64,000 bases of DNA from Candidatus Daviesbacteria bacterium (GTDB taxonomy: Bacteria > Patescibacteriota > Microgenomatia > Daviesbacterales > UBA10151): positions 291,365 through 355,364 of the forward strand of contig JAUYKM010000009.1 of NCBI GenBank assembly GCA_030699125.1. The letters are read 5' to 3'. The notes under the pieces were generated by a model. The model had not been told where the DNA came from, ran no database searches, and saw only the letters and a program-made list of their open reading frames with translations. The position numbers were made by a program, and so were the translations under genes. Below, in pieces: positions 1 to 64,000 of this stretch. Each line of letters starts with the position of its first letter. The stretch's first letter is position 1.

Positions 1-507
1 CTTCTACTCAACAAAGGAATTAATAGAAATAATTGGTTTGTTTTGCTTGCTCCCTCCGGATTATTGATTTATTCTTTTTATTTATATCTGAATGTTGGCG
101 ATCCATTTTATTTTGTGACAGTGGAACAACATTGGCAAAGAAGTATAACAATTCCTGCCAGGGCATTTTTTATCACCTTAAATAATATGTTGTATCCTGG
201 ATATCTGCTAAGCCGCTATGGCCAATTTTGGGATTTGCTATTTACAGCACTGGGATTGGGTTTAATTATAATGAATTTTAAAAAACTTCCTAAAGACTTT
301 GCCATATTCAGCTTAATATCGATTGGTTTGCCTCTTGCCTCGCCAACCATTGAGGCTATTCCACGCTATCTTCTGCCTATATTCCCAATTTTTATTTTAA
401 TCGCATTAATAAAAAATCCCTATCTTTCATTTGCCTACCAAATATTTGGCGTAACGCTATTAGCATTTTATGCAACTTTGTTTATTAATGGATATTGGGT
501 AAGTTAG
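1..507 (+). CDS. integral membrane protein, 5'-partial (C-terminal portion; possibly GT39/PMT-like glycosyltransferase tail)
   Basis: The frame of ORF 43..507 stays open back to position 1, so the CDS begins outside the window. The product is strongly hydrophobic and multi-TM. Confidence 0.5.
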   Translation, partial: LLLNKGINRNNWFVLLAPSGLLIYSFYLYLNVGDPFYFVTVEQHWQRSITIPARAFFITLNNMLYPGYLLSRYGQFWDLLFTALGLGLIIMNFKKLPKDFAIFSLISIGLPLASPTIEAIPRYLLPIFPIFILIALIKNPYLSFAYQIFGVTLLAFYATLFINGYWVS

Positions 508-1247
508 GGGCTAAAAATAACTCTTCTGGAAACCTCTGTGGTATTACTGGCTCTATCTTGCGCTTTAATATTAAAATTATTTTCACCGTCGTTAAGTTGG
601 ACAATGGTTTTAAATTTTCCTTCATGATCAACGATTGATTGACTGTCATTAATAAATATCAAAGCACCCTCTTCGGTTAAACCACTAATTGTGAGTTGCC
701 TTTTTCCTTGAATTTGTTGGCCATCTGCAGGTTCAAATATTTCTAAGGGAGGTTTCTCATTATCATATATTACTTTTTGTGTTTTCGAAGGAAGGCTTTT
801 TTTGCCGTCTTCATCTACTGTTTGTCCATAGAAATTATTAGTACCCAAGCTTAGAGGAATATTTTCAAACCTGAATGTGCTATCAGCAAAGGCTCTGGCA
901 GTTTCTATTAACTTACCATCAAGGTAAAGTTCTACTTCAGAGTTGGAGACAGCGAAACCATTTATGCTAATTGTGGAAGTATTGGTGGCCTCGTAAGGGA
1001 TTATTAACTCAGGTGGGGCAAGGGTTGCAGATTCAATTTGATCCTCCTTTAAAGCAGAAGGGGGGTTAAAAAAATTGGTAATTAAACCTAAACCGCCAAT
1101 AAAGTTGGGGAGAATCCAATTAATTGAGGCATAAGCAAAAATAGCCACAAAAATCAGAGTGATAATAAGGTTGACCTGACTCTTTTTAGCCTGTCTTCTG
1201 ATAATGCGTCTTCTATACATAATGAGATATACCTTTAGTATAAACAA
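504..1247 (-). CDS. membrane-anchored extracellular protein (hypothetical)
   Basis: 247-aa ORF with an N-terminal TM segment (LIITLIFVAIFAYASINWIL) followed by a soluble beta-rich region. No recognisable catalytic motif. Confidence 0.45.
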   Translation of the reverse strand: MFILKVYLIMYRRRIIRRQAKKSQVNLIITLIFVAIFAYASINWILPNFIGGLGLITNFFNPPSALKEDQIESATLAPPELIIPYEATNTSTISINGFAVSNSEVELYLDGKLIETARAFADSTFRFENIPLSLGTNNFYGQTVDEDGKKSLPSKTQKVIYDNEKPPLEIFEPADGQQIQGKRQLTISGLTEEGALIFINDSQSIVDHEGKFKTIVQLNDGENNFNIKAQDRASNTTEVSRRVIFSP

Positions 1248-1289
1248 TTTATCGTAAGTTTGCTAAAATATTACCTGTTGAGACACTAT

Positions 1290-1360
1290 GCGGGATTAGT
1301 ATAGTGGTAATACGCTACCTTCCCAAGGTAGAGCCGCCGGTCCGATTCCGGTATCCCGCT
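1290..1360 (+). tRNA. tRNA-Gly (anticodon CCC)
   Basis: Cloverleaf read directly from sequence: acceptor GCGGGAT/ATCCCGC, D-arm GTAT-AGTGGTAA-TAC, anticodon stem CTACC/GGTAG with loop TTCCCAA, T-arm with TCCGATT loop. CCA is not encoded. Confidence 0.8.
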
Positions 1361-2855
1361 CTGAATGGGATTTCGCAGGGTTGAAAATTTTCTGACTCTG
1401 CGCGGGTGGGGGCGCGCAGAGTGCTGCAAAGCCCTGATTGTAGCTGACTTCAAGGTGCCGATTAGTCAAAAAGTAGTTCGAGCCGACAGTTTTTGACAAG
1501 AATGCTAATTCTTGGCTTGTATTTTTTGCGCGCGCGATTTTTGCGCACGAAAGTGCGCTACCAATGAAGTTTTTGAACGGTTCGAGCCGACTCGAACCTT
1601 CTGTTTGAATTTTGGTAATTTCCTCATTTTTTCTTAACTTTTCTTCAAAAAGTTCGTTCTTTTTATTCTTGTAAGTTTGAGCATCAACAACACCATCTAA
1701 GTAACTATCAAGTAATATATTTAATTTTTGATCCAGCAGTTGTATTTCTTCTACTAACCTCTTTAGGTTTTGATCTTTATTTTGTTTTTCTAAAAGCTCA
1801 TCCCTTTCCAGCCATTTATACCAATCATCCGCCCACTTTTCAGGCAGAGCTGCATCTGAGACAATCTTTGTTATTTGCGACTCTAATTCAACTTCTGTGA
1901 TCGGTTTTTGAGAGCAAGAGCCAAGTTTTTTAGTACAACTGTAGTAAGTATATTCAACTTTCACTCCCAAGGATTTAACTAATTTAAATTTCTTTTCTCC
2001 AGTCACACTTGCACCGCATTCTCCACACCTTACCAGCCCTAAATACGAGAGATTATGCTTATTATATTTAGGCCTAGATATTATCTTGAACTGTTTTTGT
2101 ACTCGATCAAACAGCTGCTTAGAAATGAACAACTTATGTGTTCCATCATAATATTCTCCTCCATAATAGATAATTCCAATGTAGAATTTATTACTTAAAG
2201 CATTTTTAAGCCTGTCTATTTTTAAAGGATTTCCAAATTTATCGCTAAATCCATTTTTATGAAGAAACAAACAGATATCAGTAAATGTTTTATCACCATC
2301 TGCAAAATACTCAAAAGCTTTTCTTAAAATCCTGGATTTTTCAGGATCAATCTCTATAGTTCCCAATTTTTCATTATTTATATATCCCCAAGGAGCTTTG
2401 GCGGGCAAGACACCATTCCTTAGCTTTTGTCTTAAACCTCTTTTAACATTCTCACTTAAGTTGTCTATGTAATATTTAGACTGACCAAAGGAAATATTTA
2501 ACATAAACTTTCCTTGAGGGGTATTTTCAAACCAAGAGGTAGGAAATTTTAAATCTAACAACTGACCAGTATCTAAAAGATAAATTATTTTTCCTCCATC
2601 AATTGAATTTCTAGCTAATCTATCCGGGTGCCAAGAGATAATACCTTGTGCTTGCCCTTTTTCAACTAACTGTAAAAGTCTTTCAAACTGTTTTCTACCC
2701 GGAGTTTTGGCAGTCTTTGCTTCTTCAATAAATTCAACTATCTCCAAGCCCTCACGTTGGGCAAATTCGGTTAGTTCATCAACTTGTGCCTCTATGGAGA
2801 GAATTTGTTTATCAGCCTCATCTGTTGATTTTCTGCAGTATGCTATATATTTCAT
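1296..2855 (-). CDS. large serine recombinase (resolvase catalytic domain + recombinase domain + zinc ribbon + coiled coil)
   Basis: N-terminus MKYIAYCRKSTDEADKQILSIEAQ carries the resolvase-type catalytic Ser motif. A CGECG..C..C zinc-ribbon and a long C-terminal coiled coil are present. The last ~65 codons of the ORF run through IR-A and antisense to tRNA-Gly, so the true stop is uncertain. Confidence 0.8.
   Translation of the reverse strand: MKYIAYCRKSTDEADKQILSIEAQVDELTEFAQREGLEIVEFIEEAKTAKTPGRKQFERLLQLVEKGQAQGIISWHPDRLARNSIDGGKIIYLLDTGQLLDLKFPTSWFENTPQGKFMLNISFGQSKYYIDNLSENVKRGLRQKLRNGVLPAKAPWGYINNEKLGTIEIDPEKSRILRKAFEYFADGDKTFTDICLFLHKNGFSDKFGNPLKIDRLKNALSNKFYIGIIYYGGEYYDGTHKLFISKQLFDRVQKQFKIISRPKYNKHNLSYLGLVRCGECGASVTGEKKFKLVKSLGVKVEYTYYSCTKKLGSCSQKPITEVELESQITKIVSDAALPEKWADDWYKWLERDELLEKQNKDQNLKRLVEEIQLLDQKLNILLDSYLDGVVDAQTYKNKKNELFEEKLRKNEEITKIQTEGSSRLEPFKNFIGSALSCAKIARAKNTSQELAFLSKTVGSNYFLTNRHLEVSYNQGFAALCAPPPAQSQKIFNPAKSHSERDTGIGPAALPWEGSVLPLY
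1358..1460. repeat. Inverted repeat A, left arm (103 bp; perfect inverted copy of 2960-3062)
   Basis: The reverse complement of 1358-1460 equals 2960-3062 with no mismatch. The arm abuts and overlaps the last 3 nt of tRNA-Gly and contains a 9-bp internal hairpin, CTCTGCGCG..CGCGCAGAG. Confidence 0.9.
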
Positions 2856-2959
2856 GGCAGCGTTACTATTTTTCTTTCCCTCCTAAAAGGAAAAGTTCTT
2901 TCTTTCTAAAACATAAATTTTTGCGTGCGCTTAATCGTTTTTTGTTTTCTTTTTTACTA

Positions 2960-3062
2960 CGGCACCTTGAAGTCAGCTACAATCAGGGCTTTGCAGCACT
3001 CTGCGCGCCCCCACCCGCGCAGAGTCAGAAAATTTTCAACCCTGCGAAATCCCATTCAGAGC
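2960..3062. repeat. Inverted repeat A, right arm (A')
   Basis: Perfect reverse-complement copy of 1358-1460. It is directly contiguous with IR-B, overlapping it by 5 nt. Confidence 0.9.
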
Positions 3063-3163
3063 TCGTTTACGAAAGCGCTCGAACTCAATTCCAATCGACG
3101 CATTAGTTGTCGGCGCCCAGCTCACGTTCGGTCCCAACCTTTTTATTTAATCCCTACCTTTTC
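3058..3163. repeat. Inverted repeat B, left arm (106 bp)
   Basis: The reverse complement of 10899-11004 matches 3058-3163 with 3 mismatches. Confidence 0.85.
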
Positions 3164-3256
3164 CGAAGCTCTGAAACTGGAGGCTCGAACATCCCGCACC
3201 AACTGGTGCGTGATACAAAAAACGCAAAAATTTTAAAGAACTTTTCGCACCCTAAA

Positions 3257-4705
3257 TTATGTACTTATCCAAAATGTATTTATTACACTATCTCCGATAA
3301 ACTCAGCAAGCTGTCCTGTAGGTTTTTGTTCCCCGATACACTTACCAACTCTTACTGTCCAATTAGGACCAGTAGGATCTAATATTTCAGACAATGGATC
3401 AATGACTTCTTTTATATCCTCATTTTTCCTGTCCCAAGTGTCACAGGTGGAAAGCCTATCACTTTTTTTACCATGTCTTTTACTGGAAGCAGCTTCTTTA
3501 ATTTTTGTTTTTGCAGTCTCCCAATCTAAACTTAATTTTTTCAGTACCTCATCTGTTATAAAAAGATTTTCTGACTCTCTACAAGATAGTTTTAAATACT
3601 TTATGTGTTTTTGAGGATTTTGAGATGTATTCTGTGGATGAGTAGCATCGCCATCTATTAAAGCGTATCCAGCGGCGTTCGTAGATGTGCTCCTCATACT
3701 CTCAAAAAGTTTTTCAAGAGTTTTTTGGTATTCATGTATTTCCTGACCATCACAGGGAATAGCTGCTAATTTAACTTTGTGATGTCTAGGGACTTGGCTC
3801 CATATTTTATAGTCATCGTCTCCTTCAACTAACATTAAAGGTGCTCCAAAAAGGGGACCCATTAACGCATGCCCACCTAAACAGGTAGCTAATTCTTGGA
3901 GGGCACTTTCAAACTTAATAGCTTTTTGTTCTTGGACAGAATTATTTAAGTATATTGCGCTCGTATTTTCTCCACCATGGTGTCCTAGAGCAGCTAAAAG
4001 GGTAGTGCTATGAGTAGCAATAATTATTTGTGCGTTATACTTTTCCATTAGCTCAACTAAAAATCCTGCTAAATGTTGTTGAAGATCTGGGTGGAGATGG
4101 GTATCCGGTTCATCAATAAGAAGTAATCTTGTGCTTTGATTCTCAAGTTGCCAAATAGAACATATAGTTAGTAAATCTAAACCTAATGCTAACATTTCAG
4201 TTTCTCCACTACTAAGCTGATCCTTGCTTGAAATTACTTCATCTGTTGATACTCTTTTTAATTCAAAAAAGGGATTTTCTGGTTTTAATTTGAAACTAAA
4301 ATCTGGAAAGAGCTTAATCATTAACTCCGCAATGTCTTTAACTGGTGAATCTACCTTACCTTCCTCAAAATAATAACCCCTTTTGGTAAGATAGGTGTTA
4401 ATTCTTGAGATAACCCTTTCTCTAAACTGAAGTGATAAATTACTTTGTCTATTGGAAGCTCTTGTGGAGGCTGCGACTTCTTGGAGAGCAAAATCAGAGT
4501 TAAATTGTAGTTCACCCGCTCTTTCTGGAGATGTTAAATGACGAGCGTTATGGTCAGCATTGAGTAAAGCTCTTAATAATGCACTTTTGCCTGAACCATT
4601 TCTACCGAAGAGGACAGTTATATCAGTTAGATTTTTCAGAATCCACTTATCCCCACCTAAATGGGGTGGTCTTTGTGCTTCTAATTGGTCAAAATATAAA
4701 GACAT
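3257..4705 (-). CDS. OLD-family ATP-dependent nuclease (ABC-type ATPase N-domain + C-terminal Toprim)
   Basis: Walker A GRNGSGKS, ABC signature LSSGETEML, Walker B LLLIDEPDTHLHP, H-loop IIATHS. C-terminal Toprim motif 1 LMLVEGDDD and motif 2 ALIDGDATH. Only 482 aa, compact relative to P2 Old or GajA. Confidence 0.7.
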   Translation of the reverse strand: MSLYFDQLEAQRPPHLGGDKWILKNLTDITVLFGRNGSGKSALLRALLNADHNARHLTSPERAGELQFNSDFALQEVAASTRASNRQSNLSLQFRERVISRINTYLTKRGYYFEEGKVDSPVKDIAELMIKLFPDFSFKLKPENPFFELKRVSTDEVISSKDQLSSGETEMLALGLDLLTICSIWQLENQSTRLLLIDEPDTHLHPDLQQHLAGFLVELMEKYNAQIIIATHSTTLLAALGHHGGENTSAIYLNNSVQEQKAIKFESALQELATCLGGHALMGPLFGAPLMLVEGDDDYKIWSQVPRHHKVKLAAIPCDGQEIHEYQKTLEKLFESMRSTSTNAAGYALIDGDATHPQNTSQNPQKHIKYLKLSCRESENLFITDEVLKKLSLDWETAKTKIKEAASSKRHGKKSDRLSTCDTWDRKNEDIKEVIDPLSEILDPTGPNWTVRVGKCIGEQKPTGQLAEFIGDSVINTFWIST

Positions 4706-4707
4706 AC

Positions 4708-5211
4708 TTATTTTTTTCTAGTTTCTTCTAAAATATTTCTTACAATAGCTGAAGTATTAGAATTTTGTTTAATCGCTTCTTCCTTAAGCCATTTTGCTTG
4801 GCTTTTTGTAACTACAAGATTTAAACGTGTCAAAGAGTCAGATATGAATTGGGGATTTCCTAACTCTATTCCGTGCGCACTAGTGGCTTTTAATCCGTTT
4901 TCTCTGGGTACTGTATTTCCGGATTCTTGAAATCTTTTCTGGATAATATCTAGGGCAAATCTGCTAGCCCCTTCATCGCTAAATTTGTATTTATTATCTT
5001 CAAGATACTCTTGTGACACCCAAACCTCATATTCTTTTATGAGCCCAGCCGCTGTTTTTGGTAGAGTAGAATAAATCTTTAAAATTACCCTGTACCCGTC
5101 AACTCCTGGTCCAATTTTTCCCACGTAGTCAATCTTTACTTCAACACCTTCTGTTAAAATTATTGTTTGGTTATCAGCTGTCATAAAAATAAGTATAACA
5201 TACTTGCGCAA
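4708..5211 (-). CDS. hypothetical protein with C-terminal ribbon-helix-helix (CopG/Arc-like) DNA-binding motif
   Basis: C-terminus VVTKSQAKWLKEEAIKQNSNTSAIVRNILEE fits the RHH beta-strand/helix/helix pattern. The stop lies 3 nt upstream of the OLD gene start, suggesting translational coupling. Confidence 0.45.
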   Translation of the reverse strand: MRKYVILIFMTADNQTIILTEGVEVKIDYVGKIGPGVDGYRVILKIYSTLPKTAAGLIKEYEVWVSQEYLEDNKYKFSDEGASRFALDIIQKRFQESGNTVPRENGLKATSAHGIELGNPQFISDSLTRLNLVVTKSQAKWLKEEAIKQNSNTSAIVRNILEETRKK

Positions 5212-5325
5212 CTACGCAATAACTTAAATTCCAAAGAATATACTAAGTAAGTATGTTCTAACTTGACGAGTGAGTATTCACTTTTCTATCATTTGTTAAC
5301 TTAAGTTAGAAGTTTAAAACAAGAA

Positions 5326-5886
5326 TCATGAGGCCATTAATCTGTCCCACTCCCTTTGCATATCTAAAATAACTCTTTCCTCTTGAGTAATTGTATTTCC
5401 TGTTTCTAATTTATTAGCTATTTGTGAAACTCGATCTATAACGGTTACAAATAAAGATTGCATAGCATGTCTGAAATCATTCTCATGATCTAAGGCCCTA
5501 TTATGTGCTACTTCATGGACAAATGCACTTATTGCTTCAGTAAATTGGGTATTAAATAATGACTCGTGCATTCCGATAGCTTTTTGGCCTAGATTAATAC
5601 CTTTACTCCCAGTACCATTGTATAAAAATAAGTCATTTGGTAAAGCAACACCCGTAGCAAATTGGGTATAAAGCCTTAGTAATCCTAATTGAGCTAGTTG
5701 ACGCTCATTCGGACTCAAAACAATTTCAAAATCGTCAACTTCATCCTCTGCAGGGTTCATTCGCTCGACGATATTTTTTAATTTACCTCTCAAAGCACCT
5801 AATATCTGATCTTCTGGAGATTGTTCTCTTGTGACATCAACGCTAGCAATTTCTGCTTGGTTTTGTTCGTTTATCAATTCAAGCAA
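5326..5886 (-). CDS. HExxH zinc-metallopeptidase-like protein (ImmA/IrrE- or SprT-like size class)
   Basis: Motif FVHEVAHNRALDHEND gives HExxH plus a downstream acidic ligand candidate. 186 aa, co-directional with and upstream of the RHH and OLD genes. Confidence 0.4.
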   Translation of the reverse strand: MLELINEQNQAEIASVDVTREQSPEDQILGALRGKLKNIVERMNPAEDEVDDFEIVLSPNERQLAQLGLLRLYTQFATGVALPNDLFLYNGTGSKGINLGQKAIGMHESLFNTQFTEAISAFVHEVAHNRALDHENDFRHAMQSLFVTVIDRVSQIANKLETGNTITQEERVILDMQREWDRLMAS

Positions 5887-5964
5887 ATGTTTTCCTGTAA
5901 GATATCCAGCACTTTCTCCTAACTGACCATAAAATTGGTCAGATTGTCGCCATTGAATATATTT

Positions 5965-8397
5965 CTAAATTGCGCTTTGCCCAGTAGGAGCTTCATGTTT
6001 AATTTCAGGAACTAATTCTTCTAATTTATTTACTGCTTCAACAATGCCTGGTAATTGAGCTTCCATTTGTGCTACTCGTGCTTTTTCAGCATCCGACATA
6101 GATGCTTCTTTTTGGACAATACTACCTTTCCCTTCAATCTCTGGTGCTTCAGGTTGTGATACTGGTACACGACCAAATTCCTGTTTTAGTTGCTCCCTTT
6201 GTTGAATAATAAGTCTTTCTTGATCTGATAGTTCAGTGGGATTTTTTCTCATTGCTGCTTGATAAAGCTGTTCTTGTTCAGAAGTCCATGCTTTTACTTC
6301 AATAGCTCTGATAATATCTACTTCAACTACTCCTTTGCTTCCATTTTCAGTTGGTAGCGTAATAACCTCACCAATTGGTGCTGTACCTTCTCGAAATCCT
6401 CCTAGTGGAAGTGGCTGACCTGGCTCTATTTGACTTCTAGCCCTGCGAAATGCTTCTTGAAAAGATTGAAAGTATGAGTCGTCTAATTCTACTTCTACAA
6501 ATAACCCTTCTTCGCTCTCGTTTTTAACATTACGTGCGAGTAGAACATTCTCTTGAGTTACAGAATCATAATCTAATCCAAATGTAGTAACAAACTCACC
6601 TTGAGATGTAAAAATTTTCTTAAAAAGTCTATTTTCTAATCCATATGCTGCAATACCGCGTAATAAATATAAAAGTTTTTGATCATCTTCTTTAGGTTTA
6701 ATTAGAGCATGAAAAAGAAGATCTCTTGGAACTTCTCCTCTTAGTCTTAATCTGATTGTGTTAGGATTGCCTTCTCTCTGTTCAACTGCAATAACTTGAG
6801 AAGATAACCGATCACTTATAAGACGAATGAATCCTGCTGGATCTTTGACATCAGGAAAATCTTCATGAGCAACTTCCATTCCATATTCTTGAGCAAACTG
6901 TTCTTTTCTATATTGAGGAATTGTAGGTGCTTCGTTACTAGCTGCTTCAACTGTACTGAGCTTACTACTCGCCTTGGGCATTCCTATAGATTCCATATAG
7001 GAAGGGCAAACAACATAGCCTTGTTTTTCTAATTCTTTGACTTGATTATCACTTACACCACGATCCCAAGCTATGTAATTCTTTCCCTCAAAAAGTTGTT
7101 GATACCCTCTTTTGTCATATCCCTTATAGGGTAATTGCTTTGCTAATTTTTCAATTACTACAAACGCTCCTTGCCTGTCGAAGCTATATCCAGAATCAAC
7201 ATGTCCTGCCCACAAGAATTCAGAACGTCTAATTTGTTCAACAAGATCATCTTTTGACATTGCTCCTACCATTTCATCAAGATAGCGGCCAAGATCAAAA
7301 GGACTTACAGGTGGTCTATCTATACTCATTCTATATTTCAGATTATTTAGTTGAATTGTTACTTGCTCTGGTCCCACCCAATAATCTTCAGCAGTATCAC
7401 CCTTATCTTTAAAATTCATAACTTGGCCATTAATAAATAAGCGACCTTTAGTGGGTTCTAAACCTTCAGATTTTGGAAGCCATTTTATTGCCCCAAACCT
7501 ATTTTGGTAATCCATATTTTGTAAATAAGGATTTTCAGCAGATACTCCTAAAGTTGGAACTTGTTGAAGTGCTCTTATCACTTCTGCATTATCAGTTTCT
7601 ATGATATAGGTATTGCGACCGGTTCGTTGTGCTTCTTGCATATCAGCAAGCAACCAATCATGTTTTACTATATGAGCAGGGTTTTGACCATGCAAACTCT
7701 CCCATTCTCTATTAACATCAGCCGCTTTTGCTAATCTATAATCTACTGTCCATCCTTCCCCCTGGATCTGGAACTTCTGTACTCCAAAGTCTCGCATAAA
7801 ACGAATAGCAGTCTGTTTAAGCCCAATTCCGTTTCCCCCTGCAGTATTCATGTTCGCTGGTTTTTCAGAATGAGGACTTAAAACTCCTGTGGGATCTTCG
7901 AAAGGCCAGTTTCCTTCTATACGAAAACGTTTACCGCCACCTGGTAGATCTTCAGCTATAAATCTTACTCCGTTCAAAGTACCTGGTGCTTGAGGATTAT
8001 GATCTACAAAATTTTGTACAAGTTCCCTAGTTAGCCATGCAGAATTGTACTCATCTCTTGACTTATCTAAGAAGCTGTCAGTTGCTATTGGCTGCGTATC
8101 AACGCCGCGTTCTCTAAAGAAATATTGTAATAACTTTTGATCAGTTATAACTCCCTCTATCTTTGCTCCATTACCATTTTCTGCAGTTAGAGCAGGAGGA
8201 GATTCAGGTTCGGCCGGTGGCTGTGTTAGTTGAGGTGTTTGCTCGGTTGGTTCACCTGCAACATTAGGATTTGCAGTCGGTTCGCCTCTCTTACCAAAAA
8301 ATCTATCCCTTAATCCTGCAAATCTTGACTTTCCCCCTGCTGGTTCTGGATTTTCCGTAGTCATAGGTTCTGACATATTATATATCCATATTAGCAT
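5965..8397 (-). CDS. large hypothetical protein with N-terminal GHKL (Bergerat-fold) ATPase-like motifs
   Basis: N-box-like RELVQNFVDH (ExxxNxxD), G1-like EDLPGGGKRF and G2-like AGGNGIGLKQ, in the order expected for histidine-kinase/MORC/Hsp90-type ATPases. Pro/Ala-rich N-terminal linker. 810 aa with atypical (GC-rich) composition. Confidence 0.4.
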   Translation of the reverse strand: MLIWIYNMSEPMTTENPEPAGGKSRFAGLRDRFFGKRGEPTANPNVAGEPTEQTPQLTQPPAEPESPPALTAENGNGAKIEGVITDQKLLQYFFRERGVDTQPIATDSFLDKSRDEYNSAWLTRELVQNFVDHNPQAPGTLNGVRFIAEDLPGGGKRFRIEGNWPFEDPTGVLSPHSEKPANMNTAGGNGIGLKQTAIRFMRDFGVQKFQIQGEGWTVDYRLAKAADVNREWESLHGQNPAHIVKHDWLLADMQEAQRTGRNTYIIETDNAEVIRALQQVPTLGVSAENPYLQNMDYQNRFGAIKWLPKSEGLEPTKGRLFINGQVMNFKDKGDTAEDYWVGPEQVTIQLNNLKYRMSIDRPPVSPFDLGRYLDEMVGAMSKDDLVEQIRRSEFLWAGHVDSGYSFDRQGAFVVIEKLAKQLPYKGYDKRGYQQLFEGKNYIAWDRGVSDNQVKELEKQGYVVCPSYMESIGMPKASSKLSTVEAASNEAPTIPQYRKEQFAQEYGMEVAHEDFPDVKDPAGFIRLISDRLSSQVIAVEQREGNPNTIRLRLRGEVPRDLLFHALIKPKEDDQKLLYLLRGIAAYGLENRLFKKIFTSQGEFVTTFGLDYDSVTQENVLLARNVKNESEEGLFVEVELDDSYFQSFQEAFRRARSQIEPGQPLPLGGFREGTAPIGEVITLPTENGSKGVVEVDIIRAIEVKAWTSEQEQLYQAAMRKNPTELSDQERLIIQQREQLKQEFGRVPVSQPEAPEIEGKGSIVQKEASMSDAEKARVAQMEAQLPGIVEAVNKLEELVPEIKHEAPTGQSAI

Positions 8398-8424
8398 AAT
8401 TTTGAGAGCGGCTATGCTATAATA

Positions 8425-9336
8425 ATGCTATTAATAGTCAAGCTAAATATGGCCGGACAAGAACAATCACAATTTGTTAGTGCAGTAAAAAATGTTGGAG
8501 CCCCGGATGGTTCAACATTCGATATTTTAAGAGGTGCTCCAGAAGGAGTAGCTAATCTTAGAGGTAGTGCTTTAGTTAGAATGAGAGAAGTTGTCCAAGC
8601 AAATGAGCCAGAAATTCTCCACTATTTAAATGCAGGACCAGGAATATCCTCAGAGTATGCTATGTCCTCTGGAATCATGCATTCTAAGAAACCTGAGGTA
8701 AAGGCAGATTTAACTAGAGTTTCAATTGAGGAACATCTTGCAGAAGGAAACCGCTGGGGTGCAGTAGGAATACTTGCTTATGCACGAGCAGCAGAACTTC
8801 CTTTAACTGAATATGGTGAACCATTTGTAGCAGAGCAGTATGATACTGCATTGGGTGAAGGTGACCCTGGTGAAGCTTGGCATATTGCTCGAACTATGCT
8901 TTCCGAAGGAGATAAAATAGCAATCATAGAACCAGAAGCACAAGAGCGAGCTACACAAGCATGGACTGAAAGAGAAAAAAGAGCATTCGAACTTCATGCA
9001 GAAGATGTTTTGGCTAGAACTGAACAACCAGAAGGAATGAGAGAAGATTGGGAGCTACGTAATTTATTTGATGAGATGAGATTTCGGGAAGATGGCGGTT
9101 TTAATAGTGAAACTCCAAGTGATCTGGCTAGAAGAATTGCAGAGAAGGTAGTTAATCAAGATTTACAAACTAAAGGCAGAGAGTGGACTGCAATTATTGA
9201 TGCAACAGAAGCAAAAATGTCTGATGACTATATTGCTCAACTTAATAGCAGAGTTTCTCCTACAGCTATTGACAAAGTAAGAGGTTGGTGGAATGGAATT
9301 AGAGCCAAAATAGAGAAAATAATTCCTCCACAATAG
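8425..9336 (+). CDS. hypothetical acidic protein (island cargo)
   Basis: 303-aa ORF divergent from the GHKL gene. Ala/Glu/Arg-rich composition unlike the flanking genome. No recognisable motif. The true start may be the internal MAGQEQ at 8449. Confidence 0.4.
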   Translation: MLLIVKLNMAGQEQSQFVSAVKNVGAPDGSTFDILRGAPEGVANLRGSALVRMREVVQANEPEILHYLNAGPGISSEYAMSSGIMHSKKPEVKADLTRVSIEEHLAEGNRWGAVGILAYARAAELPLTEYGEPFVAEQYDTALGEGDPGEAWHIARTMLSEGDKIAIIEPEAQERATQAWTEREKRAFELHAEDVLARTEQPEGMREDWELRNLFDEMRFREDGGFNSETPSDLARRIAEKVVNQDLQTKGREWTAIIDATEAKMSDDYIAQLNSRVSPTAIDKVRGWWNGIRAKIEKIIPPQ

Positions 9337-9621
9337 CTAGTGGGTCTTCTTAGCTATAACTTTTTGTAATCCACCCTTACCGTATTTAATAATCTGTCCA
9401 ATTTTAGAAACAGTTGAGGTAGAAGTCCCAACTTTTCCTGCTATCTCATCATAGGTTTTTTCTTCTAAAATTAACTTTGCTATTTTTAACCTTTGGGCTA
9501 AATCCAAAATTTCTTCTTCAGTCAAAAGATCATCAATAAAATTAGCTAAATCTTTAGATTTTAATTTTCTTAAGGTATCAACTAATAATTTTCTATCTTT
9601 GTCTAAGTTAAGCTTTGTCAT
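9337..9621 (-). CDS. TrpR-like YerC/YecD family DNA-binding protein
   Basis: 94 aa. The segment TYDEIAGKVGTSTSTVSKIGQIIKYG matches the YerC/YecD Trp-repressor-like HTH family. Confidence 0.55.
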   Translation of the reverse strand: MTKLNLDKDRKLLVDTLRKLKSKDLANFIDDLLTEEEILDLAQRLKIAKLILEEKTYDEIAGKVGTSTSTVSKIGQIIKYGKGGLQKVIAKKTH

Positions 9622-9668
9622 AGTAACATTGTAGCGTTGTAGTATAGTACAACGTCATAACTTTTAAT

Positions 9669-10295
9669 TTAAGTCCTGTAAACAGTTGCCTTACCTTTTT
9701 TCTCTGATTTCAGTTTACCATTTTTAACTAACTCTGATAAATAACTGCTTGCTGAACTTTGAGAAACTTGTAAAAGGTCTCTTACATCTTGATTGTTAAT
9801 TTCTTTTTTCCTTGCTAACTCAACTATTTGATTTAAGTTTTCTTCTCTCCTCTGTTTTCTTTTTTCATTTGCCTTTTGTAAAAGCTCGGAAACTTTTTGA
9901 TCTAACTTTTTTTCTATTTCTTCCTCAATATTAACTTTTGGAACTTCTGGAGCTTTTTCTTCTTTGGGTTGAGGTTTTTCTTTCTTAATTTCTGGGTCAG
10001 GTTTTTGTTCCTCTTGTGGTTTAGGACTTTCTGTTTCTTTCTCCCTTGGTTTTTCTTCCGGAATTTCAGAAACTGGGGGAGATTCGGGGGTCTGGGGTGA
10101 TTGGGGAGGAGTTGGGGAAGGTTCAGGTTCAACTGTAGGAGTTTCAACAACGGGTGGAGTTTCTACTGTTGGTTCTTCTATTTTAACTTCTTCTTCAACT
10201 TTCGGTTGTGGAACTTCCTCTGGAGTTTTCTCTTCTTCGGGCTTAGGTTCTGGCGATGGGGTTTGATCGGTGGGTTGGTTTACATCATCTGCCAT
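9669..10295 (-). CDS. winged-helix DNA-binding protein with Pro/Glu/Lys-rich low-complexity N-terminal region
   Basis: N-terminal ~140 aa are PEPK-rich repeats. C-terminus NLNQIVELARKKEINNQDVRDLLQVSQSSASSYLSELVKNGKL...KATVYR is wHTH-like. Confidence 0.45.
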   Translation of the reverse strand: MADDVNQPTDQTPSPEPKPEEEKTPEEVPQPKVEEEVKIEEPTVETPPVVETPTVEPEPSPTPPQSPQTPESPPVSEIPEEKPREKETESPKPQEEQKPDPEIKKEKPQPKEEKAPEVPKVNIEEEIEKKLDQKVSELLQKANEKRKQRREENLNQIVELARKKEINNQDVRDLLQVSQSSASSYLSELVKNGKLKSEKKGKATVYRT

Positions 10296-10299
10296 GATT

Positions 10300-10898
10300 T
10301 CAGTCTAGCACAGAATCGGCCAAAATGGTGGAATCTGGCCGATTATCTCCCAGAGGTTGGAAGGAAGCGGTTCCGCCGCCCCCGCTCACTTCAGGATAAT
10401 TTCCCAAAAAGGAGGGCAGCACCTTAAAAGAATCTTTCGGAATTTTTAAAAAACTTTCTTGGGTGCTGCCCGACCATCGCGAGAGCCGAGAAAAATAATT
10501 TCGGAGTTTCAAATTACTCGGCTCGAGCCATCGGGAGTCCTCGCGAGCGAAGCTCTCGAGAGCAAGCGAGCGGTATGGAAACAGAAAAGGGTAAAAATTG
10601 CGGCGGGGGCGAAAAGGAATTACCCCCGCAACGGCAGGAGGAACATATACAGATAAAAGATTACCAGAGACTGTAAAGAATAAATCGAAGACTATGATAT
10701 CGGCGAGTCGCCCCCTAGTGGCGACCTCTCGCCCAAAAGCGGGGGTGCCGCTTCCATTATTTTGGGTGGGTGGGTGATGGGAATTTAGAAAGCCTTTAGG
10801 ACTTTTATTTTTTCTGTCTTTTCTTGTCCCGCTTGCGGGACTATAATATAAAAATCGCGCGCATTTATTGTGATTTGCAAAAAATACAAAGAGCAAGA
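10300..10898. other. GC-rich, hairpin-dense non-coding region (candidate large structured RNA or recombination/regulatory region)
   Basis: Numerous perfect stems: AATCGGCCA..TGGCCGATT, GGCAGCACC..GGTGCTGCC, GAGCCGAG..CTCGGCTC, GCGGGGG..CCCCCGC, GGCGAGTCGCC..GGCGACCTCTCGCC, GTCCCGCTTGCGGGAC. ORFs in this stretch are Arg/Gly/Pro-rich and implausible as proteins. Confidence 0.35.
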
Positions 10899-11004
10899 GA
10901 AAAGGTAGGGATTAAAATAAAAGGTTGGGAACGAACGTGAGCTGGGCGCCGACAACTAATGCGTCGATTGGAATTGAGTTCGAGCGCTTTCGTAAACGAG
11001 CTCT
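10899..11004. repeat. Inverted repeat B, right arm (B')
   Basis: Reverse-complement copy of 3058-3163 with 3 mismatches in 106 bp. Confidence 0.85.
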
Positions 11005-11041
11005 CAGTGAATTTTATGGCTCTAAAGAGATATTTAGTGTA

Positions 11042-11647
11042 CTAACAAGCTAGCTCACCTTCACCGCACGAGGAAGGAAGCTCTCTTATTTGAGGGACGC
11101 CTGGTTCCTTGCCGCTGATGATGTAATCCTCAGCTTTTGTGACTTCCCATTCATGTTCATGATTCCAAAGATTCCAGAAATGACGCCACTCGTTCCAACC
11201 AATCCCCAGATGCTGTACGTATATGCTGCTTTCAACCAAAAGCTGGCCTATTTTTCTGCCGGTCATACATGGCATGCTATAACAGTAGACTATGATATCT
11301 TTATCCTGGGGAAGCTCCCGAAATTGTTTTACAATCCTGTCTTTCTCATCATAAGCAGATGTATTGGGATCCTTATAGGCAGGGATATTGGTAGCTCCAA
11401 TGATATGCTCTTTTTCATATTCCTGAGGACTTCTCAAATCGACTAAGACAAAACCTGTGTCGCCTTTATCCATCATCCGTCTTAAGGAATGGGGGCTGAC
11501 ATGTACTGCATTTTCAACAAGATAAAATTCTTTGATTAAGTCTTCTTTGGTTGGTTTTTGCATTCGCTGGTAGACTAAAACAGTTGCTCCACCCACCAAT
11601 GCTCCGACGAGAGCTGCTATAGCAACAATCTTAATAGTTTGATACAT
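11042..11647 (-). CDS. rhodanese-like domain protein with N-terminal membrane anchor
   Basis: N-terminal TM segment. The stretch VLVDLRSPQEYEKEHIIGATNIP followed by IIVYCYSMPCMTGRKIG is a rhodanese fold with an active-site Cys region. Confidence 0.55.
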   Translation of the reverse strand: MYQTIKIVAIAALVGALVGGATVLVYQRMQKPTKEDLIKEFYLVENAVHVSPHSLRRMMDKGDTGFVLVDLRSPQEYEKEHIIGATNIPAYKDPNTSAYDEKDRIVKQFRELPQDKDIIVYCYSMPCMTGRKIGQLLVESSIYVQHLGIGWNEWRHFWNLWNHEHEWEVTKAEDYIISGKEPGVPQIRELPSSCGEGELAC

Positions 11648-11676
11648 ATTTTATCCGTTACTTCTTGTAAACTTAT

Positions 11677-11706
11677 TATAGAAAACCGCGTACTTTCAGT
11701 ACGCGG
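11677..11706 (-). terminator. putative intrinsic terminator downstream of the DsbA-like gene
   Basis: Perfect 9-bp stem CCGCGTACT/AGTACGCGG with a short loop, followed on the minus strand by GTTTTCTAT. Confidence 0.4.
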
Positions 11707-11710
11707 AAGT

Positions 11711-12370
11711 TTATTGGACCTTTAAAATTGCCTCTTCAATAATTTTTTTAAATTCTTCATAGGATTTGGGATTCTGCAATTTTTTATCATTTAGAAAAAA
11801 TGTAGGAGTGGCATTAACTCTAAATCTAATACCACTTTGATAACTATCTTCTATTCTATCTTTTATTTCCTTCAAATCAAGGTCATTTTTAAATCTTTCA
11901 ACATCAAGATTAAGTAAACGGGCATATTCTATAAAGATGTCTCCAACATTTTTCTCACCTGACCAGTTCTTCTGCTTTTCAAAAAGCATATCATGCATCT
12001 GCCAAAAATTGTTTTGTATACCAGCAGCTTCTGCAGCACGAGCAGCAAACTCAGCGTTAATGTGAATTTGTCTTAAAGGAAAATGGCGATAAACAAACTG
12101 TATTTTGTCGCCAAACTCTTGATTTAGTTGTTTGACAACAGGATAATAAGCTCCGCATGCAGGGCACTGGAAATCGCTATATTCAACCAGAGTAACTTTT
12201 GCATCTTTACTACCCTTTACCCAATCAGAAGAAGATACCACGTTAACGGGTTGAGAAATCTGATCTGAAGTTTTATCAGATGGAGCACTATTTGCAAGTT
12301 TTATAACTGAAAAAATTACTATAAAGAGACCTAAAACAGCAAGAATACCAATTTTTATTGCTTTCGACAT
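11711..12370 (-). CDS. DsbA-family thiol:disulfide oxidoreductase (secreted)
   Basis: N-terminal signal/TM segment and a thioredoxin-fold CPAC active site (DFQCPACGAY). Confidence 0.65.
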   Translation of the reverse strand: MSKAIKIGILAVLGLFIVIFSVIKLANSAPSDKTSDQISQPVNVVSSSDWVKGSKDAKVTLVEYSDFQCPACGAYYPVVKQLNQEFGDKIQFVYRHFPLRQIHINAEFAARAAEAAGIQNNFWQMHDMLFEKQKNWSGEKNVGDIFIEYARLLNLDVERFKNDLDLKEIKDRIEDSYQSGIRFRVNATPTFFLNDKKLQNPKSYEEFKKIIEEAILKVQ

Positions 12371-12487
12371 AGAGTTTGCGATTATTATACATCAAATATT
12401 GACAGCAAGGCATTAGATTATTGTCTAGGCCCCGATACATCCAGAACGGTTTAAGTATACATTAAAGGTTCATATAATGGCTCCTAC

Positions 12488-13138
12488 ATGAGAGCCTACA
12501 AAATACTTCCGGTAGAGATGAAGGTTAAAGATTTTAACCTGTCTAAAGATGCCTTAAAAAGGCTATATTGGATGGATTGGTATTTTAGTCATGGCAAGAA
12601 TGCAGAAGCTACCTGTAGACACTTTTCTATTTCCAAGAGTGTGTTCTATAGATGGCTACCCAGATTCTCTAAATTCAACCTAGCTACTTTAGAAGAAAGA
12701 AGCAAAAGACCTATTCATTTAAGGGGAATGACCACTAATCCAGCTATTTTAAAAAGGATTTATCAAGTTAGGTTAAATGATATGACTAGTAAATACAAGA
12801 TCAAAGAACAACTTAAGAGAGAGGGTATTAACATTTCTACCAAGGTCATACAAACAGATAATGGTTCAGAGTATCTCCTCTATTTCCATGACCTGACTCA
12901 GAAACTGAATATTCCACATTACTTTTCCTATCCTCACAGCCCAAAGATGAACTCTAGAGTTGAGAGGCTTATTCAAACCATTGAGTATGAATTCTTCCAT
13001 TATCAGGATCCTTTACCTGAAATTGACAATATCCAAAGATTATGTGGGCAGTTTAATCTTAAGTACAACCAACTTAGATTCCATCAAGCTATATCTTACA
13101 AAACACCACAAGAATATGTTACAACTCTATTATCTTAG
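12488..13138 (+). pseudogene. IS481-family (rve/DDE) transposase remnant with internal deletion
   Basis: N-terminal HTH (SISKSVFYRWL) and C-terminal integrase-core tail (TDNGSEY..HSPKMNSRVERLIQT..YNQLRFHQA) are present. The segment carrying the first two catalytic Asp residues is missing in this 216-aa product; a full-length protein would be about 350-400 aa. Confidence 0.55.
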
Positions 13139-13254
13139 AAAGGAGGATAACCGTTCTCTATCTAGGGTGCCAGCACAATTATTTGAAAAACTCCCCTCAT
13201 CTATGTAACATTTACCGTAGATGCTTTTAGCAGAAGTAGTTTAAGGGAAGTAAT

Positions 13255-13326
13255 GCCGACTTAGCTCAGAGGTAGAGCAGCTGTTTCGTAAACAGCAGGT
13301 CACTGGTTCGATTCCAGTAGTCGGCT
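13255..13326 (+). tRNA. tRNA-Thr (anticodon CGT)
   Basis: Acceptor GCCGACT/AGTCGGC, D-arm GCTC-AGAGGTA-GAGC, anticodon stem GCTGT/ACAGC with loop TTCGTAA, T-arm ACTGG-TTCGATT-CCAGT. Confidence 0.8.
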
Positions 13327-13425
13327 CAAAATCCTTAAGCGTTGGAAATTTTCGCGCACTTTTTTTCCATGAATTCTGAATCATTATTTTTGTTATTCAA
13401 TCAATGGGGATTAGGTTTTTTGACC

Positions 13426-13785
13426 TTACTGTAGATGCTGTTTAACTTTATTGACTATTTCAACCAAAGTAACATCTGATTTAATAAAGTAATCAACCGC
13501 CCCTAATTTTTTGGCTTTTTCTATATCCTCTTTTTGGGAGAGGTTGGAAGCAACAATCACAGGAGTTTTAATTCCCTGTCTACTAATTTCTGATAAAACA
13601 AAGAATCCATCTTTCTTGGGCATCACTAGATCCAAAATAATTAAATCAAAGGATTCCTTGGATAGAACAGCTAAAGATTCTTCACCACTAAAAACTACAC
13701 TTGTTGAATACCCTGCGGAGTTTAATTTCAAACTCATCACCCGGGCCAGCGCTTTCTCATCTTCAACTATTAAAATCTTTTTCAT
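13426..13785 (-). CDS. response regulator, receiver domain only (CheY-like)
   Basis: MKKILIVEDE ... DLVMPKKDG phospho-acceptor architecture. 119 aa. Confidence 0.75.
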   Translation of the reverse strand: MKKILIVEDEKALARVMSLKLNSAGYSTSVVFSGEESLAVLSKESFDLIILDLVMPKKDGFFVLSEISRQGIKTPVIVASNLSQKEDIEKAKKLGAVDYFIKSDVTLVEIVNKVKQHLQ

Positions 13786-14176
13786 ATATTCTCAGTGTTT
13801 TCAGCTTTCTTAGATTCTAATACTTCTTGTATTTTTTCGAGGATTTTTTCCAGAGGATTATTTGCCTTGACTAGATAGTAAGATGGCTGATCCCTAACTA
13901 CATTAGACAAAAGTGGATCATTAACATCAAAATTTGTAAGAATTATAATGGATGCTTTCTTGCCCCATACGTCTTCTCTTATCTTATGCATGACACTCAT
14001 ACCGTCCATTTTTGGTAAGACATTATCAAGTAGAATCAAATCCGGATGTTCGCGTAGAGCAATTTTTAATCCTTCCTCGCCATCTCTTGCTTCAAGGACA
14101 GAAAAACCTTCATTGGTAAGTTTATTACTGAGTGCGTTCAGTACTGGTGCTTCATCTTCCACTATGAGTATTTTCT

Positions 14177-14180
<4 letters not shown>
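13782..14180 (-). CDS. response regulator, receiver domain only (CheY-like)
   Basis: MKKILIVEDE ... LLDNVLPKMDG. 132 aa. Overlaps the neighbouring genes by 4 nt, consistent with an operon. Confidence 0.75.
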
Positions 14181-16393
<2,213 letters not shown>

Positions 16394-16396
16394 GTA

Positions 16397-16972
16397 TTAC
16401 CTGGATTTTTTAAGCTGTTCAATCTCTTTTTTAAGCTCTACCATTTTTAATTCCCTCCCTACCATGATTTTATTAGACTTCTCCAATTCTTTAACCCGGT
16501 CAGCAAGCTCTTTTGTCCGCTGCGTTATTTGAACCTCAAGCCCGCTGGTATACTCGGTCAATTTTTGTTCAAGATTACTCTTTTCCGTAATATCTTCCAT
16601 GGCCAGAATAATCAATTGTACTGTATCTATTTGTCTCGCATTGAGTACTACTGTCTTCTTCCCGATTGATTCAAAAACATGCGTAACTATATAATCTCTC
16701 ACAACTTTTTTCTCCGGCAGGATTTCTTCCAGTAATTTTCGCAGTTCAGGAATATTCCACTGACCATTACCTAAATTATAAAGAAGTGCATTCTCTGTTT
16801 GTTCCGGTGAAACCTGAAAGTCTGAATAGAAAACAGGGTTGGCTGAAATCACCCGAAGATCAGAATCAAGAATTAAGAACGATTCCCGGGCAACATCTAC
16901 CAGTGTTTGCATGTAATGTAAAGCCAGCTTTTTTGACTCATCTAACTCACTCATAATTTCACCTCCTTTCAT
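16397..16972 (-). CDS. PAS-domain protein with C-terminal coiled coil
   Basis: PAS-like core (ILDSDLRVISANPVF...) and a Lys/Glu-rich coiled-coil tail. 191 aa. Confidence 0.5.
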   Translation of the reverse strand: MKGGEIMSELDESKKLALHYMQTLVDVARESFLILDSDLRVISANPVFYSDFQVSPEQTENALLYNLGNGQWNIPELRKLLEEILPEKKVVRDYIVTHVFESIGKKTVVLNARQIDTVQLIILAMEDITEKSNLEQKLTEYTSGLEVQITQRTKELADRVKELEKSNKIMVGRELKMVELKKEIEQLKKSR

Positions 16973-16978
16973 GCCTCT

Positions 16979-17188
16979 TCATTTATTTAATTTCAAGTCC
17001 TTTTTTTCGCAATCACACGGATGTGTATGGGGAAAAGCGATGATGTTATATTCACCGCATCTTAGACACTTTATTTCCAACTCCGAATCCAGTTTTGCTA
17101 CACCCAACAGCTTTTGACAATGCTTGCAGCGATAGTCCAGTTTACCTGTAGAAGTAGACATATTAATTGTTTCTGTTTGTTTTTTCAT
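16979..17188 (-). CDS. small zinc-ribbon protein (CxxC-x17-CxxC)
   Basis: CKHCQKLL ... CLRCGEYN. The start is moved to ATG 17188, because the ORF-track N-terminus MVFRAFFM begins at a GTG inside the upstream terminator hairpin. Confidence 0.45.
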   Translation of the reverse strand: MKKQTETINMSTSTGKLDYRCKHCQKLLGVAKLDSELEIKCLRCGEYNIIAFPHTHPCDCEKKDLKLNK

Positions 17189-17222
17189 AAAAAAAGCCCG
17201 AAATACCACTTGTATTCCGAGC
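17189..17222 (-). terminator. intrinsic terminator (stem GCUCGGAAU / AUUUCGGGC, 9-nt loop, U7)
   Basis: On the minus strand, GCTCGGAAT-ACAAGTGGT-ATTTCGGGC is followed by TTTTTTT. Lies just downstream of gene 17260..17736. Confidence 0.6.
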
Positions 17223-17259
17223 TTCTAGAGCTTCTTTAATATAGACAAAAACGCTTCAA

Positions 17260-17736
17260 TTAAAGCGATTGCTTTTTGATCAATTTTTTTTCAGCTGTCT
17301 TGGTCTCTGTACCAATAAAAAATTTGGGATTACCTTTTTCATCAAGGATAGGAGAAATACGCAAAGTTACCTCATAGAGCTGACCATTTTTCTTTTTATT
17401 GGTAACCGTAACTATTGCGATCTGTTTTTCAACTTTTATCTTGCGCCATAAATCTTTATAAAATGTTTCCGACATCTGGCCTCCCCAAAGTGATGGCCTC
17501 GCTCCAATAATTTCTGTGATACTATAGCCAGTAAGATCTGAGAGCGCTTTATTCCCGTAAAGAATGACACCATTTATATCAGTAATCATAATTTGATCAG
17601 TTTCATCGTCAAAGAAAAAATTGATTTGTTTACAGCGACTACATTTAATTTCAACAGCCGGCGAACCCAACTCCCCAATTGCAAGCAACTTATTACATTT
17701 AACACATCTATATTCAACATGGTTATTATTATTCAT
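17260..17736 (-). CDS. zinc-ribbon (CxxC..CxxC) + PAS domain protein
   Basis: CVKCNKLL ... CSRCKQIN followed by a PAS-like region paralogous to the sensor kinase. The start is set at the second Met (MNNNNHVEYRC) because the first nine codons of ORF 17260..17763 are the terminator hairpin of the upstream pilin gene. Confidence 0.45.
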   Translation of the reverse strand: MNNNNHVEYRCVKCNKLLAIGELGSPAVEIKCSRCKQINFFFDDETDQIMITDINGVILYGNKALSDLTGYSITEIIGARPSLWGGQMSETFYKDLWRKIKVEKQIAIVTVTNKKKNGQLYEVTLRISPILDEKGNPKFFIGTETKTAEKKLIKKQSL

Positions 17737-17737
17737 C

Positions 17738-17770
17738 AAAAAAGCCCGAAATACCACTTGCATTCCGAGC
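17738..17770 (-). terminator. intrinsic terminator downstream of pilin gene (near-identical copy of 17189-17222)
   Basis: GCTCGGAAT-GCAAGTGGT-ATTTCGGGC followed by TTTTTT on the minus strand. 33 nt after the stop of 17804..18283. Confidence 0.6.
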
Positions 17771-17803
17771 TTCTAGAGCTTCCATAATTCAGAATACCAC
17801 GAA

Positions 17804-18283
17804 TTATCTTGTAACGCTAATTGTTGCTCCTTGCTCAGCATCGGGCGCTGCGACAGTCACCCTGCCATTAGCTGATTTAACAATAGTATATCCGGCAGTA
17901 CCAGTGGTGGCTGTAATAAGCGGGTCTTTTGGAATAGATACCACATACTTCTCACTAGTTGTTAATACTGAAAGGTCAATTAAACTCGTACAAGGCGTTG
18001 CCTGACAAACTGCCGTTACTGTGGTGGTAATGGTTGAAGGAAGAGTTCCGTTGTTGTCTATTGAGTACTGGTAGACTGCATTAAGGATGGTGTTGATATC
18101 TGTTTTTCTTTGGGCGTTTCTGGTATCACCAAGTTGCTTACCAGGATTAATTGCCAAAATAACAATACCGGCCAAAATGGCAATAGCCGCCACAACCAAC
18201 AGGATTTCCAGGAGGGTAAACCCATTCGACTCGCTTCGCTCGCTCAGGGCAAGCCCTTCTTGTTTGGGCAGTAACTTTTTCAT
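17804..18283 (-). CDS. type IV pilin / pseudopilin (prepilin-type N-terminal cleavage-methylation motif)
   Basis: [21 protein letters not shown] matches the G|FTLxE prepilin motif followed by the hydrophobic helix. Confidence 0.75.
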
Positions 18284-18297
18284 CTTTTTTTATATTA

Positions 18298-18711
18298 TCA
18301 TAAATCAGCCGCTTCCTGCCAAGAGGTGATATTTATTTTTGGATTAATCGTATCTATGGTGATTTTGACTTTTCTTACAATAGTTCCTACAGTGCCTGTT
18401 GCAGTAATAGTTCTGTTGGTGCCTCCATCATTGGTAACTGTATAAGTGCATGTTCCCTGGCCTAGCGTCAGATTTCCGGTTCCCGTAAACGGGATGGAGT
18501 CCCTGATTTGTTGCAAAGCCTCCTCAGAACAGGCATTTACCAAAGCCTTAGCTTGATTTGATTGCTCTTGCGAAAAACTGCTTTTACTGCTGCCCAAACC
18601 AAGCCATAACACTGAAACAGCAATGGCCACGCCAATCGCCCCGATTACTAAAACGGTTATTAAAACAATATACCCTTTTTGGTTTTTTTTATCGTATGGT
18701 TGCTGTTTCAT
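18298..18711 (-). CDS. pilus-associated membrane-anchored protein (minor pilin-like, no canonical cleavage motif)
   Basis: N-terminal hydrophobic helix (YIVLITVLVIGAIGVAIAV) then a Thr/Gly-rich beta region. Located inside the pilin cluster. Confidence 0.35.
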   Translation of the reverse strand: MKQQPYDKKNQKGYIVLITVLVIGAIGVAIAVSVLWLGLGSSKSSFSQEQSNQAKALVNACSEEALQQIRDSIPFTGTGNLTLGQGTCTYTVTNDGGTNRTITATGTVGTIVRKVKITIDTINPKINITSWQEAADL

Positions 18712-19117
18712 AAAATGTTTTACTAAAATTATATTCCTGCCTGCCTTCCGGATTTACATGCGTCAGCGTAAATTGAATGCGGATTGTCCCGGGTGTTCCG
18801 GCGCGTGAGAGGTTTGTGAACGTGAGAGCAGAAGCAACGATGCGGGTGTTGGTAAGGGCAATGGAGTTTTCGCGTATGGCTCCACCTGAAAGATCAAAGG
18901 CGCTCGTAAAATTAACATCCGTGGCATTACGGCCGGTTTGAGTGATACGCTGCATAACCTGGACTCCTTGTTGTTCAACTTCTGAAATGGTTTGGTTTTT
19001 AACTCTGGATTGCATTAAAAGGGAAAGGAGTGCCGAAACTGTCAGAATCATCGCCCCCACAAGGCTAACATATAACAATAATTCAATTAAAGTAAAGCCT
19101 TTTTGAAAGTTTTTCAT
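18689..19117 (-). CDS. pseudopilin (prepilin-type N-terminal motif)
   Basis: Internal MKNFQKGFTLIELLLYVSLVGAMIL gives the G|FTLIE motif. The start is set at this Met rather than the upstream Cys-rich extension. Confidence 0.65.
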   Translation of the reverse strand: MKNFQKGFTLIELLLYVSLVGAMILTVSALLSLLMQSRVKNQTISEVEQQGVQVMQRITQTGRNATDVNFTSAFDLSGGAIRENSIALTNTRIVASALTFTNLSRAGTPGTIRIQFTLTHVNPEGRQEYNFSKTFYETATIR

Positions 19118-19713
19118 GGTTGGCAACAACAAGTATCCGCACTTGCACCTTCTGTGCAAAAAGAGTCTCCACCGGATTCGTATACTTCCCCATTAGCGCT
19201 GCATATGGCTGTTGTTGCGCGGCAGGCGCCGCCAACATAAAGCGGGTTCGTGAGTGATTGACAATAAGTCCCGCAAGATACTGCCGGCGCGCCACCACCC
19301 ACTTGATTAGTCCAGGCGGTGTGATATGTTGTGAGGGTAACCGAACCAGTTCGTTGAGCATTCTGTTGCCATGTCACCGTTGCTACAACCTGTTTACGTG
19401 CTGAATCAACCGAAGAAATTACTACCTGCCGGGTAAAAATATCCGTAATATCGCTTGAGCCGGACAAATTCCATTGGTTGCCGGTGGTAGTCAAGCCATA
19501 GGTACCATCAGATAAATTAGAAAAATTTTCATCCCTGATATTTCTGACTGCTTCTAATCCTTCATCAGCAAGCATGACTGCCCGTGCTCTTTGTCCTGCC
19601 AGGGCAGTGCTTTGCTGGCCATAAATTAAACCGCCAAAAAGACCGGTGACAATAAGTCCAAAAACTGCAACTGAGAGCAAAACTTCAACAAGACTGACGC
19701 CTTTTGAATTCAT
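19114..19713 (-). CDS. pseudopilin with Cys-rich C-terminal domain
   Basis: MNSKGVSLVEVLLSVAVFGLIV is a prepilin-like leader plus helix. The C-terminal 60 aa contain 11 Cys. Confidence 0.6.
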   Translation of the reverse strand: MNSKGVSLVEVLLSVAVFGLIVTGLFGGLIYGQQSTALAGQRARAVMLADEGLEAVRNIRDENFSNLSDGTYGLTTTGNQWNLSGSSDITDIFTRQVVISSVDSARKQVVATVTWQQNAQRTGSVTLTTYHTAWTNQVGGGAPAVSCGTYCQSLTNPLYVGGACRATTAICSANGEVYESGGDSFCTEGASADTCCCQP

Positions 19714-20192
19714 TAGTACTCCACCATACCTTTCTCATTTATAGTAACTGAGCGGGAATCACTTTCTGATGATAAACTGACTGTACCGGTTGTTTGTGGC
19801 AGGCCGGTTAATTTTGCAAATACTATTTCGGTAGTACCGCCAACGCTAATGTTTGAGGGTACATCAAATGTTTCGTCAAAATTAATATCGCGGGCAGCAA
19901 AACTGACACCTTTAAAAATTACAATACTGTTATTTTGAGCCTTCATCCCCCAGGTTATATCCCCGTCTACACCTTGGGAAAGAATTTGAGCCCTTTTAAG
20001 AGATGAGGCTGTGACAGTAGCAGCAATATCAAGATCGTTTTTTGAAAGCAATGTCCGATAAATTGGTAAAGATAGCCCTGCAAGGAGGCTGATTATGGCA
20101 ACCGATAAAAGCAATTCGAGAAGAGTGAAACCCTTCGACAAGCTCAGGGCAAGTCCCCTTTCATGGTTTAATTTCTTCAATATATTCTCCAT
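19713..20192 (-). CDS. pilin-like protein (prepilin-type N-terminal motif)
   Basis: LSKGFTLLELLLSVAIISLLAGL. The leader GLALS... is paralogous to that of 17804..18283. Confidence 0.6.
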   Translation of the reverse strand: MENILKKLNHERGLALSLSKGFTLLELLLSVAIISLLAGLSLPIYRTLLSKNDLDIAATVTASSLKRAQILSQGVDGDITWGMKAQNNSIVIFKGVSFAARDINFDETFDVPSNISVGGTTEIVFAKLTGLPQTTGTVSLSSESDSRSVTINEKGMVEY

Positions 20193-21531
20193 TCACCCAA
20201 CCTGAGAAGGTTGCCTCAAGAGTAATTTCATACCAGTTATCTCTTTTATCTTTGTATTCGTAAGTCTCTCCAGGATTAACCCTTCCTATAATACTGGCTG
20301 TCAGAGAGGGATTTTCCCTAACATTTAAATATCCAATCCCTGTTTCCTGAATTTTGAGTTTTAAGGTGGCTGAACTAGTGGCAGATTTTTCTAAAGGACT
20401 TGCAGAAGGCGAGGCTGATTCTTCAACTCTATTTATAATCGGAGCTGGAGATGAACCACTTGAGTTTAAACTCCCCAATAAACTATATAATGGCAATATT
20501 ACAGCTATGGCAACAGCGACTACACCCAACCAGACAATCACCAAAAGTATCGGTTCCAAAAGCACAGAGATGTTTTTGGCTGAATCTTGCGTTTTTGTTT
20601 CATACATCTCGCCGATTTTTATTAAGGTATCAGCTAAATTTCCCGATTGCTCAGCTGTTATGACCAGTTGCTGAACCGGACTCGGGATAAGACTTTTCGT
20701 ATTTTTAAAGAGTTCAAAACTCTTTTGAAAAGAATTGCCTTCTTTAACCCGCTCGTATAAATGAAGATATAATTTTTTATATCTGTAAAGCGCCGAGCTC
20801 TCACTCAAAGACTGCAATGAATCAAGAACCGGTAAACCGGCTTGCAATAAATTCCCCAGAAGCGAACCAAACCTTGCCAGTTCAACTTCTTTTAAAAGAC
20901 CTGCTATAGCCGGAATATAAAATAAAATAGCCTGGCCTAAAAAGTTGGTTTTTTTGAAGATAAAAACAAAAAATAAAAGCAGCAGGCTGATAAAAATAAA
21001 GCCGGGAATAACATAAATACCATATTTACCAAGAAAAGATCCAAAGGCAATAAGCCAGACAGTAATGAGGGGCAATTTTGCATGGAGTGAAGCAAATACA
21101 GATGCCAACCTAGGCAGAATAAACCAGGCAATACCTAGACCTACAGTAATAGTCAGGGTAAAAACAAATCCCGGATACATCATGGCAGAGGTTATTTTGG
21201 AGCGGAATTCTCTTTCTTTCTGCTCTTGTATGGCCACAACTTTTAAGTTTTCTGACAATCTGCCTGACTGCTCACCAATCCTGATGAGTGAAATTGTTGA
21301 TTCGGGAAAAATACCTGCTTTTTCCAGTGAAGCTGATATGGTTGATCCGGAATCAATCTCTGCTTCAATTCCGGCGATTATTTTTTTTAACCTAATGGAT
21401 TTTATTTCTTTTTCAATTGCCGGAAGCGCTAGGGCAACCGGCATCCCGGCTCCTAAAAGCATGGACAGTTGTTCAATAAAATATTCTTTTTCTTTACCAA
21501 TTCCAAAATTTGCAAAATTAAACATTTTCAT
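20161..21531 (-). CDS. pilC: type IV pilus assembly platform protein PilC (GspF family) with C-terminal extension
   Basis: Two GspF-type repeats with three TM helices. An extra C-terminal ~90 aa follows (SH3-like, YEYKDKRDNWYEI). Confidence 0.75.
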   Translation of the reverse strand: MKMFNFANFGIGKEKEYFIEQLSMLLGAGMPVALALPAIEKEIKSIRLKKIIAGIEAEIDSGSTISASLEKAGIFPESTISLIRIGEQSGRLSENLKVVAIQEQKEREFRSKITSAMMYPGFVFTLTITVGLGIAWFILPRLASVFASLHAKLPLITVWLIAFGSFLGKYGIYVIPGFIFISLLLLFFVFIFKKTNFLGQAILFYIPAIAGLLKEVELARFGSLLGNLLQAGLPVLDSLQSLSESSALYRYKKLYLHLYERVKEGNSFQKSFELFKNTKSLIPSPVQQLVITAEQSGNLADTLIKIGEMYETKTQDSAKNISVLLEPILLVIVWLGVVAVAIAVILPLYSLLGSLNSSGSSPAPIINRVEESASPSASPLEKSATSSATLKLKIQETGIGYLNVRENPSLTASIIGRVNPGETYEYKDKRDNWYEITLEATFSGWVNGEYIEEIKP

Positions 21532-23212
21532 TCTTTGGAGGAAGAGCTACCCGCAAAAGCTCCTCAAGCGTGGTAATGCCGTTTTTGATTTTTTCCAATC
21601 CATCTTCAAAAAGTGATTGAGAGCCATTTTTCCGGGCCAGATCAGAAATTTCCTGAGTGGAAGGATGTTTTAAAATTAAATCCTGCATATCCCCTTCTAT
21701 CTGAATAAATTCAAAGATGGCAGTCCTTCCTTTATAGCCGCTCCTGCCACAATTATTACATCCCTTTCCTTTATATAATGATGTTGAAGCATTCGGAAAA
21801 AAATGTTTAGCGCCGGGTAATATTTTTTCCAATTCCTGCTGAGTAGTAGTAAAGCTAACTCTACATTTGGTACAGATTTTCCTTAGTAGCCTTTGGGCAA
21901 TAATCAACTCCAATGAGGATGCCATCATAAATGGCTCAACTCCCATATCCAAAAGCCTGGGGATAGCGGTGGCGCTGTCATTGGCATGAAAAGTGGAAAA
22001 AAGCAGATGTCCTGTCAGGGCAGCATTCACAGCAATTTCCGCGGTTTCCAGATCCCTGATTTCCCCCACCAAAACTATATCCGGGTCCTGCCTGATAATT
22101 GAACGGAGACCTTTGGCAAAAGTCATCTCTGTTTGAGCATTAACCTGAATCTGATTAACCCCTGTAATCTTATACTCAACAGGATCCTCAATTGTAGTTA
22201 TGTTTACACCAGGCAGATTTAGCATCTTGATGAGAGCATAAAGGGTGGTGCTTTTCCCTGAACCTGTGGGACCGGTAACCAGTATCATACCGAAAGGCTT
22301 TTTTGCAGCTTTTAAGAATACTTCCTGATCGACCTTTGAAACACCAAGATCAGCAAAAGTGAACCCTTTAACATATTCAGCTAAAAGCCTGATGACAATA
22401 GTTTCTCCATCAAGAATAGGAACAAGCGAGACCCTCATATCTATGAAGCCCTTATCCCTGGGAAAACGGATCGCGCCATCCTGAGCAGCAAAATGTTCAT
22501 CAATGCGCAAATGAGCTTGAACCTTAATCCTATTTAAGATATTTTCATAGATCTCTTTAGATACTTTGCCTGCTTCCTGCAAAACACCATCCACCCTAAA
22601 CCTCACAATCACCTGCTTTTCTTGTGGCTCAAAATGAATGTCAGAGGCTTTAAAGGTCAGGGCATCGGATACAATCTCTTCAATTATTTCGGGTGCCACT
22701 TTCGTTTGCGTGGCTATAATTTCGGAAAATCTGGTTTCAAGAGGCTTTCTGTAGTGAATAAAAGAAGCTTTTATTTCAGAGGTTGGAGAATATGCAAACG
22801 AAATTTTTTTATTGGGGAAAAACTGTTGAAGGTGCGCTAATAGTTTATTGGCGCGGGGAGGATTGTCCGTTGCAATAACAACACTGGTATCTTCTTCATC
22901 AAAAAGCACAAGGTGATTGTTAATCCCTAATTCCTGTGGAATTTTAAGAACCTGCTCACGGGAAGAAGGCTTAGTATTTAAATCAGCAAAAGGAATTTTG
23001 TAAAATTCGGCAATTGCCTGTCCCAGCAGATTTGGTGTAATAATTCCGTTGGTTAAAAGATATTCCTCAATCGATGATTTACTTATCTTTGCAAAATCCT
23101 CTGCTTTTTGAAGGATTTCAGCAGAAACATAGTTTTCTTTTAGAAGAATGTCTCCTAAGGTAACTCTACGAGTCTTATTTGCTTTTGGTTTACTTGTATC
23201 CATGGGCAGCAA
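21518..23212 (-). CDS. pilB: type IV pilus assembly ATPase PilB (GspE family)
   Basis: Walker A GPTGSGKSTT, Asp/His boxes and a CxxC..CxxC tetracysteine. N-terminal GspII_E domain. Confidence 0.85.
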   Translation of the reverse strand: MLPMDTSKPKANKTRRVTLGDILLKENYVSAEILQKAEDFAKISKSSIEEYLLTNGIITPNLLGQAIAEFYKIPFADLNTKPSSREQVLKIPQELGINNHLVLFDEEDTSVVIATDNPPRANKLLAHLQQFFPNKKISFAYSPTSEIKASFIHYRKPLETRFSEIIATQTKVAPEIIEEIVSDALTFKASDIHFEPQEKQVIVRFRVDGVLQEAGKVSKEIYENILNRIKVQAHLRIDEHFAAQDGAIRFPRDKGFIDMRVSLVPILDGETIVIRLLAEYVKGFTFADLGVSKVDQEVFLKAAKKPFGMILVTGPTGSGKSTTLYALIKMLNLPGVNITTIEDPVEYKITGVNQIQVNAQTEMTFAKGLRSIIRQDPDIVLVGEIRDLETAEIAVNAALTGHLLFSTFHANDSATAIPRLLDMGVEPFMMASSLELIIAQRLLRKICTKCRVSFTTTQQELEKILPGAKHFFPNASTSLYKGKGCNNCGRSGYKGRTAIFEFIQIEGDMQDLILKHPSTQEISDLARKNGSQSLFEDGLEKIKNGITTLEELLRVALPPKNENV

Positions 23213-23225
23213 ATCACTATTTAAA

Positions 23226-23378
23226 TCATAACCTAATTGTTAAAATCTTTCCAGATACTGCCCCAACTATTACAGCAACTAAAATAGATGTTAAAAAATA
23301 TCCCCATCTCATTTTGAATCTCTCAGGAGTAAATGTTTTATTTCTTCCTCGAAACCTTCTGTAGTCCACCTTTGCCAT
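23226..23378 (-). CDS. possible small membrane protein (50 aa) not in ORF track
   Basis: Minus-strand ATG..TGA ORF translating to MAKVDYRRFRGRNKTFTPERFKMRWGYFLTSILVAVIVGAVSGKILTIRL. Basic N-terminus plus one TM helix. Sits in the pilB-TPR intergenic gap. Confidence 0.25.
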   Translation of the reverse strand: MAKVDYRRFRGRNKTFTPERFKMRWGYFLTSILVAVIVGAVSGKILTIRL

Positions 23379-23447
23379 ATTTTAAAACCTGCACAATTTT
23401 GGAAACAGGAGAATTTAAGTAAACTTGCTCACCAAGTCTGACTAGAC

Positions 23448-25061
23448 TCACTTATTGGCCTCAATTAGGCCGGCTCTGGCATATTGATTTTGGGGATCCA
23501 TGGTTAAAACCTGCATAAAGATTTCTTTGGCTTTCTCTTTATCATTCATGGTTAGATAAATTACTCCCAAGTTACTTAAAATATTGGGATTTTTAGGGTT
23601 TATCGAAATACCTTTTTGGATAGCCTCTATAGCCTTATCATATTGCTGCATTTCAAAATATATAGCTGCCATGTTCTGGTATGATTGCCAAAGTACCGGG
23701 CTAAGGGATGCCGCTTTTTGATAATATTCCAAGGCCTTATCATTTTGTCCTAACTCTTTATAAACGTTGCCGGCATTATGATAGGCGTCTGCATAATCTT
23801 CTTTAAGTTGTATAGCATATAAAAACTCCTGTAAAGATCTTTGCTTATCTCCCCACCTGCCGTACACATCACCCAAATTATTGTGAGTATTAGGAGAAGA
23901 AGGAGAGGTTTTGCCAGTGGCAATCCAAAGATTATCTTCATTTTTCCAATCTATGTTTCTGAAAATAGTTCTGATAGACAGAAGAGAAATAATAATTATA
24001 GATAAAACCAAAACAACCATTTTGAATTTATCGCTCAGTTTATAGACTTTTTTTAGTAATAAGACAAAAGGGATAATAATCCCCAAACTGGCCAAATACA
24101 GATATCTTTCTGCCATGATCCAATTCAATCTGAATGGAGTTAAAGTAGGGCTAAGAGCAAGGAAGAAAAAAGCCAGCCAAAAAAAGATAGATTTATTTTT
24201 AAAGAAAGCAAATATTGCTGCTGCAAAAAATAAAAGAGTCACCGAAGCCCTTAAAATAAAGATGTATGTATTAAAAAAGAGTTCAGAATGATAAAGAGTT
24301 AAAGTTTGGGGCCAAAAAATTAGCTCAAAATAAGAAGAGAGGGCAATTGGAATAATTATAAAAATATTGTCTACCCCCCGTTCCTGATAGTGAACTGTTT
24401 GCAGAGTGGATTCTCTTTCAGATAAAGCCCCCAGATTTATAAAAATATAAGCCACCAAAATTAGTAAAAAGGGGATTGATTTAATCCAATGTTTTTTAAG
24501 ATTACCGAAGCACAAATCATAAAGTGGAAAGATTAGAAAAAGGCCAGCCGGCATCACCGGATGGGACATAAAGGAAAATAGGAAAAATACCACTGAAGCC
24601 CAATAAAAGAGTGCTTTTTTCTCAGATGATATATAGAAATAAAATGATAAAAGGAGGAAAAAAGAATATTGGGGATACATTCCTCCAGAAATCCATACCA
24701 CTGCTTCAGCAAATGCTGGGTGAACTGCAAAAATGGCAGCAGCAAGAAATGCTATCAGACGCGAACGGTAAAGCTTAACCAGAATGAAAAAAATAGTAAT
24801 GGTAGAACCAATATGGAATAAAAAGTTGGTAAAACGAAAAACTGCCGGGTTTAACCCACCAATATGGTATGCAGCCCAATAAACTATTAGTCTGATAAAA
24901 CCAAATGGGCGAGTGAAAATACTGCTTAAGTCACCTACCTTGGGGTTATTAACAATTTCTGCCAAATCATCGGAAAGAAAAGCATTATTTAAGGAGTTAG
25001 CATAAGTAATTAAGATCAAGATTACCAGGAAGAGAATAAATATCCAGTTTCTCTTAAACAT
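23448..25061 (-). CDS. TPR-repeat membrane protein (multi-TM N-terminal domain, PMT_2/GT-like, C-terminal TPRs)
   Basis: About 11 predicted TM helices followed by TPR consensus (…AYHNAGNVYKELGQNDKALEYYQKA…). Confidence 0.55.
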   Translation of the reverse strand: MFKRNWIFILFLVILILITYANSLNNAFLSDDLAEIVNNPKVGDLSSIFTRPFGFIRLIVYWAAYHIGGLNPAVFRFTNFLFHIGSTITIFFILVKLYRSRLIAFLAAAIFAVHPAFAEAVVWISGGMYPQYSFFLLLSFYFYISSEKKALFYWASVVFFLFSFMSHPVMPAGLFLIFPLYDLCFGNLKKHWIKSIPFLLILVAYIFINLGALSERESTLQTVHYQERGVDNIFIIIPIALSSYFELIFWPQTLTLYHSELFFNTYIFILRASVTLLFFAAAIFAFFKNKSIFFWLAFFFLALSPTLTPFRLNWIMAERYLYLASLGIIIPFVLLLKKVYKLSDKFKMVVLVLSIIIISLLSIRTIFRNIDWKNEDNLWIATGKTSPSSPNTHNNLGDVYGRWGDKQRSLQEFLYAIQLKEDYADAYHNAGNVYKELGQNDKALEYYQKAASLSPVLWQSYQNMAAIYFEMQQYDKAIEAIQKGISINPKNPNILSNLGVIYLTMNDKEKAKEIFMQVLTMDPQNQYARAGLIEANK

Positions 25062-25113
25062 TTGGAATATATATTAATTCCCTGGGTATCTTTTTTGCAA
25101 GTATAAATCTAGT

Positions 25114-25791
25114 TTAACGAGGGATTTTGAGAACTTGTCCGGGTTCTATTAGGTCAGGATTGGCAATATTATTGACATCTGCTATTTTTTGATAAGCAAA
25201 AATATCCCCATAAGCTCTGCCGGCAATTTTAGAGAGCCAATCTCCAGGAATTACAGTATAAGTATCAGAAGTGATGGGTGGACCCCACTGCTCTCCTATC
25301 ATTGAGGCATCTGATGCGCCTTTTTCACCAGCTGGAACCTGTTCAGTTAAAGGAAGAGTTGTTGGTTCAGGTGTGGGGAGTGGTGTAGGTGAAACTTCAG
25401 CAGTTGTAACTCCCTCAAGTTTGGGGATTTGTAGAACCTGGCCTACTTCTATTTGATTTTCATTGGCCAGTTCGTTCTCTTGAACAATTTCCGGATATTT
25501 GTATCCATCTGAATAATATTTTTCTGCAATGGTAAATAAGGTATCACCTTCTTTGACAGTATATTGGCCGGGAAGATTTTCCGGTGAGACATCTTCACTG
25601 CCCTGGGTCTCCTGGGATGGACCTAAAGAGCCGTCCCCCCTATTGAAGTAATTGAAGATCAAAATCACCACTACCAAAATAATTAACCCACCTAAAATAA
25701 GACTCAGTCTTGATTGGTTTGATTGAACTTCCTCACTGATCTTATCAAGATAATTTTCTGTTTGGGAAACTTCTTTTTTTGGTCTTGCCAT
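25114..25791 (-). CDS. LysM-domain protein (two LysM repeats, membrane anchored)
   Basis: YTVKEGDTLFTIAEKYY..VLQIP and YTVIPGDWLSKIAGRAYGD..GQVLKIP LysM signatures. Confidence 0.7.
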   Translation of the reverse strand: MARPKKEVSQTENYLDKISEEVQSNQSRLSLILGGLIILVVVILIFNYFNRGDGSLGPSQETQGSEDVSPENLPGQYTVKEGDTLFTIAEKYYSDGYKYPEIVQENELANENQIEVGQVLQIPKLEGVTTAEVSPTPLPTPEPTTLPLTEQVPAGEKGASDASMIGEQWGPPITSDTYTVIPGDWLSKIAGRAYGDIFAYQKIADVNNIANPDLIEPGQVLKIPR

Positions 25792-25906
25792 AAATTTAGA
25801 GGCAGTCTGTTAACCGACAGAGGAGCAGAATAGTTATAATGCTTTTTTAGAGCATCTCAAATAGTTTGTCAAGAGGGCAAATTATTGATACAATACTCAA
25901 CAGTTT

Positions 25907-25979
25907 GGGGCCGTAGTGAACCGGTCATCACGTCTCCCTGTCACGGAGAAGATAGCGGGTTCGATTCCCGTCGGCCCCG
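25907..25979 (+). tRNA. tRNA-Asp (anticodon GTC)
   Basis: Acceptor GGGGCCG/CGGCCCC, anticodon stem TCTCC/GGAGA with loop CTGTCAC, T-loop TTCGATT. Confidence 0.8.
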
Positions 25980-26017
25980 CAGAAATCAAAAAATCCGACT
26001 TTCCCGTCTCAATCCCA

Positions 26018-27643
26018 CTACTCTTTTTGGATAATAATGAGACCGTCGGGATCTTCGGTGACTTTTCCCAGTTGGAAAATATTTGCCACATTTTTATCCT
26101 CCAGCGGGCTAAGGTAAAAATATGATCCAGGCAGTGAACTTAAAAAGGAAACAAGTGCCCCCTTTGGTAGTGAGCCGATGTACACGTTTTCATATTTGAA
26201 AAAAGAATACTGATTAAGTTCTGATTTGGTCCTGTTTTGTTCCATCACCAGGCGCGGATCAAGTTTATTGTAGGTAGGATAGGCATACTCCATATTGGGA
26301 ATATCATTGGATAAAATAATATAGTCAAAGTTTCCTCTCTCTTCGTTCGCAATTTGTGAAGCCTGTTTGGCAGAGTATGACCAAAATTCCTCATAAAGTT
26401 GGGGAGCCACAATATAAACTCTTTCATAAAAATAAATAAACTGAATAGATATAGCAAAAATAACTAATCCTATGATAGTTTTCCGCCATATGATTGCTTT
26501 AAGTTCCCATATTTTAGAGAAACCAATGGCCGACAATATTAATATAGGAGGTAGTAAGAATGAGGACCTGAGAGCATGAGCCTCACCCACCAAGGATGAG
26601 GCTATGGGAGTAAGTAGTATCCAGGAAGTTAGTGTAATCAGCAACTTGGGATGAGATTTTTTGAGGGCTGGTAGGGCAAAAATTATGAGTATCAGGCTGA
26701 TCCAGTAAAATTCTCCCATTCCTGATGGGTTATGGCGGGGATTGCTGTCTCCGGTTAAAAATAAAAATTGGCCAGTAAAATTATCTAGGTAATTTTGGAA
26801 AAATATGCCTGTTTTTTCCATATATTTGTTATGGAAGATTGTTTCTATGAATTTTGGTAAATTGATCTTCTCTCTCTCAACAGATATCTTTTGGGTGGTG
26901 GTAGCTTCAGTTTGATCACTTTGGAACACATTAATGTTGGAAAATCTATCGCGCCCACCGATACTAACCATCAGATACAAACCCAGCAGTAAAGAGGCCA
27001 ATAAAATTAAAGCAGTTGGAATAAATATTAATCTGTTTTCAGTTATTTTTTTAAATTTCTGAAAATTGAGTATGATAAATACTGTTAAGATAAGTGGTAT
27101 GGTCAGTCTATAGGTAGCGTAGGTTTGCATACTTAGGGCAAAAGAAAAACCTGCCACCAGGAGCCAGATTGGCCTTTTAAGGCTCTTCAAAAGGCCAAAA
27201 ATACCCAACAAAGCTAAAAATAGAGCAAGATTCGTTTCAAAGGAGCCACGGCTTATCGATATTCCCCAAGGAGAAATAGCCCCCAAAAAAGAGGCAAAAA
27301 GCGCTGTTTTTTTACCAAAGAACTCTATGACAATGAAATAAAGAAGAATCACTATGCCTATCCCTGAGAGAGCTGATACAGTGCGTGCGGCCAAAGCAGT
27401 TGGTCCCAGAATAGAAGCTAGAGGTATGGTGGCATAAACATATACAGGCGGTCTGGCACCTCCCAGCTGAAATACCAGTGGCAATTTTTCTCCTTTTTGA
27501 TCGTAGCCTGTTTGTGAAATAGAGTAGGCATCAAAAGCTAAAGTCAGCTCATCGCCATACATGGCTTTAGGATTGGAGTCAATGTTAATAAATCTTAAAA
27601 TGATAGCTAAAAAAATAATCCCGATTAGAAGGAACTTATTCAC
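26018..27643 (-). CDS. glycosyltransferase family 39-like (ArnT/PMT-type) integral membrane protein
   Basis: Multi-TM protein with a first-loop YGDELT (DE) motif typical of GT-C mannosyl/arabinosyl transferases. 541 aa. Confidence 0.55.
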   Translation of the reverse strand: MNKFLLIGIIFLAIILRFINIDSNPKAMYGDELTLAFDAYSISQTGYDQKGEKLPLVFQLGGARPPVYVYATIPLASILGPTALAARTVSALSGIGIVILLYFIVIEFFGKKTALFASFLGAISPWGISISRGSFETNLALFLALLGIFGLLKSLKRPIWLLVAGFSFALSMQTYATYRLTIPLILTVFIILNFQKFKKITENRLIFIPTALILLASLLLGLYLMVSIGGRDRFSNINVFQSDQTEATTTQKISVEREKINLPKFIETIFHNKYMEKTGIFFQNYLDNFTGQFLFLTGDSNPRHNPSGMGEFYWISLILIIFALPALKKSHPKLLITLTSWILLTPIASSLVGEAHALRSSFLLPPILILSAIGFSKIWELKAIIWRKTIIGLVIFAISIQFIYFYERVYIVAPQLYEEFWSYSAKQASQIANEERGNFDYIILSNDIPNMEYAYPTYNKLDPRLVMEQNRTKSELNQYSFFKYENVYIGSLPKGALVSFLSSLPGSYFYLSPLEDKNVANIFQLGKVTEDPDGLIIIQKE

Positions 27644-27677
27644 ATTTAAGGTATAATATCATATATTAATTGTTTAA

Positions 27678-29420
27678 ATGGAAATTTCCAATCGTCGGAT
27701 TGCCAAGACCTTAAGAGATGTAGCTGCTGCAATAACTATTGAAAAGAGTGGAAATATCTTTGAAATTCGTGCCTACGAGAACGCAGCTGATTCTATAGAA
27801 CACTCCACTGCCGAGATACACGATTTATGGGAAGAAGGCAAATTAGGAGAAGTTCCCGGATTAGGAGAGAAACTTCAAAAATATTTAGATGAGTTATTTA
27901 CTAAGGGAAAAGTGGCACACTTTGAGGCAATTAAGAGGGGTATTCCGACAATTTTTTTTGATCTTTTAGACATTCCCGGCATTGGACCTAAGACAGCTGA
28001 AAGGATTGCCAAACTTGGTGTAAAAAATATAAAGGATCTGGAAAAGCAGATTAAATCTGGTGAGCTGGTTGTTAGAAAAGGTTTTTCAGCTAAAGTTGCA
28101 CGTAAAATTATGGATGGTATTAATGAGTCAACTGCCCGAGAAAAAGGTAGGATGCTTCTTCCTTATGCTTTCTATCAGGTTGAAAAAAATCTTGCATATC
28201 TCAAAAAGAGTAAGGATGTTTTAAATGCTCATTCTTTAGGTTCCCTTAGGAGGATGGTAGCAACTGTGGGAGATTTGGATTTCTCAGTTTCCTCTCATGA
28301 ACCTAAAAAGGTGGTTGATCATTTTTGTAAAATGCCGGGTGTAAAAAGAATAGTAGATCAAGGTATAAATAGGACCACAGTCATCTTAAAGACGGGCATT
28401 CAAGCAGATTTGCTAGTTGGTCATCCAGACTCATATGGGGCGCTTTTGCAGCATTCTACGGGCTCGAAAAGCCATAATATTAAGTTGAGGACATTAGCGA
28501 TTGAGAAAGGATTATCTCTTTCTGAATATGGAGTTAGGAAAACAAGTAACAAGTTAGTAAAAACAAAAACAGAGGAAGAATTTTACAAACTCTTAGGCAT
28601 GAGTGTGCCTCCACCTGAGTTAAGAGAAGATACAGGAGAGATTGAGGCTGCTTTGGAGCACAAATTACCTAAACTGGTTGAACTTGATGATATAAAAGGT
28701 GATCTGCATTTGCATTCCAATTTTCCCATTGAGAAACCATCACATGCCCCGGGGGTTGATTCCATAGAAAAAATTATTGAGAAAGCAGAAGAGCTCGATT
28801 ATGAATATGTAGGGATATCAGATCACTCTCCCAGTTTTAATTTAAGCAAGGAAAAGATAATAGCAACGATTGAGAAGAGGACAAAATTTATTCAATCAAT
28901 AAAACAGAGTACAAAAAGTATTCGAGTACTAAATGGACTCGAAATAGATATTCTTGGTGATGGAAAATTGAGCGTACCTGATGAAGCTTTGAAAACATTG
29001 GATTACTGTATCGCCGGAATCCATTCCGGTCACAGAGGTTCTAAAGAAATTATTACTAAAAGATTAATAACTGTCTTGGAAAATCCTTATGTAGATATAA
29101 TTTCTCATCCTACTAATAGGTTATTGAATGAAAGAGATTCATCAGAAGCTGATTGGGATCAAATTTTTAAATACGCAGCTAAAAATAACAAACTGTTAGA
29201 AATTAATGCTTTTCCCAATAGGTTGGATCTAAGGGATGATTTGGTGAAAGTTGCCCTAAAATATGGAGTGAAGTTTATCATTAATACCGATGCCCATGAA
29301 GTTGAACAGATGAATAATATGAGATTTGGAATATCGGTAGCTCGACGAGGCTGGGTTGAAGCCAAAGATGTTATTAATACCTGGGACTGGACAGAATTTA
29401 AAAATTGGTTTAAACTGTAA
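27678..29420 (+). CDS. polX: DNA polymerase X family protein with C-terminal PHP domain
   Basis: Pol-beta-like N-terminal HhH region and the PHP metal-binding motif GDLHLHSNFP near residue 330. Confidence 0.8.
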   Translation: MEISNRRIAKTLRDVAAAITIEKSGNIFEIRAYENAADSIEHSTAEIHDLWEEGKLGEVPGLGEKLQKYLDELFTKGKVAHFEAIKRGIPTIFFDLLDIPGIGPKTAERIAKLGVKNIKDLEKQIKSGELVVRKGFSAKVARKIMDGINESTAREKGRMLLPYAFYQVEKNLAYLKKSKDVLNAHSLGSLRRMVATVGDLDFSVSSHEPKKVVDHFCKMPGVKRIVDQGINRTTVILKTGIQADLLVGHPDSYGALLQHSTGSKSHNIKLRTLAIEKGLSLSEYGVRKTSNKLVKTKTEEEFYKLLGMSVPPPELREDTGEIEAALEHKLPKLVELDDIKGDLHLHSNFPIEKPSHAPGVDSIEKIIEKAEELDYEYVGISDHSPSFNLSKEKIIATIEKRTKFIQSIKQSTKSIRVLNGLEIDILGDGKLSVPDEALKTLDYCIAGIHSGHRGSKEIITKRLITVLENPYVDIISHPTNRLLNERDSSEADWDQIFKYAAKNNKLLEINAFPNRLDLRDDLVKVALKYGVKFIINTDAHEVEQMNNMRFGISVARRGWVEAKDVINTWDWTEFKNWFKL

Positions 29421-29426
29421 ATTGTC

Positions 29427-29978
29427 ATGTTTACTACTTATATCATTATCGGTGCATTAGTTTTAGTAGTTATCTGGCTGCTTGCTACCTATAATGGTTT
29501 GATTACCCTGAGAAATAGGGTGAAAGAAGCCTGGTCACAGATTGATGTTCAGCTTAAAAGACGTTCTTCTTTGATTCCTAATCTGGTTGAGGCAGTTAAA
29601 GGTTATGCCAAACATGAAAAGGGAGTATTTACTGAAGTGACCAAAGCCAGAACCGCTTTGATGGGGGCTAAAAATCCGCATGAGGCTGCTGAAGCTAATA
29701 ATATGTTAACTGGAGCGCTAAAGAGCCTTTTTGCAGTGGCTGAGGCTTACCCTGAACTTAAAGCTTCCGAGAATTTTAAACAGCTGCAAGAGGAGATTTC
29801 TGATACGGAAACCAAAGTGGCTGCCTCCAGGCAATTTTATAACACCAATGTGTTGGATTTAAATAATTCCTTGGAAACTATTCCTTCTGCCTGGGTTGGG
29901 TCCGCCTTTGGATTTAGAAAAGAAGAATTCTTCAAAGCTACTGATGAAGAAAAAAAAGATATTGAAGTTAAATTTTAG
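29427..29978 (+). CDS. lemA: LemA family protein
   Basis: N-terminal TM segment then [27 protein letters not shown], the LemA signature region. Confidence 0.75.
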
Positions 29979-30002
29979 TCTTCAGTGTGTTAATATTTAC
30001 CC

Positions 30003-30926
30003 ATGTCAACCATTAATACTGCTTGGGATCATCGTACCTCAAATATTATAAAGACATGGTTAATCATGTTTTTCTTTTCCATTTTTACAGTGGCTGTAGT
30101 CTATTTGATAGCTAGAGGCTTTGGGTATGGAGAAGTGGGAGGATTGGGAATTGTGGGATTTGCCCTGATTATGGCCGGAATTATGAACTTTGTTTCATAT
30201 TTTTGGTCAGATAAGATTGTTTTGGGAGTTTCCGGGGCAAAGCCAATAAAAAAAGAGGGAAACCCGCAAGTTTACAGAACTGTGGAAAATTTATGCATTG
30301 CTGCAGGTTTACCCACACCCAAAATTTATATTATTGATGACACTGCCACTAATGCTTTTGCCACAGGTAGGGATCCAAAGCATGCTGCGATTGCTTTTAC
30401 AAAGGGAATCTTACAGAAATTAAATAAGCAAGAGCTGGAGGGAGTTACGGCACATGAACTTTCCCATGTTGGTAGCAGGGATACTTTGGTAATGGCGGTA
30501 GTTTCTGTCTTGGTTGGGACTATTGCTCTTCTTTCAGACTTTTTTATGAGGTCTATGTGGTATGGCTCGCGAGACAGGGAGGGTAGAGGTAACCAGCTGT
30601 TTGTAATTTTAGCCATAGTAGCAGCAATTCTGGCCCCAATTGTGGCCACATTAATTCAACTGGCAGTTTCCAGAAGAAGGGAATTTTTAGCAGATGCCAG
30701 TGGAGTTTTATTAACAAGATATCCTTCAGGTTTGGCATCAGCCTTACAAAAAATATCTTCGGATAGAGAGCCCCTGGAGGTAGCAAATCGAGGCACTGCA
30801 CATCTTTATATAGCTAATCCTTTCAAGGGTCAGGAAGCTAAACAATGGTTGGCAGGATTATTTAACACCCATCCTCCAATCGAAGCCCGTATTAAAGCTC
30901 TTCAAGAAATGGAAGGAGAAGTCTAA
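30003..30926 (+). CDS. htpX: zinc metalloprotease HtpX homolog (peptidase M48)
   Basis: HELSHV (HExxH) motif with a TM topology typical of HtpX. Confidence 0.75.
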   Translation: MSTINTAWDHRTSNIIKTWLIMFFFSIFTVAVVYLIARGFGYGEVGGLGIVGFALIMAGIMNFVSYFWSDKIVLGVSGAKPIKKEGNPQVYRTVENLCIAAGLPTPKIYIIDDTATNAFATGRDPKHAAIAFTKGILQKLNKQELEGVTAHELSHVGSRDTLVMAVVSVLVGTIALLSDFFMRSMWYGSRDREGRGNQLFVILAIVAAILAPIVATLIQLAVSRRREFLADASGVLLTRYPSGLASALQKISSDREPLEVANRGTAHLYIANPFKGQEAKQWLAGLFNTHPPIEARIKALQEMEGEV

Positions 30927-30966
30927 CTCTTCCACTGGAAAACTTCTTAAAGTATAATCCCTTTAT

Positions 30967-31260
30967 ATGTCTTTATCACGCAATCAGGTAAAACATGTGG
31001 CAAAGTTGGCCAATTTACCATTAACTCCGCAGGAAGAAGAGAAATATTCTGAGCAGCTTTCCAAGATTTTGGATTATATTGATCAGCTAAATTCTGTCGA
31101 TACTTCTGGCGTAGAGCCAACTTTTAATGTTTCTGGTCAAGAAAATATGATGAGCGAGGATAAACTTGGTGATTGTACTATTTCTCAAGAGGATACTTTA
31201 TCTAATACTCCTAAGGAAGAAAGAGGTTTTTTCGTCACCAAAGGAGTATTTGAGGGATGA
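30967..31260 (+). CDS. gatC: Asp-tRNA(Asn)/Glu-tRNA(Gln) amidotransferase subunit C
   Basis: 97-aa GatC-like sequence immediately upstream of gatA, with 4-nt overlap. Confidence 0.8.
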
Positions 31261-32606
31261 ATATTACTCAACTAACATTAACAGAAACAATAGAGGCTTT
31301 AAAAAGAAAAGAATTTCCGGAGGAAGACTTAAATAAGGCTTATTTAGAAAGAATAAAAGACCTTAATCCAAAATTAAATGCTTATTTGGAAATTGTCGAA
31401 AGTAAAAAGGGAATTCCTGCTGCAATAAAAGATGTGATTTCTACCCGGGGAATTAAAACAACAGCTTCTTCAAAAATTTTAGAAAATTATATTCCTCCTT
31501 ACAACGGGACTGTTATTAACAAATTATTGGAACAGGGAGCCTCCATTATTGGAAAAACTAATCATGATGAGTTTGCCATGGGTTCATCAAACGAGAATTC
31601 AGCTTACGGTGTAGTTAAAAACCCCTGGAATATATCTAAAGTTCCGGGTGGTTCTTCCGGTGGATCTGCAGCAGCTGTGGCAGCAGATCTTTGTGTGTTT
31701 GCCTTAGGTTCTGACACCGGTGGATCTATCAGACAGCCCGCCTCTTTGTGTGGTGTAGTGGGATTTAAGCCAACTTATGGCACAGTTTCCAGATATGGGT
31801 TAATTGCCATGGCTTCTTCACTGGATCAAATTGGTCCAATGACAAAATCTGTGGAAGATGCGGCTTTGGTAATGGAGTGGATCTCTGGGCCGGATGGATA
31901 TGATGCAAACATGTCAAGTGAAAAATTCAAAGTGAAAAATGAAAAATTACAGTCAGGAATTAGGGGACTAAAAATTGGTGTTCCAAGTGAGTATTTCGAG
32001 GAAGGCTTGGATCCAAAAGTTAAGCAGGTTATTCAAGATGCTATTAAAAAGCTGGAGGAGTTGGGGGCAGAAATTGTGGAGGTGAGTTTGCCCCATTCCC
32101 AGTATGCTGTGGCTGTCTATTATATTTTAATGTCTTCTGAAGTCTCTTCTAATCTAGCCAGGTTTGATGGTATCAGATATGGCAAGGGAAGAGATCAATT
32201 TGGGGCAGAGGCAAAAAGAAGAATCATGTTGGGAACTTACTCTTTATCCTCAGGATATTGGGATGACTACTATGCTCAGGCAGCAAAAGTGAGAACTTTA
32301 GTAAAGCAAGATTTTGAAAAAGCATACCAAAAAGTGGATGTGATAATAGGTCCGGTCTCCCCCACCGTAGCTTGGGATTTTGGAGCCAAATTGGATGATC
32401 CCCTGGCTATGTACTTATCTGACATTTATACAATTCCCGCCAATTTAACTGGAATACCGGGAATTTCTTTGCCTTGTGGTTTTGTTGATGATTTACCTGT
32501 GGGGTTACACATCCTGGGTAAGTTTGGGGACGATATGACTGTATTGCAGACAGCATATGCATATGAGCAGGCAACAGATTGGAGAAAGGAAAAACCCAAA
32601 TTATGA
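31257..32606 (+). CDS. gatA: Asp-tRNA(Asn)/Glu-tRNA(Gln) amidotransferase subunit A
   Basis: Amidase signature [13 protein letters not shown] with the Ser-cisSer-Lys triad context. Confidence 0.9.
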
Positions 32607-33919
32607 CATACGAGCCAGTTATTGGATTAGAGGTGCATGTTGAATTAAGTACCAAATCTAAGATGTTTTGCAGGTGTAGCGCTGATTATTTTGGCAAAGA
32701 GCCAAATACTCACACATGCCCGGTATGCTTGGGGCTTCCTGGGGCCTTGCCCTATATTAACGAGCAGGCAATAGATGATTGTATAAAAATTGGTTTGGCT
32801 CTAAATTGCACAATTTCTGAAAAATCTCTTTTCGAAAGAAAAAATTATTTTTATCCGGATTTGCCTAAAGGATATCAAATTTCCCAATATCGTTGGCCGC
32901 TTTGTGTAGGCGGAAAAATAACTTTGGATAGCGGGGAAATAATAAGAATAAATAGAGCTCACCAGGAAGAAGATACTGGTAAATTAACACACAAGGGTAA
33001 AGATACACTGATCGATTTTAATAGATCAGGAGTTCCGTTGGTGGAAATTGTCACAGAGCCAGATTTTACAGATGTTGAGCAAATCAGAGATTATGCCAAG
33101 AAACTGCAGCAGCTTTTTAGATATTTAGGGGTTTCCAATGCTGACATGGAACGCGGTGACATGCGTTTGGAGGCAAATGTATCAGTTAGACCGGAAGGAC
33201 AGAAGGAGTTGCCTTCATATAGAGTAGAGTTAAAAAATATTAACTCCTTCAGGTTTATGGTGGCTGCTGTGGAGTATGAAATTAAAAGGCAGACTGAAGC
33301 CTTAGAAAAAGGAGAAAAACTTTCTCAGGAAACCAGAGGATGGGATGAGGATAAAAGGCAGACATACCTGCAAAGAAGTAAGGAGGAGGCTCATGATTAC
33401 CGCTATTTTCCCGAACCGGATTTGCCTGAATTAATTTTGGACCAGAAAAAAATCGAACAAATTAAAAAATCCCTTCCAGAACTGCCATGGGATAAGAGTA
33501 ATAGATATAAAGAATTAAATATTCGGGTTGAAGATGCAGTTAGGGTTGCTGAATCAATAGAATTATCTCAATTTTTTGATGACGCTTTGAAACATGGTAA
33601 AAAACATGGGGTTAAACCTCAAGACATAGCAAATTATATTGTCAATAAAAAACCTGATATAGAAAAAGTATTGCCAACTCAAATTATAGAGGATATTAAA
33701 GACAAAAAAGTGGGAGTGATTGATAATAACGAGCAACTGGAAGTTTTAGCAAAGCAGGCAATAGAAGAAAATAAAAAATCCGCTGAGGATTTCAAAGCTG
33801 GAAAAGAAAATGCCATCCAAGCCCTAATCGGTGGGGTGATGAGATTATCATCAGGCAAAGCAGATGCAGGAAAAGTAAAAGAAATTCTTACCAAATTACT
33901 ACTTGAAATAAAGAATTAA
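32603..33919 (+). CDS. gatB: Asp-tRNA(Asn)/Glu-tRNA(Gln) amidotransferase subunit B
   Basis: Conserved GatB N-terminus [15 protein letters not shown]. The start is set at this Met, which overlaps the gatA stop. Confidence 0.9.
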
Positions 33920-33990
33920 CTGATCGATAATAAATTTGTCGTATATATTCTGGTGACTTTTGATAGCCCAGTGTAATAGGACCTTACCTT

Positions 33991-36900
33991 ATGAGCAAAT
34001 TTGTTCACCTGCACGGACACACAGAATACTCCCTTCTTGATGGACTTTCCAAAATCCCCCAGCTGATTAAAAAAGTCAAAGATTTAGGCATGGATGCCAT
34101 AGGTATAACAGATCATGGAGTAATGTATGGGGCAATAGAGTTTTATAAAGCCTGCCGTGAGGCAGATATAAAGCCAATTATTGGAGTGGAGATGTATGTG
34201 GCCAAAAGATCCTATTTAGATAAAGAAGGAAAGATTGACAGCGAACCCTTTCACTTAACTGTACTGGCTAAAAATTATCAGGGTTATTTAAACTTGATGA
34301 AGCTTACTACCATTGCCCATACCAAAGGTTACTATTACCGGCCCAGGGTGGACAAACAGCTGCTTAAACAATTCTCGGCCGGCCTCTTAGCTTTATCAGG
34401 TTGTCCATCAGGTGAGTTTGTCAGGAGTTTGGAGGATGGAAATTTAAAAAAAGCCCAGGAAATAATCAGAAGCTACCAGGATATATTTGGCGAAGAAAAT
34501 TTTTATTTGGAGCTCCAAAAACATCCTTATGAAGAATCAGCCCAAGCATCGTCAGATGAGATGATCAAACAAGATATGCTCAGAATGGCTAACCTCCAGG
34601 AGTTGACTTGGTCAGCTGTTAAAGATCTGTCTCAGAAACTTGGTGTTTCTCCAGTAGCCACCAATGATTTTCATTATATTGAAAAGGAAGATGCCCAAGT
34701 CCAGGATGCGCTTCTTTGTATTCAAACCGGTAAGTTTTTATCTGATACCGATAGATTAAGGATGATTGATACCCCTGATTATTATGTAAAATCCATCCAG
34801 GAGATGGAGGCAGATTTCACCCAAATGAACAACGCTATAGAAAACACTGCTAAAATTTCTGATCAGATTAATCTGGAAATCCCATTAGGTAAAGCCAGAT
34901 TTCCCCTTTTTGCAACGCCGGATGGAAAAAACTCCATGGATTATTTGAGAGATTTAACATTTGAGAAGGGCGCACAAAAACTGAGAATAACCAAGGAGGT
35001 AGAAGAGAGATTAGAGTATGAACTGGGTATTATAGAGCAAAAAAAATATGCGGACTATTTTTTGGTAGTATCTGATTTTATTGATTGGGCACACAAGAGC
35101 GGTATAATTACCAACACCAGAGGTTCCGCTGCCGGATCCCTGGTTTTATATTGCCTGGGGGTAACTAATCTCAACCCCTTGGATTATCACATTCCGTTTG
35201 AAAGATTCTTAACTATCTATAGACCAACTTTACCTGATATTGATGCTGATATTGCCGATGACAGGCGTGATGAAGTCATCAAGTACGTCATGCAAAGATA
35301 TGGTGAAGACCGGGTGGCCCACATTGTCACCTTTGGTACCATGATGGGAAGGGCAGCAGTAAGAGACATAGGCAGGGTGATGGGTTTAAGCTACTCAGAG
35401 GTAGATAGGATAGCCAAACTGATTCCCCCGCCTCACCAGGGATTTCATAAACCCCTCTCTGAGGCCATTAAAGAAGTGACTGATTTAGGTAATCTGTATA
35501 AAAACGAGCCACAGATTAAAAGACTGCTGGATCTGGCCATTAAAATTGAGGGTACTGTCAGACATGCCTCGGTTCATGCAGCCGGGATTGTGATTTCACC
35601 TGAAGATATAACCCAATTTACCCCGCTTCAAAGAGAGGCCAATGGAGATAAGCTGGTTTCACAATACGATATGTTCTCCATAGAGGATACAGGTTTGGTC
35701 AAAATGGATCTTTTGGGTATCAGGAATCTGTCCATATTGGGAAGGGCAGTGGAATATGTAAAAGAAAATAAAAATATTGATGTGGATTTAAGCGCCATAC
35801 CTTTAAGTGATAAAAAGGCCTTTGCACTGCTGGCCAAAGGAGAAACCATGGGCGTATTCCAGTTAGGTTCATCCGGCATGAGTAGATATTTGGTGGAGCT
35901 TAAACCTTCTTCTGTGGCTGATTTGGCTGCCATGGTGGCTTTATATAGACCCGGTCCTTTGGGAGTGATACCGGAATACGTTGCCAGAAAGAATAATCCA
36001 AAATTGATTAAATATTTAGATCCCAGAATGGAAAGTTATATGGAGCAGTCTTTGGGACTCTTGGTCTATCAGGAGGATGTGCTTTTGACTGCCATCAATT
36101 TGGCCGGCTATTCCTGGGAAGAGGCTGATAAATTTAGAAAAGCCATGGGCAAAAAAAATCCAGTAGAGATGGCCAAGCAAAAAGGCCGCTTTGTGGAAGG
36201 ATGTGTTCAAAATGGCATGAGAAGGGAAAAGGCTGAAAAGCTCTTTGCCTTGATTGCTCCATTTGCCGCATATGGGTTTAATAAGGCCCATGCCGCCTCC
36301 TATGCCATGATTTCCTATCAGACTGCTTATATGAAGGCCAATTTTCCGGTGGAGTTTATGGCAGCTGTGATGACTGCTGAATCAGGGGATTCTGACAAAA
36401 TTGCCTTAGCCATTGAGGAGTGTAAAAAGCTAGGTATTGTGGTTTTACCTCCGGATATTAATAAATCAGGGGTGGGATTTTCTATTGAGAATTTAATAAA
36501 GCTTTCAAAAGACGATTTGGAGAGAAGTTTGAGTACTACCGAACAATTGGTAGAAAAAAGACAAGGTATTCGGTTTGGTCTCTCTGCCATTAAGAATGTG
36601 GGGGAATCGGCTATTGAATCAATACTCAAAGATAGAGGGGGTGGTGAGTTCGAATCTTTGAATGACCTTTGCTTAAGAGTTGACACCAGATTGGTTAACA
36701 GGAAAACTTTGGAAAGTTTGATTAAGGCTGGGGTCTTAGATAGGTTGGGAAGCCGGGCTTCTCAACTATTAATTTTAGATCAGTGTTTGGAAGATTCTCA
36801 TAAAAATGCCAGGGATCGACTTTCCGGACAAGTCTCTCTTTTTGAGGATGATCAAGAGTTTCAAAAAAGCATTGATTTACCACAAGTTGATGAACTGCCC

Positions 36901-37524
36901 TTGGAACAACTTTTGATCTTTGAAAAAGATCTATTGGGTTTTTATCTTCATGAGCCACCCTATCTTAAGAAACTGATGAGATTATCGCCTTTTATTGATC
37001 TGCAATTGTTCCAGGTAAATGAGGAGGTGATTGGTCGGAAAATAATTTTGGGTGGAGTAATCAGTAATGTTAAAAAAGTTATCACCAAAAAAAGCGCCCA
37101 GGAGATGGCTTTTATTAGGATTTCGGATGGTATTAATTCTTTGGAGTGTGTAGTTTTCCCTTCACTTTTTGATGAGGCTAAAGAATTTCTTTTAAAGGAT
37201 GAGGTAGTGCTCATCGATGGGAGAGTAGACAGAAGGGAGGAGGAGTTATCTTTGATTGTAAATACGATTGAGGTTTTCGATCCCAACAAGATAAACAAAA
37301 AGACAGTAGAAATCTATATTCCCAAAGGTACTGGCACAGAAATTTTAAAAACCGTTAACAGAACTCTCAGAGGGTATCCTGGTAATGTGGCTGTATGTTT
37401 AATCTTGCCCAATGGTGAAAGAGAGGCAAGCAGAATGTATCTGCCCTTCTCCATAGATCCTACACCTATTTTGGAAACACAAATTAAAGAGGTTTTAGGC
37501 ACTGGGGCATTTAAGTATCATTGA
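33991..37524 (+). CDS. dnaE: DNA polymerase III alpha subunit
   Basis: PHP domain N-terminus (HLHGHTEYSLLDG), palm, fingers and OB domains. 1177 aa. Confidence 0.9.
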   Translation: MSKFVHLHGHTEYSLLDGLSKIPQLIKKVKDLGMDAIGITDHGVMYGAIEFYKACREADIKPIIGVEMYVAKRSYLDKEGKIDSEPFHLTVLAKNYQGYLNLMKLTTIAHTKGYYYRPRVDKQLLKQFSAGLLALSGCPSGEFVRSLEDGNLKKAQEIIRSYQDIFGEENFYLELQKHPYEESAQASSDEMIKQDMLRMANLQELTWSAVKDLSQKLGVSPVATNDFHYIEKEDAQVQDALLCIQTGKFLSDTDRLRMIDTPDYYVKSIQEMEADFTQMNNAIENTAKISDQINLEIPLGKARFPLFATPDGKNSMDYLRDLTFEKGAQKLRITKEVEERLEYELGIIEQKKYADYFLVVSDFIDWAHKSGIITNTRGSAAGSLVLYCLGVTNLNPLDYHIPFERFLTIYRPTLPDIDADIADDRRDEVIKYVMQRYGEDRVAHIVTFGTMMGRAAVRDIGRVMGLSYSEVDRIAKLIPPPHQGFHKPLSEAIKEVTDLGNLYKNEPQIKRLLDLAIKIEGTVRHASVHAAGIVISPEDITQFTPLQREANGDKLVSQYDMFSIEDTGLVKMDLLGIRNLSILGRAVEYVKENKNIDVDLSAIPLSDKKAFALLAKGETMGVFQLGSSGMSRYLVELKPSSVADLAAMVALYRPGPLGVIPEYVARKNNPKLIKYLDPRMESYMEQSLGLLVYQEDVLLTAINLAGYSWEEADKFRKAMGKKNPVEMAKQKGRFVEGCVQNGMRREKAEKLFALIAPFAAYGFNKAHAASYAMISYQTAYMKANFPVEFMAAVMTAESGDSDKIALAIEECKKLGIVVLPPDINKSGVGFSIENLIKLSKDDLERSLSTTEQLVEKRQGIRFGLSAIKNVGESAIESILKDRGGGEFESLNDLCLRVDTRLVNRKTLESLIKAGVLDRLGSRASQLLILDQCLEDSHKNARDRLSGQVSLFEDDQEFQKSIDLPQVDELPLEQLLIFEKDLLGFYLHEPPYLKKLMRLSPFIDLQLFQVNEEVIGRKIILGGVISNVKKVITKKSAQEMAFIRISDGINSLECVVFPSLFDEAKEFLLKDEVVLIDGRVDRREEELSLIVNTIEVFDPNKINKKTVEIYIPKGTGTEILKTVNRTLRGYPGNVAVCLILPNGEREASRMYLPFSIDPTPILETQIKEVLGTGAFKYH

Positions 37525-37549
37525 TTGATTTAGGGTTTTATGGTAATAT

Positions 37550-37882
37550 TTGAGCATGATTTCAAGCAAATTTTCCGCCAATGGCGGTGAGCAAAATATA
37601 CATATAGGTGACACTTTGAGAGTTCACAATAAAGTACAAGAGGGAGAAAAGTCCCGGGTACAAATTTTTGAGGGAATTTTAATAAGACTTAAGGGTCGGG
37701 ATGTTAATAAGACATTTACTGTTAGAAAGATTGGTGCAGGAGGAATTGGGGTGGAAAGAACTTGGCCGCTAGATTCCAATTCCCTAATTAAGATAGAGGT
37801 GAAGAAAAAGACTGCCGGTGTGAGAAGATCTAAACTTTACTATCTGCGTGAGTTAACAGGTAAAAGCGCTGTTCGTGTTTAA
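37550..37882 (+). CDS. rplS: 50S ribosomal protein L19
   Basis: Conserved L19 core RVQIFEGILIRLKGRDVNKTFTVRKIGAGGIGVERTWPL. Confidence 0.9.
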   Translation: MSMISSKFSANGGEQNIHIGDTLRVHNKVQEGEKSRVQIFEGILIRLKGRDVNKTFTVRKIGAGGIGVERTWPLDSNSLIKIEVKKKTAGVRRSKLYYLRELTGKSAVRV

Positions 37883-38523
37883 TGGTATTTCCCACTCTCG
37901 ATATTGAAAAGGCTCTTTGGAAATCCGGTTATTCCATGGTTTGTGGTATAGATGAAGTTGGTAGAGGTTCATTTGCCGGACCCCTTTGCGTGGGGGCTGT
38001 TATTTTCCCTAAAAATTCTCAGCTTATAGATGGAGTGGCTGATTCGAAACTTTTAAAACCCAGAGTAAGGGAGAAGTTAGAATTAAGAATTAAGAATCAA
38101 GCTGTTGCCTGGTCAGTTGCAGAAGTTGGTGTATCAACTATCAATAAAGTGGGGATTGGTAAAGCAACTCAGATGGCATTCAGGAAAGCCGTAAAATTAT
38201 TAAATAAAAAAGCAGACTTCGTTTTAATTGACGCATTTTACCGCGGAGCGGCAAGCTCTGCTTATATCAAGCATTTTAATAGAAAGAACCAAAGGGCTGT
38301 TAAAAATGGAGATACTATTTGTGCTTCTATCTCTGCTGCTTCCATTATTGCCAAAGTTCATCGGGATAAATTAATGAAAAAATTGCACCGCAAGTATCCT
38401 CAATACGGGTTTGGTAGACACAAGGGCTATGGAACAAAAAAACATCAGGAAGCTATCAGGATACATGGATTATCCAGAATTCACAGAAAGTCATTTGACT
38501 TACAAAGATTTTTGCATGGATAA
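37882..38523 (+). CDS. rnhB: ribonuclease HII
   Basis: VCGIDEVGRGSFAGPLCVGAV active-site region (DEVGRG). Confidence 0.85.
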   Translation: MVFPTLDIEKALWKSGYSMVCGIDEVGRGSFAGPLCVGAVIFPKNSQLIDGVADSKLLKPRVREKLELRIKNQAVAWSVAEVGVSTINKVGIGKATQMAFRKAVKLLNKKADFVLIDAFYRGAASSAYIKHFNRKNQRAVKNGDTICASISAASIIAKVHRDKLMKKLHRKYPQYGFGRHKGYGTKKHQEAIRIHGLSRIHRKSFDLQRFLHG

Positions 38524-38875
38524 CAAACCAGCCGGAAATTATGGAGAAGATTTGGCTTGTGAATATTTGAAACAGCAGGGATATAAGATTTTGGATAGGA
38601 ATTACCGCATTAGGGGTGGAGAAATTGATATTGTGGCCAAGGATGGAGATTATCTGGTTTTTGTGGAGGTAAAGAGTAGATGGTCGCATGAATATGGTCC
38701 GCCATCAGAATCCATGACTCCTTGGAAAATAAAGCATCTTCTAAAAACCGCCCAATTTTATGTTCAAAAAATAAATTGGGGAGAAAAACCTTACAGGTTG
38801 GATTTTGTATCAATTGATTTTGCCGAGGATAAAAACAATCCCAAAATAGAATTAATTAAAAATATTACTTCTTAA
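38516..38875 (+). CDS. YraN family (UPF0102) endonuclease
   Basis: GEDLACEYLKQQGYKILDRNYRIRGGEIDIVAKDGDYLVFVEVKSR. The start is set at the internal Met overlapping the rnhB stop. Confidence 0.7.
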   Translation: MDNKPAGNYGEDLACEYLKQQGYKILDRNYRIRGGEIDIVAKDGDYLVFVEVKSRWSHEYGPPSESMTPWKIKHLLKTAQFYVQKINWGEKPYRLDFVSIDFAEDKNNPKIELIKNITS

Positions 38876-39749
38876 CTTTGTGGTTTCCGGAAACTGCAAA
38901 TGGTATTTCTTGCCAGTCATGGACCTTGCGGATCTTTTTATTGTAACCCCACATACTTTCCAGTAAAGATGCATCTACTCCCCCCTTTTTAAACTCACCC
39001 ATGATAGCCACCAAATCCTTGGGGAAACACTTACCCCCAAAACCTCTTAAAGTAGTGACATCCAGGTGATAATCTCCAATCCGGTGATCATAAGCAGCCA
39101 TTTTTTTAACCTCCTCATACTTGATGCCGATTTTTTGACAATAATCATAAAAGAAATTGGCAAAAGTAACTTTCAAAGATAAAAAGGCATTGGCAAAATA
39201 TTTAACAGCCTCAGCTGTGGTAGGATCTGTTTGAAATATTTTGCTTTTGGGAAACCTTTGTCTAAAGACAACTGCCACAGACCGGGATACCAAATCATTG
39301 GCGGCGCCAATCACCGTTCTTTCTGCTGTTAAGAAATCCTCCAAAAAATTAGCTTCTGTTAAGAATTCGGGATTAAAACAAAAATGGCTTTTAGGATGGG
39401 ATTTTTCATACCTGGCAGTAGTTCCGGGAGTGACAGTTGATTTGATAATCACAATTTTGTCAGTGTTATCAGTCAGTTTACAAATTTGGGGGATCATTTC
39501 ATCGATAATTGATAAGTCTATCCCTGACTCATCTTTTTTCATGGGAGTTGGCAGGCAGATAAAAATATATTCGCCTTCTTTGATAACTGTTTCCAAAGAC
39601 AACCCCTCTTTGTATTTGTCATACCAGCGGATGGTGTCGCGGCCTTCCGAAACCTTAGCAAATCCCCCTGCCACGGCCTGGCCTACAAAGCCGTAGCCAA
39701 TAATGCCTATATTGATGGGAACTATCAGATTTTCAGTTGTTTGAGCCAT
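38865..39749 (-). CDS. UDP-glucose/GDP-mannose dehydrogenase family protein (short form)
   Basis: N-terminal Rossmann motif IGIIGYGFVGQAV and a central dimerisation region. Only 294 aa, so it may lack the C-terminal UDP-binding domain. Confidence 0.5.
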   Translation of the reverse strand: MAQTTENLIVPINIGIIGYGFVGQAVAGGFAKVSEGRDTIRWYDKYKEGLSLETVIKEGEYIFICLPTPMKKDESGIDLSIIDEMIPQICKLTDNTDKIVIIKSTVTPGTTARYEKSHPKSHFCFNPEFLTEANFLEDFLTAERTVIGAANDLVSRSVAVVFRQRFPKSKIFQTDPTTAEAVKYFANAFLSLKVTFANFFYDYCQKIGIKYEEVKKMAAYDHRIGDYHLDVTTLRGFGGKCFPKDLVAIMGEFKKGGVDASLLESMWGYNKKIRKVHDWQEIPFAVSGNHKVKK

Positions 39750-39773
39750 ATTGTTTTAGTATATACTACATGA

Positions 39774-40178
39774 ATGAATATGATAAATAAAGTAGCTTTG
39801 GCTCACTTTAAGGATAAAAAAATGCTCATGGTCAGAACTAAAAGACAAAGAGAGGTTTTTTATACCTTGGGGGGAAAGATTGAAAAGGGGGAGTCGGAAA
39901 TAGATTGTTTAAAAAGGGAAGTGAAGGAGGAAATTAGCTGCGAATTGAATGAAAAATCACTAAATTTTTTAACAGAGTTTGAGGATGTGGCACACGGTAA
40001 AGAAGATACTATGCTGCATTTAAAAATGTATGAAGGTGATTTAATAGGGGATCCCGAACCTTCAGCAGAGATTGTAGAGATTGGCTGGTTTGATACAATC
40101 TCAGATAAAAGGCATTTATCAGAAATAGCCCAAAGAAAAATCTTCCCCTGGTTAAAAAAGCATAGGTTTATAAATTAG
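39774..40178 (+). CDS. NUDIX hydrolase (MutT-like)
   Basis: Nudix box GGKIEKGESEIDCLKREVKEEISCEL. Confidence 0.75.
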   Translation: MNMINKVALAHFKDKKMLMVRTKRQREVFYTLGGKIEKGESEIDCLKREVKEEISCELNEKSLNFLTEFEDVAHGKEDTMLHLKMYEGDLIGDPEPSAEIVEIGWFDTISDKRHLSEIAQRKIFPWLKKHRFIN

Positions 40179-40196
40179 GGTATAATTGAAGCTGAT

Positions 40197-40270
40197 GCCG
40201 CGTTCGTCTAGTGGCCCAGGACGCCGGGCTTTCATCTCGGAAATCACGGGTTCGACTCCCGTACGCGGTA
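40197..40270 (+). tRNA. tRNA-Glu (anticodon TTC)
   Basis: Acceptor GCCGCGT/ACGCGGT, anticodon stem CCGGG/CTCGG with loop CTTTCAT, T-arm ACGGG-TTCGACT-CCCGT. Confidence 0.75.
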
Positions 40271-40277
40271 CTTTGAA

Positions 40278-41045
40278 CTATTCAACCAAGATTGAGGCCA
40301 TCATGGTGTTAGCATGAGCGCTGCAGTGGTAGGGATAGATTCCTGTTTGGTTAAAAACTAGGGAAAATTGGTCTCCATTTTTTAAGGCCTTTGAATTTTG
40401 ATCTGGATAATAGGTGTGCGCTGGATGGGATTCTGTATTAACGTAATGATCCACCTCATCCTGGTTGATCCAGGTTATTTTAGTTCCCTTGCTGATGCGA
40501 ATATTTTTTGGTTCAAAGTTGATATTTTCAAGATTGATAGTGACCTCTTTTTTATCAGTTAAATCCGTGTAAGTGGAAGATTGTGTACGGTCAATTTTAA
40601 ACTGAAAATTACCATCATGACAAGTTTTATCCGGCCAACAGGCATTATAGTTAACAGTATAAACTCCATCAGGTGAGTTTGGATTCATCTTTCTCCTCAT
40701 AGATAATTTATTGTCATCAATGATGGTTTCATCTAGTCCGTATTCTTTCCCGTTCATGGCGATAGAGATTGAAGACGGGGGAGCCAAATCAAAATTAAAA
40801 TTTATTACCACATTTATAGGTACTCCTACCAAGACAGAACCATGCTCGGGAGTATTACTCTCATAATGGGCACTTTTTTTAGGATCATTAAACCGTATGG
40901 TGGTATCTAAAGTCCGGGTTGATTCCTGAGGTAGAGTAGGTTCCGGGGAAGATGAGGGAGTCGATTTATTACCAATAAGAAAAAATCCTCCTAAAATAGC
41001 AGACAAAATTGCTATAATGATTCCTACAACTAGTTTATTCATCAA
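40278..41045 (-). CDS. cupredoxin (plastocyanin/azurin-type blue copper protein), membrane anchored
   Basis: N-terminal TM segment and C-terminal type-1 copper ligand motif YPYHCSAHANTMM (C-x2-H-x4-M). Confidence 0.65.
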   Translation of the reverse strand: MMNKLVVGIIIAILSAILGGFFLIGNKSTPSSSPEPTLPQESTRTLDTTIRFNDPKKSAHYESNTPEHGSVLVGVPINVVINFNFDLAPPSSISIAMNGKEYGLDETIIDDNKLSMRRKMNPNSPDGVYTVNYNACWPDKTCHDGNFQFKIDRTQSSTYTDLTDKKEVTINLENINFEPKNIRISKGTKITWINQDEVDHYVNTESHPAHTYYPDQNSKALKNGDQFSLVFNQTGIYPYHCSAHANTMMASILVE

Positions 41046-41100
41046 ACTTACCCTAACAAATTATTCAAATTGAATCAAATGAAGTATAATATTTGAGTCT

Positions 41101-41172
41101 GGCCCGGTAGCTCAGCGGTAGAGCAGAAGCCTTTTAAGCTTTTGGTCCTGGGTTCGAATCCCAGCCGGGTCA
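41101..41172 (+). tRNA. tRNA-Lys (anticodon TTT)
   Basis: Acceptor GGCCCGG/CCGGGTC, D-arm GCTC-AGCGGTA-GAGC, anticodon loop CTTTTAA, T-arm CTGGG-TTCGAAT-CCCAG. Confidence 0.8.
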
Positions 41173-41216
41173 CAAGTTAACAATTGTTAAAAATAGATGA
41201 AAGAAGTTAACAGTAG
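41170..41216. repeat. 47-bp direct repeat, copy 1 (overlaps last 3 nt of tRNA-Lys)
   Basis: TCACAAGTTAACAATTGTTAAAAATAGATGAAAGAAGTTAACAGTAG matches 44484-44530 at 42 of 47 positions. Contains the palindrome TTAACAATTGTTAA. Confidence 0.7.
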
Positions 41217-41260
41217 ATATGTAATTTGTATTAGCTCCATATTTTTGCAATAATCATAGT

Positions 41261-42130
41261 ATGGATATACCTGTTCGAGAGCAAAGTGCTACTGAGACTC
41301 CAGAGAATCAACTACCCCAAAATAACAAGCTCAATCAAAGGGGATCCGTCCCAATTCTAATTGGGATGATTATTTTACTGATTGTTGTTACAGGAGGGGC
41401 ATATTATTTGGGAACATTAAGAGAGAAGCTTCCATTACAAAATCCAGTGGTTTCTTCCCAAAATCCACAACCCACGCCCGTTCCTAGTACTCCCAGTATA
41501 AAGGTAACAGGAGTTTTAAGAAATAGTGGTTTAACTAAAGATGAAAAAGTTACTCTTAATTTAAATTCCAGTAATTACCAGATTACAGATTTTGGGATAG
41601 CATCAGACAATTCTAAAATAATGGGGTATTTCCTGGAAACAGATAATTCAGAGTATAGAGATCTGGAGGGGAAATGTGTAGAAATAACAGGTAGTATCAA
41701 ACAAAGTTGGGAAGATTTAATTAATAATCAGTTTGAAATTAATAACAAATATACTTATCAACGATCTACTATGATTCCACAGAGTATAAACCAACTTAGT
41801 AATTCTGCCTGTAATCCCTATTCAGGAAACAGGACGGTATCAGATTCAGAGATAGGTAATAAAAGAGTTTTGAAAGGTACTGTAGCAGGAACACAAAGGC
41901 CTGCTCCCGATATAGGTTATGATTACCAGTTAAACTTAGCAACTCCTCTTAATGAGGAATGGGGCTCAACAGGTGGTCCTGTGAAAGTAGATAAAATTGA
42001 TATCTCTCCCTTGAATAATTCTGTTTGGAATATTTTAGAAGATAAGATGGGGACAATTGTAACGGTAACTGGGTACAAAACCTGGGGCTATGCTGAATCA
42101 CAATATCTTTTGATTATTGATGTAAATTAG
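41261..42130 (+). CDS. membrane-anchored secreted hypothetical protein
   Basis: N-terminal TM segment (VPILIGMIILLIVVTGGAYYLG) then a Ser/Asn/Thr-rich extracellular region. 289 aa. Confidence 0.45.
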   Translation: MDIPVREQSATETPENQLPQNNKLNQRGSVPILIGMIILLIVVTGGAYYLGTLREKLPLQNPVVSSQNPQPTPVPSTPSIKVTGVLRNSGLTKDEKVTLNLNSSNYQITDFGIASDNSKIMGYFLETDNSEYRDLEGKCVEITGSIKQSWEDLINNQFEINNKYTYQRSTMIPQSINQLSNSACNPYSGNRTVSDSEIGNKRVLKGTVAGTQRPAPDIGYDYQLNLATPLNEEWGSTGGPVKVDKIDISPLNNSVWNILEDKMGTIVTVTGYKTWGYAESQYLLIIDVN

Positions 42131-42132
42131 TC

Positions 42133-42158
42133 TTGGCCACAAGGATCGAAAATATATT
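42133..42158 (+). promoter_or_regulatory. conserved upstream motif GGCCACA(A/G)GGATCGA, copy 1, 30-55 bp upstream of the NYN gene
   Basis: TTGGCCACAAGGATCGAAAATAT matches TAGGCCACAGGGATCGAGCATTT at 44612-44637. The 15-nt core is identical apart from 1 mismatch. Confidence 0.35.
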
Positions 42159-42186
42159 TTCATCAAATAAGTGCTAGAATAAATTC

Positions 42187-42960
42187 ATGTCTAGTTATTA
42201 TTACCTTGATGATCCCAAAAGTGAATTAGGATATACCCCTGTTTCAGAGGAGGAGATGCATGGTGCCATTTTATCAATTGCCAAAAGTCACGGTTTAAAC
42301 ATCACAGATAAAATGATTTTAGATCAGATTCAGAAAAAGGAATCAAAATCTAAAAATACCAAAAATAAAACTAATCTCTATATTGATGGAACCAATCTTT
42401 TTGCTGGACAGAATGAGTTGTTTGGACCGAATAAACACTTATCGTTTAGTTTTCTAATCCAGGAAATTAAAAAATTAGTTCCAGTAAATCATATCCTTTT
42501 CTACGCTTCTTATATGAATCAGAAAAATAGAATAAAACTGACTGAAGACAGAAAAAAGCTGATTGCTGCAGAGGCGTTATTTTATCGGGAAGTAAGAAAT
42601 ACTAAAGGTGTTGAATTTTACCGGGGTCACCGCTCTCCAACTTCTGGAAAGGAAAAAGGAGTTGATGTGCATTTATCGGTTGATATTGTCAAAGATATTT
42701 TTCTAGGGAACTGCAATCAGATTGTTATTATGACTGGCGATGCTGATCTTATTTACCCTCTGGAAATAGTCAAAATGCTTAAAATCCCAACTCATGCTAT
42801 TTTTCTTCCTAACAGATTTTCCTTGGAAATGGCATACAAAGCAGATAAAGCGTTTGTACTTAATTTCTCAAATAAATTTAAGTCAGATAGAAAATTGCCG
42901 AGGCAGTTGAAGGTTGTGAGTATAAAAAAGCCCCGTATGGTTAACATACGGGGTAAGTAA
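42187..42960 (+). CDS. NYN-domain (LabA/PIN-like) predicted ribonuclease
   Basis: LYIDGTNLF ... VIMTGDADLIYPLE matches the NYN acidic-residue signature (IDGxN ... GDxD). Confidence 0.55.
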   Translation: MSSYYYLDDPKSELGYTPVSEEEMHGAILSIAKSHGLNITDKMILDQIQKKESKSKNTKNKTNLYIDGTNLFAGQNELFGPNKHLSFSFLIQEIKKLVPVNHILFYASYMNQKNRIKLTEDRKKLIAAEALFYREVRNTKGVEFYRGHRSPTSGKEKGVDVHLSVDIVKDIFLGNCNQIVIMTGDADLIYPLEIVKMLKIPTHAIFLPNRFSLEMAYKADKAFVLNFSNKFKSDRKLPRQLKVVSIKKPRMVNIRGK

Positions 42961-43362
42961 ATGTATTTAACCAAAAATAAGGCTATTTGTCAATGTCTCA
43001 TAGTTAAAATTTATTAAAAATTGTTATTGCACTTTGCTATGCATCTTTTAGACCAAAAAGATAAACGAATTCTGAGCTTAGACCGTCACGAAGGAATAAT
43101 TCAGAGAATTTTCTTAGTCTGTTTAAGGTACTAGCGGGATCACCACGCTTGATTGTGAAGGTGTAAATTGATTGATTAGCTTGAAAGCAGGCGATAATCG
43201 AGAGTTCGAAAAGCCATTAAAGTGGTATTTCAATCCTTCAGGAAAAATTAGCCTCGGACAATCCAATAGATCTTCTCATGGGTTGCTAAAACAATCCAAT
43301 CTAAAAGTTCGAATAAATATATTTCTTGCAAAATATAATTTTTCCTGAAATACTGTAAGAAG

Positions 43363-44388
43363 ATGGACGACCAACAAAAAAATATACTTAATTCTCAAGA
43401 GAACTCAAAAGACCCAGTTGTTAATAAAGCATTATCAATTAAAGTCCTACAAGTTCTATTCATAGTTTGGGGTAGTTTAAGTTTATTTTATTTTGTAATT
43501 AATTCAATATTTGGTTCTAACTGGTTTTCTTATATTCCCAGTCCCCTAAGTTATCTATTATCACTGTTAATGATAGTAGACCCAGGGGTATTTTATATCT
43601 TGGGTGTAGACACTAGGTTATTTCCATTAGTTGTTGGTGTTGGAGCTCTTTTAAGTGGTTTAGGAATACTTCAATCCTCCAAAAATAGTTTAAGCATAGC
43701 TAGTCTTTATATTTGCGCACTTTTTTTGATTATTATTGGATATTTCGTAACCACTATTCCTTCACTGCCTAGTCTTTTAAAAGCCATTTTGGGGCTTAAC
43801 TCTCCCTCTCAAGGGTGGGATTTTACAGATTTGATTATAATCTCCGCATTGGGAGAACTCATTTTAGCTAGTACATGGATTCTTTTAATCTTTGCTTTAA
43901 TAAAAATACAAAATTTATTAAAAACTAATACTTCCTACAAAACATCTACATTTTTTCAATTTGAAAGGCTTGGTAAAGTAGCATATTTACCATTAATCTT
44001 AATGTTGATTTGGTTTTGCTATGGTGTCTACTCTTATTATCTGTCCTCAAAACCTAGAGATGAATACGGGGTTCGGGTTAGTACTAAATCCTCTAAGATA
44101 ATTTCTGAAAGCAAGACATCTCCAGATAATTCTTATACTGTTAAGGAATCTCCCAATCCGCCTAAGCAAATAATCTTTGCTGTATATTACAAGGATGGTA
44201 ATGTTGTAAGAGAGATTGCTTACAATATCAAGAAAGAGATTGTTGATAAAAGCCGAACGATAGGTTGTGATTGTGATATTTCATTCAAAGGTTGGATAAA
44301 TAATTACACTTTTGCCATAAAGACAATTAAGGAAGATGGTCAAGAGTATGAAGACGTGATAGATATCAAAAAGTTAGTAGCTGAATAG
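43363..44388 (+). CDS. multi-TM membrane protein with C-terminal soluble domain (hypothetical)
   Basis: Six or more hydrophobic helices in the first 230 aa. No catalytic motif recognised. Confidence 0.45.
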   Translation: MDDQQKNILNSQENSKDPVVNKALSIKVLQVLFIVWGSLSLFYFVINSIFGSNWFSYIPSPLSYLLSLLMIVDPGVFYILGVDTRLFPLVVGVGALLSGLGILQSSKNSLSIASLYICALFLIIIGYFVTTIPSLPSLLKAILGLNSPSQGWDFTDLIIISALGELILASTWILLIFALIKIQNLLKTNTSYKTSTFFQFERLGKVAYLPLILMLIWFCYGVYSYYLSSKPRDEYGVRVSTKSSKIISESKTSPDNSYTVKESPNPPKQIIFAVYYKDGNVVREIAYNIKKEIVDKSRTIGCDCDISFKGWINNYTFAIKTIKEDGQEYEDVIDIKKLVAE

Positions 44389-44483
44389 ATTATAAGAGTT
44401 ATGAAATACCAAAATACTCTTCCAATCCTTGATGGTTTGGATAAATTCCTCCATAATTATGTACGTGAGAACAGAATCGTAGT

Positions 44484-44530
44484 TCACCAGTTAACAATAG
44501 TTAAAAACCGATGAAGGAAGTTAACAGTAG
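44484..44530. repeat. 47-bp direct repeat, copy 2
   Basis: TCACCAGTTAACAATAGTTAAAAACCGATGAAGGAAGTTAACAGTAG matches 41170-41216 at 42 of 47 positions. Confidence 0.7.
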
Positions 44531-44611
44531 TTGATTAAGTGACATCAAATACACATCTTTGACAAACATCTTGTTTAAGTGCTCAGGGTAAACGACTTTG
44601 GTGATTCATCT

Positions 44612-44637
44612 AGGCCACAGGGATCGAGCATTTACTT
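44612..44637 (+). promoter_or_regulatory. conserved upstream motif GGCCACA(A/G)GGATCGA, copy 2, 40-65 bp upstream of the Fic gene
   Basis: See copy 1 at 42133-42158. Confidence 0.35.
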
Positions 44638-44675
44638 CTTGCAAATCGTCTAATATTCGTCTATAATACGTCTAT

Positions 44676-45734
44676 ATGTTTAATCCTCGCTACACAATTA
44701 CTGATCGGTTATTAAGGAACATTAAGAGAATTAGTACCTTGGTGAGTGAACTAAATAACAGGCGATTTCCTCACGTTGTGTTACTGGAATTTGAAAAAGC
44801 AGCTAGAGCTGTTTCTACTTATGCCTCAACTAGTATTGAAGGCAACCCCCTTCCTCTAACAGAAGTTAAAAAAATCCTTAAATCTAAGCCTGCACATATA
44901 AACAAATTTGATACTGGCGTATTAAGAGATAGCGAAAAGGAAATTTTAAATTACAATCAAGCACTCCAGAATTTGAATGAGAAGCTTGAAAAAACGCAAG
45001 TCAAATTATCTCTTGATTTAATATTAAAAATTCAAAAACAAATTACTGAAGGGCTGCTACCTAAATTTGAATCTGGAAAACTGCGAGAAAAACCAGTAGT
45101 TGTAAACGATCCAAGAACACGAAAAGTTATATATTTACCTCCTGACGCAAAAGATGTGGGGAAACTTATAGAAAACCTTGTTGAGTTTGTGAATAGTAAC
45201 CGAAACGAGATTGATCCACTTATTTTAGCTGGTATTTTCCATAAGCAGATGGTAATAATCCATCCGTTTATGGACGGGAATGGTAGGACAACACGTCTTG
45301 CTACAAAAGTATTACTTGCTGAAATGGGATTAAATACTTTTAACCTATTCAGTTTTGAAAATTACTATAACAAAAATGTTACTCGCTATTTTCAAACTAT
45401 TGGCGAGCATGGAAATTATTATGAATTGGTAGATAAAATTGATTTTACCTCTTGGCTAGAATACTTTACCGAAGGAATTATTGATGAACTATTAAGAGTT
45501 CAAAAACTGTTGCCAGAGGTTGGAATAAGTCCGGAAACTCAACTTAAACCTTATCATATAAAAATCCTTGAATTTATAAAAAATAAAGGATTTATTGCTG
45601 ACCGTGACTATGCAAAGTTAGTTGACCGGGCAAAGGCAACCAGAGCACTGGATTTTAAAAAATTGATAGAGTTAGGTTTAATCAGCAGAAAAGGTAAGGG
45701 CAAAGCAACTCATTATGTTTTAAGAGAGAAATAG
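44676..45734 (+). CDS. Fic family protein (AMPylation/Fic-DOC fold) with C-terminal winged helix
   Basis: Canonical Fic motif HPFMDGNGRTTRL (HxFx[D/E]GNGRxxR). The C-terminal KATHYVL segment is wHTH-like. Confidence 0.8.
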   Translation: MFNPRYTITDRLLRNIKRISTLVSELNNRRFPHVVLLEFEKAARAVSTYASTSIEGNPLPLTEVKKILKSKPAHINKFDTGVLRDSEKEILNYNQALQNLNEKLEKTQVKLSLDLILKIQKQITEGLLPKFESGKLREKPVVVNDPRTRKVIYLPPDAKDVGKLIENLVEFVNSNRNEIDPLILAGIFHKQMVIIHPFMDGNGRTTRLATKVLLAEMGLNTFNLFSFENYYNKNVTRYFQTIGEHGNYYELVDKIDFTSWLEYFTEGIIDELLRVQKLLPEVGISPETQLKPYHIKILEFIKNKGFIADRDYAKLVDRAKATRALDFKKLIELGLISRKGKGKATHYVLREK

Positions 45735-45745
45735 CTATGGTACTC

Positions 45746-47119
45746 TTAACTCCTGATCTGTAGAGGCAGTACTTTATCCAATAATCCTTCTACCTTTTTT
45801 AAATAAATTAAATTATATTTGGGAAAGTAGAGAAAGGTAGCCGGGGCATCTTCCAAAAGAGTTTTTTGGAAATCATAATAACTTACTTTTCGGTCCTCCT
45901 CTTTGACTGTTTTTCTGCCATCTTCCAGATCCTTATCAACTCTCGCCGATGAATATTTGGTCAGATTAGTTTTAATTTGGGATGAGTGCCAAAGCACATA
46001 CTGATCAGGATCTCTGGGGATACTCTGAGTAATCAAAAGCATCTGGAAATGTTGTGGAACTCCTGATTCTACCCTAATATTGACATTAAAACCGATCTTT
46101 TTCCACTCTTCAACTACTATTTGAGCCACCCTCTCCAAGTTAGGTGTGGTAGTTATAGTTAAGTCAGATTTTAGTTGTTCCTCAGATAAAGAGGATTTGG
46201 CCCGCTCCAGCGCAGCCTGAGCCTCTTCAATATTAGAAAGGTACTTTTTACTATCTTTGTCATGAGCCCAGGAATTAGTAGGATAGGGGTTATTGGCAAT
46301 ATCTTCTCCCTCAATTCGGGGGGCAGCAAAGCTTAAAGCTTGCCTTAACGATCTATTTCCCAATATAGGATCTTCCAGAGAATATAAAATGGTTACAATT
46401 TTAGTGAGGTCGCCTACCTGCTTATTCTTTACCTGATGGCTTTTTTCCACTGCATCAGGATTACTCATCCCCATAAGTGTTTGTACTTCTCCCAAGTTAA
46501 ATCCAGCTATTGCCACTCTTTCATTGGGATAAAAGCGAATGAGCAATTTAGGAAGATTATTTTCTTTTGGGGTTAAAGTTAATTTGGTAATAAAAATTCT
46601 GCTTTTCTCAACCCTGTCCAGTTTATAAGGACCTGTGCCTGTGAGGGTTCCCTTTTTAAATATTGGTTTGGTTAAAAGTGAAGGAAGAGGTGAATAGGGT
46701 TCTTTTAGCTTGAATTGGATAGTTCTTTCATCAGGGGTGGTTATTTCGACATCAGGAATATTAAATGATAAGTCAGATGCCTGAATGGGACTACCATCAA
46801 TCCAATAGATATTATCCCTTAAGTAAAATTTAAAAATTGTGGCATCATTATTTATATCCCAGGAGGAAGCGAGATTAGGCTCCATTTGATCAAAATCGCT
46901 CACTTTCACCAACCCTTCGGACAGTAGATTAGTTACCTCCAAAGGCAGGTTGTGTTCCTGATATGTACCTACCATACCCTCCAGCAATGTATTCTGAGGT
47001 CTAAAAATGGTAAATTTCCATTGCAAGAGAAGGGATATAGCAATAATAGTAAGTGTAAGTAAGAACCACTTGCTATGCTTGCCGATAAATTTTTCCGTAA
47101 TAAGAAGCGCGAGCTTCAT
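45746..47119 (-). CDS. ABC transporter substrate-binding protein-like (family 5, peptide/nickel type), membrane anchored
   Basis: N-terminal TM segment then an SBP_bac_5-like region (..NLASSWDINNDATIFKFYLRDNIYWIDGSPI..). Shorter than canonical OppA. Confidence 0.45.
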   Translation of the reverse strand: MKLALLITEKFIGKHSKWFLLTLTIIAISLLLQWKFTIFRPQNTLLEGMVGTYQEHNLPLEVTNLLSEGLVKVSDFDQMEPNLASSWDINNDATIFKFYLRDNIYWIDGSPIQASDLSFNIPDVEITTPDERTIQFKLKEPYSPLPSLLTKPIFKKGTLTGTGPYKLDRVEKSRIFITKLTLTPKENNLPKLLIRFYPNERVAIAGFNLGEVQTLMGMSNPDAVEKSHQVKNKQVGDLTKIVTILYSLEDPILGNRSLRQALSFAAPRIEGEDIANNPYPTNSWAHDKDSKKYLSNIEEAQAALERAKSSLSEEQLKSDLTITTTPNLERVAQIVVEEWKKIGFNVNIRVESGVPQHFQMLLITQSIPRDPDQYVLWHSSQIKTNLTKYSSARVDKDLEDGRKTVKEEDRKVSYYDFQKTLLEDAPATFLYFPKYNLIYLKKVEGLLDKVLPLQIRS

Positions 47120-47126
47120 AGATTGA

Positions 47127-47345
47127 TTATTTTACTACCAGGCCGATTATGGAAAGAAGAACGAAAATAATTGATAGTCCGATGGTGGCATAAAAGAGCA
47201 TTTTTTCCGCGCCTCTTTTAGTTCTATAAAATGACATATCTTGACCAAAGGTACTCCCCAAACCGCTTCCCTTTTGTTGGATAATAATCACCAAAATTAA
47301 AATTACCGCCACAATTATCTGAAAAAGATTGATAGTTGCCTTCAT
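47127..47345 (-). CDS. secG: preprotein translocase subunit SecG
   Basis: Two TM helices and the conserved QQKGSGLGSTFG loop. Confidence 0.75.
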   Translation of the reverse strand: MKATINLFQIIVAVILILVIIIQQKGSGLGSTFGQDMSFYRTKRGAEKMLFYATIGLSIIFVLLSIIGLVVK

Positions 47346-47362
47346 ATTTCAAAGATTATACA

Positions 47363-47764
47363 TCAATGGGACAGCCATTGGAAGAAATGAGTAATTATGC
47401 CAATCAAAAGTGAGGCTAAAACAGCTGCCCAGAAAGTGGAAAACTCCAAAGCAGGAATCCTAAATCCATTATAGGTTAATCCTTCAAAGAAGAATGGCCC
47501 CAATCTAAAACCGGATACCACTGTGGTTAAGGCATATAGGGCAATCACATTGGTCAGCCAGGCAAACAGTCCTAAGGTAAGTAAGTTTAGTGGCAACAGC
47601 AAAATTTTAATCAGGGGTACCAGAATGAGATTGATAATGGTAAAAACCGCTCCTCCCAAAATTAAGGTTATTAAACCACCTTCATAACTTAAACCACTGA
47701 CAACTAGAGTTGTGATCCATAAAGCTGCCAGATTGATTAAGAAGTATCTAAGTAAGGTTTTCAT
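47363..47764 (-). CDS. 4-TM integral membrane protein (phage-holin-4-like/DUF-type)
   Basis: 133 aa, four hydrophobic helices, no other features. Confidence 0.4.
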   Translation of the reverse strand: MKTLLRYFLINLAALWITTLVVSGLSYEGGLITLILGGAVFTIINLILVPLIKILLLPLNLLTLGLFAWLTNVIALYALTTVVSGFRLGPFFFEGLTYNGFRIPALEFSTFWAAVLASLLIGIITHFFQWLSH

Positions 47765-49020
47765 ATCATCATAATTTTATCACGTAATTTCCTGTGGTAG
47801 GTGATGGCAAAACGGTGAGCCTCGTCACGCAATTTTTGTAACAGTTTCAGGGACAGGCTTTTTCTGGATAATTTGATGATGTCCCCTTGTGGTGGGTATA
47901 ACCACTCCAGTCGTTTAGCGAGGCCGTAAATGGGAATTTGGTATTTCATAGTTTGTAGTTCGTAGTTAGCTGCTCTTGCCTGTCCTCTACCTCCATCAAC
48001 TATAATCAGATCAGGAAGAGGCCATTCAGGATGTTTTAGCCTTCTTTTAATCATCTCTTTGTGCATAGCCACATCATTTGGTTTGCCGGGTCCGCCAGCT
48101 GGCGGATGAATCTTAAACTTTCTGTACTGAGATTTATCGATCTCTCCATTAGTTAGAACCACCATAGATCCGGTGGCTTCTTTTCCCCCAATATTGGAGA
48201 TATCATATCCCTCTATCCTCTCCGGATTGGTAGCTAAATTAAGATCTTTTTGCAGCTGTTTTAAAGCCATGACATTTTCTTCCTGTAAAAAATTGGGATT
48301 ATCCAAATACAGTCTGACTCTATTAGGTTGGGTTAAATAGTTAATTCCCTCAATTATTTTTTTCATCTTAGCTGCCTGTTCATATTCCTGATGATTTGAG
48401 GCCTCATTCATTTCTGAAGTTAATTCCTCTAAGAGTTCATCTTTTTTCCCCTCTAAGAATTTGGAGAAGCGTCTGATGATTTTGTGATAGTCATCTTTTG
48501 TGATAAGTCCCAGACAAGCCCCGGGACAAAGTCCTAAATGATAATAAAAACAAGCTCTTCTCAACCCTCCGGAACACCAGGGGAAAATTCTTCTTAAAGT
48601 TTTTAAGGTATCACGAACAGTTCTGGTAGAAGGAAAAGGGCCCCAATACTGCTTCGTTTTTTTAAGGTCTTGTCTCCGAACAGTAATTATTTTAGGAAAT
48701 GTATCTTTGCTGAGACCTATATAAAGATAATCTTTATCATCTGTTAAGGCTACGTTAAAGGGAGGTAAGAATTTCTTAATTAAATTGGCCTCCAAAATTA
48801 AGGCTTCTAACTCGGATTCAACAATAATTGTGTCCACAGATTTTATTTTTTCCACTAAAACGGCGGTTTTGGGTGCAACGCGCTTATTAAAATATGAGGC
48901 CACACGGTGATAAATATCAATGGCCTTGCCCACATATAAAATTTTCCCCAGTCCACCTTTAAATATATAAACGCCACTTTTGTGCGGTAAATTAGTTTTG
49001 TCCAAATATGAGGGAATCAT
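47761..49020 (-). CDS. uvrC: excinuclease ABC subunit C, short form (GIY-YIG + UvrBC-interaction + RNase-H-like endonuclease domains; lacks C-terminal HhH)
   Basis: GIY-YIG N-terminus (SGVYIFKGG..ILYVGKA) and the UvrC arm. 419 aa versus about 600 aa for a canonical UvrC. Confidence 0.75.
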   Translation of the reverse strand: MIPSYLDKTNLPHKSGVYIFKGGLGKILYVGKAIDIYHRVASYFNKRVAPKTAVLVEKIKSVDTIIVESELEALILEANLIKKFLPPFNVALTDDKDYLYIGLSKDTFPKIITVRRQDLKKTKQYWGPFPSTRTVRDTLKTLRRIFPWCSGGLRRACFYYHLGLCPGACLGLITKDDYHKIIRRFSKFLEGKKDELLEELTSEMNEASNHQEYEQAAKMKKIIEGINYLTQPNRVRLYLDNPNFLQEENVMALKQLQKDLNLATNPERIEGYDISNIGGKEATGSMVVLTNGEIDKSQYRKFKIHPPAGGPGKPNDVAMHKEMIKRRLKHPEWPLPDLIIVDGGRGQARAANYELQTMKYQIPIYGLAKRLEWLYPPQGDIIKLSRKSLSLKLLQKLRDEAHRFAITYHRKLRDKIMMI

Positions 49021-49047
49021 AACCGCAGATATTTTAGCAGAAATTCT

Positions 49048-51003
49048 TTAGTTTTTAACTTTTTTGGATTTAGTGCCATCAGGAGTAAGATGAGTTTTTA
49101 AAACTCTTCTCCTGTAAAGCAATCCGCCTAGAACCCCACCGTAAATTGCCACAATCATAAAAACCGTGGAGAGAATAATAAGGGGGATGGTTCTAAATAG
49201 CAGGAATGGTTTTACACTGACTTTTTGATTAAATTCTTGTTCTCCTATTCTCACTTTAAATTCATCCTCAAAACTTTCAAAAAGAGAGGTGGTTCTGATA
49301 TTAAATTCAAATTCGGCATTGCCAAAGGGGGGAATGGCGCCCATATTAATACTGGACTGTTGGTTTAAAATATCGATCTTCTCAGAAGATAGGAAAAAAG
49401 AGGCAGGTGGATAAAGGGCATTGCCTACATTAGAAATAGTTACTTTAACTTTGGAAGGAATTCCTGCCAATATTGGATCGGAGGCAGTAACAGAAACTTT
49501 AATCTGAGGTTTTCCCAAGAAATCATTCTCCGATAAAGTCACCCCTACGTCCTGGGTATCTATTCCCTGGAATTTATATGAACCTGCAGGAATAGGTTGA
49601 GTAGAGGAAACTCCTTTGATGGCAAAGACAAAATGATTTAAATCCAGTTTGGTAAAATAATCCACTCCGCCAGTGGTGTTTTCCCAAGTGGGATCAATCA
49701 TCACCCAACCTCGGGTCCCGTCCCAATATTCAGGCCAAGCATGCAATACATCTTTGGTTAAAGACAAAGGCCGTAGGCTGGTATTGGCTGTATAGGCATA
49801 ACCGTCCAGCTCTCGGGCAGGAATGCCAGCCGCTCTCGATAAAGCAATAAATAGATCAGTAAACTCCATGCAAACAGCCTCTTTGGGGGTATTTAATGCT
49901 GTTACAGCTCCAAATCTTTCCACACCTTGATCTGCATTGTTAACATTTTGTTCAAGCCTGGATTGATCATAGCTTAGAGCCCCCACCACATATCTGTATA
50001 TCTGTCTTGCTTTATCTTCTGTATTTTGAGGAGGAGTAGTGCCCAAAATGTCGTCAAGTAAAGCCACAATTTGAGGGTGATCTTTTTCCCAGTATTTATC
50101 TGCTTTGGTATATATTTTTCTTAAATTTTCATCAAGGGTGGGTTTTTCCACTTTGGAGCTGGAATAAATCTTGGCTGATCCTAAGACCCGAATATCCAGT
50201 TTTTGATTCCTTCCCAGCTTATACCAGGCTAGATAATTACCATCCTTATCCAAAGTGACATTGATGGGACGAGGGTCAATAAACTGGAAAATAATGTCCT
50301 GATAAGATGTATCAGGGGGTAAAGCTATGTTTGTCAAAACCGGCACTAACCCATCATTTTGCAAATGATAAGCCAGATCAAAATCAAACAGCTGATGGGT
50401 GCCGAAACTGGCGGATACTCCAGCATCTTTCAGCTGTTCCTTGTCGAAAGTTAAAAAAAGCTTACCCTGCGAAACTGTCTGACTTCTGGGAGTAGGGCTA
50501 ATTAAGGTGGGTTCCCCAAAAGAGGTGGGAACTGAGATGGTTAGATTGTAAGATTCTAAATTGGTGGATGAGGAGATGCGGGGAGCCCTGATCTCCCAAA
50601 CTTTCCCTAAGTTTTGGGCAAAATCATTTGATTTAAACTGTAGAGTCCAGGGTAAAACTTTCCCCAAACCTGCTACCTGCTGATTAAATTTGATAGTGAT
50701 GGTGGTGGAAGTATCTTGCTTTTGGGTATCAATCTCCAAAGGGCCTGCCGGATCAGAGCCTTTGATATCAAAAATTTGGGTAGCACCGATGGTTAGCTTA
50801 AACTGGTTGGCATAAAATTGGGAAGTTAGATTTTTCAGAGCCACTTTTTCAGTGATTGTGGTAGTGCCGTCTTCGGAGACATCATATAAAACATCATAAG
50901 AGCTGGCAAAATCGGAACTAGGTTGATCTTGAGCAGATATTGTGGGGGATGAGATTATGATGGCAAAAAATATAGCCAGTACAGCTAAAATTTTTTTAAG
51001 CAT
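49048..51003 (-). CDS. transglutaminase-like domain protein, secreted with C-terminal TM anchor
   Basis: N-terminal signal peptide. Transglutaminase core Cys region (KEAVCMEFTDLFIALSRAAGIPAR) and C-terminal TM helix. Confidence 0.65.
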   Translation of the reverse strand: MLKKILAVLAIFFAIIISSPTISAQDQPSSDFASSYDVLYDVSEDGTTTITEKVALKNLTSQFYANQFKLTIGATQIFDIKGSDPAGPLEIDTQKQDTSTTITIKFNQQVAGLGKVLPWTLQFKSNDFAQNLGKVWEIRAPRISSSTNLESYNLTISVPTSFGEPTLISPTPRSQTVSQGKLFLTFDKEQLKDAGVSASFGTHQLFDFDLAYHLQNDGLVPVLTNIALPPDTSYQDIIFQFIDPRPINVTLDKDGNYLAWYKLGRNQKLDIRVLGSAKIYSSSKVEKPTLDENLRKIYTKADKYWEKDHPQIVALLDDILGTTPPQNTEDKARQIYRYVVGALSYDQSRLEQNVNNADQGVERFGAVTALNTPKEAVCMEFTDLFIALSRAAGIPARELDGYAYTANTSLRPLSLTKDVLHAWPEYWDGTRGWVMIDPTWENTTGGVDYFTKLDLNHFVFAIKGVSSTQPIPAGSYKFQGIDTQDVGVTLSENDFLGKPQIKVSVTASDPILAGIPSKVKVTISNVGNALYPPASFFLSSEKIDILNQQSSINMGAIPPFGNAEFEFNIRTTSLFESFEDEFKVRIGEQEFNQKVSVKPFLLFRTIPLIILSTVFMIVAIYGGVLGGLLYRRRVLKTHLTPDGTKSKKVKN

Positions 51004-51022
51004 ATTATAATTTTACCAGATA

Positions 51023-53932
51023 TTAGAGTAATTTAGCTAAATATTGGCCGGTGTAGGAGAATTTGATTTTGGCGATATTTGTCGGAGTACCTTCGGCAAT
51101 AATTTTTCCGCCTCCATCTCCACCTTCCGGGCCTAAATCTATCACCCAATCTGTATTTTTAATTACATCCAAATTATGCTCAATAATGATCACAGTATTT
51201 CCGAAATTTACGAGCTTTCTAAGGATTGTTAGCAGTCTTTCAATATCTGCAAAGTGCAGACCTGTGGTGGGTTCATCTAAAATAAAAACAGTTCTGCCTG
51301 TCTGCCTTTTGGAGAGTTCTGAGGATAATTTAATTCTTTGAGCTTCACCACCAGATAGCGTTGGGGCACTCTGGCCCAATCTAATATAACTTAAGCCCAC
51401 ATCATTTAAAACTTGCAGCTTATTTTTCAAGTTGGGAATATTTCCAAAAAATTCTAAAGCTTCCTCTACCGTCATATTCAAAACTTCAGAAATATTTTTA
51501 TCCTTAAAATGAATTTCCAAAGCTTCCCTGTTATAACGGGCTCCATTACAAGCCTCACAAGTCACATACACATCAGGCAAAAACTGCATCTCAATTTTCA
51601 GTTGTCCTTCACCTTCACAGACCTCGCACCTGCCTCCTTTAACATTAAAAGAAAACCTGCCCGGTCCATAACCCCTAATTTTAGCTTCTGGAGAAGATGC
51701 AAATAGATCTCTGATAAAGGTGAAAGCCCCGGTATAGGTAGCTGGATTGGAACGCGGAGTTCTGCCTATGGGAGATTGGTCAACCAAGACTACTTTATCA
51801 ACATACTCCAGGCCTTCTAGACCCTTAAATTGTCCTGGTTTCTGCCTGGATTTATAAATTCTTTGAGCCAAGGCTTTATATAAAATATCATGAATCAGGG
51901 TTGATTTTCCCGAACCAGACACCCCGGTTATGGCGATAAATTGTCCTAAGGGAAAGGAGACATTAATATTTTTTAAATTATGTTCTGAGGCACCCATGAT
52001 TTTCAAATGTCCCATCTCCACAAGCTCTCTTCTAAACTCGCCGTTAACCTTGACCTGTTTTCTGCCTGAAAGATATTGACCGGTTAGTGAGCTGGTATTT
52101 TTTTTAATTTGCTCTGGTGTACCCATTGCCACAACTCTTCCTCCATGCTCGCCTGCTCCTGGTCCTATCTCTATCATTAAATCTGAAGCCTCCATAGTTT
52201 CCCCATCATGCTCATTAACAATGACAGTATTCCCTAAATCTCTTAACCTTTTTAAAGTCTCAATAAGCCTGGAGTTGTCCCTTTGGTGCAACCCAATAGA
52301 GGGTTCATCTAAAACATACAACACACCTGATAATCCGGAACCGATTTGAGAGGCTAATCTGATCCGTTGAGATTCTCCTCCTGCCAAAGTCATAGACGGG
52401 CGATCAAGCGTAAGATAATCCAACCCCACATCAATCAGAAACTGAATCCTGGATCTGATTTCTTTTAAAATAGATGCGGCAATTTGCATCTCCCTTCTTG
52501 AAAATACTTTCTCTCCCGCAATGCGATCTACCCAATCGATAGCCTGAGAAATAGATTGACTGGTTACCTCAGCAATATTTAAGCTGTCAATGGTAATAGA
52601 AAGAGCTTCATCCCTAAGCCTTGCCCCTTTGCATTTGGGACAGATTTCTTTAACCATGTACTTTTCAATTTCCCCCTTGACGTAATCAGATTCTGAGGCC
52701 TCATATCTTTCCTTAAGATATGGAATTAAGCCTTGAAATTCAGAATAGAAATAGGTCCACCTGCCTTGTCTATTTCTGCCCTCAACCTTAAATTGCTCAT
52801 CCTTTGAGCCGTGAAGCAGTATTTTTTTTACCTCATTAGATAAGTTGCCTAACCTGGTATTCATGTCAAAACCATATTTTTTCCCCACAGCCTCAATTAA
52901 GCGGGTGAACCAGGTTTCATTAGTAGCCAACTTACTCCAGGGCAGTATCCCACCTTCCGCAATTGAAAGTATAGGATTTAAAATAGCGGTTTCATCAATT
53001 TCTAAAAGTGAGCCTAGCCCGGAGCAAGTAGGGCAGGCACCATGAGGAGAATTAAAAGAAAGTAGCCTGGGCTCGATTTCTGATAAGGCAATGTTGTCGA
53101 TAGGACAGGCAAACCTTTCAGAATAAAGGTGATCTGCCATTTTCTTGGGGTTTTGGGGAAATTCCAAAGAAGCGTCTAACACTTCAGATATAATTACTGA
53201 ACCCTCACCCATTTTGAGCGCTGTCTCAACTGATTGTGATAATCTTGAACTAAATTGTTGTTCGTGAACAACTTTCTTATCCAAAACTAATCGATCTACT
53301 ACTAAACCAATTGTATGTTTATTAGTCTTAATTAAGACTAAATCTTCAGTTAAATCTCTAATCTGTCCATCCACCCTCACCTTAGAAAATCCTTTTTTTC
53401 TGAAATCCTCAAAAAGTTGAGAGTATTCACCTTTGCGGTCTTTAACAACGGGTGCCAAAATCATAATCCTTTTTCCTTTCTTTCCTGTCACCTGTAACCT
53501 GTCGCCTGTGATCTGTTCCACAATCTGCTCTACACTCATTCTGGAGATTTCTCTGCCGCAAATAGGACAATGGGGGTGACCAACTCTGGCAAATAAAAGC
53601 CTTAGATAATCATATATTTCGGTGGTTGTACCTACTGTAGAACGTGGATTGTGAGATACACCTTTTTGATCTATTGAAATGGCAGGGGAGAGGCCTTCTA
53701 TTAAATCCACATCCGGTTTATCCATTACTCCTAAAAACTGCCTGGCGTAGGCAGATAATGATTCCACATATCTTCTTTGCCCTTCAGCATAAAGGGTATC
53801 AAAAGCCAGAGAGGATTTACCTGAACCGGAAATTCCGGTAAACACAATTAATTTACCTTTTGGAAGCTCCAGGTCAATATTTTTTAAATTGTGTTCGCGA
53901 GCGCCTTTAATTGTAATCTTGTCAATTGCCAT
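51023..53932 (-). CDS. uvrA: excinuclease ABC subunit A
   Basis: Two ABC ATPase modules (GISGSGKSSLAFDT; GVSGSGKSTLIHD) and zinc-finger Cys clusters. 969 aa. Confidence 0.9.
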   Translation of the reverse strand: MAIDKITIKGAREHNLKNIDLELPKGKLIVFTGISGSGKSSLAFDTLYAEGQRRYVESLSAYARQFLGVMDKPDVDLIEGLSPAISIDQKGVSHNPRSTVGTTTEIYDYLRLLFARVGHPHCPICGREISRMSVEQIVEQITGDRLQVTGKKGKRIMILAPVVKDRKGEYSQLFEDFRKKGFSKVRVDGQIRDLTEDLVLIKTNKHTIGLVVDRLVLDKKVVHEQQFSSRLSQSVETALKMGEGSVIISEVLDASLEFPQNPKKMADHLYSERFACPIDNIALSEIEPRLLSFNSPHGACPTCSGLGSLLEIDETAILNPILSIAEGGILPWSKLATNETWFTRLIEAVGKKYGFDMNTRLGNLSNEVKKILLHGSKDEQFKVEGRNRQGRWTYFYSEFQGLIPYLKERYEASESDYVKGEIEKYMVKEICPKCKGARLRDEALSITIDSLNIAEVTSQSISQAIDWVDRIAGEKVFSRREMQIAASILKEIRSRIQFLIDVGLDYLTLDRPSMTLAGGESQRIRLASQIGSGLSGVLYVLDEPSIGLHQRDNSRLIETLKRLRDLGNTVIVNEHDGETMEASDLMIEIGPGAGEHGGRVVAMGTPEQIKKNTSSLTGQYLSGRKQVKVNGEFRRELVEMGHLKIMGASEHNLKNINVSFPLGQFIAITGVSGSGKSTLIHDILYKALAQRIYKSRQKPGQFKGLEGLEYVDKVVLVDQSPIGRTPRSNPATYTGAFTFIRDLFASSPEAKIRGYGPGRFSFNVKGGRCEVCEGEGQLKIEMQFLPDVYVTCEACNGARYNREALEIHFKDKNISEVLNMTVEEALEFFGNIPNLKNKLQVLNDVGLSYIRLGQSAPTLSGGEAQRIKLSSELSKRQTGRTVFILDEPTTGLHFADIERLLTILRKLVNFGNTVIIIEHNLDVIKNTDWVIDLGPEGGDGGGKIIAEGTPTNIAKIKFSYTGQYLAKLL

Positions 53933-54175
53933 ATGCGAAGTTTTCCTTGCCTAGCCGCAGGCGGGCTGAAAAATACCGGTTTATTATAGACCTTATTACA
54001 ATATTTTTAAAGCCCTTAAAACCGAGAACCTTTAGCCCGAAAGTCTATAAGCTTCCGCGGACTCTCAGTCTATGATTTTCTGCTCGTGATTATGAGTCTT
54101 AGGATTTAAAGATGAATTGTGCACATTCCCTCTTGCAAAAATACCAACTATAAGTTATAATTTCCTCTTAAATTT

Positions 54176-54790
54176 ATGATTGAATTGATTAATCAGCAGT
54201 CAGTGGGACCGGAAATTACGGCAGAAGAAATGGATTATATTTTGGAAACTCAACATGGAGTGGTTTTCTTGGAAAACCGACCAACACGGGAATATAACAT
54301 AGGAGAGGACACTTTGGCTGCTTTATTTGGTTATAAGAATGTTAGTAGTTCTTTGAGCTTTCTCAGACGAACATGTCAATACTACTATGGTTTGCCCATT
54401 ATGGATCAATGGGAACCTGATCACGATGCCAGAAAAAGATGGAGAACTGAAATGAATCTGCAATATGGTAAAATTTTTAAGGAAAGATATGAAGATAGAA
54501 ACCAATTTCGCGTCAATAATATGACCGCCATGATTGGATGGCTTGAATACGTAGTTGAATGTTCTCGGAATATAGGAAATGATGAATTATCTAATGAGTT
54601 AGCTAAAATCCATAAGGTAATGCTTTACCCTAAGAAAGGGCGAAAATTTTCAGATGCCTATGTCTTATGTGAATTTATTGGAGAGAAATTGGAATTTGTC
54701 GAATTACTTGAGGATAAAGCTGAAGAAGCATTAGATCTTGTATCTTCATATAAGCCTCAATACTCAATAATTCCAGTCAGAGTATTCTAA
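54176..54790 (+). CDS. hypothetical protein
   Basis: 204-aa ORF with typical local codon usage and no recognised motif. Confidence 0.4.
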   Translation: MIELINQQSVGPEITAEEMDYILETQHGVVFLENRPTREYNIGEDTLAALFGYKNVSSSLSFLRRTCQYYYGLPIMDQWEPDHDARKRWRTEMNLQYGKIFKERYEDRNQFRVNNMTAMIGWLEYVVECSRNIGNDELSNELAKIHKVMLYPKKGRKFSDAYVLCEFIGEKLEFVELLEDKAEEALDLVSSYKPQYSIIPVRVF

Positions 54791-54816
54791 CTTCTTAATC
54801 TGATCCCGGATTCTGG
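54789..54816 (+). repeat. 28-bp direct repeat, copy 1 (AACTTCTTAATCTGATCCCGGATTCTGG)
   Basis: Matches 55503-55530 at 26 of 28 positions. Overlaps the stop codon of 54176..54790. Confidence 0.7.
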
Positions 54817-54916
54817 TGGCTACTTCAAAATCAGATTCAAAAGATTCCTTCTACAACTGCCCAGGTTGCACCTCAACCAAGGACGAACCTGAACATACGA
54901 TGCATGATAAGTAGAG

Positions 54917-55468
54917 CTATACGTGATCAGGTTTTTCAAAACTTACCGTTACAGGTCTGGTACACGAGGGTCTGAGAAAAAAAGTTTCCTTTAGCACTCC
55001 TGTATTTAGATCTGGCAAGGGTAAATTTGTATAATCCTCCCCGTCTAAAGATATGCTAATTTGATATTTACCATTGCAGGCAGTTGCTAAAAATATTGTA
55101 TAATTTTTAGATTGCTGTGGAGTAAGTTTAACTGTTTCTAAATCTTGCTCCATACGCTCATTATCAACAATGTCTACTCTTTGGAATCTAATCCATATAT
55201 CTAAATCAACATTTTCAGGTGCTACCAGGATTATCCCCATGTTTTTCTCACGAGCTTTTTGATAAATCGTTCTGAAACTAGGATTGCCATTTAAAAACTT
55301 TTCTAAGTCCGGTTCAAGAGGTGTTGTTGTTGAAGCTAGAGAATTATCAGGAGAAGAACTTTGCCCTTGTCCAAAACCACAAGCTATACTTGAAAGACCG
55401 AGAAAAGTGGATAATATTACTGGATAAAATCCCCCTCTTATTCTTGGTTTGATTAAATCTCTCTCCAT
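54917..55468 (-). CDS. secreted hypothetical protein / lipoprotein candidate
   Basis: N-terminal hydrophobic segment with a Cys (LSSIACGFGQ). 183 aa. Flanked by the 28-bp direct repeats. Confidence 0.4.
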   Translation of the reverse strand: MERDLIKPRIRGGFYPVILSTFLGLSSIACGFGQGQSSSPDNSLASTTTPLEPDLEKFLNGNPSFRTIYQKAREKNMGIILVAPENVDLDIWIRFQRVDIVDNERMEQDLETVKLTPQQSKNYTIFLATACNGKYQISISLDGEDYTNLPLPDLNTGVLKETFFLRPSCTRPVTVSFEKPDHV

Positions 55469-55502
55469 TGAGGGAAGAATAAATGGATCTAGCTAAATTT
55501 GC

Positions 55503-55530
55503 AACTCCTTAATTTGATCCCGGATTCTGG
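55503..55530 (+). repeat. 28-bp direct repeat, copy 2 (AACTCCTTAATTTGATCCCGGATTCTGG)
   Basis: Matches 54789-54816 at 26 of 28 positions. Lies between the uvrB 3' end and the lipoprotein gene start. Confidence 0.7.
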
Positions 55531-55556
55531 CCGCCCCAAAGGGGCGAGCCTCGCCT

Positions 55557-57530
55557 TTAGCTGCTTAGCTCTTTTATTTGATCTCTAAGGCGGGCTGCCT
55601 CTTCAAAGTCTAATATTTCTGCTGCTTGGTACATTTGGGCTTCTAAATTCCCTATCATTTTCTGTCTTTCTTTAACCGGAATATCCTCTATAGTTAATTC
55701 CTTTTTACCTAATTGCTCCTCCAGCTCCTCAACTTGCTCAATCAGCCTTTCCCTTAAGGCTTTCTCAATGCTTCGGGGAGTAATATGGTGCTTTTTATTA
55801 TAATCTTCTTGGTATTTTCTTCTTCTAGCTACTTCATCAATTGCAGCTTGCATACTCTTGGTAGTGGTATCCGCATACATAATTACCTCTCCGCCAATAT
55901 TTCTGGCAGCCCTGCCCATAGTTTGAATAAGTGAAGTCCTACTCCTTAAGAAACCTTCTTTATCTGCGTCTAAAATTATTACCAAAGTTACCTCAGGTAA
56001 ATCCAGTCCTTCCCTGAGTAAATTGATTCCCACGATCACATCATATTCCCCTAAGCGTAATGAATTTAAAATATCAGATCTTTTTAAGGTTTCAATATCA
56101 GAGTGAAGGTAATTGACTTTGACTCCGTGTTCTTTTAAATAATCAGTTAAATCCTCGGCCATTCTTTTTGTTAAAGTGGTAATTAAAACTCTTTCACCTT
56201 TATTTACTCTTCCTTCTACCTCTTTGATAACGTCTTCAATCTGTCCCTGAGTTTCTCTTACTGATATTTGGGGATCGACAATACCAGTGGGTCTGACCAG
56301 CTGTTCTGCCACATTTTCTGAGCCGGCAAGGCTTAATTCATATTCATCCGGAGTGGCTGAAACATATATTGCCTGATTAATCCTTCTTTGGAATTCTTCA
56401 AATTTGAGAGGTCTGTTGTCCAAAGCAGAGGGAAGTCTGAACCCGAATTCGACCAAAGTTTCTTTTCTGGATCTGTCACCGTTATACATGCCTCTTAGTT
56501 GCGGTAAGCTGATGTGTGATTCATCAATAATCAGTAAAAAATCCTTAGGAAAATATTCCATTAAAGTATAAGGTGGGGAACCGGGAGCTCTTCCTTCAAA
56601 ATATCTGGAATAATTTTCTATGCCATTACAAAAACCAAACTCCTTTATCATTTCCAAATCATAGTAGGTTCTTTGCTCAAGCCTCTGGGCCTCAACTAAT
56701 TTCCCTTGTATTCTTAGTTTCTCCAACCTAGTTCCTAGATCCTGTTTTATCTCTTTGATAGCCGGTATCATCCTGGCTTCTGGAGTAATATAGTGTTTAG
56801 CTGGAAATATGGTGAGAGTTTGTGAAGTTGGAGCTATGTTGCCGGTAAGCGGATCCAAATGGGAGATTTTCTCTATCTTGTCTCCTAAGAAATTCACCCT
56901 GATGGCTGACTCTGAATATCCTGGATAAATATCTAAGGTATCACCCTTGACTCTATAGGTGGCTCTTTTAAAATCCAGATCATTCCTGCTATAAAACATT
57001 TTATGCAACATTTTTTTAATTTGTTCAAAACCCAATTTTACCCCCATTTTTAACTCCAAAATTGCCCCACCGTATTCAATAGGGGAGCCTAAGTTATAAA
57101 TGCAGGAGACAGAGGCTACCACCACCACATCTTTTCTGGTCATTAGAGAAGTAGTGGTAGAAAGCCTTAATTTTTCTATCTCCTCATTGATAGTGGCATC
57201 TTTTTCAATGTAAGTATCAGATTGGGGCACATATGCTTCAGGCTGATAATAGTCATAGTAAGAGACAAAGTATTCAACTGCATTTTTGGGAAAAATGGAT
57301 CTAAATTCCTGGGCTAGCTGCCCTGCTAAAGTTTTATTATGGGAAATAACCAGAGTTGGACGCTGGACTTTTTGAATCACATTTGCCATGGTAAAGGTTT
57401 TACCCGAGCCGGTTACTCCTAAAAGAACTTGATGCTGGGCCCCTGAGTTTAACTTGCCAACCAGTTTCTCAATAGCTTGCGGCTGGTCTCCGGTAGGTTT
57501 AAAACCAGATTCAATTTGAAATTTCGCCAT
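55557..57530 (-). CDS. uvrB: excinuclease ABC subunit B
   Basis: Helicase motifs (GVTGSGKTFT, DESH), beta-hairpin region and C-terminal UVR domain. 657 aa. Confidence 0.9.
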   Translation of the reverse strand: MAKFQIESGFKPTGDQPQAIEKLVGKLNSGAQHQVLLGVTGSGKTFTMANVIQKVQRPTLVISHNKTLAGQLAQEFRSIFPKNAVEYFVSYYDYYQPEAYVPQSDTYIEKDATINEEIEKLRLSTTTSLMTRKDVVVVASVSCIYNLGSPIEYGGAILELKMGVKLGFEQIKKMLHKMFYSRNDLDFKRATYRVKGDTLDIYPGYSESAIRVNFLGDKIEKISHLDPLTGNIAPTSQTLTIFPAKHYITPEARMIPAIKEIKQDLGTRLEKLRIQGKLVEAQRLEQRTYYDLEMIKEFGFCNGIENYSRYFEGRAPGSPPYTLMEYFPKDFLLIIDESHISLPQLRGMYNGDRSRKETLVEFGFRLPSALDNRPLKFEEFQRRINQAIYVSATPDEYELSLAGSENVAEQLVRPTGIVDPQISVRETQGQIEDVIKEVEGRVNKGERVLITTLTKRMAEDLTDYLKEHGVKVNYLHSDIETLKRSDILNSLRLGEYDVIVGINLLREGLDLPEVTLVIILDADKEGFLRSRTSLIQTMGRAARNIGGEVIMYADTTTKSMQAAIDEVARRRKYQEDYNKKHHITPRSIEKALRERLIEQVEELEEQLGKKELTIEDIPVKERQKMIGNLEAQMYQAAEILDFEEAARLRDQIKELSS

Positions 57531-57599
57531 AACGGTTCATTATACCATCCTGATCTAGTTTGTCCTAGTTGACATGTTCGGGTTATATTTGATATTGTT
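57531..57599. promoter_or_regulatory. divergent uvrB-lexA control region (candidate promoter and SOS operator)
   Basis: 69-bp gap between divergently transcribed uvrB and lexA. Contains TTGACA followed 18 nt later by TATTGT, a CTAGTT-N4-CTAGTT direct repeat and a GACATGTTC half-palindrome. No canonical CTGT-N8-ACAG or CGAAC-N4-GTTCG box is present. Confidence 0.3.
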
Positions 57600-58229
57600 A
57601 TGGTAAAGCTTATGCCAATTACACTCTACAGGCGTCAAAAGCAGATTGTAGATTTTGTTAAACAATATATTGACCGTTATGGTTATTCTCCCACTTTAGG
57701 TGAGATTGCCGAAGCCTTAGGTGTTTCTTCTCTTGCCACAGTTCATGAACATCTCCAGGCTCTAGCTAAAAAAGGCGTGATCAAAAGATTTGAAGGTGCT
57801 GTCAGAGGAATTGAAATTTTGGACCAGAAAATTTCTCACGGCTTGGATGGGATTGAATTGCCTGTTTTGGGCTTTATTGCCGCCGGCCAACCAATCATGA
57901 CTTATACTGACCCTGATGCTACAATTAGGGTAGCTCCTTCCATGCTCACCGGCAAAAAAAGGTCTTATGTTTTGCAGGTTAAAGGTGATTCCATGATTGA
58001 AGACGGAATCCTGGATGGAGATTTTGTCATTATTGAAGAGCAGGATGTGGCAAATGATGGGGAAATTGTGGTGGCTCTGCTTGATAATGGTCTAGCTACC
58101 TTAAAAAGATTTTTCCGGGAGTCTGATAGAATCAGATTGGAACCTGCCAATTCCCAAATGGCCCCTATTTATGCCACAGATGTGCAAATTCAGGGTAAAT
58201 GTGTGGGGGTCATCCGCAGGTTTCAATAA
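57600..58229 (+). CDS. lexA: LexA repressor
   Basis: N-terminal wHTH (LGEIAEALGVSSLATVHEHLQALAKKG). C-terminal S24 peptidase segment VKGDSMIEDGI containing the catalytic Ser; the Lys region is also present. Confidence 0.85.
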   Translation: MVKLMPITLYRRQKQIVDFVKQYIDRYGYSPTLGEIAEALGVSSLATVHEHLQALAKKGVIKRFEGAVRGIEILDQKISHGLDGIELPVLGFIAAGQPIMTYTDPDATIRVAPSMLTGKKRSYVLQVKGDSMIEDGILDGDFVIIEEQDVANDGEIVVALLDNGLATLKRFFRESDRIRLEPANSQMAPIYATDVQIQGKCVGVIRRFQ

Positions 58230-58289
58230 TTCGATTAGAATTATAGCCTACTGTCTATAACCTCTCATTATCTGCTATACTAACTACTT

Positions 58290-58916
58290 ATGCCTCATTT
58301 TGATCTAGTTGAGCTTATTAGAACTGTTGGATATTTGGGAGTTTTTACCATTGTTTTTTTAGAATCAGGACTCCTAATAGGTTTTTTCTTCCCCGGAGAT
58401 TCAGTTTTGTTTACAGCCGGATTTTTGGCTTCCCAGGGTTTTTTGGATATTAAAATTTTAATAGCAGGATGTTTTATCTTTGCTGTTTTAGGAGATAGTA
58501 TTGGTTATTACATAGGTAAAACACTAGGTCCAAAAATCTTTACCAGAGAAAATTCAATTTTCTTTCATAGGAAACATTTGGAAAGGGCTAACAGATTTTA
58601 CGAAAAACATGGTGGAAAAACCATCATCTTGGCCAGGTTTATTCCGGTGATTAGGGCTTTTGCGCCTGTGGTGGCAGGTGCTGGAAAAATGAACTACAAA
58701 AGATTTGTTTTCTTTAACTTTTTTGGGGGGATCCTCTGGGCAATAGGAGTTACTTTGGCAGGATTTTATCTGGGAAGCCTGATACCTGATGTAGATAAAT
58801 ACCTGCTTCCCATTGTAGGGCTAATAGTTATAGCTTCTGTTCTACCTGGGCTGCACCATATGCTGACTGATGCAGAATTGAGGGCTAGTCTGATTAAAAG
58901 GGTAAAAAGAAGCTAA
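58290..58916 (+). CDS. DedA family membrane protein
   Basis: GYLGVFTIVFLESGLLIGFFFPGDSVLFTAGFL, the DedA/SNARE-associated signature. Confidence 0.7.
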   Translation: MPHFDLVELIRTVGYLGVFTIVFLESGLLIGFFFPGDSVLFTAGFLASQGFLDIKILIAGCFIFAVLGDSIGYYIGKTLGPKIFTRENSIFFHRKHLERANRFYEKHGGKTIILARFIPVIRAFAPVVAGAGKMNYKRFVFFNFFGGILWAIGVTLAGFYLGSLIPDVDKYLLPIVGLIVIASVLPGLHHMLTDAELRASLIKRVKRS

Positions 58917-58929
58917 TCCTGCTATAATT

Positions 58930-59601
58930 ATGGCCATGCTATACATTGTGGCCACTCCAATTGGAAATTTAGGGGATATTACCCTAAGGGCTTTGGAGGT
59001 ATTAGAATCTTGCGACGGGATAATCTGTGAAGATAGCAGGAGAACTGGCTTGCTTCTTGGGCATTTTAATGTCCATAAACCACTTCAAGTGCTGAATGAC
59101 TACAATGAAGTAAAAGTATTTGAGTCCATCATAGAGCAATTAAAGTCTGGGCAAAATCTGGCTTTAGTCTCCGATGCCGGCACCCCGCTTATTTCTGATC
59201 CGGGGTATAAGTTGGTTAGAGAGTGTCTTAACCAGGGAATAGAAATAGACTCTCTACCTGGCCCCTCATCTGTTACTGCCGCCCTCACCTTATCCGGCCT
59301 TCCACCTGATAAGTTTATTTTTTTAGGTTACCCTCCTGAAAAGAGGGGTAAAAGAATGAAATGGCTTGAGGATTTTAAAAAAACTGATGCTACAACCATT
59401 ATGTTCGTTTCACCACATAAATTACTTAAGACCTTAGAAGATATGAAGGAAGTTTTTGGGGATATAGAAGTAGTCTTAGCTCATGAATTAACCAAAATTC
59501 ACCAAAGTGTGGAAAAGAAAAGAATTACTGAGTGGCTGGAAACTTTAACAAATCCTTCAACTGGCGGACCAAAAGGAGAGTATATTTTACTTTTTAAATA
59601 A
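58930..59601 (+). CDS. rsmI: 16S rRNA (cytidine1402-2'-O)-methyltransferase RsmI
   Basis: Tetrapyrrole-methylase-fold N-terminus MLYIVATPIGNLGDITLRALEVL. Confidence 0.8.
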   Translation: MAMLYIVATPIGNLGDITLRALEVLESCDGIICEDSRRTGLLLGHFNVHKPLQVLNDYNEVKVFESIIEQLKSGQNLALVSDAGTPLISDPGYKLVRECLNQGIEIDSLPGPSSVTAALTLSGLPPDKFIFLGYPPEKRGKRMKWLEDFKKTDATTIMFVSPHKLLKTLEDMKEVFGDIEVVLAHELTKIHQSVEKKRITEWLETLTNPSTGGPKGEYILLFK

Positions 59602-59964
59602 TAAAAGTCCTGTTGCTGCCTTGATACGACCATCGATATTTTCTAATGTGGGAACGGTCGATTTAAGTCTTGCTAACCCCTGTTCAGGAGATATTCTTTG
59701 TAAACCACGTCTATCCTTAGACAACAACACATCCATTATTTGTTGAGACCACTCACTCAATATTTTATCATAAACTCTCTGCATCAACTCACCTACTACA
59801 GGCTTACCCTCAGGGAAATATTCTCCTAGCCTAATATATACCCTTCTTAATACTGTAGTGGGTTCTGCCACTATTAAAGAATTATCTGATGGATCAACAT
59901 CAAATCTACTCTGTCTTACATTTGGATCTACTTGAAATTGCATTGGATCTACTTCAGGTGGCAT
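59587..59964 (-). CDS. hypothetical protein
   Basis: 125-aa ORF with no recognised motif. Overlaps the rsmI stop by 15 nt on the opposite strand. Confidence 0.3.
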   Translation of the reverse strand: MPPEVDPMQFQVDPNVRQSRFDVDPSDNSLIVAEPTTVLRRVYIRLGEYFPEGKPVVGELMQRVYDKILSEWSQQIMDVLLSKDRRGLQRISPEQGLARLKSTVPTLENIDGRIKAATGLLLFKK

Positions 59965-59979
59965 ATAATAAATATTATA

Positions 59980-61512
59980 TCACAAATTTTTTCTCAAAAT
60001 AATTCTTCTTTCTGTTTGATGAAGTAAGTCTTTAGCTGAATGGGCTTCATAGCGCTCTACCACTATCCCATACACCCCTTTTTCCACTAGATATTCGAGA
60101 ACATGAGGATTGTGAGTTAAACTGCCGTAGGCTATAAATGGTATTTTGGCCTTAAGTAAAAGTCTAATCCCGTCTTCTAAAAATTTCATCAGTCCCTCTA
60201 CATCGTTTTTATAAGTAATTAATTCCTCATGATTTAAATCAAATCCATTCAAATGAGACACCAATTCATCTAGATTCAATACCACTCCATCTAGTCCTAC
60301 TTCCAGATAATTCTCCAGATTCAGGATATTTTCCGGTATTGCTGCTTCCATCCAGATTTGCAAGGAATTTTTTCTTACTAATTTTTTAGAAGATAACTCT
60401 TTTTTAATTTGCAAAAATTCATGTATTCCCCTGATAAAGGGAATAACAATATGAACATTACTTAAGACTTTTTTATACCTGATAAAATCCAGTGCATCCA
60501 AGATAGGTTCTCTTAGATTATCCTGATGCAAAAGCCTCAAAGTTCCTCTAATTTGTCCCATTCCTTCGGATTTATCGGCCAGTTTAAAAAGGATGGGGGA
60601 ATGGGGGAAAGTATTGGCTGCATCAACCACTCTCAAAATTAGATCCTCTAAGGATTCTCTGGGTTTATTTAAGTCAAAAATCTTTTCGGAGGATATATAT
60701 ACCCCATCCACTTCTTTCTCAACAACTAAACCTTGGGATAAATCTAAAAATACTTTAACAACACCTGTTCTGTCATTGCGAAGACCCTGCACCGATTCTG
60801 GTGCGGGGGACGAAGCAATCTGGGTAGGGTTATATTCCATCCTAGATTGCTTCATTTCATTCGCAATGACGGTGAAAGGAGTGTAAGGAAACACTCTTGT
60901 CAATTTGACTCCATTATCCACAATCCACTCGTACTCATGAGGTATAAATAACTTTCTGTTAGCTAACCTTACTAGCTCATCTAATTTCCTCATATCATTT
61001 GGGTGAGGCTTGCCTTTTTTAACTGTAATAACACTGTCATCCGAAATTGGATCAAAAAAAGCAGTACCCGAAGCCTCGAGCCTTTTTATAAAGATGACTA
61101 TTTGTGGTTCCAAATCTTGGGTAATCTTAGGATCAAACCCGCTATTCCATAATCGGTTTTTAATTTCAGTAAGCCAGGTTTGAAGCAGTTTCAACCAGAG
61201 GATTTTTACAGATTTGATCTCCTCACCAATGTAAAAAAGCTTTCTCTCTTGTGTTTCCCTAACTAAATTTTCAGGGATAGGAATATTACTGATCCCTTTT
61301 TCCATAAGAGTCCAACTCTCTTTATAAACCTCTTTGGTCCCAAAGTCATGCAGTTCTAGGGCAGTTTTTAATTTAAGGGTTGGAGGTGTAATTACTATTC
61401 CATTGGCAACAGGAAATTCAACTCTGGAAAGCTTGGCAAGGGATGTATTCAAACTGCCAAAAATTGGACTATCTTCATCTGTTAATAATTTTATAGGCAG
61501 GATTTCAATCAT
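59980..61512 (-). CDS. PEP-utilising-enzyme-like protein (PPDK_N-like nucleotide-binding N-domain)
   Basis: N-terminal FGSLNTSLAKLSRVEFPVANGIVITP resembles the pyruvate-phosphate-dikinase/PEP-synthase N-domain signature (GGKxAxL..VPxGFxIT). 510 aa. Confidence 0.35.
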   Translation of the reverse strand: MIEILPIKLLTDEDSPIFGSLNTSLAKLSRVEFPVANGIVITPPTLKLKTALELHDFGTKEVYKESWTLMEKGISNIPIPENLVRETQERKLFYIGEEIKSVKILWLKLLQTWLTEIKNRLWNSGFDPKITQDLEPQIVIFIKRLEASGTAFFDPISDDSVITVKKGKPHPNDMRKLDELVRLANRKLFIPHEYEWIVDNGVKLTRVFPYTPFTVIANEMKQSRMEYNPTQIASSPAPESVQGLRNDRTGVVKVFLDLSQGLVVEKEVDGVYISSEKIFDLNKPRESLEDLILRVVDAANTFPHSPILFKLADKSEGMGQIRGTLRLLHQDNLREPILDALDFIRYKKVLSNVHIVIPFIRGIHEFLQIKKELSSKKLVRKNSLQIWMEAAIPENILNLENYLEVGLDGVVLNLDELVSHLNGFDLNHEELITYKNDVEGLMKFLEDGIRLLLKAKIPFIAYGSLTHNPHVLEYLVEKGVYGIVVERYEAHSAKDLLHQTERRIILRKNL

Positions 61513-61988
61513 TTGAGAATTATTTTATCGCCCACTTTTATCTGAAATCGCTCCACAACTCCGGCATTAACCTCTAAGACCTTATCAACCTCTATTCTTG
61601 ATTGATATATGGGCAGATCCTCATCTTGCTGATTGGGCCTCGGCGATGGCACATTTTCAATAATATCCACTATCGTATCATCCCTGATCCAAATTAGATC
61701 CAGCGGGAATTTTAAACCTTTCATCCAGAAAGAGTATTGACCCTTATCAGGAAAAATAAACAGCATGCCGGAATCAGATGCCAGCGATTCTCTACCTCCC
61801 AATCCTTTGCTTCTTTTGGCTTGATCATCTGCAATCTCAACTTTGATCTCTCTGTCATTGATCCCTACAACACTTGAAGCTTCCGGTGAGGGTAAAAAAG
61901 GTAAAAAGGTAATCTGACGAGTATAGATATAGAAAGCCGCGGCAATTACAAAGAGGAGAGCAATTGACTGTACTAAAAACTTCTTCAT
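61509..61988 (-). CDS. DUF192 (COG1430) domain protein, membrane anchored
   Basis: GMLFIFPDKGQYSFWMKGLKFPLDLIWI matches the DUF192 core. Confidence 0.6.
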   Translation of the reverse strand: MKKFLVQSIALLFVIAAAFYIYTRQITFLPFLPSPEASSVVGINDREIKVEIADDQAKRSKGLGGRESLASDSGMLFIFPDKGQYSFWMKGLKFPLDLIWIRDDTIVDIIENVPSPRPNQQDEDLPIYQSRIEVDKVLEVNAGVVERFQIKVGDKIILK

Positions 61989-62009
61989 ACCTTAAGTTTA
62001 TCACAAAAT

Positions 62010-62660
62010 TTAACAGCTTCCCCAAAGCCCGCGCAGATTTTCTTTAGCTTCCCTCTCTGCAGCCCTAAATCTTTCATCGTATTTGACATCAGGCGGATAG
62101 GTTAGAACCTGGGCAAAACCTTCTCTGATCAGAAAGTCATTAATAAAAAGCATTCTTTCATCATCCAATGGCAAATAAACATACCTTAATAATCTGCTAT
62201 ATTTATCTGTTTCTGAAACATCTTTCTCTAAGGTAACAAACTGACCTTCCAAAAGTTCTTTTGTTTTCTGAGAAGCTTGTTTGCCAAAACATTCAACAGC
62301 CTTTGTGGGATGAACTGTCTCAGGGGTGTCTATTCCGATCAGTCTGATAGTTTGATTACCTATCCGGATGGTATCACCATCCACCACTTTGGTAACTAAA
62401 ACTGCCTCGTTTTTTGGTGAAGTAATAGCTGATGAGGTGGCTATAGATATTCCTTCAATTTGCGGAATAGGGGATGGGGTAGCTATTGGTTGCTTGTTTG
62501 TATTCAATCCAGTTACGATCAGCACTAAGCCTAAGATAAGGGGAAATAAGCCAATTATTAATGTTTTCTTTATATTCTGACTTTTCACTTTTCCCTTAAC
62601 CCTAATTACTAAATACCTGGGTAAACATTCTTCCATAAACTCCGCCATCAATTGCTCCAA
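62010..62660 (-). CDS. thermonuclease (staphylococcal-nuclease-like) family protein, membrane anchored
   Basis: VVDGDTIRIGNQTIRLIGIDTPE SNase motif after an N-terminal TM segment. Confidence 0.65.
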   Translation of the reverse strand: MEQLMAEFMEECLPRYLVIRVKGKVKSQNIKKTLIIGLFPLILGLVLIVTGLNTNKQPIATPSPIPQIEGISIATSSAITSPKNEAVLVTKVVDGDTIRIGNQTIRLIGIDTPETVHPTKAVECFGKQASQKTKELLEGQFVTLEKDVSETDKYSRLLRYVYLPLDDERMLFINDFLIREGFAQVLTYPPDVKYDERFRAAEREAKENLRGLWGSC

Positions 62661-63564
62661 TACCCACTTTTCCGTAATCCTCTGATAAAATATTTTCCCG
62701 GTGACCTTCTGAATTCATCAAGCCCTTGTGAGCCAGATCAACTGTTGGAGCATAGGCCAGATTCTCCCCGATTATTAGAAAATCTATACCAGCTTCAGTG
62801 GCTCTGTCTGCCACAGTTTTACCCTCAGGAGAATAGTGAGAAAAATAACCTCCCCTGAACATATCTTTACTGTGAGTCCTGGCCACTTCGGTTAATTTGG
62901 CATCAAAGGTCAGTGTATTTTTACCAAGTTTAGTTCTTTCTCTGTTGAGCAGATTTATCATCTCTCTCTCAGATGACTCGTCTATTTGGATTTCACTGGT
63001 TTGAAAGCCCAAATTAACTCTTTCATCTGTCTTGGGTTTAATGGTTAGAAATGTCAAAGTGTCACTAGTGATGCCCCCAAAGACATTCTTAACTGGTTGT
63101 TCTAAGCCGTAAGCCTTATCCAGTATTCGGCTGCCTATTTTGGAATCTAAAACAGCCTTTTTGATGGTCGGTTGGATGGGAAAAGTAGCAAGGAGCACCA
63201 AGGTTAATGAGATAAAAACTAAACCTCTTAAGAATGCAGGAATAATACCTAGATCTTCAATTAATGACCATTTGATACGGGGGATTTTGGGTAAGATTAG
63301 TCTGACCAGCAGGAAAAAGATGGTTTCCGAGATAAACCAGATGGTCATAAATCCGAGAACTAAAGCTAAGCCGTGGGGGATTTGAAAATTGATCTCCAAA
63401 AATTTGGCAGTAAAATTGTAATATCTGAAGGAGAGAAAGAGAGCCAGTAGAAAGCTTGTTAAATCTAAAGCTTCTAAAATGAGGGGTCTGCCAATAGCTT
63501 CAAGAGTGAAAAAAATGAGAGCAATAATGATGACTAAATCTACCCAGTTAAACCCGTAGACCAT
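62602..63564 (-). CDS. CvpA-like membrane domain fused to CAP/SCP (PR-1-like) domain protein
   Basis: N-terminal multi-TM CvpA-like region. C-terminal CAP domain (HSKDMFRGGYFSHYSPEGKT..GENLAY). The start is set at the internal MVYGF because upstream codons are antisense to tRNA-Lys. Confidence 0.5.
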   Translation of the reverse strand: MVYGFNWVDLVIIIALIFFTLEAIGRPLILEALDLTSFLLALFLSFRYYNFTAKFLEINFQIPHGLALVLGFMTIWFISETIFFLLVRLILPKIPRIKWSLIEDLGIIPAFLRGLVFISLTLVLLATFPIQPTIKKAVLDSKIGSRILDKAYGLEQPVKNVFGGITSDTLTFLTIKPKTDERVNLGFQTSEIQIDESSEREMINLLNRERTKLGKNTLTFDAKLTEVARTHSKDMFRGGYFSHYSPEGKTVADRATEAGIDFLIIGENLAYAPTVDLAHKGLMNSEGHRENILSEDYGKVGIGAIDGGVYGRMFTQVFSN

Positions 63565-63605
63565 AATCTCATAATGATAGCATAAAAGTGTTAAAATATA
63601 GGCAA

Positions 63606-63677
63606 GGTCCGGTAGCTCAACGGTAGAGCAGTGCCCTCTTAAGGCATTGGTTCTGAGTTCGAATCTCAGCCGGATCA
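63606..63677 (+). tRNA. tRNA-Lys (anticodon CTT)
   Basis: Acceptor GGTCCGG/CCGGATC, D-arm GCTC-AACGGTA-GAGC, anticodon loop CTCTTAA, T-arm CTGAG-TTCGAAT-CTCAG. Confidence 0.8.
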
Positions 63678-63768
63678 CCCAATGATAGAGGTAACATCTT
63701 TAATTATCACCTCCTTGGATATCTTTAAAATTAGTGCCAATTCCCTGAAAATGATAAAATGAATTCTG

Positions 63769-64000
63769 ATGAAACAAATTTTTGCCGCAGTTTTTGTAAT
63801 AATAGTAATTATCAGTTTTATCGTAGTGGCATTTACTTTAACTCAGGTTCAGCAGGAAGAGCAAAGATTAAAAACCAGCCTCAAGCAGAGATCCATATTA
63901 CTTGCCGAGAGCTTAAAAGAAACAGTCCAGCCGAATTTTATTAACAAATCAGACCAGCAATTGCAGAACTTGGTTGATAAGTTCGAAGATAAACAGAGAT
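63769..64000 (+). CDS. membrane-anchored protein, 3'-partial (possible sensor N-terminus)
   Basis: ATG at 63769 opens a stop-free frame to the window end: MKQIFAAVFVIIVIISFIVVAFTLTQVQQEEQRLKTSL... (TM helix then coiled-coil-like region). Confidence 0.4.
   Translation, partial: MKQIFAAVFVIIVIISFIVVAFTLTQVQQEEQRLKTSLKQRSILLAESLKETVQPNFINKSDQQLQNLVDKFEDKQR

What the first reader, a model, noticed from the sequence alone, without database searches (positions are those of the whole stretch)
1290..11004. tRNA-Gly-linked ~9.7-kb island built from two adjacent long inverted-repeat pairs around a large serine recombinase
Seen directly: the reverse complement of 1358-1460 is identical (103/103) to 2960-3062. 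The left arm starts inside the last 3 nt of tRNA-Gly(CCC), and the pair brackets only the serine recombinase gene (about 1.5 kb). Immediately contiguous, 3058-3163 is the inverted copy of 10899-11004 (106 bp, 3 mismatches), bracketing 7.7 kb of cargo. The A' and B arms therefore form one 205-bp unit, with half-copies at each outer end. The cargo is GC-richer and its proteins are Ala/Arg/Gly/Pro-rich, unlike the Lys/Ile/Asn-rich flanks, which is consistent with horizontal acquisition. Established: large serine recombinases mediate integration, excision and inversion; 100-bp perfect IRs are much longer than hix/gix-type sites and not typical of att sites. Inference: either an integrated element with unusual composite ends, or a pair of recombinase-driven invertible modules, one of which flips the recombinase gene itself.
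Basis: partly seen in the sequence, partly recalled or inferred. Interest (0 to 1): 0.85.

Follow-up and report, generated by a model that had tools for sequence, protein, structure and literature searches.

The report
Recombinase island with mirrored attachment sites
This is a mobile gene island inserted at the end of a tRNA gene in an ultra-small (Patescibacteria) bacterium; it keeps a spare, flipped copy of its recombinase's docking site inside itself, a layout shared by dozens of relatives and often accompanied by a large structured RNA that matches no catalogued family.

Summary
The two long inverted-repeat (IR) pairs are real: 103/103 and 103/106 matches. They are the only IRs of 40 nt or more in the 64-kb window. 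They are the arms of three recombination sites that share the core GCTCT:
- tRNA-Gly|x, which looks like attL;
- x|y, a complete attP-like site in opposite polarity, lying between the large serine recombinase (LSR) gene and the cargo;
- y|flank, which looks like attR.

The layout is a family trait. Of 51 full-length homologous LSR loci from Microgenomates MAGs, 45 have about 100-nt IRs around the LSR gene. The LSR 3' end always abuts an antisense tRNA (38 of 38 cases, 16 or more anticodon types). More than 20 loci have the second, abutting IR pair around 0.6-7.7 kb of variable cargo.

The best reading is an integrated LSR island with a conserved extra inverted attP. Why that extra site is kept is unresolved. 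Module orientation is almost invariant in assemblies, so free flipping is not supported, although rare flipped or derived forms exist.

The claimed GC contrast is wrong (element 0.379, rest of window 0.383). The GC-rich "cargo" next to attR is a roughly 450-nt structured RNA with strong covariation and no Rfam match. I found no description of either feature in the searchable literature.

The parts
1290..1361 (+). tRNA-Gly(CCC), the integration target. Its last 3-4 nt lie inside the shared core.
   Evidence: ARAGORN; Rfam tRNA 62.4 bits.
1358..1362 (.). Core GCTCT of site 1 (tRNA|x, attL-like), the presumed crossover region.
   Evidence: The same 5 nt are shared by all three junctions.
It holds LSR codons 466-499, a GC hairpin (ctctgcgcg..cgcgcagag) and a family-conserved GCGAAATCC motif 9-15 nt from the core.
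   Evidence: 103/103 with 2960-3062. Hairpin stems covary between elements. x-arm HMM hit E 8.6e-32.
1296..2855 (-). Large serine recombinase gene. The ORF as called is 519 codons. Protein-level conservation ends near residue 480; the tail beyond that is arm sequence plus tRNA antisense.
   Evidence: Pfam PF00239 3.4e-25, PF07508 2.2e-11, PF13408 1.4e-7. More than 6000 homologues, mostly Patescibacteria. Alignment A4.
1476..1493 (.). Motif M (GTTCGAGCCGACAGTTTT; encodes KTVGSN on the LSR strand), just outside the x arm.
   Evidence: Conserved in all x-arm flanks, and as a second copy beside the inner y arm.
2856..2959 (-). LSR upstream region (U) between the inner x arm and the start codon. 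It contains the ribosome-binding site AGGAGG.
   Evidence: Read directly from the sequence. No consensus sigma-70 promoter was found here.
2960..3163 (.). Inner site 2: x arm (2960-3062), core AGAGC (3058-3062) and y arm (3058-3163). This is a complete attP-like site in opposite polarity to sites 1 and 3.
   Evidence: x- and y-arm HMM hits. A full y arm lies next to the inner x arm in every related locus examined.
3173..3190 (.). Degenerate copy of motif M (gaaactggaggctcgaac) flanking the inner y arm on the cargo side.
   Evidence: Read from the sequence. The intact motif is at this position in 17 or more related loci.
3257..4705 (-). Cargo: ABC/OLD-type ATPase resembling the anti-phage proteins AriA (PARIS), PtuA and GajA.
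   Evidence: Pfam AAA_21 7.5e-21. PADLOC AriAB 4.7e-27.
4708..9336 (.). Cargo ORFs without recognisable families: 4708-5211(-), 5326-5886(-), 5965-8397(-, 810 aa), 8425-9336(+).
   Evidence: No hits in Pfam, NCBIfam or PADLOC.
9337..10295 (-). Two small DNA-binding proteins that recur in related islands: a YerC/TrpR-like protein (9337-9621) and a winged-helix protein (9669-10295).
   Evidence: Pfam Trp_repressor 5.2e-17. TIGR02531 above its cutoff. Homologues in 4-5 other islands.
10350..10840 (-). Structured non-coding RNA of about 450 nt, transcribed inward from the attR end. The mechanical ORF 10300-10896 is not a gene.
   Evidence: nhmmer core 10793-10360, E 1e-99. MFE z-score -4.4. Covariation: 90.7% of cells paired against 46-55% in slid controls, and 285 against 35-56 double-change cells, on 54 sequences. 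No Rfam match.
10845..10874 (-). Promoter-like element and conserved TTTTTTGC..GCGCGCGATTTTT block upstream of the RNA.
   Evidence: Weak consensus match. The block is conserved in alignment A1. The same block occurs antisense in LSR codons 438-446.
10899..11004 (.). Its inner motif GAGTTCGAG mimics the tRNA T-loop, 4 nt further from the core than in the tRNA.
   Evidence: 103/106 with 3058-3163. y-arm HMM hit. Motif positions read.
11005..11041 (.). Host flank (f) between the island and the rhodanese gene at 11042-11647(-).
   Evidence: A Logan contig from SRR13727534 carrying the rhodanese gene ends inside the y arm.

Best explanation
Window 1358-11004 is a genomic island integrated at the 3' end of tRNA-Gly(CCC) by its own large serine recombinase (LSR). 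It belongs to a large family of such islands in Microgenomates (Patescibacteria).

The two IR pairs are not two separate devices. They are the arms of three recombination sites built on one core, GCTCT:
- site 1 = tRNA end | x arm (attL-like);
- site 3 = y arm | host flank (attR-like);
- site 2 = x arm | y arm, a complete attP-like site in inverted polarity, lying between the LSR module and the cargo module.

Shown: the y arm carries a T-loop mimic placed 4 nt further from the core than the real T-loop in the tRNA. I recall, without checking it here, that LSR attP half-sites are offset outward from attB half-sites in this way. The x arm carries the last conserved LSR codons, a covarying hairpin and a conserved inner motif.

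Inferred: crossover inside the core leaves the tRNA intact. Sites 1 and 3 are in direct polarity, so they are the pair that can excise the island. Site 2 is in opposite polarity, so it can only support inversion of the LSR module (with site 1) or of the cargo module (with site 3).

Inferred, lower confidence: the inner site is kept by selection, because it is present in 45 of 51 relatives whose arm sequences have diverged strongly. The near-identity of its arms is maintained by gene conversion. Inversions are rare events rather than a free-running switch. The usual orientation, with the LSR converging on the tRNA and the RNA at the outer end, is the stable state.

The cargo is variable. Here it includes an AriA/OLD-like ATPase. 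The island backbone often carries a structured RNA of about 450 nt.
For: - Exact arms and shared core.
- LSR domains.
- Family-wide architecture: 45 of 51 full-length homologues (46-75% identity) have IRs around the LSR gene (median 103 nt; 15 pairs are 100% identical). Twenty-eight abut an antisense tRNA and none a sense tRNA. Sixteen have the second IR pair under strict criteria, and more than 20 with junctions read by eye. Metagenome contigs add 14 of 16 complete or near-complete LSR loci with IR1 and 10 of 10 antisense tRNAs.
- Insertion character: an empty tRNA-Gly(CCC) flank in L025. In L017 the whole unit lies between tRNA-Val and tRNA-Phe, which are adjacent in L004. In L033 it lies between tRNA-Pro and tRNA-Gly, which are adjacent in L049.
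- Core shared by all three sites in 20 elements. Some cores are non-palindromic (L017, GTCCACA), so the inner site can only invert.
- Conserved arm motifs and hairpins with compensatory changes.
- The LSR-less derivative L158 retains tRNA|x ... y|flank, which shows that these two outer sites bound the element.
- Variable cargo.
Against: - No excised circle, no same-species empty site and no read-level junction was seen. No circular contigs were found, there were no viral-contig relatives, and an exact search for the arm in metagenomes found nothing.
- No recombination directionality factor was identified.
- Under canonical LSR rules, a free form derived from this locus would carry two inverted attP sites. 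Integration through the inner one should then give loci with the LSR 5' end next to the tRNA. None was seen in 38 loci. Either the inner site is not integration-competent or the canonical picture is incomplete.
- The assignment of half-sites as P-type or B-type rests on motif spacing read by eye, not on binding data.
- Some loci have x|y instead of flank|y at the outer end (L001, L096, L112, L116), which a single simple integration event does not explain.
Confidence: 0.75

Rival explanations
1. Programmed inversion system, resembling Hin plus Gin or a shufflon. The LSR (or RecA acting on the 100-nt arms) flips the LSR module and/or the cargo module as a phase switch. For example, flipping could place the LSR gene downstream of the tRNA promoter to trigger excision, or could change expression of the cargo or the RNA. 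This can coexist with the island reading.
For: - Site polarity alternates (-,+,-), so inversion is the only conservative reaction available to the inner site.
- The arms are kept 97-100% identical within elements although they differ strongly between elements.
- L174 shows the RNA/cargo module in the opposite orientation.
- L158 and L107 are deletion derivatives most simply derived from that flipped state.
- A four-gene cargo block is inverted between L018 and L038/L068.
- Two contigs consist of a module bounded by its own 123-nt terminal IRs.
Against: - The LSR module has the same orientation in 38 of 38 loci.
- The RNA lies at the outer end in all 20 RNA-containing loci of the genome set, and in 79 of 87 RNA loci there is no x arm just upstream of the RNA.
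- L174 is a 2.7-kb contig that an assembler could have mis-joined across the identical y arms.
- The y arms carry terminators and the RNA has its own promoter-like element, so no expression difference between orientations is evident.
- Canonical LSRs do not recombine attL-type with attP-type sites (recalled from the LSR literature, not tested here).
Confidence: 0.3
2. The inner attP-like copy is a regulatory or insulating element rather than a recombination substrate. In this reading it is an operator where the LSR binds about 100 nt upstream of its own gene (as resolvase binds at res). The paired y arms act as inward-facing terminators that shield the cargo and the RNA from read-through.
For: - The site always sits directly upstream of the LSR upstream region, in fixed orientation.
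- In related elements the y arms, read outward from the core, carry UUCG-type hairpins followed by T runs. In alignment A1 the outer y arms are followed by the RNA promoter block.
- The fixed orientation of both modules fits a non-recombining role.
Against: - An operator needs only tens of nucleotides. Here both arms (about 100 nt each) and the exact core are retained.
- No promoter was detectable in U or in the arm.
- There are no binding or expression data.
Confidence: 0.25
3. The free form is a circle carrying two inverted attP sites that separate two unique segments, as in the yeast 2-micron plasmid. It integrates through the attP next to the LSR 3' end, and the second attP serves isomerisation or amplification of the episome.
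For: - Under canonical LSR rules (recalled, not tested), recombination of sites 1 and 3 is the only reaction that relates this locus to a free form, and that free form would carry two inverted attP sites (logic).
- LSR-3'-fragment-x|y-RNA junctions exist on contigs L096 and L116.
Against: - No circular contig was found among about 200 loci.
- There is no replication gene in the conserved backbone, and cargo can be as small as 0.58 kb.
- The x|y-RNA junctions seen carry only LSR remnants or lie in tandem chains.
Confidence: 0.2
4. The IRs are a neutral relic of an ancestral rearrangement between nested or tandem elements, inherited by descent and homogenised by gene conversion, and they have no function.
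For: - Chains and remnants are common: L001, L096, L112, L116, L137, L031.
- The motif M beside the inner y arm looks like a fragment of the LSR 3' end.
Against: - The feature is retained in 45 of 51 loci across LSRs only 46-75% identical, in streamlined genomes, even where the cargo has shrunk to about 600 bp.
- The arm boundaries are conserved at LSR codons 461-467.
Confidence: 0.15
5. Assembly artefact, chance repeat or MITE-like dispersed repeat.
For: Contigs often break exactly at the arms. This shows that assemblers struggle with them.
Against: - The same architecture appears in more than 45 independent assemblies from different projects and assemblers.
- A 103/103 match has a chance expectation of effectively zero.
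- There are no other copies in the window and no close copies in 2 Mb of related loci.
Confidence: 0.02

Closest known systems
Large-serine-recombinase integrative elements (phiC31, Bxb1 and A118 prophages; SCCmec CcrAB; Tn4451 TnpX; fdxN element XisF)
   Same: - The same three-domain recombinase.
- Insertion bounded by hybrid sites that share a short core.
- One attP arm mimics the target and is offset outward (sequence reading; the rule itself is recalled from the LSR literature).
- Variable cargo.
   Different: - A complete extra attP-like site in inverted polarity inside the element.
- Identical arms of about 100 nt rather than sites of about 25 nt per half.
- The LSR 3' coding end lies inside an arm.
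- Sequence is far from characterised members: CcrB 98.7 bits against a cutoff of 900, XisF 96 against 375. The only PDB relative is a catalytic domain, 3G13, E 2.7e-10.
Hin/H-segment and Gin/G-segment serine invertase systems
   Same: - One IR pair encloses the recombinase gene, as hixL/hixR enclose hin.
- An adjacent IR pair encloses other genes, as with gix and the G segment (recalled knowledge).
- The site polarity permits only inversion.
   Different: - The recombinase is a 519-codon LSR, not a ~190-aa invertase with a C-terminal HTH.
- The arms are 103-106 nt, not 26-34 nt.
- Orientation is essentially fixed in assemblies.
- The whole unit is itself an insertion at a tRNA.
Shufflons and multiple-inversion systems (R64 Rci/sfx; p15B Min)
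   Same: Abutting segments are separated by sites of alternating polarity. Longer chains of modules exist in relatives such as L112 and L116.
   Different: - Shufflons use a tyrosine recombinase and 19-bp sites, and they shuffle alternative gene ends (recalled knowledge).
- Here there are no alternative coding ends and no evidence of frequent shuffling.
Yeast 2-micron plasmid (FLP/FRT inverted repeats)
   Same: Two IR copies would divide the predicted free form into two unique segments, one of which encodes the recombinase (inference).
   Different: - The 2-micron plasmid uses a tyrosine recombinase and is a eukaryotic plasmid with 599-bp IRs.
- No free form has been observed here.
Tycheposons of Prochlorococcus (tRNA-targeted cargo islands in streamlined genomes)
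   Same: tRNA 3'-end-targeted islands with variable cargo, several per genome, in small genomes. This comparison is a lead taken from the abstract of 10.1101/2020.12.28.424599 (listed) and from memory.
   Different: I did not read that paper in full. As far as I recall, no IR architecture, inner inverted attP or associated RNA is described for tycheposons.
Large 'ornate' bacterial RNAs associated with prophages or tRNAs (GOLLD, ROOL)
   Same: A GC-rich structured RNA of several hundred nucleotides, carried by a mobile element next to tRNA genes (recalled knowledge for GOLLD and ROOL).
   Different: - No match to any Rfam 15 family even at E<=10.
- Different conserved blocks: ACCCACCCACCC, GGCGGCGACCCC, CGCCCCCGCC.

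Membership tests
Large serine recombinase (LSR) | N-terminal resolvase-type catalytic domain with the serine nucleophile | tested here: met
   PF00239 E 3.4e-25, covering 2-144 of 145 profile positions. R8, S10 and other catalytic-region residues are invariant in 14 homologues.
Large serine recombinase (LSR) | Recombinase domain and zinc-ribbon domain C-terminal to the catalytic domain | tested here: met
   PF07508 2.2e-11 and PF13408 1.4e-7, both above the Pfam cutoffs.
Large serine recombinase (LSR) | Coiled-coil insertion in the zinc-ribbon domain that controls synapsis | not tested
   No structure prediction was run. Residues about 340-430 are Lys/Glu/Leu-rich, which fits a coiled coil but is not a test.
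LSR integrative element (attP x attB insertion) | The element is absent from the same site in related genomes | tested here: inconclusive
   L025 has an empty tRNA-Gly(CCC) 3' flank. tRNA pairs that are adjacent in L004 and L049 are separated by the element in L017 and L033. All of these are different species.
LSR integrative element (attP x attB insertion) | Outer junctions in direct polarity that share a short core with the element's attP | tested here: met
   GCTCT is present at all three sites in the window. Cores of 4-7 nt are shared in 20 relatives.
LSR integrative element (attP x attB insertion) | Excised circular form with a single attP | not testable with these tools
   No reads were available. 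No circular contigs were found. The inner site implies two attP sites in any excised form.
LSR integrative element (attP x attB insertion) | Cognate recombination directionality factor | not tested
   Small recurrent proteins exist (YerC/TrpR-like, winged-helix), but none was tested as a directionality factor.
Hin/Gin-type DNA invertase switch | Small (~190 aa) serine invertase with a C-terminal HTH | tested here: not met
   519-codon LSR with recombinase and zinc-ribbon domains. The Mpi invertase model scores 21 bits against a cutoff of 272.
Hin/Gin-type DNA invertase switch | Both orientations of the segment occur in populations | tested here: inconclusive
   At consensus level the LSR module is in one orientation in 38 of 38 loci. 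The RNA/cargo module is almost always in one orientation, with exceptions L174, L158 and L107. Read-level heterogeneity could not be tested.
Dispersed repeat (MITE or IS ends) | Many copies of the same repeat at unrelated loci | tested here: not met
   Only the three arm sets occur in the 64-kb window. There is no copy with 90% or more identity over the full length in 2 Mb of related loci. The rest of the source genome is not available.
SCC Ccr / XisF / IS607 equivalogs (NCBIfam) | Score above the curated equivalog cutoff | tested here: not met
   CcrB 98.7 against 900, XisF 96.3 against 375, CcrA 84.2 against 700, IS607 39 against 110.
Any Rfam RNA family (for 10350-10840) | Covariance-model match | tested here: not met
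   No match at E<=1 in 1-14000. Only chance-level hits at E 4-7 in 10250-11010.

The most novel reading that the evidence does not exclude
The family is a new class of serine-recombinase element in which each module is bounded by identical, outward-pointing half-site arms that meet at shared cores. This forms a shufflon-like train: cargo/RNA module, LSR module, tRNA. In this reading the LSR uses the inner inverted attP to invert modules, or to control its own directionality without a separate directionality factor. The associated ~450-nt RNA is a new structured RNA class with a role in the element's life cycle.
Probability: 0.25. Interest if true: 0.85.

Novelty: new variant of a known kind. 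Interest (0 to 1): 0.72.

Why it matters
1. LSRs are major genome-engineering tools, and their directionality is thought to depend on simple ~40-50-bp sites plus a separate directionality factor. A large natural family that always carries a third, inverted, full-length site with 100-nt arms suggests a mode of site use or control that has not been characterised. It is directly testable in vitro with three short DNAs and one protein.

2. These islands sit at many different tRNAs, several per genome, in Patescibacteria. They carry defence-like and other variable genes, so they are probably a main route of gene flux in these reduced genomes.

3. Closely related LSRs target at least 16 tRNA types. 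This gives a natural series for studying how LSR target choice is re-programmed.

4. The associated RNA was found in more than 90 metagenome contigs and has strong covariation support. It is a candidate new large structured RNA class.

5. Practical point: gene callers extend these LSR ORFs through the arm and the antisense tRNA (tails such as 'TGIEP'), and they call a false 198-aa protein over the RNA.

Tried and rejected
- Two independently inserted circles with palindromic att sites (x|x and y|y). Rejected because the inner core has opposite polarity to the outer cores, and several cores are non-palindromic (L017, GTCCACA).
- The GC-rich end of the cargo as protein-coding. Rejected because there is no family hit, the ORF length is not conserved (71-198 aa), and the region shows invariant blocks, indels and compensatory pairs.
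- The RNA as a cis leader of the next gene. Rejected because the next gene is on the opposite strand in L036 and L038.
- The y arm as a tRNA or another known RNA. Neither ARAGORN nor Rfam supports this.
- Exact look-up of the LSR protein in assemblies: not on record. The cargo ATPase and the flanking rhodanese gave only short Logan contigs from SRR13727534 that stop at the arms.
- Viral-contig search with the LSR and with the RNA motif: nothing found.
- Exact 30-mer of the x arm in metagenome contigs: nothing found.
- Search for circular contigs: none. There were only two contigs with 123-nt terminal IRs.
- Sigma-70 promoter scan of the LSR upstream region: uninformative.
- Literature searches on serine recombinase with Patescibacteria, tRNA or IRs, on inverted or internal attP, on LSR-associated ncRNA, and on large ncRNAs in CPR bacteria. 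None returned a description of this architecture or RNA. A paper on Patescibacteria genomic islands (PMC12455944) does not mention recombinases, tRNAs or IRs.
- I could not derive a consistent origin for the motif M copy beside the inner y arm. That analysis was left unfinished.

Full report

Yes, for the core of it. The reverse complement of 1358-1460 equals 2960-3062 at all 103 positions. Region 3058-3163 matches the reverse complement of 10899-11004 at 103 of 106 positions. Both matches extend imperfectly by about 15 nt. No other inverted repeat (IR) of 40 nt or more exists in the 64-kb window.

tRNA-Gly(CCC) ends at 1360/1361, so the first arm begins inside its last 3-4 nt. Between the first pair lies one gene, a 519-codon ORF with Resolvase, Recombinase and zinc-ribbon domains. 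That domain set defines a large serine recombinase, or LSR.

Two sub-claims fail.
- The LSR ORF runs through arm A into the antisense of the tRNA, so the arm is partly coding.
- The island is not compositionally distinct: 0.379 GC against 0.383 for the rest of the window.

**2. Anatomy**

Writing the three junctions in one orientation gives the following:
- site 1: cgattccggtatccc-GCTCT-gaatg
- site 2, reverse complement: cgctttcgtaaacga-GCTCT-gaatg
- site 3: cgctttcgtaaacga-GCTCT-cagtg

I call the arm shared by sites 1 and 2 'x' and the arm shared by sites 2 and 3 'y'. The locus then reads: tRNA|x - LSR - x|y - cargo - y|flank. This is what an attP (y|x) by attB (tRNA|flank) insertion predicts for the two outer sites. 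The addition is a complete attP-like site, in opposite polarity, inside the element.

**3. It is a family trait, not a local accident**

The LSR has more than 6000 homologues, mostly from Patescibacteria. I fetched 75 loci from species-representative genomes and assemblies and analysed them with self-BLAST, ARAGORN and tBLASTn.

Among the 51 loci with a full-length LSR at 45% identity or more:
- 45 have an IR pair around the LSR gene (median 103 nt; 15 pairs are 100% identical);
- the right arm overlaps the LSR 3' end, starting at codons 461-467;
- in 28 loci that arm overlaps, typically by 4 nt, the 3' end of an antisense tRNA, and it never abuts a sense tRNA;
- the tRNAs cover 16 anticodon types (Gly, Pro, Val, Lys, Glu, Gln, Trp, Leu, Ser, Arg).

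A second IR pair (82-125 nt, mostly 96-100% identical) abuts the first with a 4-7-nt overlap and encloses 0.58-7.7 kb of cargo. It is present in 16 loci by strict criteria and in more than 20 when junctions are read directly.

Metagenome contigs add 14 of 16 complete or near-complete LSR loci with the first IR pair, and 10 of 10 antisense tRNAs. In every locus examined, a full y arm lies next to the inner x arm, even where no outer y arm was found within 10 kb. More distant LSRs (about 30% identity; Magasanikbacteria and Parcubacteria) sit beside tRNAs without IRs.

The MAG titles naming 'Gammaproteobacteria' appear to be mislabelled bins, judging from their tRNA-linked LSR context and their similarity to Microgenomates loci. 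That is an inference.

**4. It is an insertion**

- L025, a Levybacteria genome, has a tRNA-Gly(CCC) whose 3' flank runs straight into host sequence.
- In L017 the whole two-IR unit separates tRNA-Val from tRNA-Phe, which are contiguous in L004.
- In L033 it separates tRNA-Pro from tRNA-Gly, which are 8 nt apart in L049.
- L158 is an LSR-less derivative still bounded by tRNA-Trp|x on one side and y|flank on the other.

These are cross-species comparisons. I found no same-species empty site.

**5. What the arms contain**

The y arm has a family-conserved motif, GTTCGAA-T(5-6)-CGTAAA. Its TTCGA core mimics the tRNA T-loop but lies 4 nt further from the core than the T-loop does in the tRNA. I read this for the window and for L010. 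I recall from structural work on LSRs that the zinc-ribbon motif sits further out in attP half-sites than in attB half-sites; I did not check that here.

In related elements the y arms, read outward from the core, also carry UUCG-type hairpins followed by T runs, which look like terminators.

The x arm contains:
- the last conserved LSR codons, ending around GFAxL at residue ~480;
- a GC hairpin whose stem covaries between elements;
- a conserved GCGRAWTC motif at a fixed distance from the core.

An 18-nt motif, AAAACTGTCGGCTCGAAC, encodes KTVGSN in the LSR. It flanks the x arm in the LSR gene, and a second copy flanks the inner y arm. I could not explain that second copy.

**6. Which reactions are possible**

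The cores of sites 1 and 3 are in direct polarity, and the core of site 2 is inverted. Several cores are non-palindromic (for example GTCCACA in L017). Conservative serine-recombinase chemistry therefore allows excision between sites 1 and 3, and only inversion between site 2 and either neighbour. This rules out my first idea of two tandem circles with palindromic sites.

Under canonical LSR rules (recalled knowledge), only a full attP-type site and a full attB-type site recombine without a directionality factor. In that case the only route relating this locus to a free form is recombination of sites 1 and 3, and the free form would carry two inverted attP sites. That resembles the 2-micron plasmid. 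It is inference; no such circle was seen.

**7. Do the modules flip?**

At consensus level, hardly.
- The LSR 3' end faces the tRNA in 38 of 38 loci.
- The conserved RNA-bearing end of the cargo is at the outer site, in the same orientation, in all 20 RNA-containing loci of the genome set.
- In 79 of 87 RNA loci with upstream sequence there is no x arm just upstream of the RNA.

There are exceptions.
- L174 has tRNA-Val|x-LSR-x|y directly followed by the RNA, which means the cargo module is flipped. It is a 2.7-kb contig that could be a mis-join across the identical y arms.
- L158 (tRNA-Trp) and L107 (tRNA-Lys) have tRNA|x, then an LSR 3' pseudogene fragment, then the RNA reading away from the tRNA.
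- That structure is most simply derived from the flipped state. The proposed event is a deletion between two copies of a 21-nt block, TTTTTTGCGCGCGCGATTTTT. One copy lies antisense in LSR codons 438-446 and the other lies upstream of the RNA (inference).
- A four-gene cargo block is inverted between L018 and L038/L068.

Inversion has therefore probably happened on evolutionary time scales, but a free-running switch is not supported. The near-identity of arms within elements, set against strong divergence between elements, indicates concerted evolution. Gene conversion between 100-nt IRs would be enough to produce it (inference).

**8. Other rearranged relatives**

In L001, L096, L116 and L112 the outer site is x'|y rather than flank|y. 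It is preceded by an LSR 3' fragment or by a second LSR gene, which produces chains of modules. In L137 one LSR ORF reads into a second, truncated LSR. This explains the 865-908-aa 'recombinases' listed. These loci show that the sites are recombinationally active over evolutionary time, but they do not yield a single clean model.

**9. The GC-rich 'cargo' is an RNA**

The roughly 500 nt next to the outer y arm (window about 10350-10840, minus strand) is conserved at 75-85% DNA identity across islands whose remaining cargo is unrelated. It is 47-70% GC in genomes of about 37% GC. It has invariant blocks (ACCCACCCACCC, GGCGGCGACCCC, CGCCCCCGCC, GGGCGGGGGCGGCGGA), while the overlapping ORF varies from 71 to 198 aa.

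RNAalifold gives a closed multi-helix fold. On 54 non-redundant sequences:
- 61 pairs are 90.7% paired, against 46-55% when the 3' partners are slid by 1-3 columns;
- 285 cells show changes on both sides, against 35-56 in the slid controls;
- the covariation score is 0.229, against 0.055 or less;
- none of 500 shuffles reached the observed value for four of the five measures; for 'further pair types', 248 of 500 did.

The 18-sequence set gave the same picture. The window copy folds with a z-score of -4.4. No Rfam 15 family matches.

Viral contigs gave none. The RNA is absent from islands with very small cargo, so it is not required for the architecture. Its function is unknown.

**10. Cargo in this window**

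- An ABC/OLD-type ATPase resembling AriA (PARIS), PtuA and GajA.
- Four ORFs without family hits.
- Two small DNA-binding proteins that recur in related islands.

**11. Comparison with known systems and novelty**

The element works like an LSR integrative island and meets the LSR domain definition. It is not a member of the Ccr, XisF, IS607 or Mpi equivalogs and is remote from solved LSRs. It resembles Hin (recombinase inside an IR pair), Gin or a shufflon (abutting IR-bounded segments) and the 2-micron plasmid (IRs dividing a recombinase-bearing molecule). It fails the defining features of each, as set out in the membership table.

Five literature searches and one targeted paper read found no description of the inner inverted attP architecture or of the RNA. 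The library is limited to open-access papers, so absence there is not proof of novelty.

I rate the element a new variant of a known kind. The island reading has confidence of about 0.75. The reason for the inner site is open, and the alternatives are listed under the rival explanations.

Noticed in passing
window 10350-10840 (-); also L001, L010, L014, L016, L018, L020, L022, L023 (two copies), L034-L036, L038, L040, L050, L053, L065, L068 and about 93 metagenome loci (L078-L197): A structured RNA of about 450 nt with invariant C-rich and G-rich blocks and strong covariation. It matches no Rfam family. It lies at the attR end of these islands and overlaps a spurious 198-aa ORF.
   Followed up: yes
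window 41101-44561: tRNA-Lys(TTT) at 41101-41173 is followed by a 78-nt direct repeat pair (41170-41247 and 44484-44561, 76% identity). The first copy overlaps the tRNA 3' end by 4 nt. The pair encloses 3.3 kb with three ORFs (one with a NYN domain) and no recognisable integrase, and a Fic-domain gene lies just outside. This may be a second, integrase-less island.
   Followed up: partly
window 17181-17245 and 17729-17793: A 65-nt direct repeat (89% identity) 548 nt apart, containing a hairpin-like AAAGCCCGAAATACCACTTG..CCGAGCTTC segment.
   Followed up: no
LSR ORF tails, e.g. window 1296-1357; P0001, P0003, P0004, P0040 and others: Gene callers extend these LSR ORFs through the att arm and across the antisense tRNA. 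The resulting C-terminal tails look 'conserved' (ERDTGIEP...), but they are translations of the tRNA T-arm antisense.
   Followed up: yes
L137 11590-14160; proteins P0002, P0006, P0013, P0017, P0024 and others (865-908 aa): Some 'double-length recombinases' are one LSR ORF reading through its x arm into a second LSR that lacks about the first 120 residues. This points to nested or tandem elements rather than a new domain architecture.
   Followed up: partly
L158 3517-6887; L107 1956-2920: LSR-less derivatives with the order tRNA|x, LSR 3' pseudogene fragment, RNA, cargo, y|flank. They may be elements mobilisable in trans. They appear to have arisen by deletion between two copies of a 21-nt GCGCGCG block.
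   Followed up: partly
L043 1-1162: The contig end carries a 448-nt perfect inverted duplication of the LSR 5' region on either side of the inner y|x site. It is either a real head-to-head LSR pair or an assembly foldback.
   Followed up: partly
x-arm hairpin (window 1398-1423 and 2997-3022; L040 9830-9853) and the hairpin 3' of the RNA (window about 10285-10325; L018, L022, L034): Between elements the hairpin loops occur in both orientations (CCCCCACCC and GGGTGGGGG; ATTCCACCATT and AATGGTGGAAT). Small loop inversions across the stems would produce this.
   Followed up: no
many loci, e.g. L007, L009, L025, L035 (start in the x arm); L016, L044, L052, L159 (end in the x arm); L085, L091 (123-nt terminal IRs): Contigs frequently begin or end exactly in the arms. 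These islands therefore fragment Patescibacteria MAG assemblies and may be under-represented or mis-joined in bins.
   Followed up: partly
L003 11495-11536 and 14013-14054: A 42-nt direct repeat of the tRNA-Gly(GCC) 3' part brackets a further 2.5-kb insertion between the LSR element and the intact tRNA. This looks like a second, different integrative element stacked at the same tRNA.
   Followed up: no

Follow-up and report, generated by a model that had tools for sequence, protein, structure and literature searches.

The four minus-strand open reading frames that had been proposed to form one defence module do not belong to a single module, and the locus is made up of three independent units. 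Within the window (the whole stretch of 64,000 nucleotides analysed here, from a Candidatus Daviesbacteria (CPR) MAG), Unit A (3217-5280) is best read as a self-contained bicistronic defence cassette consisting of a small regulator, p167, and a putative 482-aa nuclease. Unit B (5326-8364) is a stand-alone gene for a GHKL ATPase joined to a zincin protease, TAG-inactivated or truncated here, and Unit C, the cassette of a large serine recombinase, adjoins a tRNA-Gly (Table 1). With moderate confidence we favour the view that Unit A is an autorepressed, portable cassette in which a regulator is combined with a swappable effector, with a mechanism and a defence role that are inferred from its architecture.

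Table 1. Positions of the features discussed, in window coordinates.
Feature	Position	Strand	Remark
tRNA-Gly(CCC)	1290-1361		
Large serine recombinase (Resolvase, Recombinase, Zn_ribbon_recom domains)	1296..2855	-	
Left arm, 118-nt inverted repeat bracketing recombinase	1343..1460	.	partner 2960-3077, 94% complementary
Composite repeat junction	2960..3172	.	two arms, 25-nt overlap
Right arm, 120-nt inverted repeat around 3173-10889	10890..11009	.	93% complementary
Autonomous p167-nuclease cassette	3217..5280	-	block common to independent contig (L046)
482-aa compact ABC-ATPase + Toprim-like (DUF4435/OLD-like) protein, cassette effector	3257..4705	-	profile matches, motifs
482-aa protein, CRESEN	3566-3583	-	
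482-aa protein, DGD	3644-3658	-	
482-aa protein, VEGDDD	3812-3829	-	
482-aa protein, Walker B	4103-4126	-	
482-aa protein, signature LSSGE	4202-4216	-	
482-aa protein, Walker A	4583-4606	-	
p167/p158 small regulator	4708..5184	-	ATG at 5184
Operator + promoter of cassette, 28 nt	5192..5219	-	kept in 9/9 loci
Extended -10 TGTTATACT	5192-5200	-	7 nt ahead of p167 ATG
Tandem 8-bp palindromes TTGCGTAG-TTGCGCAA	5204-5219	-	
GHKL-zincin gene, ~1012 aa, in-frame TAG inside	5326..8364	-	single frame; homologues contiguous across break
GHKL-zincin gene, HEVAHNRALDH	5485-5517	-	
In-frame TAG splitting GHKL-zincin gene	5965..5967	-	relatives: GAA (Glu)
GHKL-zincin gene, GGNGIGLKQ	7813-7839	-	
GHKL-zincin gene, GHKL motif I	7996-8025	-	
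303-aa protein, divergent from GHKL-zincin gene	8425..9336	+	76% identical copy in L005

ORF calls confirmed the four frames, at 5965-8397 (810 aa), 5326-5886 (186 aa), 4708-5211 (167 aa) and 3257-4705 (482 aa), the second and third with TTG as the called start. The first two intergenic distances in the original prediction (78 and 113 nt) are right, but the last is 2 nt and not 3. The 810-aa and 186-aa ORFs, which had been taken for two genes, are one interrupted gene, because they share a frame with a lone TAG between them and the supposed 78-bp gap codes for residues conserved among homologues. These homologues, of about 950-1010 aa, align straight through the gap and carry a Glu codon (GAA) at the position of the TAG. 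The start of the gene is likely the ATG at 8364. The TAG may also reflect an error in sequencing or assembly, or variation within the population; the gene would then be intact, yet still unlinked to the p167 cassette.

Two motifs, ExxQNxxDxN and GGNGIG..KQ, are invariant in the GHKL-zincin family, as is HExxHxxxxxH. Foldseek searches with an AF2 model matched the GHKL part to Hsp90 (E 1e-4, prob 1.0), Topo VI-B and MORC, and, together with the invariant motifs, the model supports a GHKL fold with Hsp90/MORC-like N-terminal and middle domains in the 810-aa part. The C-terminus matched abylysin, and this domain is a WLM/DUF45-like zincin. Profile checks with Pfam and PADLOC recovered AAA_21/AAA_15 and a partial AriAB for the 482-aa protein; in the GHKL-zincin protein no Pfam HATPase_c match reached any threshold. 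On the whole the earlier domain calls (GHKL, HExxH zincin, C-terminal ribbon-helix-helix (RHH), ABC ATPase with a Toprim-like domain) agree with motifs, folds and alignment. We found no description of the GHKL-zincin family in the literature.

Co-localisation with OLD-like genes, which the original prediction had itself named as a check on the four-gene module, was seen at none of 26 GHKL-zincin loci from other species; the 10 kb around each lacked both OLD-like and p167-like genes, and no neighbour of any kind was conserved among them. A single operon in which the GHKL ATPase and HExxH peptidase act together with the RHH and OLD proteins, for instance through CapP-like proteolysis of a repressor, would suit the adjacency and shared direction of the ORFs, and such peptidase-plus-repressor logic exists in CapH/CapP systems (PMC13228613). 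We nevertheless consider it extremely unlikely, since a stop codon splits what is a single GHKL-HExxH gene, OLD and p167 neighbours are absent from the 26 loci, a GHKL-zincin neighbour is likewise absent at the other p167 loci (0/8), and the p167 cassette has its own promoter and exists without the large gene. The sole neighbour of the GHKL-zincin gene common to another locus (L005) is the divergent gene for a 303-aa protein, for which no family match was found, and these two genes are cargo separate from the p167 cassette.

The recombinase lies next to the ORFs as had been noted, and a tRNA-Gly(CCC) is there too, into which the tail of the recombinase ORF runs across an inverted repeat, but the neighbourhood consists of segments flanked by inverted repeats and is not a simple island. 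Two arms meet at the composite junction, the right one (2960-3077) belonging to the 118-nt repeat that flanks the recombinase and the left one (3053-3172) to the 120-nt repeat that brackets a 7.7-kb cargo segment (3173-10889) with all four ORFs; the three repeat copies change homology at GCTCT. L027 has an equivalent pair of repeats around a segment seen in both orientations. The description of the region as compositionally foreign does not hold, its GC being 0.370 versus 0.382 for the window.

The p167-nuclease pair is an autonomous cassette, with its own conserved operator/promoter and a recurrence in L046 behind an unrelated gene: the two blocks are 91.7% identical in nucleotide sequence, and in L046 the cassette follows a histidine-phosphatase-like ORF in place of the GHKL gene. 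The operator, with the sequence TTGCGYARTTGCGCAA and an extended -10 box after it, precedes the p167 homologue at all nine loci examined (window, L027, L031, L032, L035, L039, L044, L045 and L046), while the sequence beyond it is otherwise unrelated in seven of the nine. It occurs once in the window, against an expectation of 0 by chance. The TTG start at 5211 falls within this operator/promoter and was rejected for that reason, so the 167-aa length called earlier gives way to a product of 158 aa from the ATG at 5184. A small upstream DNA-binding protein, overlapping genes and a palindromic operator also fit a type II toxin-antitoxin (TA) pair.

The regulator consists of a previously undescribed N-terminal beta4-alpha2 domain, a linker (4840-4923) that is invariant yet predicted to be disordered, and a C-terminal RHH that begins at 4833. 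The C-terminal beta-alpha-alpha aligns in register with CopG, and the nearest structural matches of this part are the RHH antitoxins ParD and MazE4. The N-terminal domain is found with alternative DNA-binding domains, either RHH or HTH_17. So far the family is confined to CPR/Microgenomates-like metagenomic contigs, and because only about 20 close homologues are known, mostly on short contigs, the census of effectors is small.

In related bacteria p167 and its operator precede no fewer than five further unrelated genes for effectors, which encode SIR2_2 (L027-30, L044), SduA/Shedu (L031; PADLOC 4e-25), an HSDR_N-like PD-(D/E)xK protein (L032), DpnII-MboI (L045) and a 229-aa protein without known identity (L035-38); two partners besides Shedu are PD-(D/E)xK-type proteins. 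The regulators paired with these effectors have full-length identities of 61-92%, the effector always starts 1-3 nt after the regulator (2 nt in the window) or overlaps it, and no segment common to the linked effectors was found. The window and L027 agree on either side of the effector but not in the effector itself. These two share p167 and the downstream flank, apparently at one chromosomal locus, as would be expected if p167 were an ordinary host regulator with an uncoupled insertion hotspot downstream. That explanation is very unlikely in our view, because the regulator-effector pair is found, operator included, in at least seven different genomic settings (among the genes ahead of it are proBA, asparaginase, serpins and histidine phosphatase) and the close effector start leaves no space for a separate promoter.

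Two further explanations grant the coupling and differ on what p167 does. It could be a promiscuous type II antitoxin that binds its toxin and autoregulates through the RHH, the cassette being a TA or abortive-infection module. We rate this as unlikely, although the layout of a small DNA-binding protein 1-3 nt ahead of or overlapping its partner behind a palindromic operator is classic for type II TA, the structural matches are to antitoxins, hyperpromiscuous antitoxin domains are on record (PanA; PMC10440598) and the invariant disordered linker could serve as a binding segment. Highly similar regulators are paired with six structurally unrelated partners that lack a common segment; the 482-aa homologues need no antitoxin, because stand-alone genes exist without a p167-like neighbour; Shedu is mostly monocistronic (PMC12577705); and the N-terminal domain changes its DNA-binding domain as transcription-factor sensor domains do. 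Alternatively, p167 could be a sensor or adaptor complexed with each effector and activating it on infection, with the RHH on phage or damaged DNA and not on an operator. KELA, a small dsDNA-binding partner of the two-component KELShedu, has been found experimentally in complex with its nuclease (PMC12577705), a Shedu nuclease is among the p167 partners, and translational coupling would be compatible with the tight spacing. However, the strictly conserved palindromic site exactly at the promoter in 9/9 loci argues for sequence-specific operator binding, the effectors share no docking segment, and no similarity to WYL, CapW or BrxR was found in p167, all of which make this role improbable.

The effector in the window shows the order Walker A, signature, Walker B and H-loop, followed by VEGDDD, DGD and ESEN. 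Pfam matches are to AAA_21 (7.5e-21) and AAA_15 (1.9e-18), and the best PADLOC model is AriAB (4.7e-27, residues 78-402), with AriA, GajA, Old and ATPase-Toprim_I-B also matching; PDB profile matches are to PtuA, AriA and OLD. The motifs are invariant across a family of at least 724 homologues, each about 480 aa long, and so are E294, D351 and D353. The putative Toprim assignment rests on motifs and sub-threshold HMM matches: in the C-terminal domain of the family DUF4435 reaches 7e-4, below the Pfam threshold, and OLD-like_TOPRIM has a best E of 8.8e-3 (4/11 members). Homologues elsewhere are stand-alone genes without a p167-like neighbour, adjoining tRNAs, serine recombinases, an MmeI-type RM gene and a Mu-like prophage. 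The original prediction was sound in seeing a defence-type gene with an undescribed partner, here the 482-aa protein with p167, but in finding no DUF4435 partner it missed that the Toprim-like domain of this protein is itself weakly DUF4435/AriB-like.

Under the preferred reading of an autorepressed cassette, a dimer of p167 (158 aa) dimers would sit on the tandem palindromes TTGCGYAR-TTGCGCAA and, because these abut the extended -10 promoter, repress the nearly leaderless mRNA for p167 and the nuclease. Repression would be lifted by a signal of infection or stress, for which the N-terminal domain or the invariant linker is the presumed sensor, and the freed ATP-dependent Toprim nuclease could then cut nucleic acid and abort the infection, candidate substrates being DNA, by analogy with OLD/GajA, or tRNA, by analogy with AriB. 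The regulator and its operator form a portable unit whose effector can be exchanged, as the position of this regulator ahead of SIR2, Shedu and other nuclease genes elsewhere shows.

Among known systems, the GHKL-zincin gene resembles VcSduA, a GHKL protein with a Shedu nuclease, and MORC/paraMORC-like ATPases in joining GHKL N-terminal and middle domains to a C-terminal effector-type domain; it differs from VcSduA in that this domain is a WLM/DUF45-like zincin and not a nuclease, and in being interrupted here. Comparable, too, are ArdC-type and polyvalent proteins, whose zincin peptidases are C-terminal, zincin peptidases being common among mobile-element conflict proteins (PMC12137116; PMC5512222). 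For the 482-aa protein, sequence comparison suggests that the closest known forms are the merged AriAB proteins of PARIS (OLD-family class 4), for which merged ariAB genes have been described (PMC11464382). Both the AriAB and AriB/DUF4435 matches and the single polypeptide, with an ABC ATPase of the AAA_15/AAA_21 type ahead of a Toprim-like domain (VEGxxD, DxD), recall PARIS, but the match covers positions 218-541 of a 694-position model, there is no sign of the AriA hexamer scaffold insertions, and an RHH regulator ahead of the gene is not described for PARIS. Class 1 OLD proteins (P2 Old, Thermus scotoductus OLD) are likewise single-gene ABC ATPase-Toprim enzymes, and the 482-aa protein matches 6P74 in the Walker B region as well as the Old and ATPase-Toprim_I-B models; it is much shorter, however, and the similarity is confined to the ATPase core.

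With type II TA systems (ParD, CopG-like) the p167 cassette shares an upstream RHH, overlapping genes and a palindromic promoter operator, and with PanA (PMC10440598) the pairing of a single conserved protein with many downstream proteins that are unrelated to one another. In p167, however, the RHH is C-terminal and not N-terminal, and its partners are large defence-type enzymes that stand alone elsewhere. CapH/CapP-type regulators stand upstream of many unrelated defence systems and are thought to be repressive until a signal arrives (PMC13228613), and the WYL regulators CapW and BrxR have a comparable role (as summarised in PMC12577705). As a conserved regulator gene directly upstream of many unrelated effectors p167 resembles both; it differs in combining an RHH with a novel N-terminal domain, without WYL, wHTH or a partner peptidase, and in its unusually high conservation (at least 61% identity) behind an invariant operator.

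The small regulator (p167) and the ABC-Toprim-like gene behind it appear to form a unit of their own, separate from the large gene upstream of them. The original prediction had joined all four minus-strand ORFs into one undescribed defence module. Its ORF coordinates (listed in the table) are correct, a recombinase does adjoin the ORFs, and its domain calls were good, so the underlying observation stands in part; the four-gene unit is not supported. The region had also been called compositionally foreign, which it is not, since the GC content of 3257-8397 is 0.370 and that of the whole window is 0.382.

Features of the locus, in window coordinates
Feature	Position	Strand	Details
tRNA-Gly(CCC)	1290-1361		
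Large serine recombinase	1296-2855	minus	Resolvase, Recombinase, and Zn_ribbon_recom domains
Inverted repeats bracketing the recombinase gene	1343-1460 and 2960-3077		118 nt
Cargo segment	3173-10889		7.7 kb, contains all four ORFs; 120-nt inverted repeats at 3053-3172 and 10890-11009
482-aa ORF	3257-4705	minus	
167-aa ORF	4708-5211	minus	
186-aa ORF	5326-5886	minus	
810-aa ORF	5965-8397	minus	

The 810-aa and 186-aa ORFs are one gene that is interrupted here. Minus-strand translation of 5326-8397 yields 1024 codons in a single frame with a sole internal stop, TAG at 5965-5967, and the supposed 78-bp gap is made up of 26 codons (KYIQWRQSDQFYGQLGESAGYLTGKH...) that are conserved in homologues. 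Most homologues are 950-1010 aa in length and uninterrupted across the TAG position, where relatives have GAA (Glu). NCBI protein Q8P92_02495 is 100% identical to the product of the large ORF and places the window in a Candidatus Daviesbacteria (CPR/Microgenomates) MAG; the true start of the gene is likely the ATG at 8364. A second Daviesbacteria copy (L011:10340-10370) has a 1-nt frameshift inside the conserved WPFEDPTG motif. This lesion is unrelated to the TAG in the window, and 2 of 3 Daviesbacteria-type copies are therefore broken in different ways. Recoding of the TAG is a possible but unsupported alternative, given the Glu in relatives and the unrelated frameshift in the L011 copy.

The GHKL and HExxH domains predicted for these ORFs are both present, as the two ends of one interrupted protein and not as separate genes. 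In 24 diverse homologues, ExxQNxxDxN and GGNGIG..KQ near the N-terminus and HExxHxxxxxH near the C-terminus are invariant. The defining features of the GHKL superfamily, a Bergerat fold with motif I (ExxxNxxD) and a glycine-rich ATP lid, are found in the large gene, with E93, N97, D100, and GGNGIG all invariant, and Pfam HATPase_c gives no match. Using the AlphaFold model of a 73%-identical homologue (P0002, mean pLDDT 77) as a structural stand-in, Foldseek recovered the Hsp90 N-terminal and middle domains (E 1e-4, prob 1.0) as well as Topo VI-B and MORC2/3; the low TM-scores of these matches are due to the protein being multidomain. WLM/DUF45 (SprT/Wss1-like) zincin peptidases have a minimal zincin fold with HExxH and a third zinc ligand, and the C-terminus of the P0002 model matched the minimal zincin abylysin (prob 1.0, E 0.06). 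Sequence matches of this part to WLM (0.063) and YgjP-like (0.17) were sub-threshold; one homologue has a precomputed PF08325 match and one is named DUF45 by NCBI. Scans of Pfam, NCBIfam, PHROGs, and PADLOC gave no significant family for the 810-aa and 186-aa ORFs or for the 303-aa neighbour, and a literature search of incomplete coverage found no description of the GHKL-zincin family.

The 26 loci at which a survey of one genome per species placed the large gene belong to CPR phyla, to Melainabacteria-like MAGs, and in part to MAGs that are mislabelled. At none of them do the 482-aa and 167-aa proteins have a homologue within 10 kb (tblastn with the window proteins), the outcome that the original prediction had itself named as refuting it; clustering of all ORFs at the 26 loci revealed no conserved neighbour of any kind. 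Conversely, no zincin-bearing gene occurs at the 8 other p167 loci. A CapP-like action of the zincin on p167 was dropped because the two genes do not co-occur. Only one locus (L005) shares with the window the divergent 303-aa gene and a tRNA-abutting serine recombinase, there at tRNA-Thr. It holds the closest intact GHKL-zincin homologue in the same backbone (L005:9041-18181), in the order divergent 303-aa gene, large gene, variable slot, and serine recombinase overlapping tRNA-Thr. The slot contains genes of 464, 88 (DUF5659), and 475 aa, two of which belong to no family.

Twenty homologues of the small protein, 61-92% identical, begin about 9 residues after the called ORF start, and the real start of p167 is therefore the ATG at 5184, giving 158 aa. 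The 167-aa ORF had been called from a TTG "start" that forms the second half-site of a predicted operator. In 9/9 loci examined, the regulator is directly preceded by TTGCGYARTTGCGCAA, in which the self-complementary octamer TTGCGCAA occurs twice in tandem; an extended -10 box (TGTTAYAMT) comes next and leaves ~7 nt to the ATG. Upstream DNA of the nine loci is otherwise unrelated, save for close matches in L027 (a related Daviesbacteria genome) and L046 (a contig from another sample). The operator/promoter element at 5192-5219 is its sole occurrence in the window, where none is expected by chance. In L046, the p167/482-aa pair is 91.7% identical in nucleotide sequence over window 3217-5280; the gene preceding it is histidine-phosphatase-like, and nothing of the large gene is present. 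Judged from these sequence comparisons, the pair is an autonomous cassette with its own predicted operator.

RHH proteins (CopG/Arc/MetJ) consist of a beta-strand and two helices in ~40 aa, and their dimers bind palindromic or tandem operator repeats. The AlphaFold model of the small protein (pLDDT 71) has four strands and two helices in its N-terminal part and two helices in its C-terminal part, joined by a nearly invariant linker of low model confidence (SGNTVPRENGLKATSxHGIELGNPQ). The protein matches no Pfam, NCBIfam, PHROG, or PADLOC family, a PDB profile search with its alignment returned no match, and a literature search, incomplete in coverage, found no description of it. Scans with the alignment gave only two short loci in metagenomes and none in viral contigs, while an exhaustive profile search recovered 49 representative clusters. 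In these clusters the N-terminal domain takes three forms: alone, with the predicted C-terminal RHH, and after an N-terminal HTH_17. A transcription factor's signal-sensing or oligomerisation module is expected to exchange DNA-binding domains in this way. These forms were noted on proteins P0288, P0299, P0300, and P0301, and the stand-alone form is ~110-130 aa in length.

At every locus with readable downstream sequence, the gene after the regulator starts 1-3 nt past its stop codon or overlaps it. The identity of this gene varies: the 482-aa ABC-Toprim-like protein in the window and L046, a 347-aa SIR2_2 protein in L027-30 and L044 (32 bits; gathering score, 24.5), a 358-aa Shedu SduA in L031 (PADLOC 4e-25), a 379-aa protein in L032 that weakly matches HSDR_N and contains a PD...EIK motif, a 333-aa DpnII-MboI-type protein in L045, and an unannotated 229-aa protein in L035-38. 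No common segment was found among these partners. Between the window and L027, the regulator and promoter are 82% identical and ~170 nt downstream of the effector are 71-81% identical, with the effector ORF replaced between these conserved flanks. The cassette occurs in at least 7 different genomic contexts; as the sequences read, the regulator is constant and the putative effector is swapped between loci.

We tentatively propose, as a reading that is plausible but falls somewhat short of probable, that in CPR bacteria the 158-aa protein acts as a portable, so far undescribed controller of immune genes. It would combine a new sensor domain, the invariant linker, and an RHH with a fixed operator/promoter, and would license at least 6 unrelated effectors (ABC-Toprim, SIR2, Shedu, two other PD-(D/E)xK, and one unknown) swapped by cassette replacement between conserved flanks, the GHKL-zincin being a separate, new single-protein conflict system. 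The main rival to a repressor role, that p167 is a promiscuous type II antitoxin, has a precedent in PanA (PMC10440598). Against it, a single nearly invariant protein would need to neutralise six unrelated enzymes, and the partner enzymes also occur alone, 482-aa-type homologues being found without p167; this rival is therefore the less likely reading. By analogy, p167 could also be a KELA-like adaptor (PMC12577705), a further rival. For the cassette itself, we infer a mechanism in which the RHH protein would bind the tandem palindromes abutting the extended -10 box and repress a nearly leaderless bicistronic transcript. A signal sensed through the N-terminal domain or linker would relieve repression, and the ATP-dependent Toprim nuclease then produced would cut DNA or tRNA, aborting the infection.

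OLD-family proteins have a C-terminal Toprim with a catalytic Glu and DxD and show metal-dependent nuclease activity regulated by ATP. The 482-aa protein has a complete ABC ATPase (AAA_21 7.5e-21, AAA_15 1.9e-18) with the Walker A, signature, Walker B, and H-loop elements of this family, and GxNGSGKS, LSSGE, LLIDEPD, and HS are invariant in 28 homologues. So are CLGGHALMGPLF, VEGDDD, DGD, and CxESEN in the C-terminal domain, together with E294, D351, and D353. Family assignment of this domain is weaker: 4/11 family members reach up to 8.8e-3 with OLD-like_TOPRIM and 4/11 up to 7e-4 with DUF4435 (0.064 for the window protein in Pfam), below the curated cut-offs. The best PADLOC model, AriAB (4.7e-27), covers only model positions 218-541 of 694. 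The C-terminal domain alone weakly matches AriB (7.5e-4), DUF4435, DUF3226, and OLD-like_TOPRIM, all below curated thresholds, and AriAB at 4.3e-4; a PDB sequence search with it returned noise only, and a PDB profile search with the family matched PtuA, AriA, and OLD via the ATPase core only. The family comprises at least 724 proteins of ~480 aa in Patescibacteria, Gemmatimonadaceae, and Gammaproteobacteria. None of 4 homologues examined in other genomes has a p167-like neighbour, and the protein is therefore probably a compact member of the OLD/PARIS kind that would normally act as a single gene. Two of the four lie beside tRNAs and serine recombinases (L040, L041), one beside an MmeI-type RM gene (L042), and one beside a Mu-like prophage (L043). 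In L040:4889-7579 and L041:4741-7823 the gene directly follows a tRNA (tRNA-Gln and tRNA-Ser) and lies next to a large serine recombinase that is annotated in L041 and is seen in L040 as an unannotated tblastn match; this arrangement suggests ~3-kb tRNA-targeting "islets" carrying the 482-aa-type gene alone.

The two repeat pairs in the window abut at 3053-3077, making the middle site (2960-3172) a composite of both, and homology among the three repeat copies switches at GCTCT, where tRNA-Gly has its 3' end. Reading the three sites as attL/attP/attR of a tandem integration was rejected, as their orientations do not fit. In L027, an 89-nt inverted-repeat pair (3775-3863 and 9624-9712) surrounds a 5.76-kb segment that lies in the opposite orientation in an independent contig (L028, 4255-5627); the repeat-bracketed segments therefore probably invert. 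The L027 segment carries TrpR, a p208 homologue, and a p167-SIR2 cassette. The last ~55 recombinase codons (window 1296-1460) lie in the inverted repeat and in the tRNA-Gly antisense strand. The peptide recurs, with another ending, in the mirrored repeat (2960-3106), so that the junction into which the recombinase ORF reads would determine its C-terminus. On the minus strand upstream of the 208-aa gene, a GC-richer non-coding stretch (10300-10790), 72% conserved in L027, has a fold far better than that of shuffled controls (z = -4.9). A 198-aa ORF was called within it, probably spuriously, and the stretch may be an undescribed structured RNA or long leader; Rfam searches of 1-14000 and, at a permissive threshold, 10250-11050 gave two tRNAs only. 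Farther along, a 216-aa ORF (12488-13138) just upstream of tRNA-Thr (13255-13327) resembles, from its translation, a truncated DDE (rve-type) transposase, with an N-terminal HTH-like part followed by a C-terminal "DNGSEY..." core.

To our knowledge, known defence systems are sparse in Candidate Phyla Radiation bacteria, and most of their genes lack annotation. If the proposal is true, the regulator-operator unit would be a simple handle for defence effectors in these organisms, and any gene behind TTGCGYARTTGCGCAA and the regulator, the unannotated 229-aa and 379-aa partners among them, would count as a candidate effector. Regulators governing many unrelated immune systems so far form a short list, the WYL-type BrxR/CapW and CapH/CapP, to which a third fold (RHH with a new domain) would be added. 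The cassette also offers a clean natural case of effector replacement between conserved flanks, and the correction of the plausible but wrong four-gene call is a caution for defence catalogues built from gene adjacency alone.

Among known systems, PARIS pairs an AAA_15/21 ATPase with a DUF4435 Toprim, separate or fused; the 482-aa protein has a strong ATPase match and a sub-threshold DUF4435 match. Merged AriAB genes and four OLD classes have already been described, and PARIS is activated by anti-restriction proteins such as Ocr, and AriB cleaves tRNA (PMC11464382). Gabija requires GajA and the UvrD-like helicase GajB; the window has no helicase among neighbours at 1-12 kb, and the GajA model matches the 482-aa protein only at 1.8e-16, through the ATPase core. 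CapH/CapP couples a repressor to a conserved adjacent metallopeptidase, a conserved neighbour that p167 lacks, and BrxR/CapW joins a wHTH to a WYL domain, unlike p167. In type II TA systems the upstream antitoxin directly neutralises the toxin; the cassette architecture is compatible with this, neutralisation being putative here. The novelty lies in a regulator-operator unit whose effectors are exchangeable, a variant of defence-regulator or TA-like architectures already known, and, as a separate matter, in the undescribed GHKL-zincin protein family, of which the window holds an interrupted copy.

What the first reader, a model, noticed from the sequence alone, without database searches (positions are those of the whole stretch)
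3257..4705. Unusually compact OLD-family nuclease (482 aa) with both Toprim motifs intact
Read from the translation: Walker A GRNGSGKS, ABC signature LSSGETEML, Walker B LLLIDEPDTHLHP, H-loop ATHS. The C-terminal 200 aa carry Toprim motif 1 (LMLVEGDDD) and motif 2 (ALIDGDATH). Class 1 and class 2 OLD proteins are typically 550-600 aa. A 482-aa version suggests a minimised dimerisation or insert region, which would be of interest for structure-function work and fits the genome-streamlined host.
Basis: partly seen in the sequence, partly recalled or inferred. Interest (0 to 1): 0.55.

Follow-up and report, generated by a model that had tools for sequence, protein, structure and literature searches.

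The report
Compact ABC-ATPase/Toprim defence-type nuclease gene
The gene is real and encodes a small ATP-driven nuclease related to known anti-phage proteins (P2 Old, PARIS), but its small size is normal for a large, widespread, unstudied family and has nothing to do with the tiny genome of its host.

Summary
It is an N-terminal ABC ATPase fused to a C-terminal Toprim plus helical domain (AF2 pLDDT 90). It is homologous to P2 Old. The 104-aa length difference from Old lies entirely between Walker A and Walker B, so the "minimised insert" idea holds.

Three parts of the interpretation do not hold:
- It is not a canonical OLD. It has no PF20469 hit, and profile comparison places it nearer the fused ABC–DUF4435 ("merged PARIS", AriAB) proteins (99.1%, E 6e-19) than P2 Old (96%, E 2e-9). 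It passes neither family's own model.
- About 480 aa is the norm for this family. It has more than 700 protein clusters and at least 559 hits in GTDB species genomes, across many bacterial phyla, archaea and E. coli. The size is therefore not host streamlining.
- Merged-PARIS proteins have an equally short insert.

The gene has no conserved partner. Its only recurrent neighbour is a large serine recombinase. Here it is cargo of a ~9.6-kb island at tRNA-Gly in a Candidatus Daviesbacteria MAG.

Most likely it is a single-gene, ATP-regulated abortive-infection nuclease of unknown substrate: a new member of a known kind, of modest interest.

The parts
3257..4705 (-). Whole ORF, 482 aa (stop codon 3257-3259). 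NCBI MDP3973678.1, named 'AAA family ATPase', from a Candidatus Daviesbacteria MAG.
3920..4705 (-). ABC ATPase domain, aa 1-262 (Pfam AAA_21 75.9 bits, AAA_15 67.7 bits, SMC_N)
4583..4606 (-). Walker A GRNGSGKS (K40 invariant)
4301..4531 (-). Short helical insert between the P-loop helix and the signature half of the ATPase (aa 59-135). This is the region about 100 aa shorter than in P2 Old.
4202..4216 (-). ABC signature LSSGE (aa 164-168)
4106..4126 (-). Walker B LLLIDEP (D198/E199 invariant)
4007..4018 (-). H-loop ATHS (H232 invariant)
3848..3883 (-). Family-specific, nearly invariant linker motif CLGGHALMGPLF (aa 275-286) just before Toprim strand 1. Model confidence is lower here (pLDDT ~62-64). 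Function unknown.
   Evidence: CLGGH[AV]LMG served as the family-specific search pattern
3563..3847 (-). Toprim core, aa 287-381: strand-helix-strand-helix-strand-strand carrying E294-x3-D298, D351-x-D353 and E377-x-E379-N380
3812..3838 (-). Toprim motif 1, LMLVEGDDD (aa 290-298)
3647..3661 (-). Toprim motif 2, LIDGD (DxD, aa 351-353)
3563..3583 (-). Third acidic motif CRESENL (aa 375-381). It aligns with the EVENLF motif of DUF4435 proteins.
3260..3562 (-). C-terminal helical bundle, aa 382-482 (invariant W395, K432, W449, R452, W479)
4708..5211 (-). Upstream 167-aa ORF. Its stop codon lies 2 nt before the target ATG, so it is probably co-transcribed. No family match, and not conserved next to homologues, so it is not a system partner.
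1296..2855 (-). Large serine recombinase (Resolvase + Recombinase + Zn_ribbon_recom), the only recurrent neighbour of this gene family. The ORF runs through the att core into tRNA-Gly.
1290..1361 (+). tRNA-Gly(ccc), the integration target of the island that carries the gene
1358..1460 (.). attL-like site: core GCTCTGAATG plus the P' arm. 103/103 identical to the reverse complement of 2960-3062.
2960..3172 (.). Internal, inverted attP-like site (P' arm + core + P arm), lying between the recombinase gene and the 3' end of the target gene
10890..11008 (.). attR-like site: P arm (110/119 identical to the reverse complement of 3054-3172) plus core GCTCTCAGTG. Right border of the island.

Best explanation
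The gene encodes a stand-alone, single-chain ABC-ATPase/Toprim nuclease. It belongs to a large, unnamed family within the OLD/PARIS superfamily and is carried here as cargo of a small serine-recombinase island at tRNA-Gly.

Proposed mechanism (inferred by homology, not shown):
1. The minimal ABC head binds ATP and dimerises head-to-head, using Walker A K40, the signature LSSGE, Walker B D198/E199 and H232. It acts as the sensor or regulator.
2. The C-terminal Toprim domain is the effector. E294/D298, D351/D353 and E377/E379 would hold two metal ions for phosphodiester cleavage.
3. In uninfected cells an oligomeric or ATP-bound state keeps the nuclease closed.
4. A phage-derived cue (a protein or an aberrant nucleic acid) changes the ATPase state and opens the Toprim site.
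5. The nuclease then cuts an essential nucleic acid and aborts the infection. The substrate could be tRNA, as for AriB and (by a 2026 preprint) P2 Old, or DNA, as for GajA and TsOLD.

What is shown here: the domain architecture, the conserved catalytic residues, the homology relationships, the single-gene organisation and the mobile-element context. What is inferred: the defence role, the regulation and the substrate.
For: - Architecture and intact catalytic motifs.
- Confident model (pLDDT 90, pTM 0.78) with an ABC fold followed by a Toprim-type alternating strand/helix core (four strands) plus helical bundle.
- Full-length structural matches to the Eco8 OLD effector, GajA and TsOLD over both domains.
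- The C-terminal domain alone matches only the Xanthomonas campestris OLD (XccOLD) C-terminal region (E 6e-4) and AriB (E 6e-3).
- Profile-profile homology to bona fide merged AriAB (99.1%, E 6e-19, 383 columns spanning the ATPase, Toprim and part of the helical domain) and to the P2 Old family (96.2%, E 2e-9).
- The acidic pattern E-x3-D ... D-x-D ... E matches AriB E26/D30/D88/E90/E122 (PMC11464382).
- No conserved partner gene in 55 loci.
- Typical defence/MGE contexts: a Mu-like prophage, beside an MmeI-type restriction-modification (RM) gene and a transposase, and next to serine recombinases.
- 45-59% identity across bacterial phyla and archaea implies horizontal spread.
- Patchy presence in E. 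coli (28 of 5426 genomes) in a small variable island with an integrase fragment.
- Related single-chain ABC-Toprim proteins (HEC-04/IbfA) are experimentally validated defences that need both the Walker A and the Toprim residues.
Against: - No member of this family has been tested. No trigger, substrate or oligomeric state is known.
- It fails the curated models of both nearest families: PF20469 is absent and PF14491 scores 13.2 bits against a cut-off of 27. The C-terminal profile finds no solved structure by sequence.
- TM-scores of the domain-level structural matches are low (0.38-0.41).
- A covalent fusion cannot use the PARIS release mechanism. The short insert lacks the OLD dimerisation domain. 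Regulation may therefore differ from both models.
- The defence context is suggestive, not statistical: most neighbours are unrelated genes.
Confidence: 0.6

Rival explanations
1. It is simply a canonical Class 1 OLD nuclease (P2 Old / TsOLD type) that has lost part of its dimerisation insert, and it works as those do.
For: - Single gene without a partner.
- hhalign 96% to the P2 Old family.
- Spacing almost identical to P2 Old outside the insert: H-loop to Toprim E 62 vs 66 aa, E to DxD 57 vs 55, DxD to end 129 vs 131.
- The best structural match of the C-terminal domain is an OLD C-terminal region.
Against: - PF20469 is found in nearly all listed P2 Old relatives (119 of 120) and in none of 120 members of this family.
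- PADLOC Old scores 48.6 bits on a partial match, against 712 bits for P2 Old itself.
- The C-terminal profile against the P2 Old C-terminus aligns only 36 columns (E 0.039). Against a DUF4435 C-terminus it aligns 144 columns (E 2.5e-4).
- The whole-protein profile is ten orders of magnitude closer to merged AriAB.
Confidence: 0.15
2. It is a merged PARIS system (AriAB fusion). It would sense anti-restriction proteins such as Ocr and cleave tRNA, as the two-gene PARIS does.
For: - The best PADLOC hit is AriAB PDLC02981 (93 bits, E 4.7e-27, aa 78-402).
- The C-terminus alone hits only AriAB/AriB models.
- hhalign 99.1% to a family that scores 378 bits on AriAB PDLC02982.
- AAA_21/AAA_15 score above the Pfam cut-offs.
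- The acidic pattern is AriB-like.
- By the published detection rule for fusions (score thresholds 80 and 20, PMC9122126), automatic tools may already label it PARIS.
Against: - DUF4435 scores 13.2 bits against the cut-off of 27.
- It matches only the middle of the AriAB profile (positions 218-541 of 694).
- Identity to a true merged AriAB is only 23%.
- The ATPase is ~250 aa, against 464 aa for AriA with its coiled-coil inserts and hexamer interfaces.
- A fused nuclease cannot be released.
- Even the merged forms of PARIS have not been shown to respond to Ocr or to cut tRNA.
Confidence: 0.2
3. It serves the mobile element rather than the host. It would be a toxin-like addiction or stabilisation module, or a DNA-processing accessory of the serine-recombinase element.
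For: - A large serine recombinase lies immediately downstream and convergent (within about 60 nt of the stop codon, slightly overlapping in L029) in five loci from different phyla, and nearby in the window and L062.
- Resolvase/Recombinase are the most frequent neighbour Pfam families.
- In the window the gene sits inside an att-bounded island.
Against: - Only about 8 of 55 loci have the recombinase. Other members sit in prophages, RM islands or ordinary chromosomal contexts.
- Defence genes commonly hitch-hike on such elements, so the association does not distinguish the two roles.
Confidence: 0.05

Closest known systems
Merged PARIS / fused ABC-DUF4435 proteins (AriAB; e.g. Campylobacter plasmid protein WP_052800755.1, 502 aa)
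   Same: - Single chain of about 500 aa with a minimal AAA_21/AAA_15 ABC head (Walker A to Walker B 145-160 aa).
- Toprim with VEG..D, DxD and E-x-ENLF motifs, followed by a helical C-terminal domain.
- hhalign 99.1%, E 6e-19 over 383 columns.
   Different: - Only 23% identity.
- The Pfam DUF4435 model does not reach its cut-off (13 vs 27 bits).
- Only a partial match to one AriAB profile, 93 bits, against 378 bits for a true member on its own profile.
- It has its own invariant CLGGHxLMGPLF linker motif and a different C-terminal helical domain.
Two-gene PARIS (AriA + AriB, E. coli B185; PDB 8ux9)
   Same: - An ABC ATPase is paired with a Toprim + helical-bundle nuclease.
- The acidic residue pattern is equivalent to AriB E26/D30/D88/E90/E122.
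- AriB is the second-best structural match of the C-terminal domain.
   Different: - AriA is a 464-aa hexamer-forming ATPase with coiled-coil inserts that sequesters and then releases a separate AriB.
- Here the ATPase is about 250 aa and is covalently fused, so release is impossible.
Class 1 OLD nucleases (P2 Old, 586 aa; TsOLD, PDB 6p74)
   Same: - Single-gene ABC ATPase + C-terminal Toprim.
- Same spacing from the H-loop to the C-terminus.
- hhalign 96%.
- Carried on prophages and other mobile elements.
   Different: - 104 aa shorter, all of it in the Walker A to Walker B insert that forms the OLD dimerisation domain.
- No PF20469 match.
- Only a partial match to the PADLOC Old model.
HEC-04 / IbfA (518-aa ABC ATPase-Toprim fusion, validated anti-phage defence)
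   Same: - Single-gene ABC-Toprim fusion of similar size.
- Defence needs the Walker A lysine and the Toprim E/DxD residues (K62; E319, D375, D377). Their spacing is within 3 aa of K40, E294, D351, D353 here.
   Different: - No detectable sequence relationship. IncI1 plasmids, one of which (pUA1135) carries ibfA, are not hit by tblastn with this protein or with a 518-aa distant relative.
- No HEC-04 model appears among the PADLOC hits to the C-terminal domain.

Membership tests
OLD family nucleases (Class 1) | N-terminal ABC ATPase with Walker A, signature, Walker B and H-loop | tested here: met
   all four motifs are present and invariant. AAA_21, AAA_15 and SMC_N score above their Pfam cut-offs.
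OLD family nucleases (Class 1) | C-terminal Toprim domain with conserved Glu and DxD | tested here: met
   E294 and D351/D353 are invariant. The model has a Toprim-type fold. The best structural match is the XccOLD C-terminal region.
OLD family nucleases (Class 1) | Recognised by the OLD-specific models (Pfam PF20469 OLD-like_TOPRIM; PADLOC Old over full length) | tested here: not met
   No PF20469 hit even at E<=10, and none in 120 relatives. Nearly all listed P2 Old relatives (119 of 120) have it. PADLOC Old covers aa 187-303 only, at 48.6 bits, against 712 bits for P2 Old.
OLD family nucleases (Class 1) | Dimerisation domain inserted in the ATPase | tested here: inconclusive
   The insert is about 75 aa of four short helices. 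Walker A to Walker B is 160 aa, against 264 aa in P2 Old. Whether the remnant still dimerises cannot be told from a monomer model.
OLD family nucleases (Class 1) | Single gene, with no conserved helicase, RT or other partner | tested here: met
   No neighbour family is shared by more than 8 of 55 loci, and that one is a serine recombinase. No UvrD-like or RT partner.
OLD family nucleases (Class 1) | Catalytic lysine in the helical region (BpOLD K562) needed for DNA cleavage | tested here: inconclusive
   An invariant K432 exists in the helical domain. Its equivalence could not be established because no residue-level structural superposition was available.
PARIS (AriA/AriB, including merged AriAB) | AAA_15 or AAA_21 ABC ATPase above the Pfam cut-offs (the detection rule of PMC9122126) | tested here: met
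   AAA_21 scores 75.9 bits (cut-off 27) and AAA_15 67.7 bits (cut-off 32.1).
PARIS (AriA/AriB, including merged AriAB) | DUF4435 (PF14491) at 27 bits or more | tested here: not met
   13.2 bits, E 0.077 on the isolated C-terminus. No relative carries PF14491 in the precomputed annotation. A true merged AriAB scores 59.7 bits.
PARIS (AriA/AriB, including merged AriAB) | Homology to bona fide merged AriAB across both domains | tested here: met
   hhalign 99.1%, E 6e-19, 383 columns. PADLOC AriAB PDLC02981 scores 93 bits. The C-terminus alone hits only AriAB/AriB models.
PARIS (AriA/AriB, including merged AriAB) | AriB-type acidic set (E26, D30, D88, E90, E122) | tested here: met
   E294-x3-D298, D351-x-D353 and E377/E379 are all invariant or >=90% conserved. 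The AriB residues are from PMC11464382.
PARIS (AriA/AriB, including merged AriAB) | Hexameric AriA scaffold that sequesters and releases AriB on binding Ocr; tRNA cleavage | not testable with these tools
   This needs biochemistry. The fused chain and the ~250-aa ATPase argue against an identical mechanism.
Gabija GajA (Class 2/4 OLD) | Adjacent UvrD/PcrA-like helicase GajB | tested here: not met
   No helicase lies next to the gene in the window, and none recurs among the nearest neighbours scanned in about 40 loci.
Retron type I-B effector (Class 3 OLD) | Adjacent retron reverse transcriptase and ncRNA | tested here: not met
   No RT or retron ncRNA in the window near the gene. The RT in L001 belongs to a DGR (bAvd + RVT_1) 5 kb away.
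HEC-04 / IbfA | Sequence similarity to the validated protein or model | tested here: not met
   tblastn against 72,556 plasmids gives no IncI1 hits. No HEC-04 model appears among the C-terminal PADLOC hits at E<=10. The HEC-04 sequence itself was not available.

The most novel reading that the evidence does not exclude
This is the founding example of an unnamed, pan-prokaryotic (bacteria and archaea) family of minimal single-chain ABC-Toprim immunity nucleases. The family is distinct from both OLD and PARIS. It has its own invariant CLGGHxLMGPLF regulatory linker. It repeatedly travels as a two-gene unit with a large serine recombinase whose att site lies between the two convergent genes. If that is right, it would be the smallest natural ABC-Toprim defence module and a tractable model for how the ATPase gates the nuclease.
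Probability: 0.4. Interest if true: 0.45.

Novelty: new member of a known kind. Interest (0 to 1): 0.3.

Why it matters
ABC-ATPase/Toprim proteins (Old, Gabija, PARIS, retron effectors, HEC-04) are among the most common anti-phage modules, yet how the ATPase controls the nuclease is still being worked out on large multimeric assemblies. This family keeps every catalytic residue in about 480 aa, with almost no insert in the ATPase. It occurs in organisms from CPR bacteria to archaea, and a distant ~25%-identical relative of the same architecture (489 aa) occurs in E. coli, a natural host in which it could be tested directly. It is missed or only half-recognised by current Pfam, NCBIfam and PADLOC models (NCBI calls it 'AAA family ATPase'), so defence-system censuses probably under-count it or mislabel it as PARIS. 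The practical gains would be a better annotation model and a compact subject for structure-function work. It is not a conceptual surprise.

Tried and rejected
- **Truncated pseudogene:** rejected. Homologues cover 95-100% of the query and all invariant residues are present.
- **Compaction due to a streamlined host:** rejected. Members have the same length in large-genome bacteria, archaea and E. coli.
- **Upstream 167-aa ORF as a partner (antitoxin or regulator):** rejected. It has no family hit even at E<=5 and no homologue next to other members.
- **Identity with IbfA/HEC-04:** not supported. The 518-aa relatives P0194 and P0257 looked promising (DGD at 375-377 in P0257), but their Walker A lysine and Toprim Glu positions differ from those published, and no IncI1 plasmid is hit.
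- **Sequence profile of the C-terminal domain against PDB sequences:** nothing found.
- **HMMER search of the C-terminal profile against 1.84 billion representatives:** 296 clusters, almost all with the same ~480-520-aa architecture or fragments of it. Among the 150 clusters listed, none looked like a separate stand-alone Toprim family.
- **Viral structure library:** only generic ABC ATPases.
- **Krishnan et al. 2020 ABC ATPase classification:** not held, so I could not check whether the clade has a name there.
- **Empty tRNA-Gly site and attP junction in metagenome contigs:** no exact matches.
- **Rfam on the GC-rich 10300-10890 region:** nothing.
Full report
**1. The observation**

One search lists an ATG-initiated ORF at 3257..4705 on the minus strand, 482 aa.
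- Walker A GRNGSGKS (aa 34-41)
- ABC signature LSSGE (aa 164-168)
- Walker B LLLIDEP (aa 194-200)
- H-loop ATHS (aa 230-233)
- LMLVEGDDD (aa 290-298)
- LIDGD (aa 349-353)

The ORF is not a chance reading frame. The homologue search gave 724 proteins at E<=1e-3, and the listed ones cover 95-100% of the query. In a 43-sequence alignment K40, S165/G167/E168, D198/E199, H232, E294, D296, D297, D351 and D353 are invariant. The gene is full length relative to its relatives. The exact protein is in NCBI as MDP3973678.1, 'AAA family ATPase', from a Candidatus Daviesbacteria MAG contig of 360 kb. The host is therefore indeed a CPR (Patescibacteria) bacterium.

**2. What the protein is**

Pfam recognises only the N-terminal ABC ATPase: AAA_21 at 75.9 bits, AAA_15 at 67.7 bits, plus SMC_N and ABC_tran. 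An AlphaFold2 model built on the family alignment is confident (mean pLDDT 90, pTM 0.78). It shows an ABC head (aa 1-262) with a short four-helix insert (aa ~59-135), then a linker. After that comes a core of four strands alternating with helices (aa 287-381), and finally a helical bundle to the C-terminus.

Foldseek with the whole model finds the retron Eco8 OLD effector, GajA and TsOLD aligned over both domains, alongside PtuA, Rad50 and SMC heads. A separate model of aa 250-482 (pLDDT 87.6) has only four convincing matches: three entries of the Xanthomonas campestris OLD C-terminal region (E 6e-4 to 1.5e-3) and AriB of PARIS (E 5.7e-3). The TM-scores are modest, 0.26-0.41. The C-terminal domain is therefore a divergent Toprim plus helical domain of the OLD/AriB kind.

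**3. OLD or PARIS?**

Several results argue against a canonical OLD:
- Neither this protein nor any of its 120 listed relatives carries PF20469 (OLD-like_TOPRIM) or PF14491 (DUF4435). Nearly all listed relatives of P2 Old carry PF20469 (119 of 120), and every listed relative but one of a Campylobacter plasmid ABC-DUF4435 protein carries PF14491.
- The isolated C-terminus gives only sub-threshold hits: DUF3226 (14.8 bits), DUF4435 (13.2 bits) and, in PADLOC, AriAB/AriB (E 5e-4 to 3e-3). Its profile finds no PDB sequence.
- The full protein's best PADLOC hit is the merged-PARIS model AriAB PDLC02981 (93 bits, aa 78-402). The Old model matches only aa 187-303. For calibration, P2 Old scores 712 bits on Old, and the Campylobacter protein scores 378 bits on AriAB PDLC02982.

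Direct comparisons point the same way:
- BLASTP to the Campylobacter protein aligns VLFIEGKN with LMLVEGDD, IIDRD with LIDGD and EVENLFL with ESENLFI.
- The C-terminal profile aligns 144 columns with the DUF4435 C-terminus (E 2.5e-4), but only 36 columns with the P2 Old C-terminus (E 0.039).
- Family against family, hhalign gives 99.1%, E 6e-19, 383 columns for the merged-AriAB family. For the P2 Old family it gives 96.2%, E 2e-9, 226 columns.

The conserved acidic residues follow the pattern E-x3-D ... D-x-D ... E reported for AriB (E26, D30, D88, E90, E122; PMC11464382). My reading is that this is a distinct family within the ABC-Toprim superfamily. It is homologous to both OLD and PARIS and is nearest to the fused ABC-DUF4435 proteins, but it is a core member of neither.

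**4. Where the compactness comes from**

The table compares motif spacing with P2 Old (586 aa):

| Segment | This protein | P2 Old |
|---|---|---|
| Walker A to Walker B | 160 aa | 264 aa |
| H-loop to Toprim Glu | 62 aa | 66 aa |
| Toprim Glu to DxD | 57 aa | 55 aa |
| DxD to C-terminus | 129 aa | 131 aa |

The whole 104-aa difference therefore lies in the ABC insert, which in OLD proteins holds the dimerisation domain (PMC10568477).

The compactness is not a peculiarity of this gene or host, however:
- Family members are uniformly ~470-500 aa.
- They occur in Patescibacteria, Gamma- and Alphaproteobacteria, Terriglobia, Chloroflexota, Planctomycetota, Nitrospirales (4.1-Mb chromosome), Bacteroidota, Halobacteriales, Nitrosopumilales and Thermoplasmatota. 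There are at least 559 confirmed matches in one-genome-per-species GTDB.
- A distant 25%-identical relative of 489 aa (WP_085458947.1) sits between yfgI and guaA in 28 of 5426 complete E. coli genomes.
- The bona fide merged AriAB protein has an even shorter Walker A to Walker B distance, 145 aa.

**5. Genomic context**

I extracted ORFs around 55 family members and clustered them. No partner gene is conserved. The only recurrent neighbour (8 loci) is a large serine recombinase. In five loci from different phyla it lies immediately downstream and convergent, within about 60 nt of the stop codon and slightly overlapping in L029. A Pfam census of 146 nearest neighbours likewise gave Resolvase (6) and Recombinase (5) at the top, then Phage_integrase, ResIII, methylases and PD-(D/E)XK nucleases, each in 2-3 loci. 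There was no UvrD-like helicase and no reverse transcriptase. Individual loci lie beside a Mu-like prophage, an MmeI-type RM gene with a transposase, and a serine recombinase near a DGR. This is the pattern of a single-gene, horizontally mobile defence-type gene.

In the window, the 167-aa ORF whose stop codon lies 2 nt upstream of the target ATG has no family and no counterpart elsewhere.

**6. The island in the window**

The target lies in a ~9.6-kb segment bounded by att-like sites:

| Site | Coordinates | Composition |
|---|---|---|
| A (attL-like) | 1358-1460 | 3' end of tRNA-Gly(ccc), core GCTCTGAATG, then a 93-nt arm that encodes the recombinase C-terminus |
| C (attR-like) | 10890-11008 | a ~109-nt arm, core GCTCTCAGTG, then chromosome |
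| B (attP-like, inverted) | 2960-3172 | left part 103/103 identical to the reverse complement of A; right part 110/119 identical to the reverse complement of C |

B lies between the recombinase gene (1296..2855, minus strand) and the 3' end of the target. Flipping the segment between the A and B cores would put the recombinase convergent with the target, as in the other loci. It would also give the recombinase a different 14-residue tail (513 aa, ending at 3106). I could not explain why an inverted attP is present inside an integrated element. Exact-match searches for the empty site and for the attP junction in metagenome contigs found nothing. An independent Logan contig carrying the identical gene ends 40 nt beyond the gene's stop codon, about 45 nt short of this repeat.

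**7. Mechanism**

By homology, the most likely function is an ATP-regulated abortive-infection nuclease. The ABC head would act as sensor and the two-metal Toprim site as effector.

Experimental anchors in relatives:
- PARIS AriB cleaves tRNA after release from AriA (PMC11464382).
- A 2026 preprint reports that P2 Old is a tetramer that opens to an active tRNase.
- TsOLD and GajA cut DNA (PMC10568477).
- The single-chain HEC-04 needs both its Walker A and its Toprim residues for defence.

HEC-04/IbfA itself is not detectably related in sequence. The fusion excludes a release mechanism, and the insert is too small for an OLD-type dimerisation domain. Regulation is therefore probably by conformational change within an oligomer, and the invariant CLGGHxLMGPLF linker (aa 275-286) is a candidate element in it. 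The substrate, RNA or DNA, is open. An invariant K432 might or might not correspond to the OLD catalytic lysine that AriB lacks (PMC10802264).

**8. Verdict**

It is a new, uncharacterised member of a known kind, of modest interest (0.3). Its main value is as an annotation gap and as a compact model for ABC-Toprim regulation.

Noticed in passing
window 1358-1460, 2960-3172, 10890-11008: There are three att-like sites around a ~9.6-kb island at tRNA-Gly(ccc): attL, attR and an internal inverted attP. The recombinase gene is flanked by perfectly identical 103-nt inverted repeats. The cargo block is flanked by 92%-identical ~119-nt inverted repeats. This suggests invertible segments or a composite element, and remains unexplained.
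   Followed up: partly
window 1296-2855 (minus strand): The large serine recombinase ORF reads through the att core into the tRNA-Gly gene. Its last ~20 residues therefore depend on which site it abuts: 519 aa as assembled, 513 aa with a different tail if the segment is flipped. This exact 519-aa sequence is not in the protein collection.
   Followed up: partly
window 10300-10890: A GC-rich (~42%) stretch with no believable ORF lies at the upstream end of the island's minus-strand gene block. It folds much better than shuffled controls (z -5.2 on the minus strand, -3.8 on the plus strand) and has no Rfam match at E<=1. It may be a large structured RNA.
   Followed up: partly
window 5326-5886 and 5965-8397 (minus strand): Two further cargo genes of the island have no family. 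One is a 186-aa protein with an HEVAH (HExxH) motif and only sub-threshold metallopeptidase hits. The other is an 810-aa protein with no Pfam, NCBIfam or PADLOC match. By eye, the 810-aa protein has N-terminal GHKL-ATPase-like motifs (not tested).
   Followed up: no
L029 5657-5684 and 7720-7747: In a Deltaproteobacteria MAG, 28-nt direct repeats (96% identical) bracket the homologous ABC-Toprim gene. The second copy lies inside the 3' end of the convergent serine recombinase gene. This echoes the window, where the att site overlaps the recombinase C-terminus.
   Followed up: no
L008 6046-8790 (E. coli NZ_CP062824.1): The distant E. coli homologue (WP_085458947.1, 489 aa) sits in a small variable island between yfgI and guaA. 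The island also holds an integrase-core pseudogene and an orphan 'response regulator' whose N-terminal half looked hydrophobic by eye (possibly membrane-spanning; not tested). It is present in 28 of 5426 complete genomes.
   Followed up: partly
P0247: A 1153-aa protein embeds this ABC-Toprim module (aa ~540-1010) between a long unrelated N-terminal region and a C-terminal tail that looks ankyrin-like by eye. It is an unusual fusion of the family.
   Followed up: no
L001 14535-15503: A diversity-generating retroelement (bAvd + RVT_1) lies ~5 kb from the Patescibacteria homologue P0010 and its adjacent serine recombinase.
   Followed up: no
window 9669-10295 (minus strand): A 208-aa protein has a long Pro/Glu/Lys-rich low-complexity N-terminal region and a C-terminal winged-helix-like segment. 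It lies next to a Trp-repressor-family gene (9337-9621). Both are inside the island.
   Followed up: no
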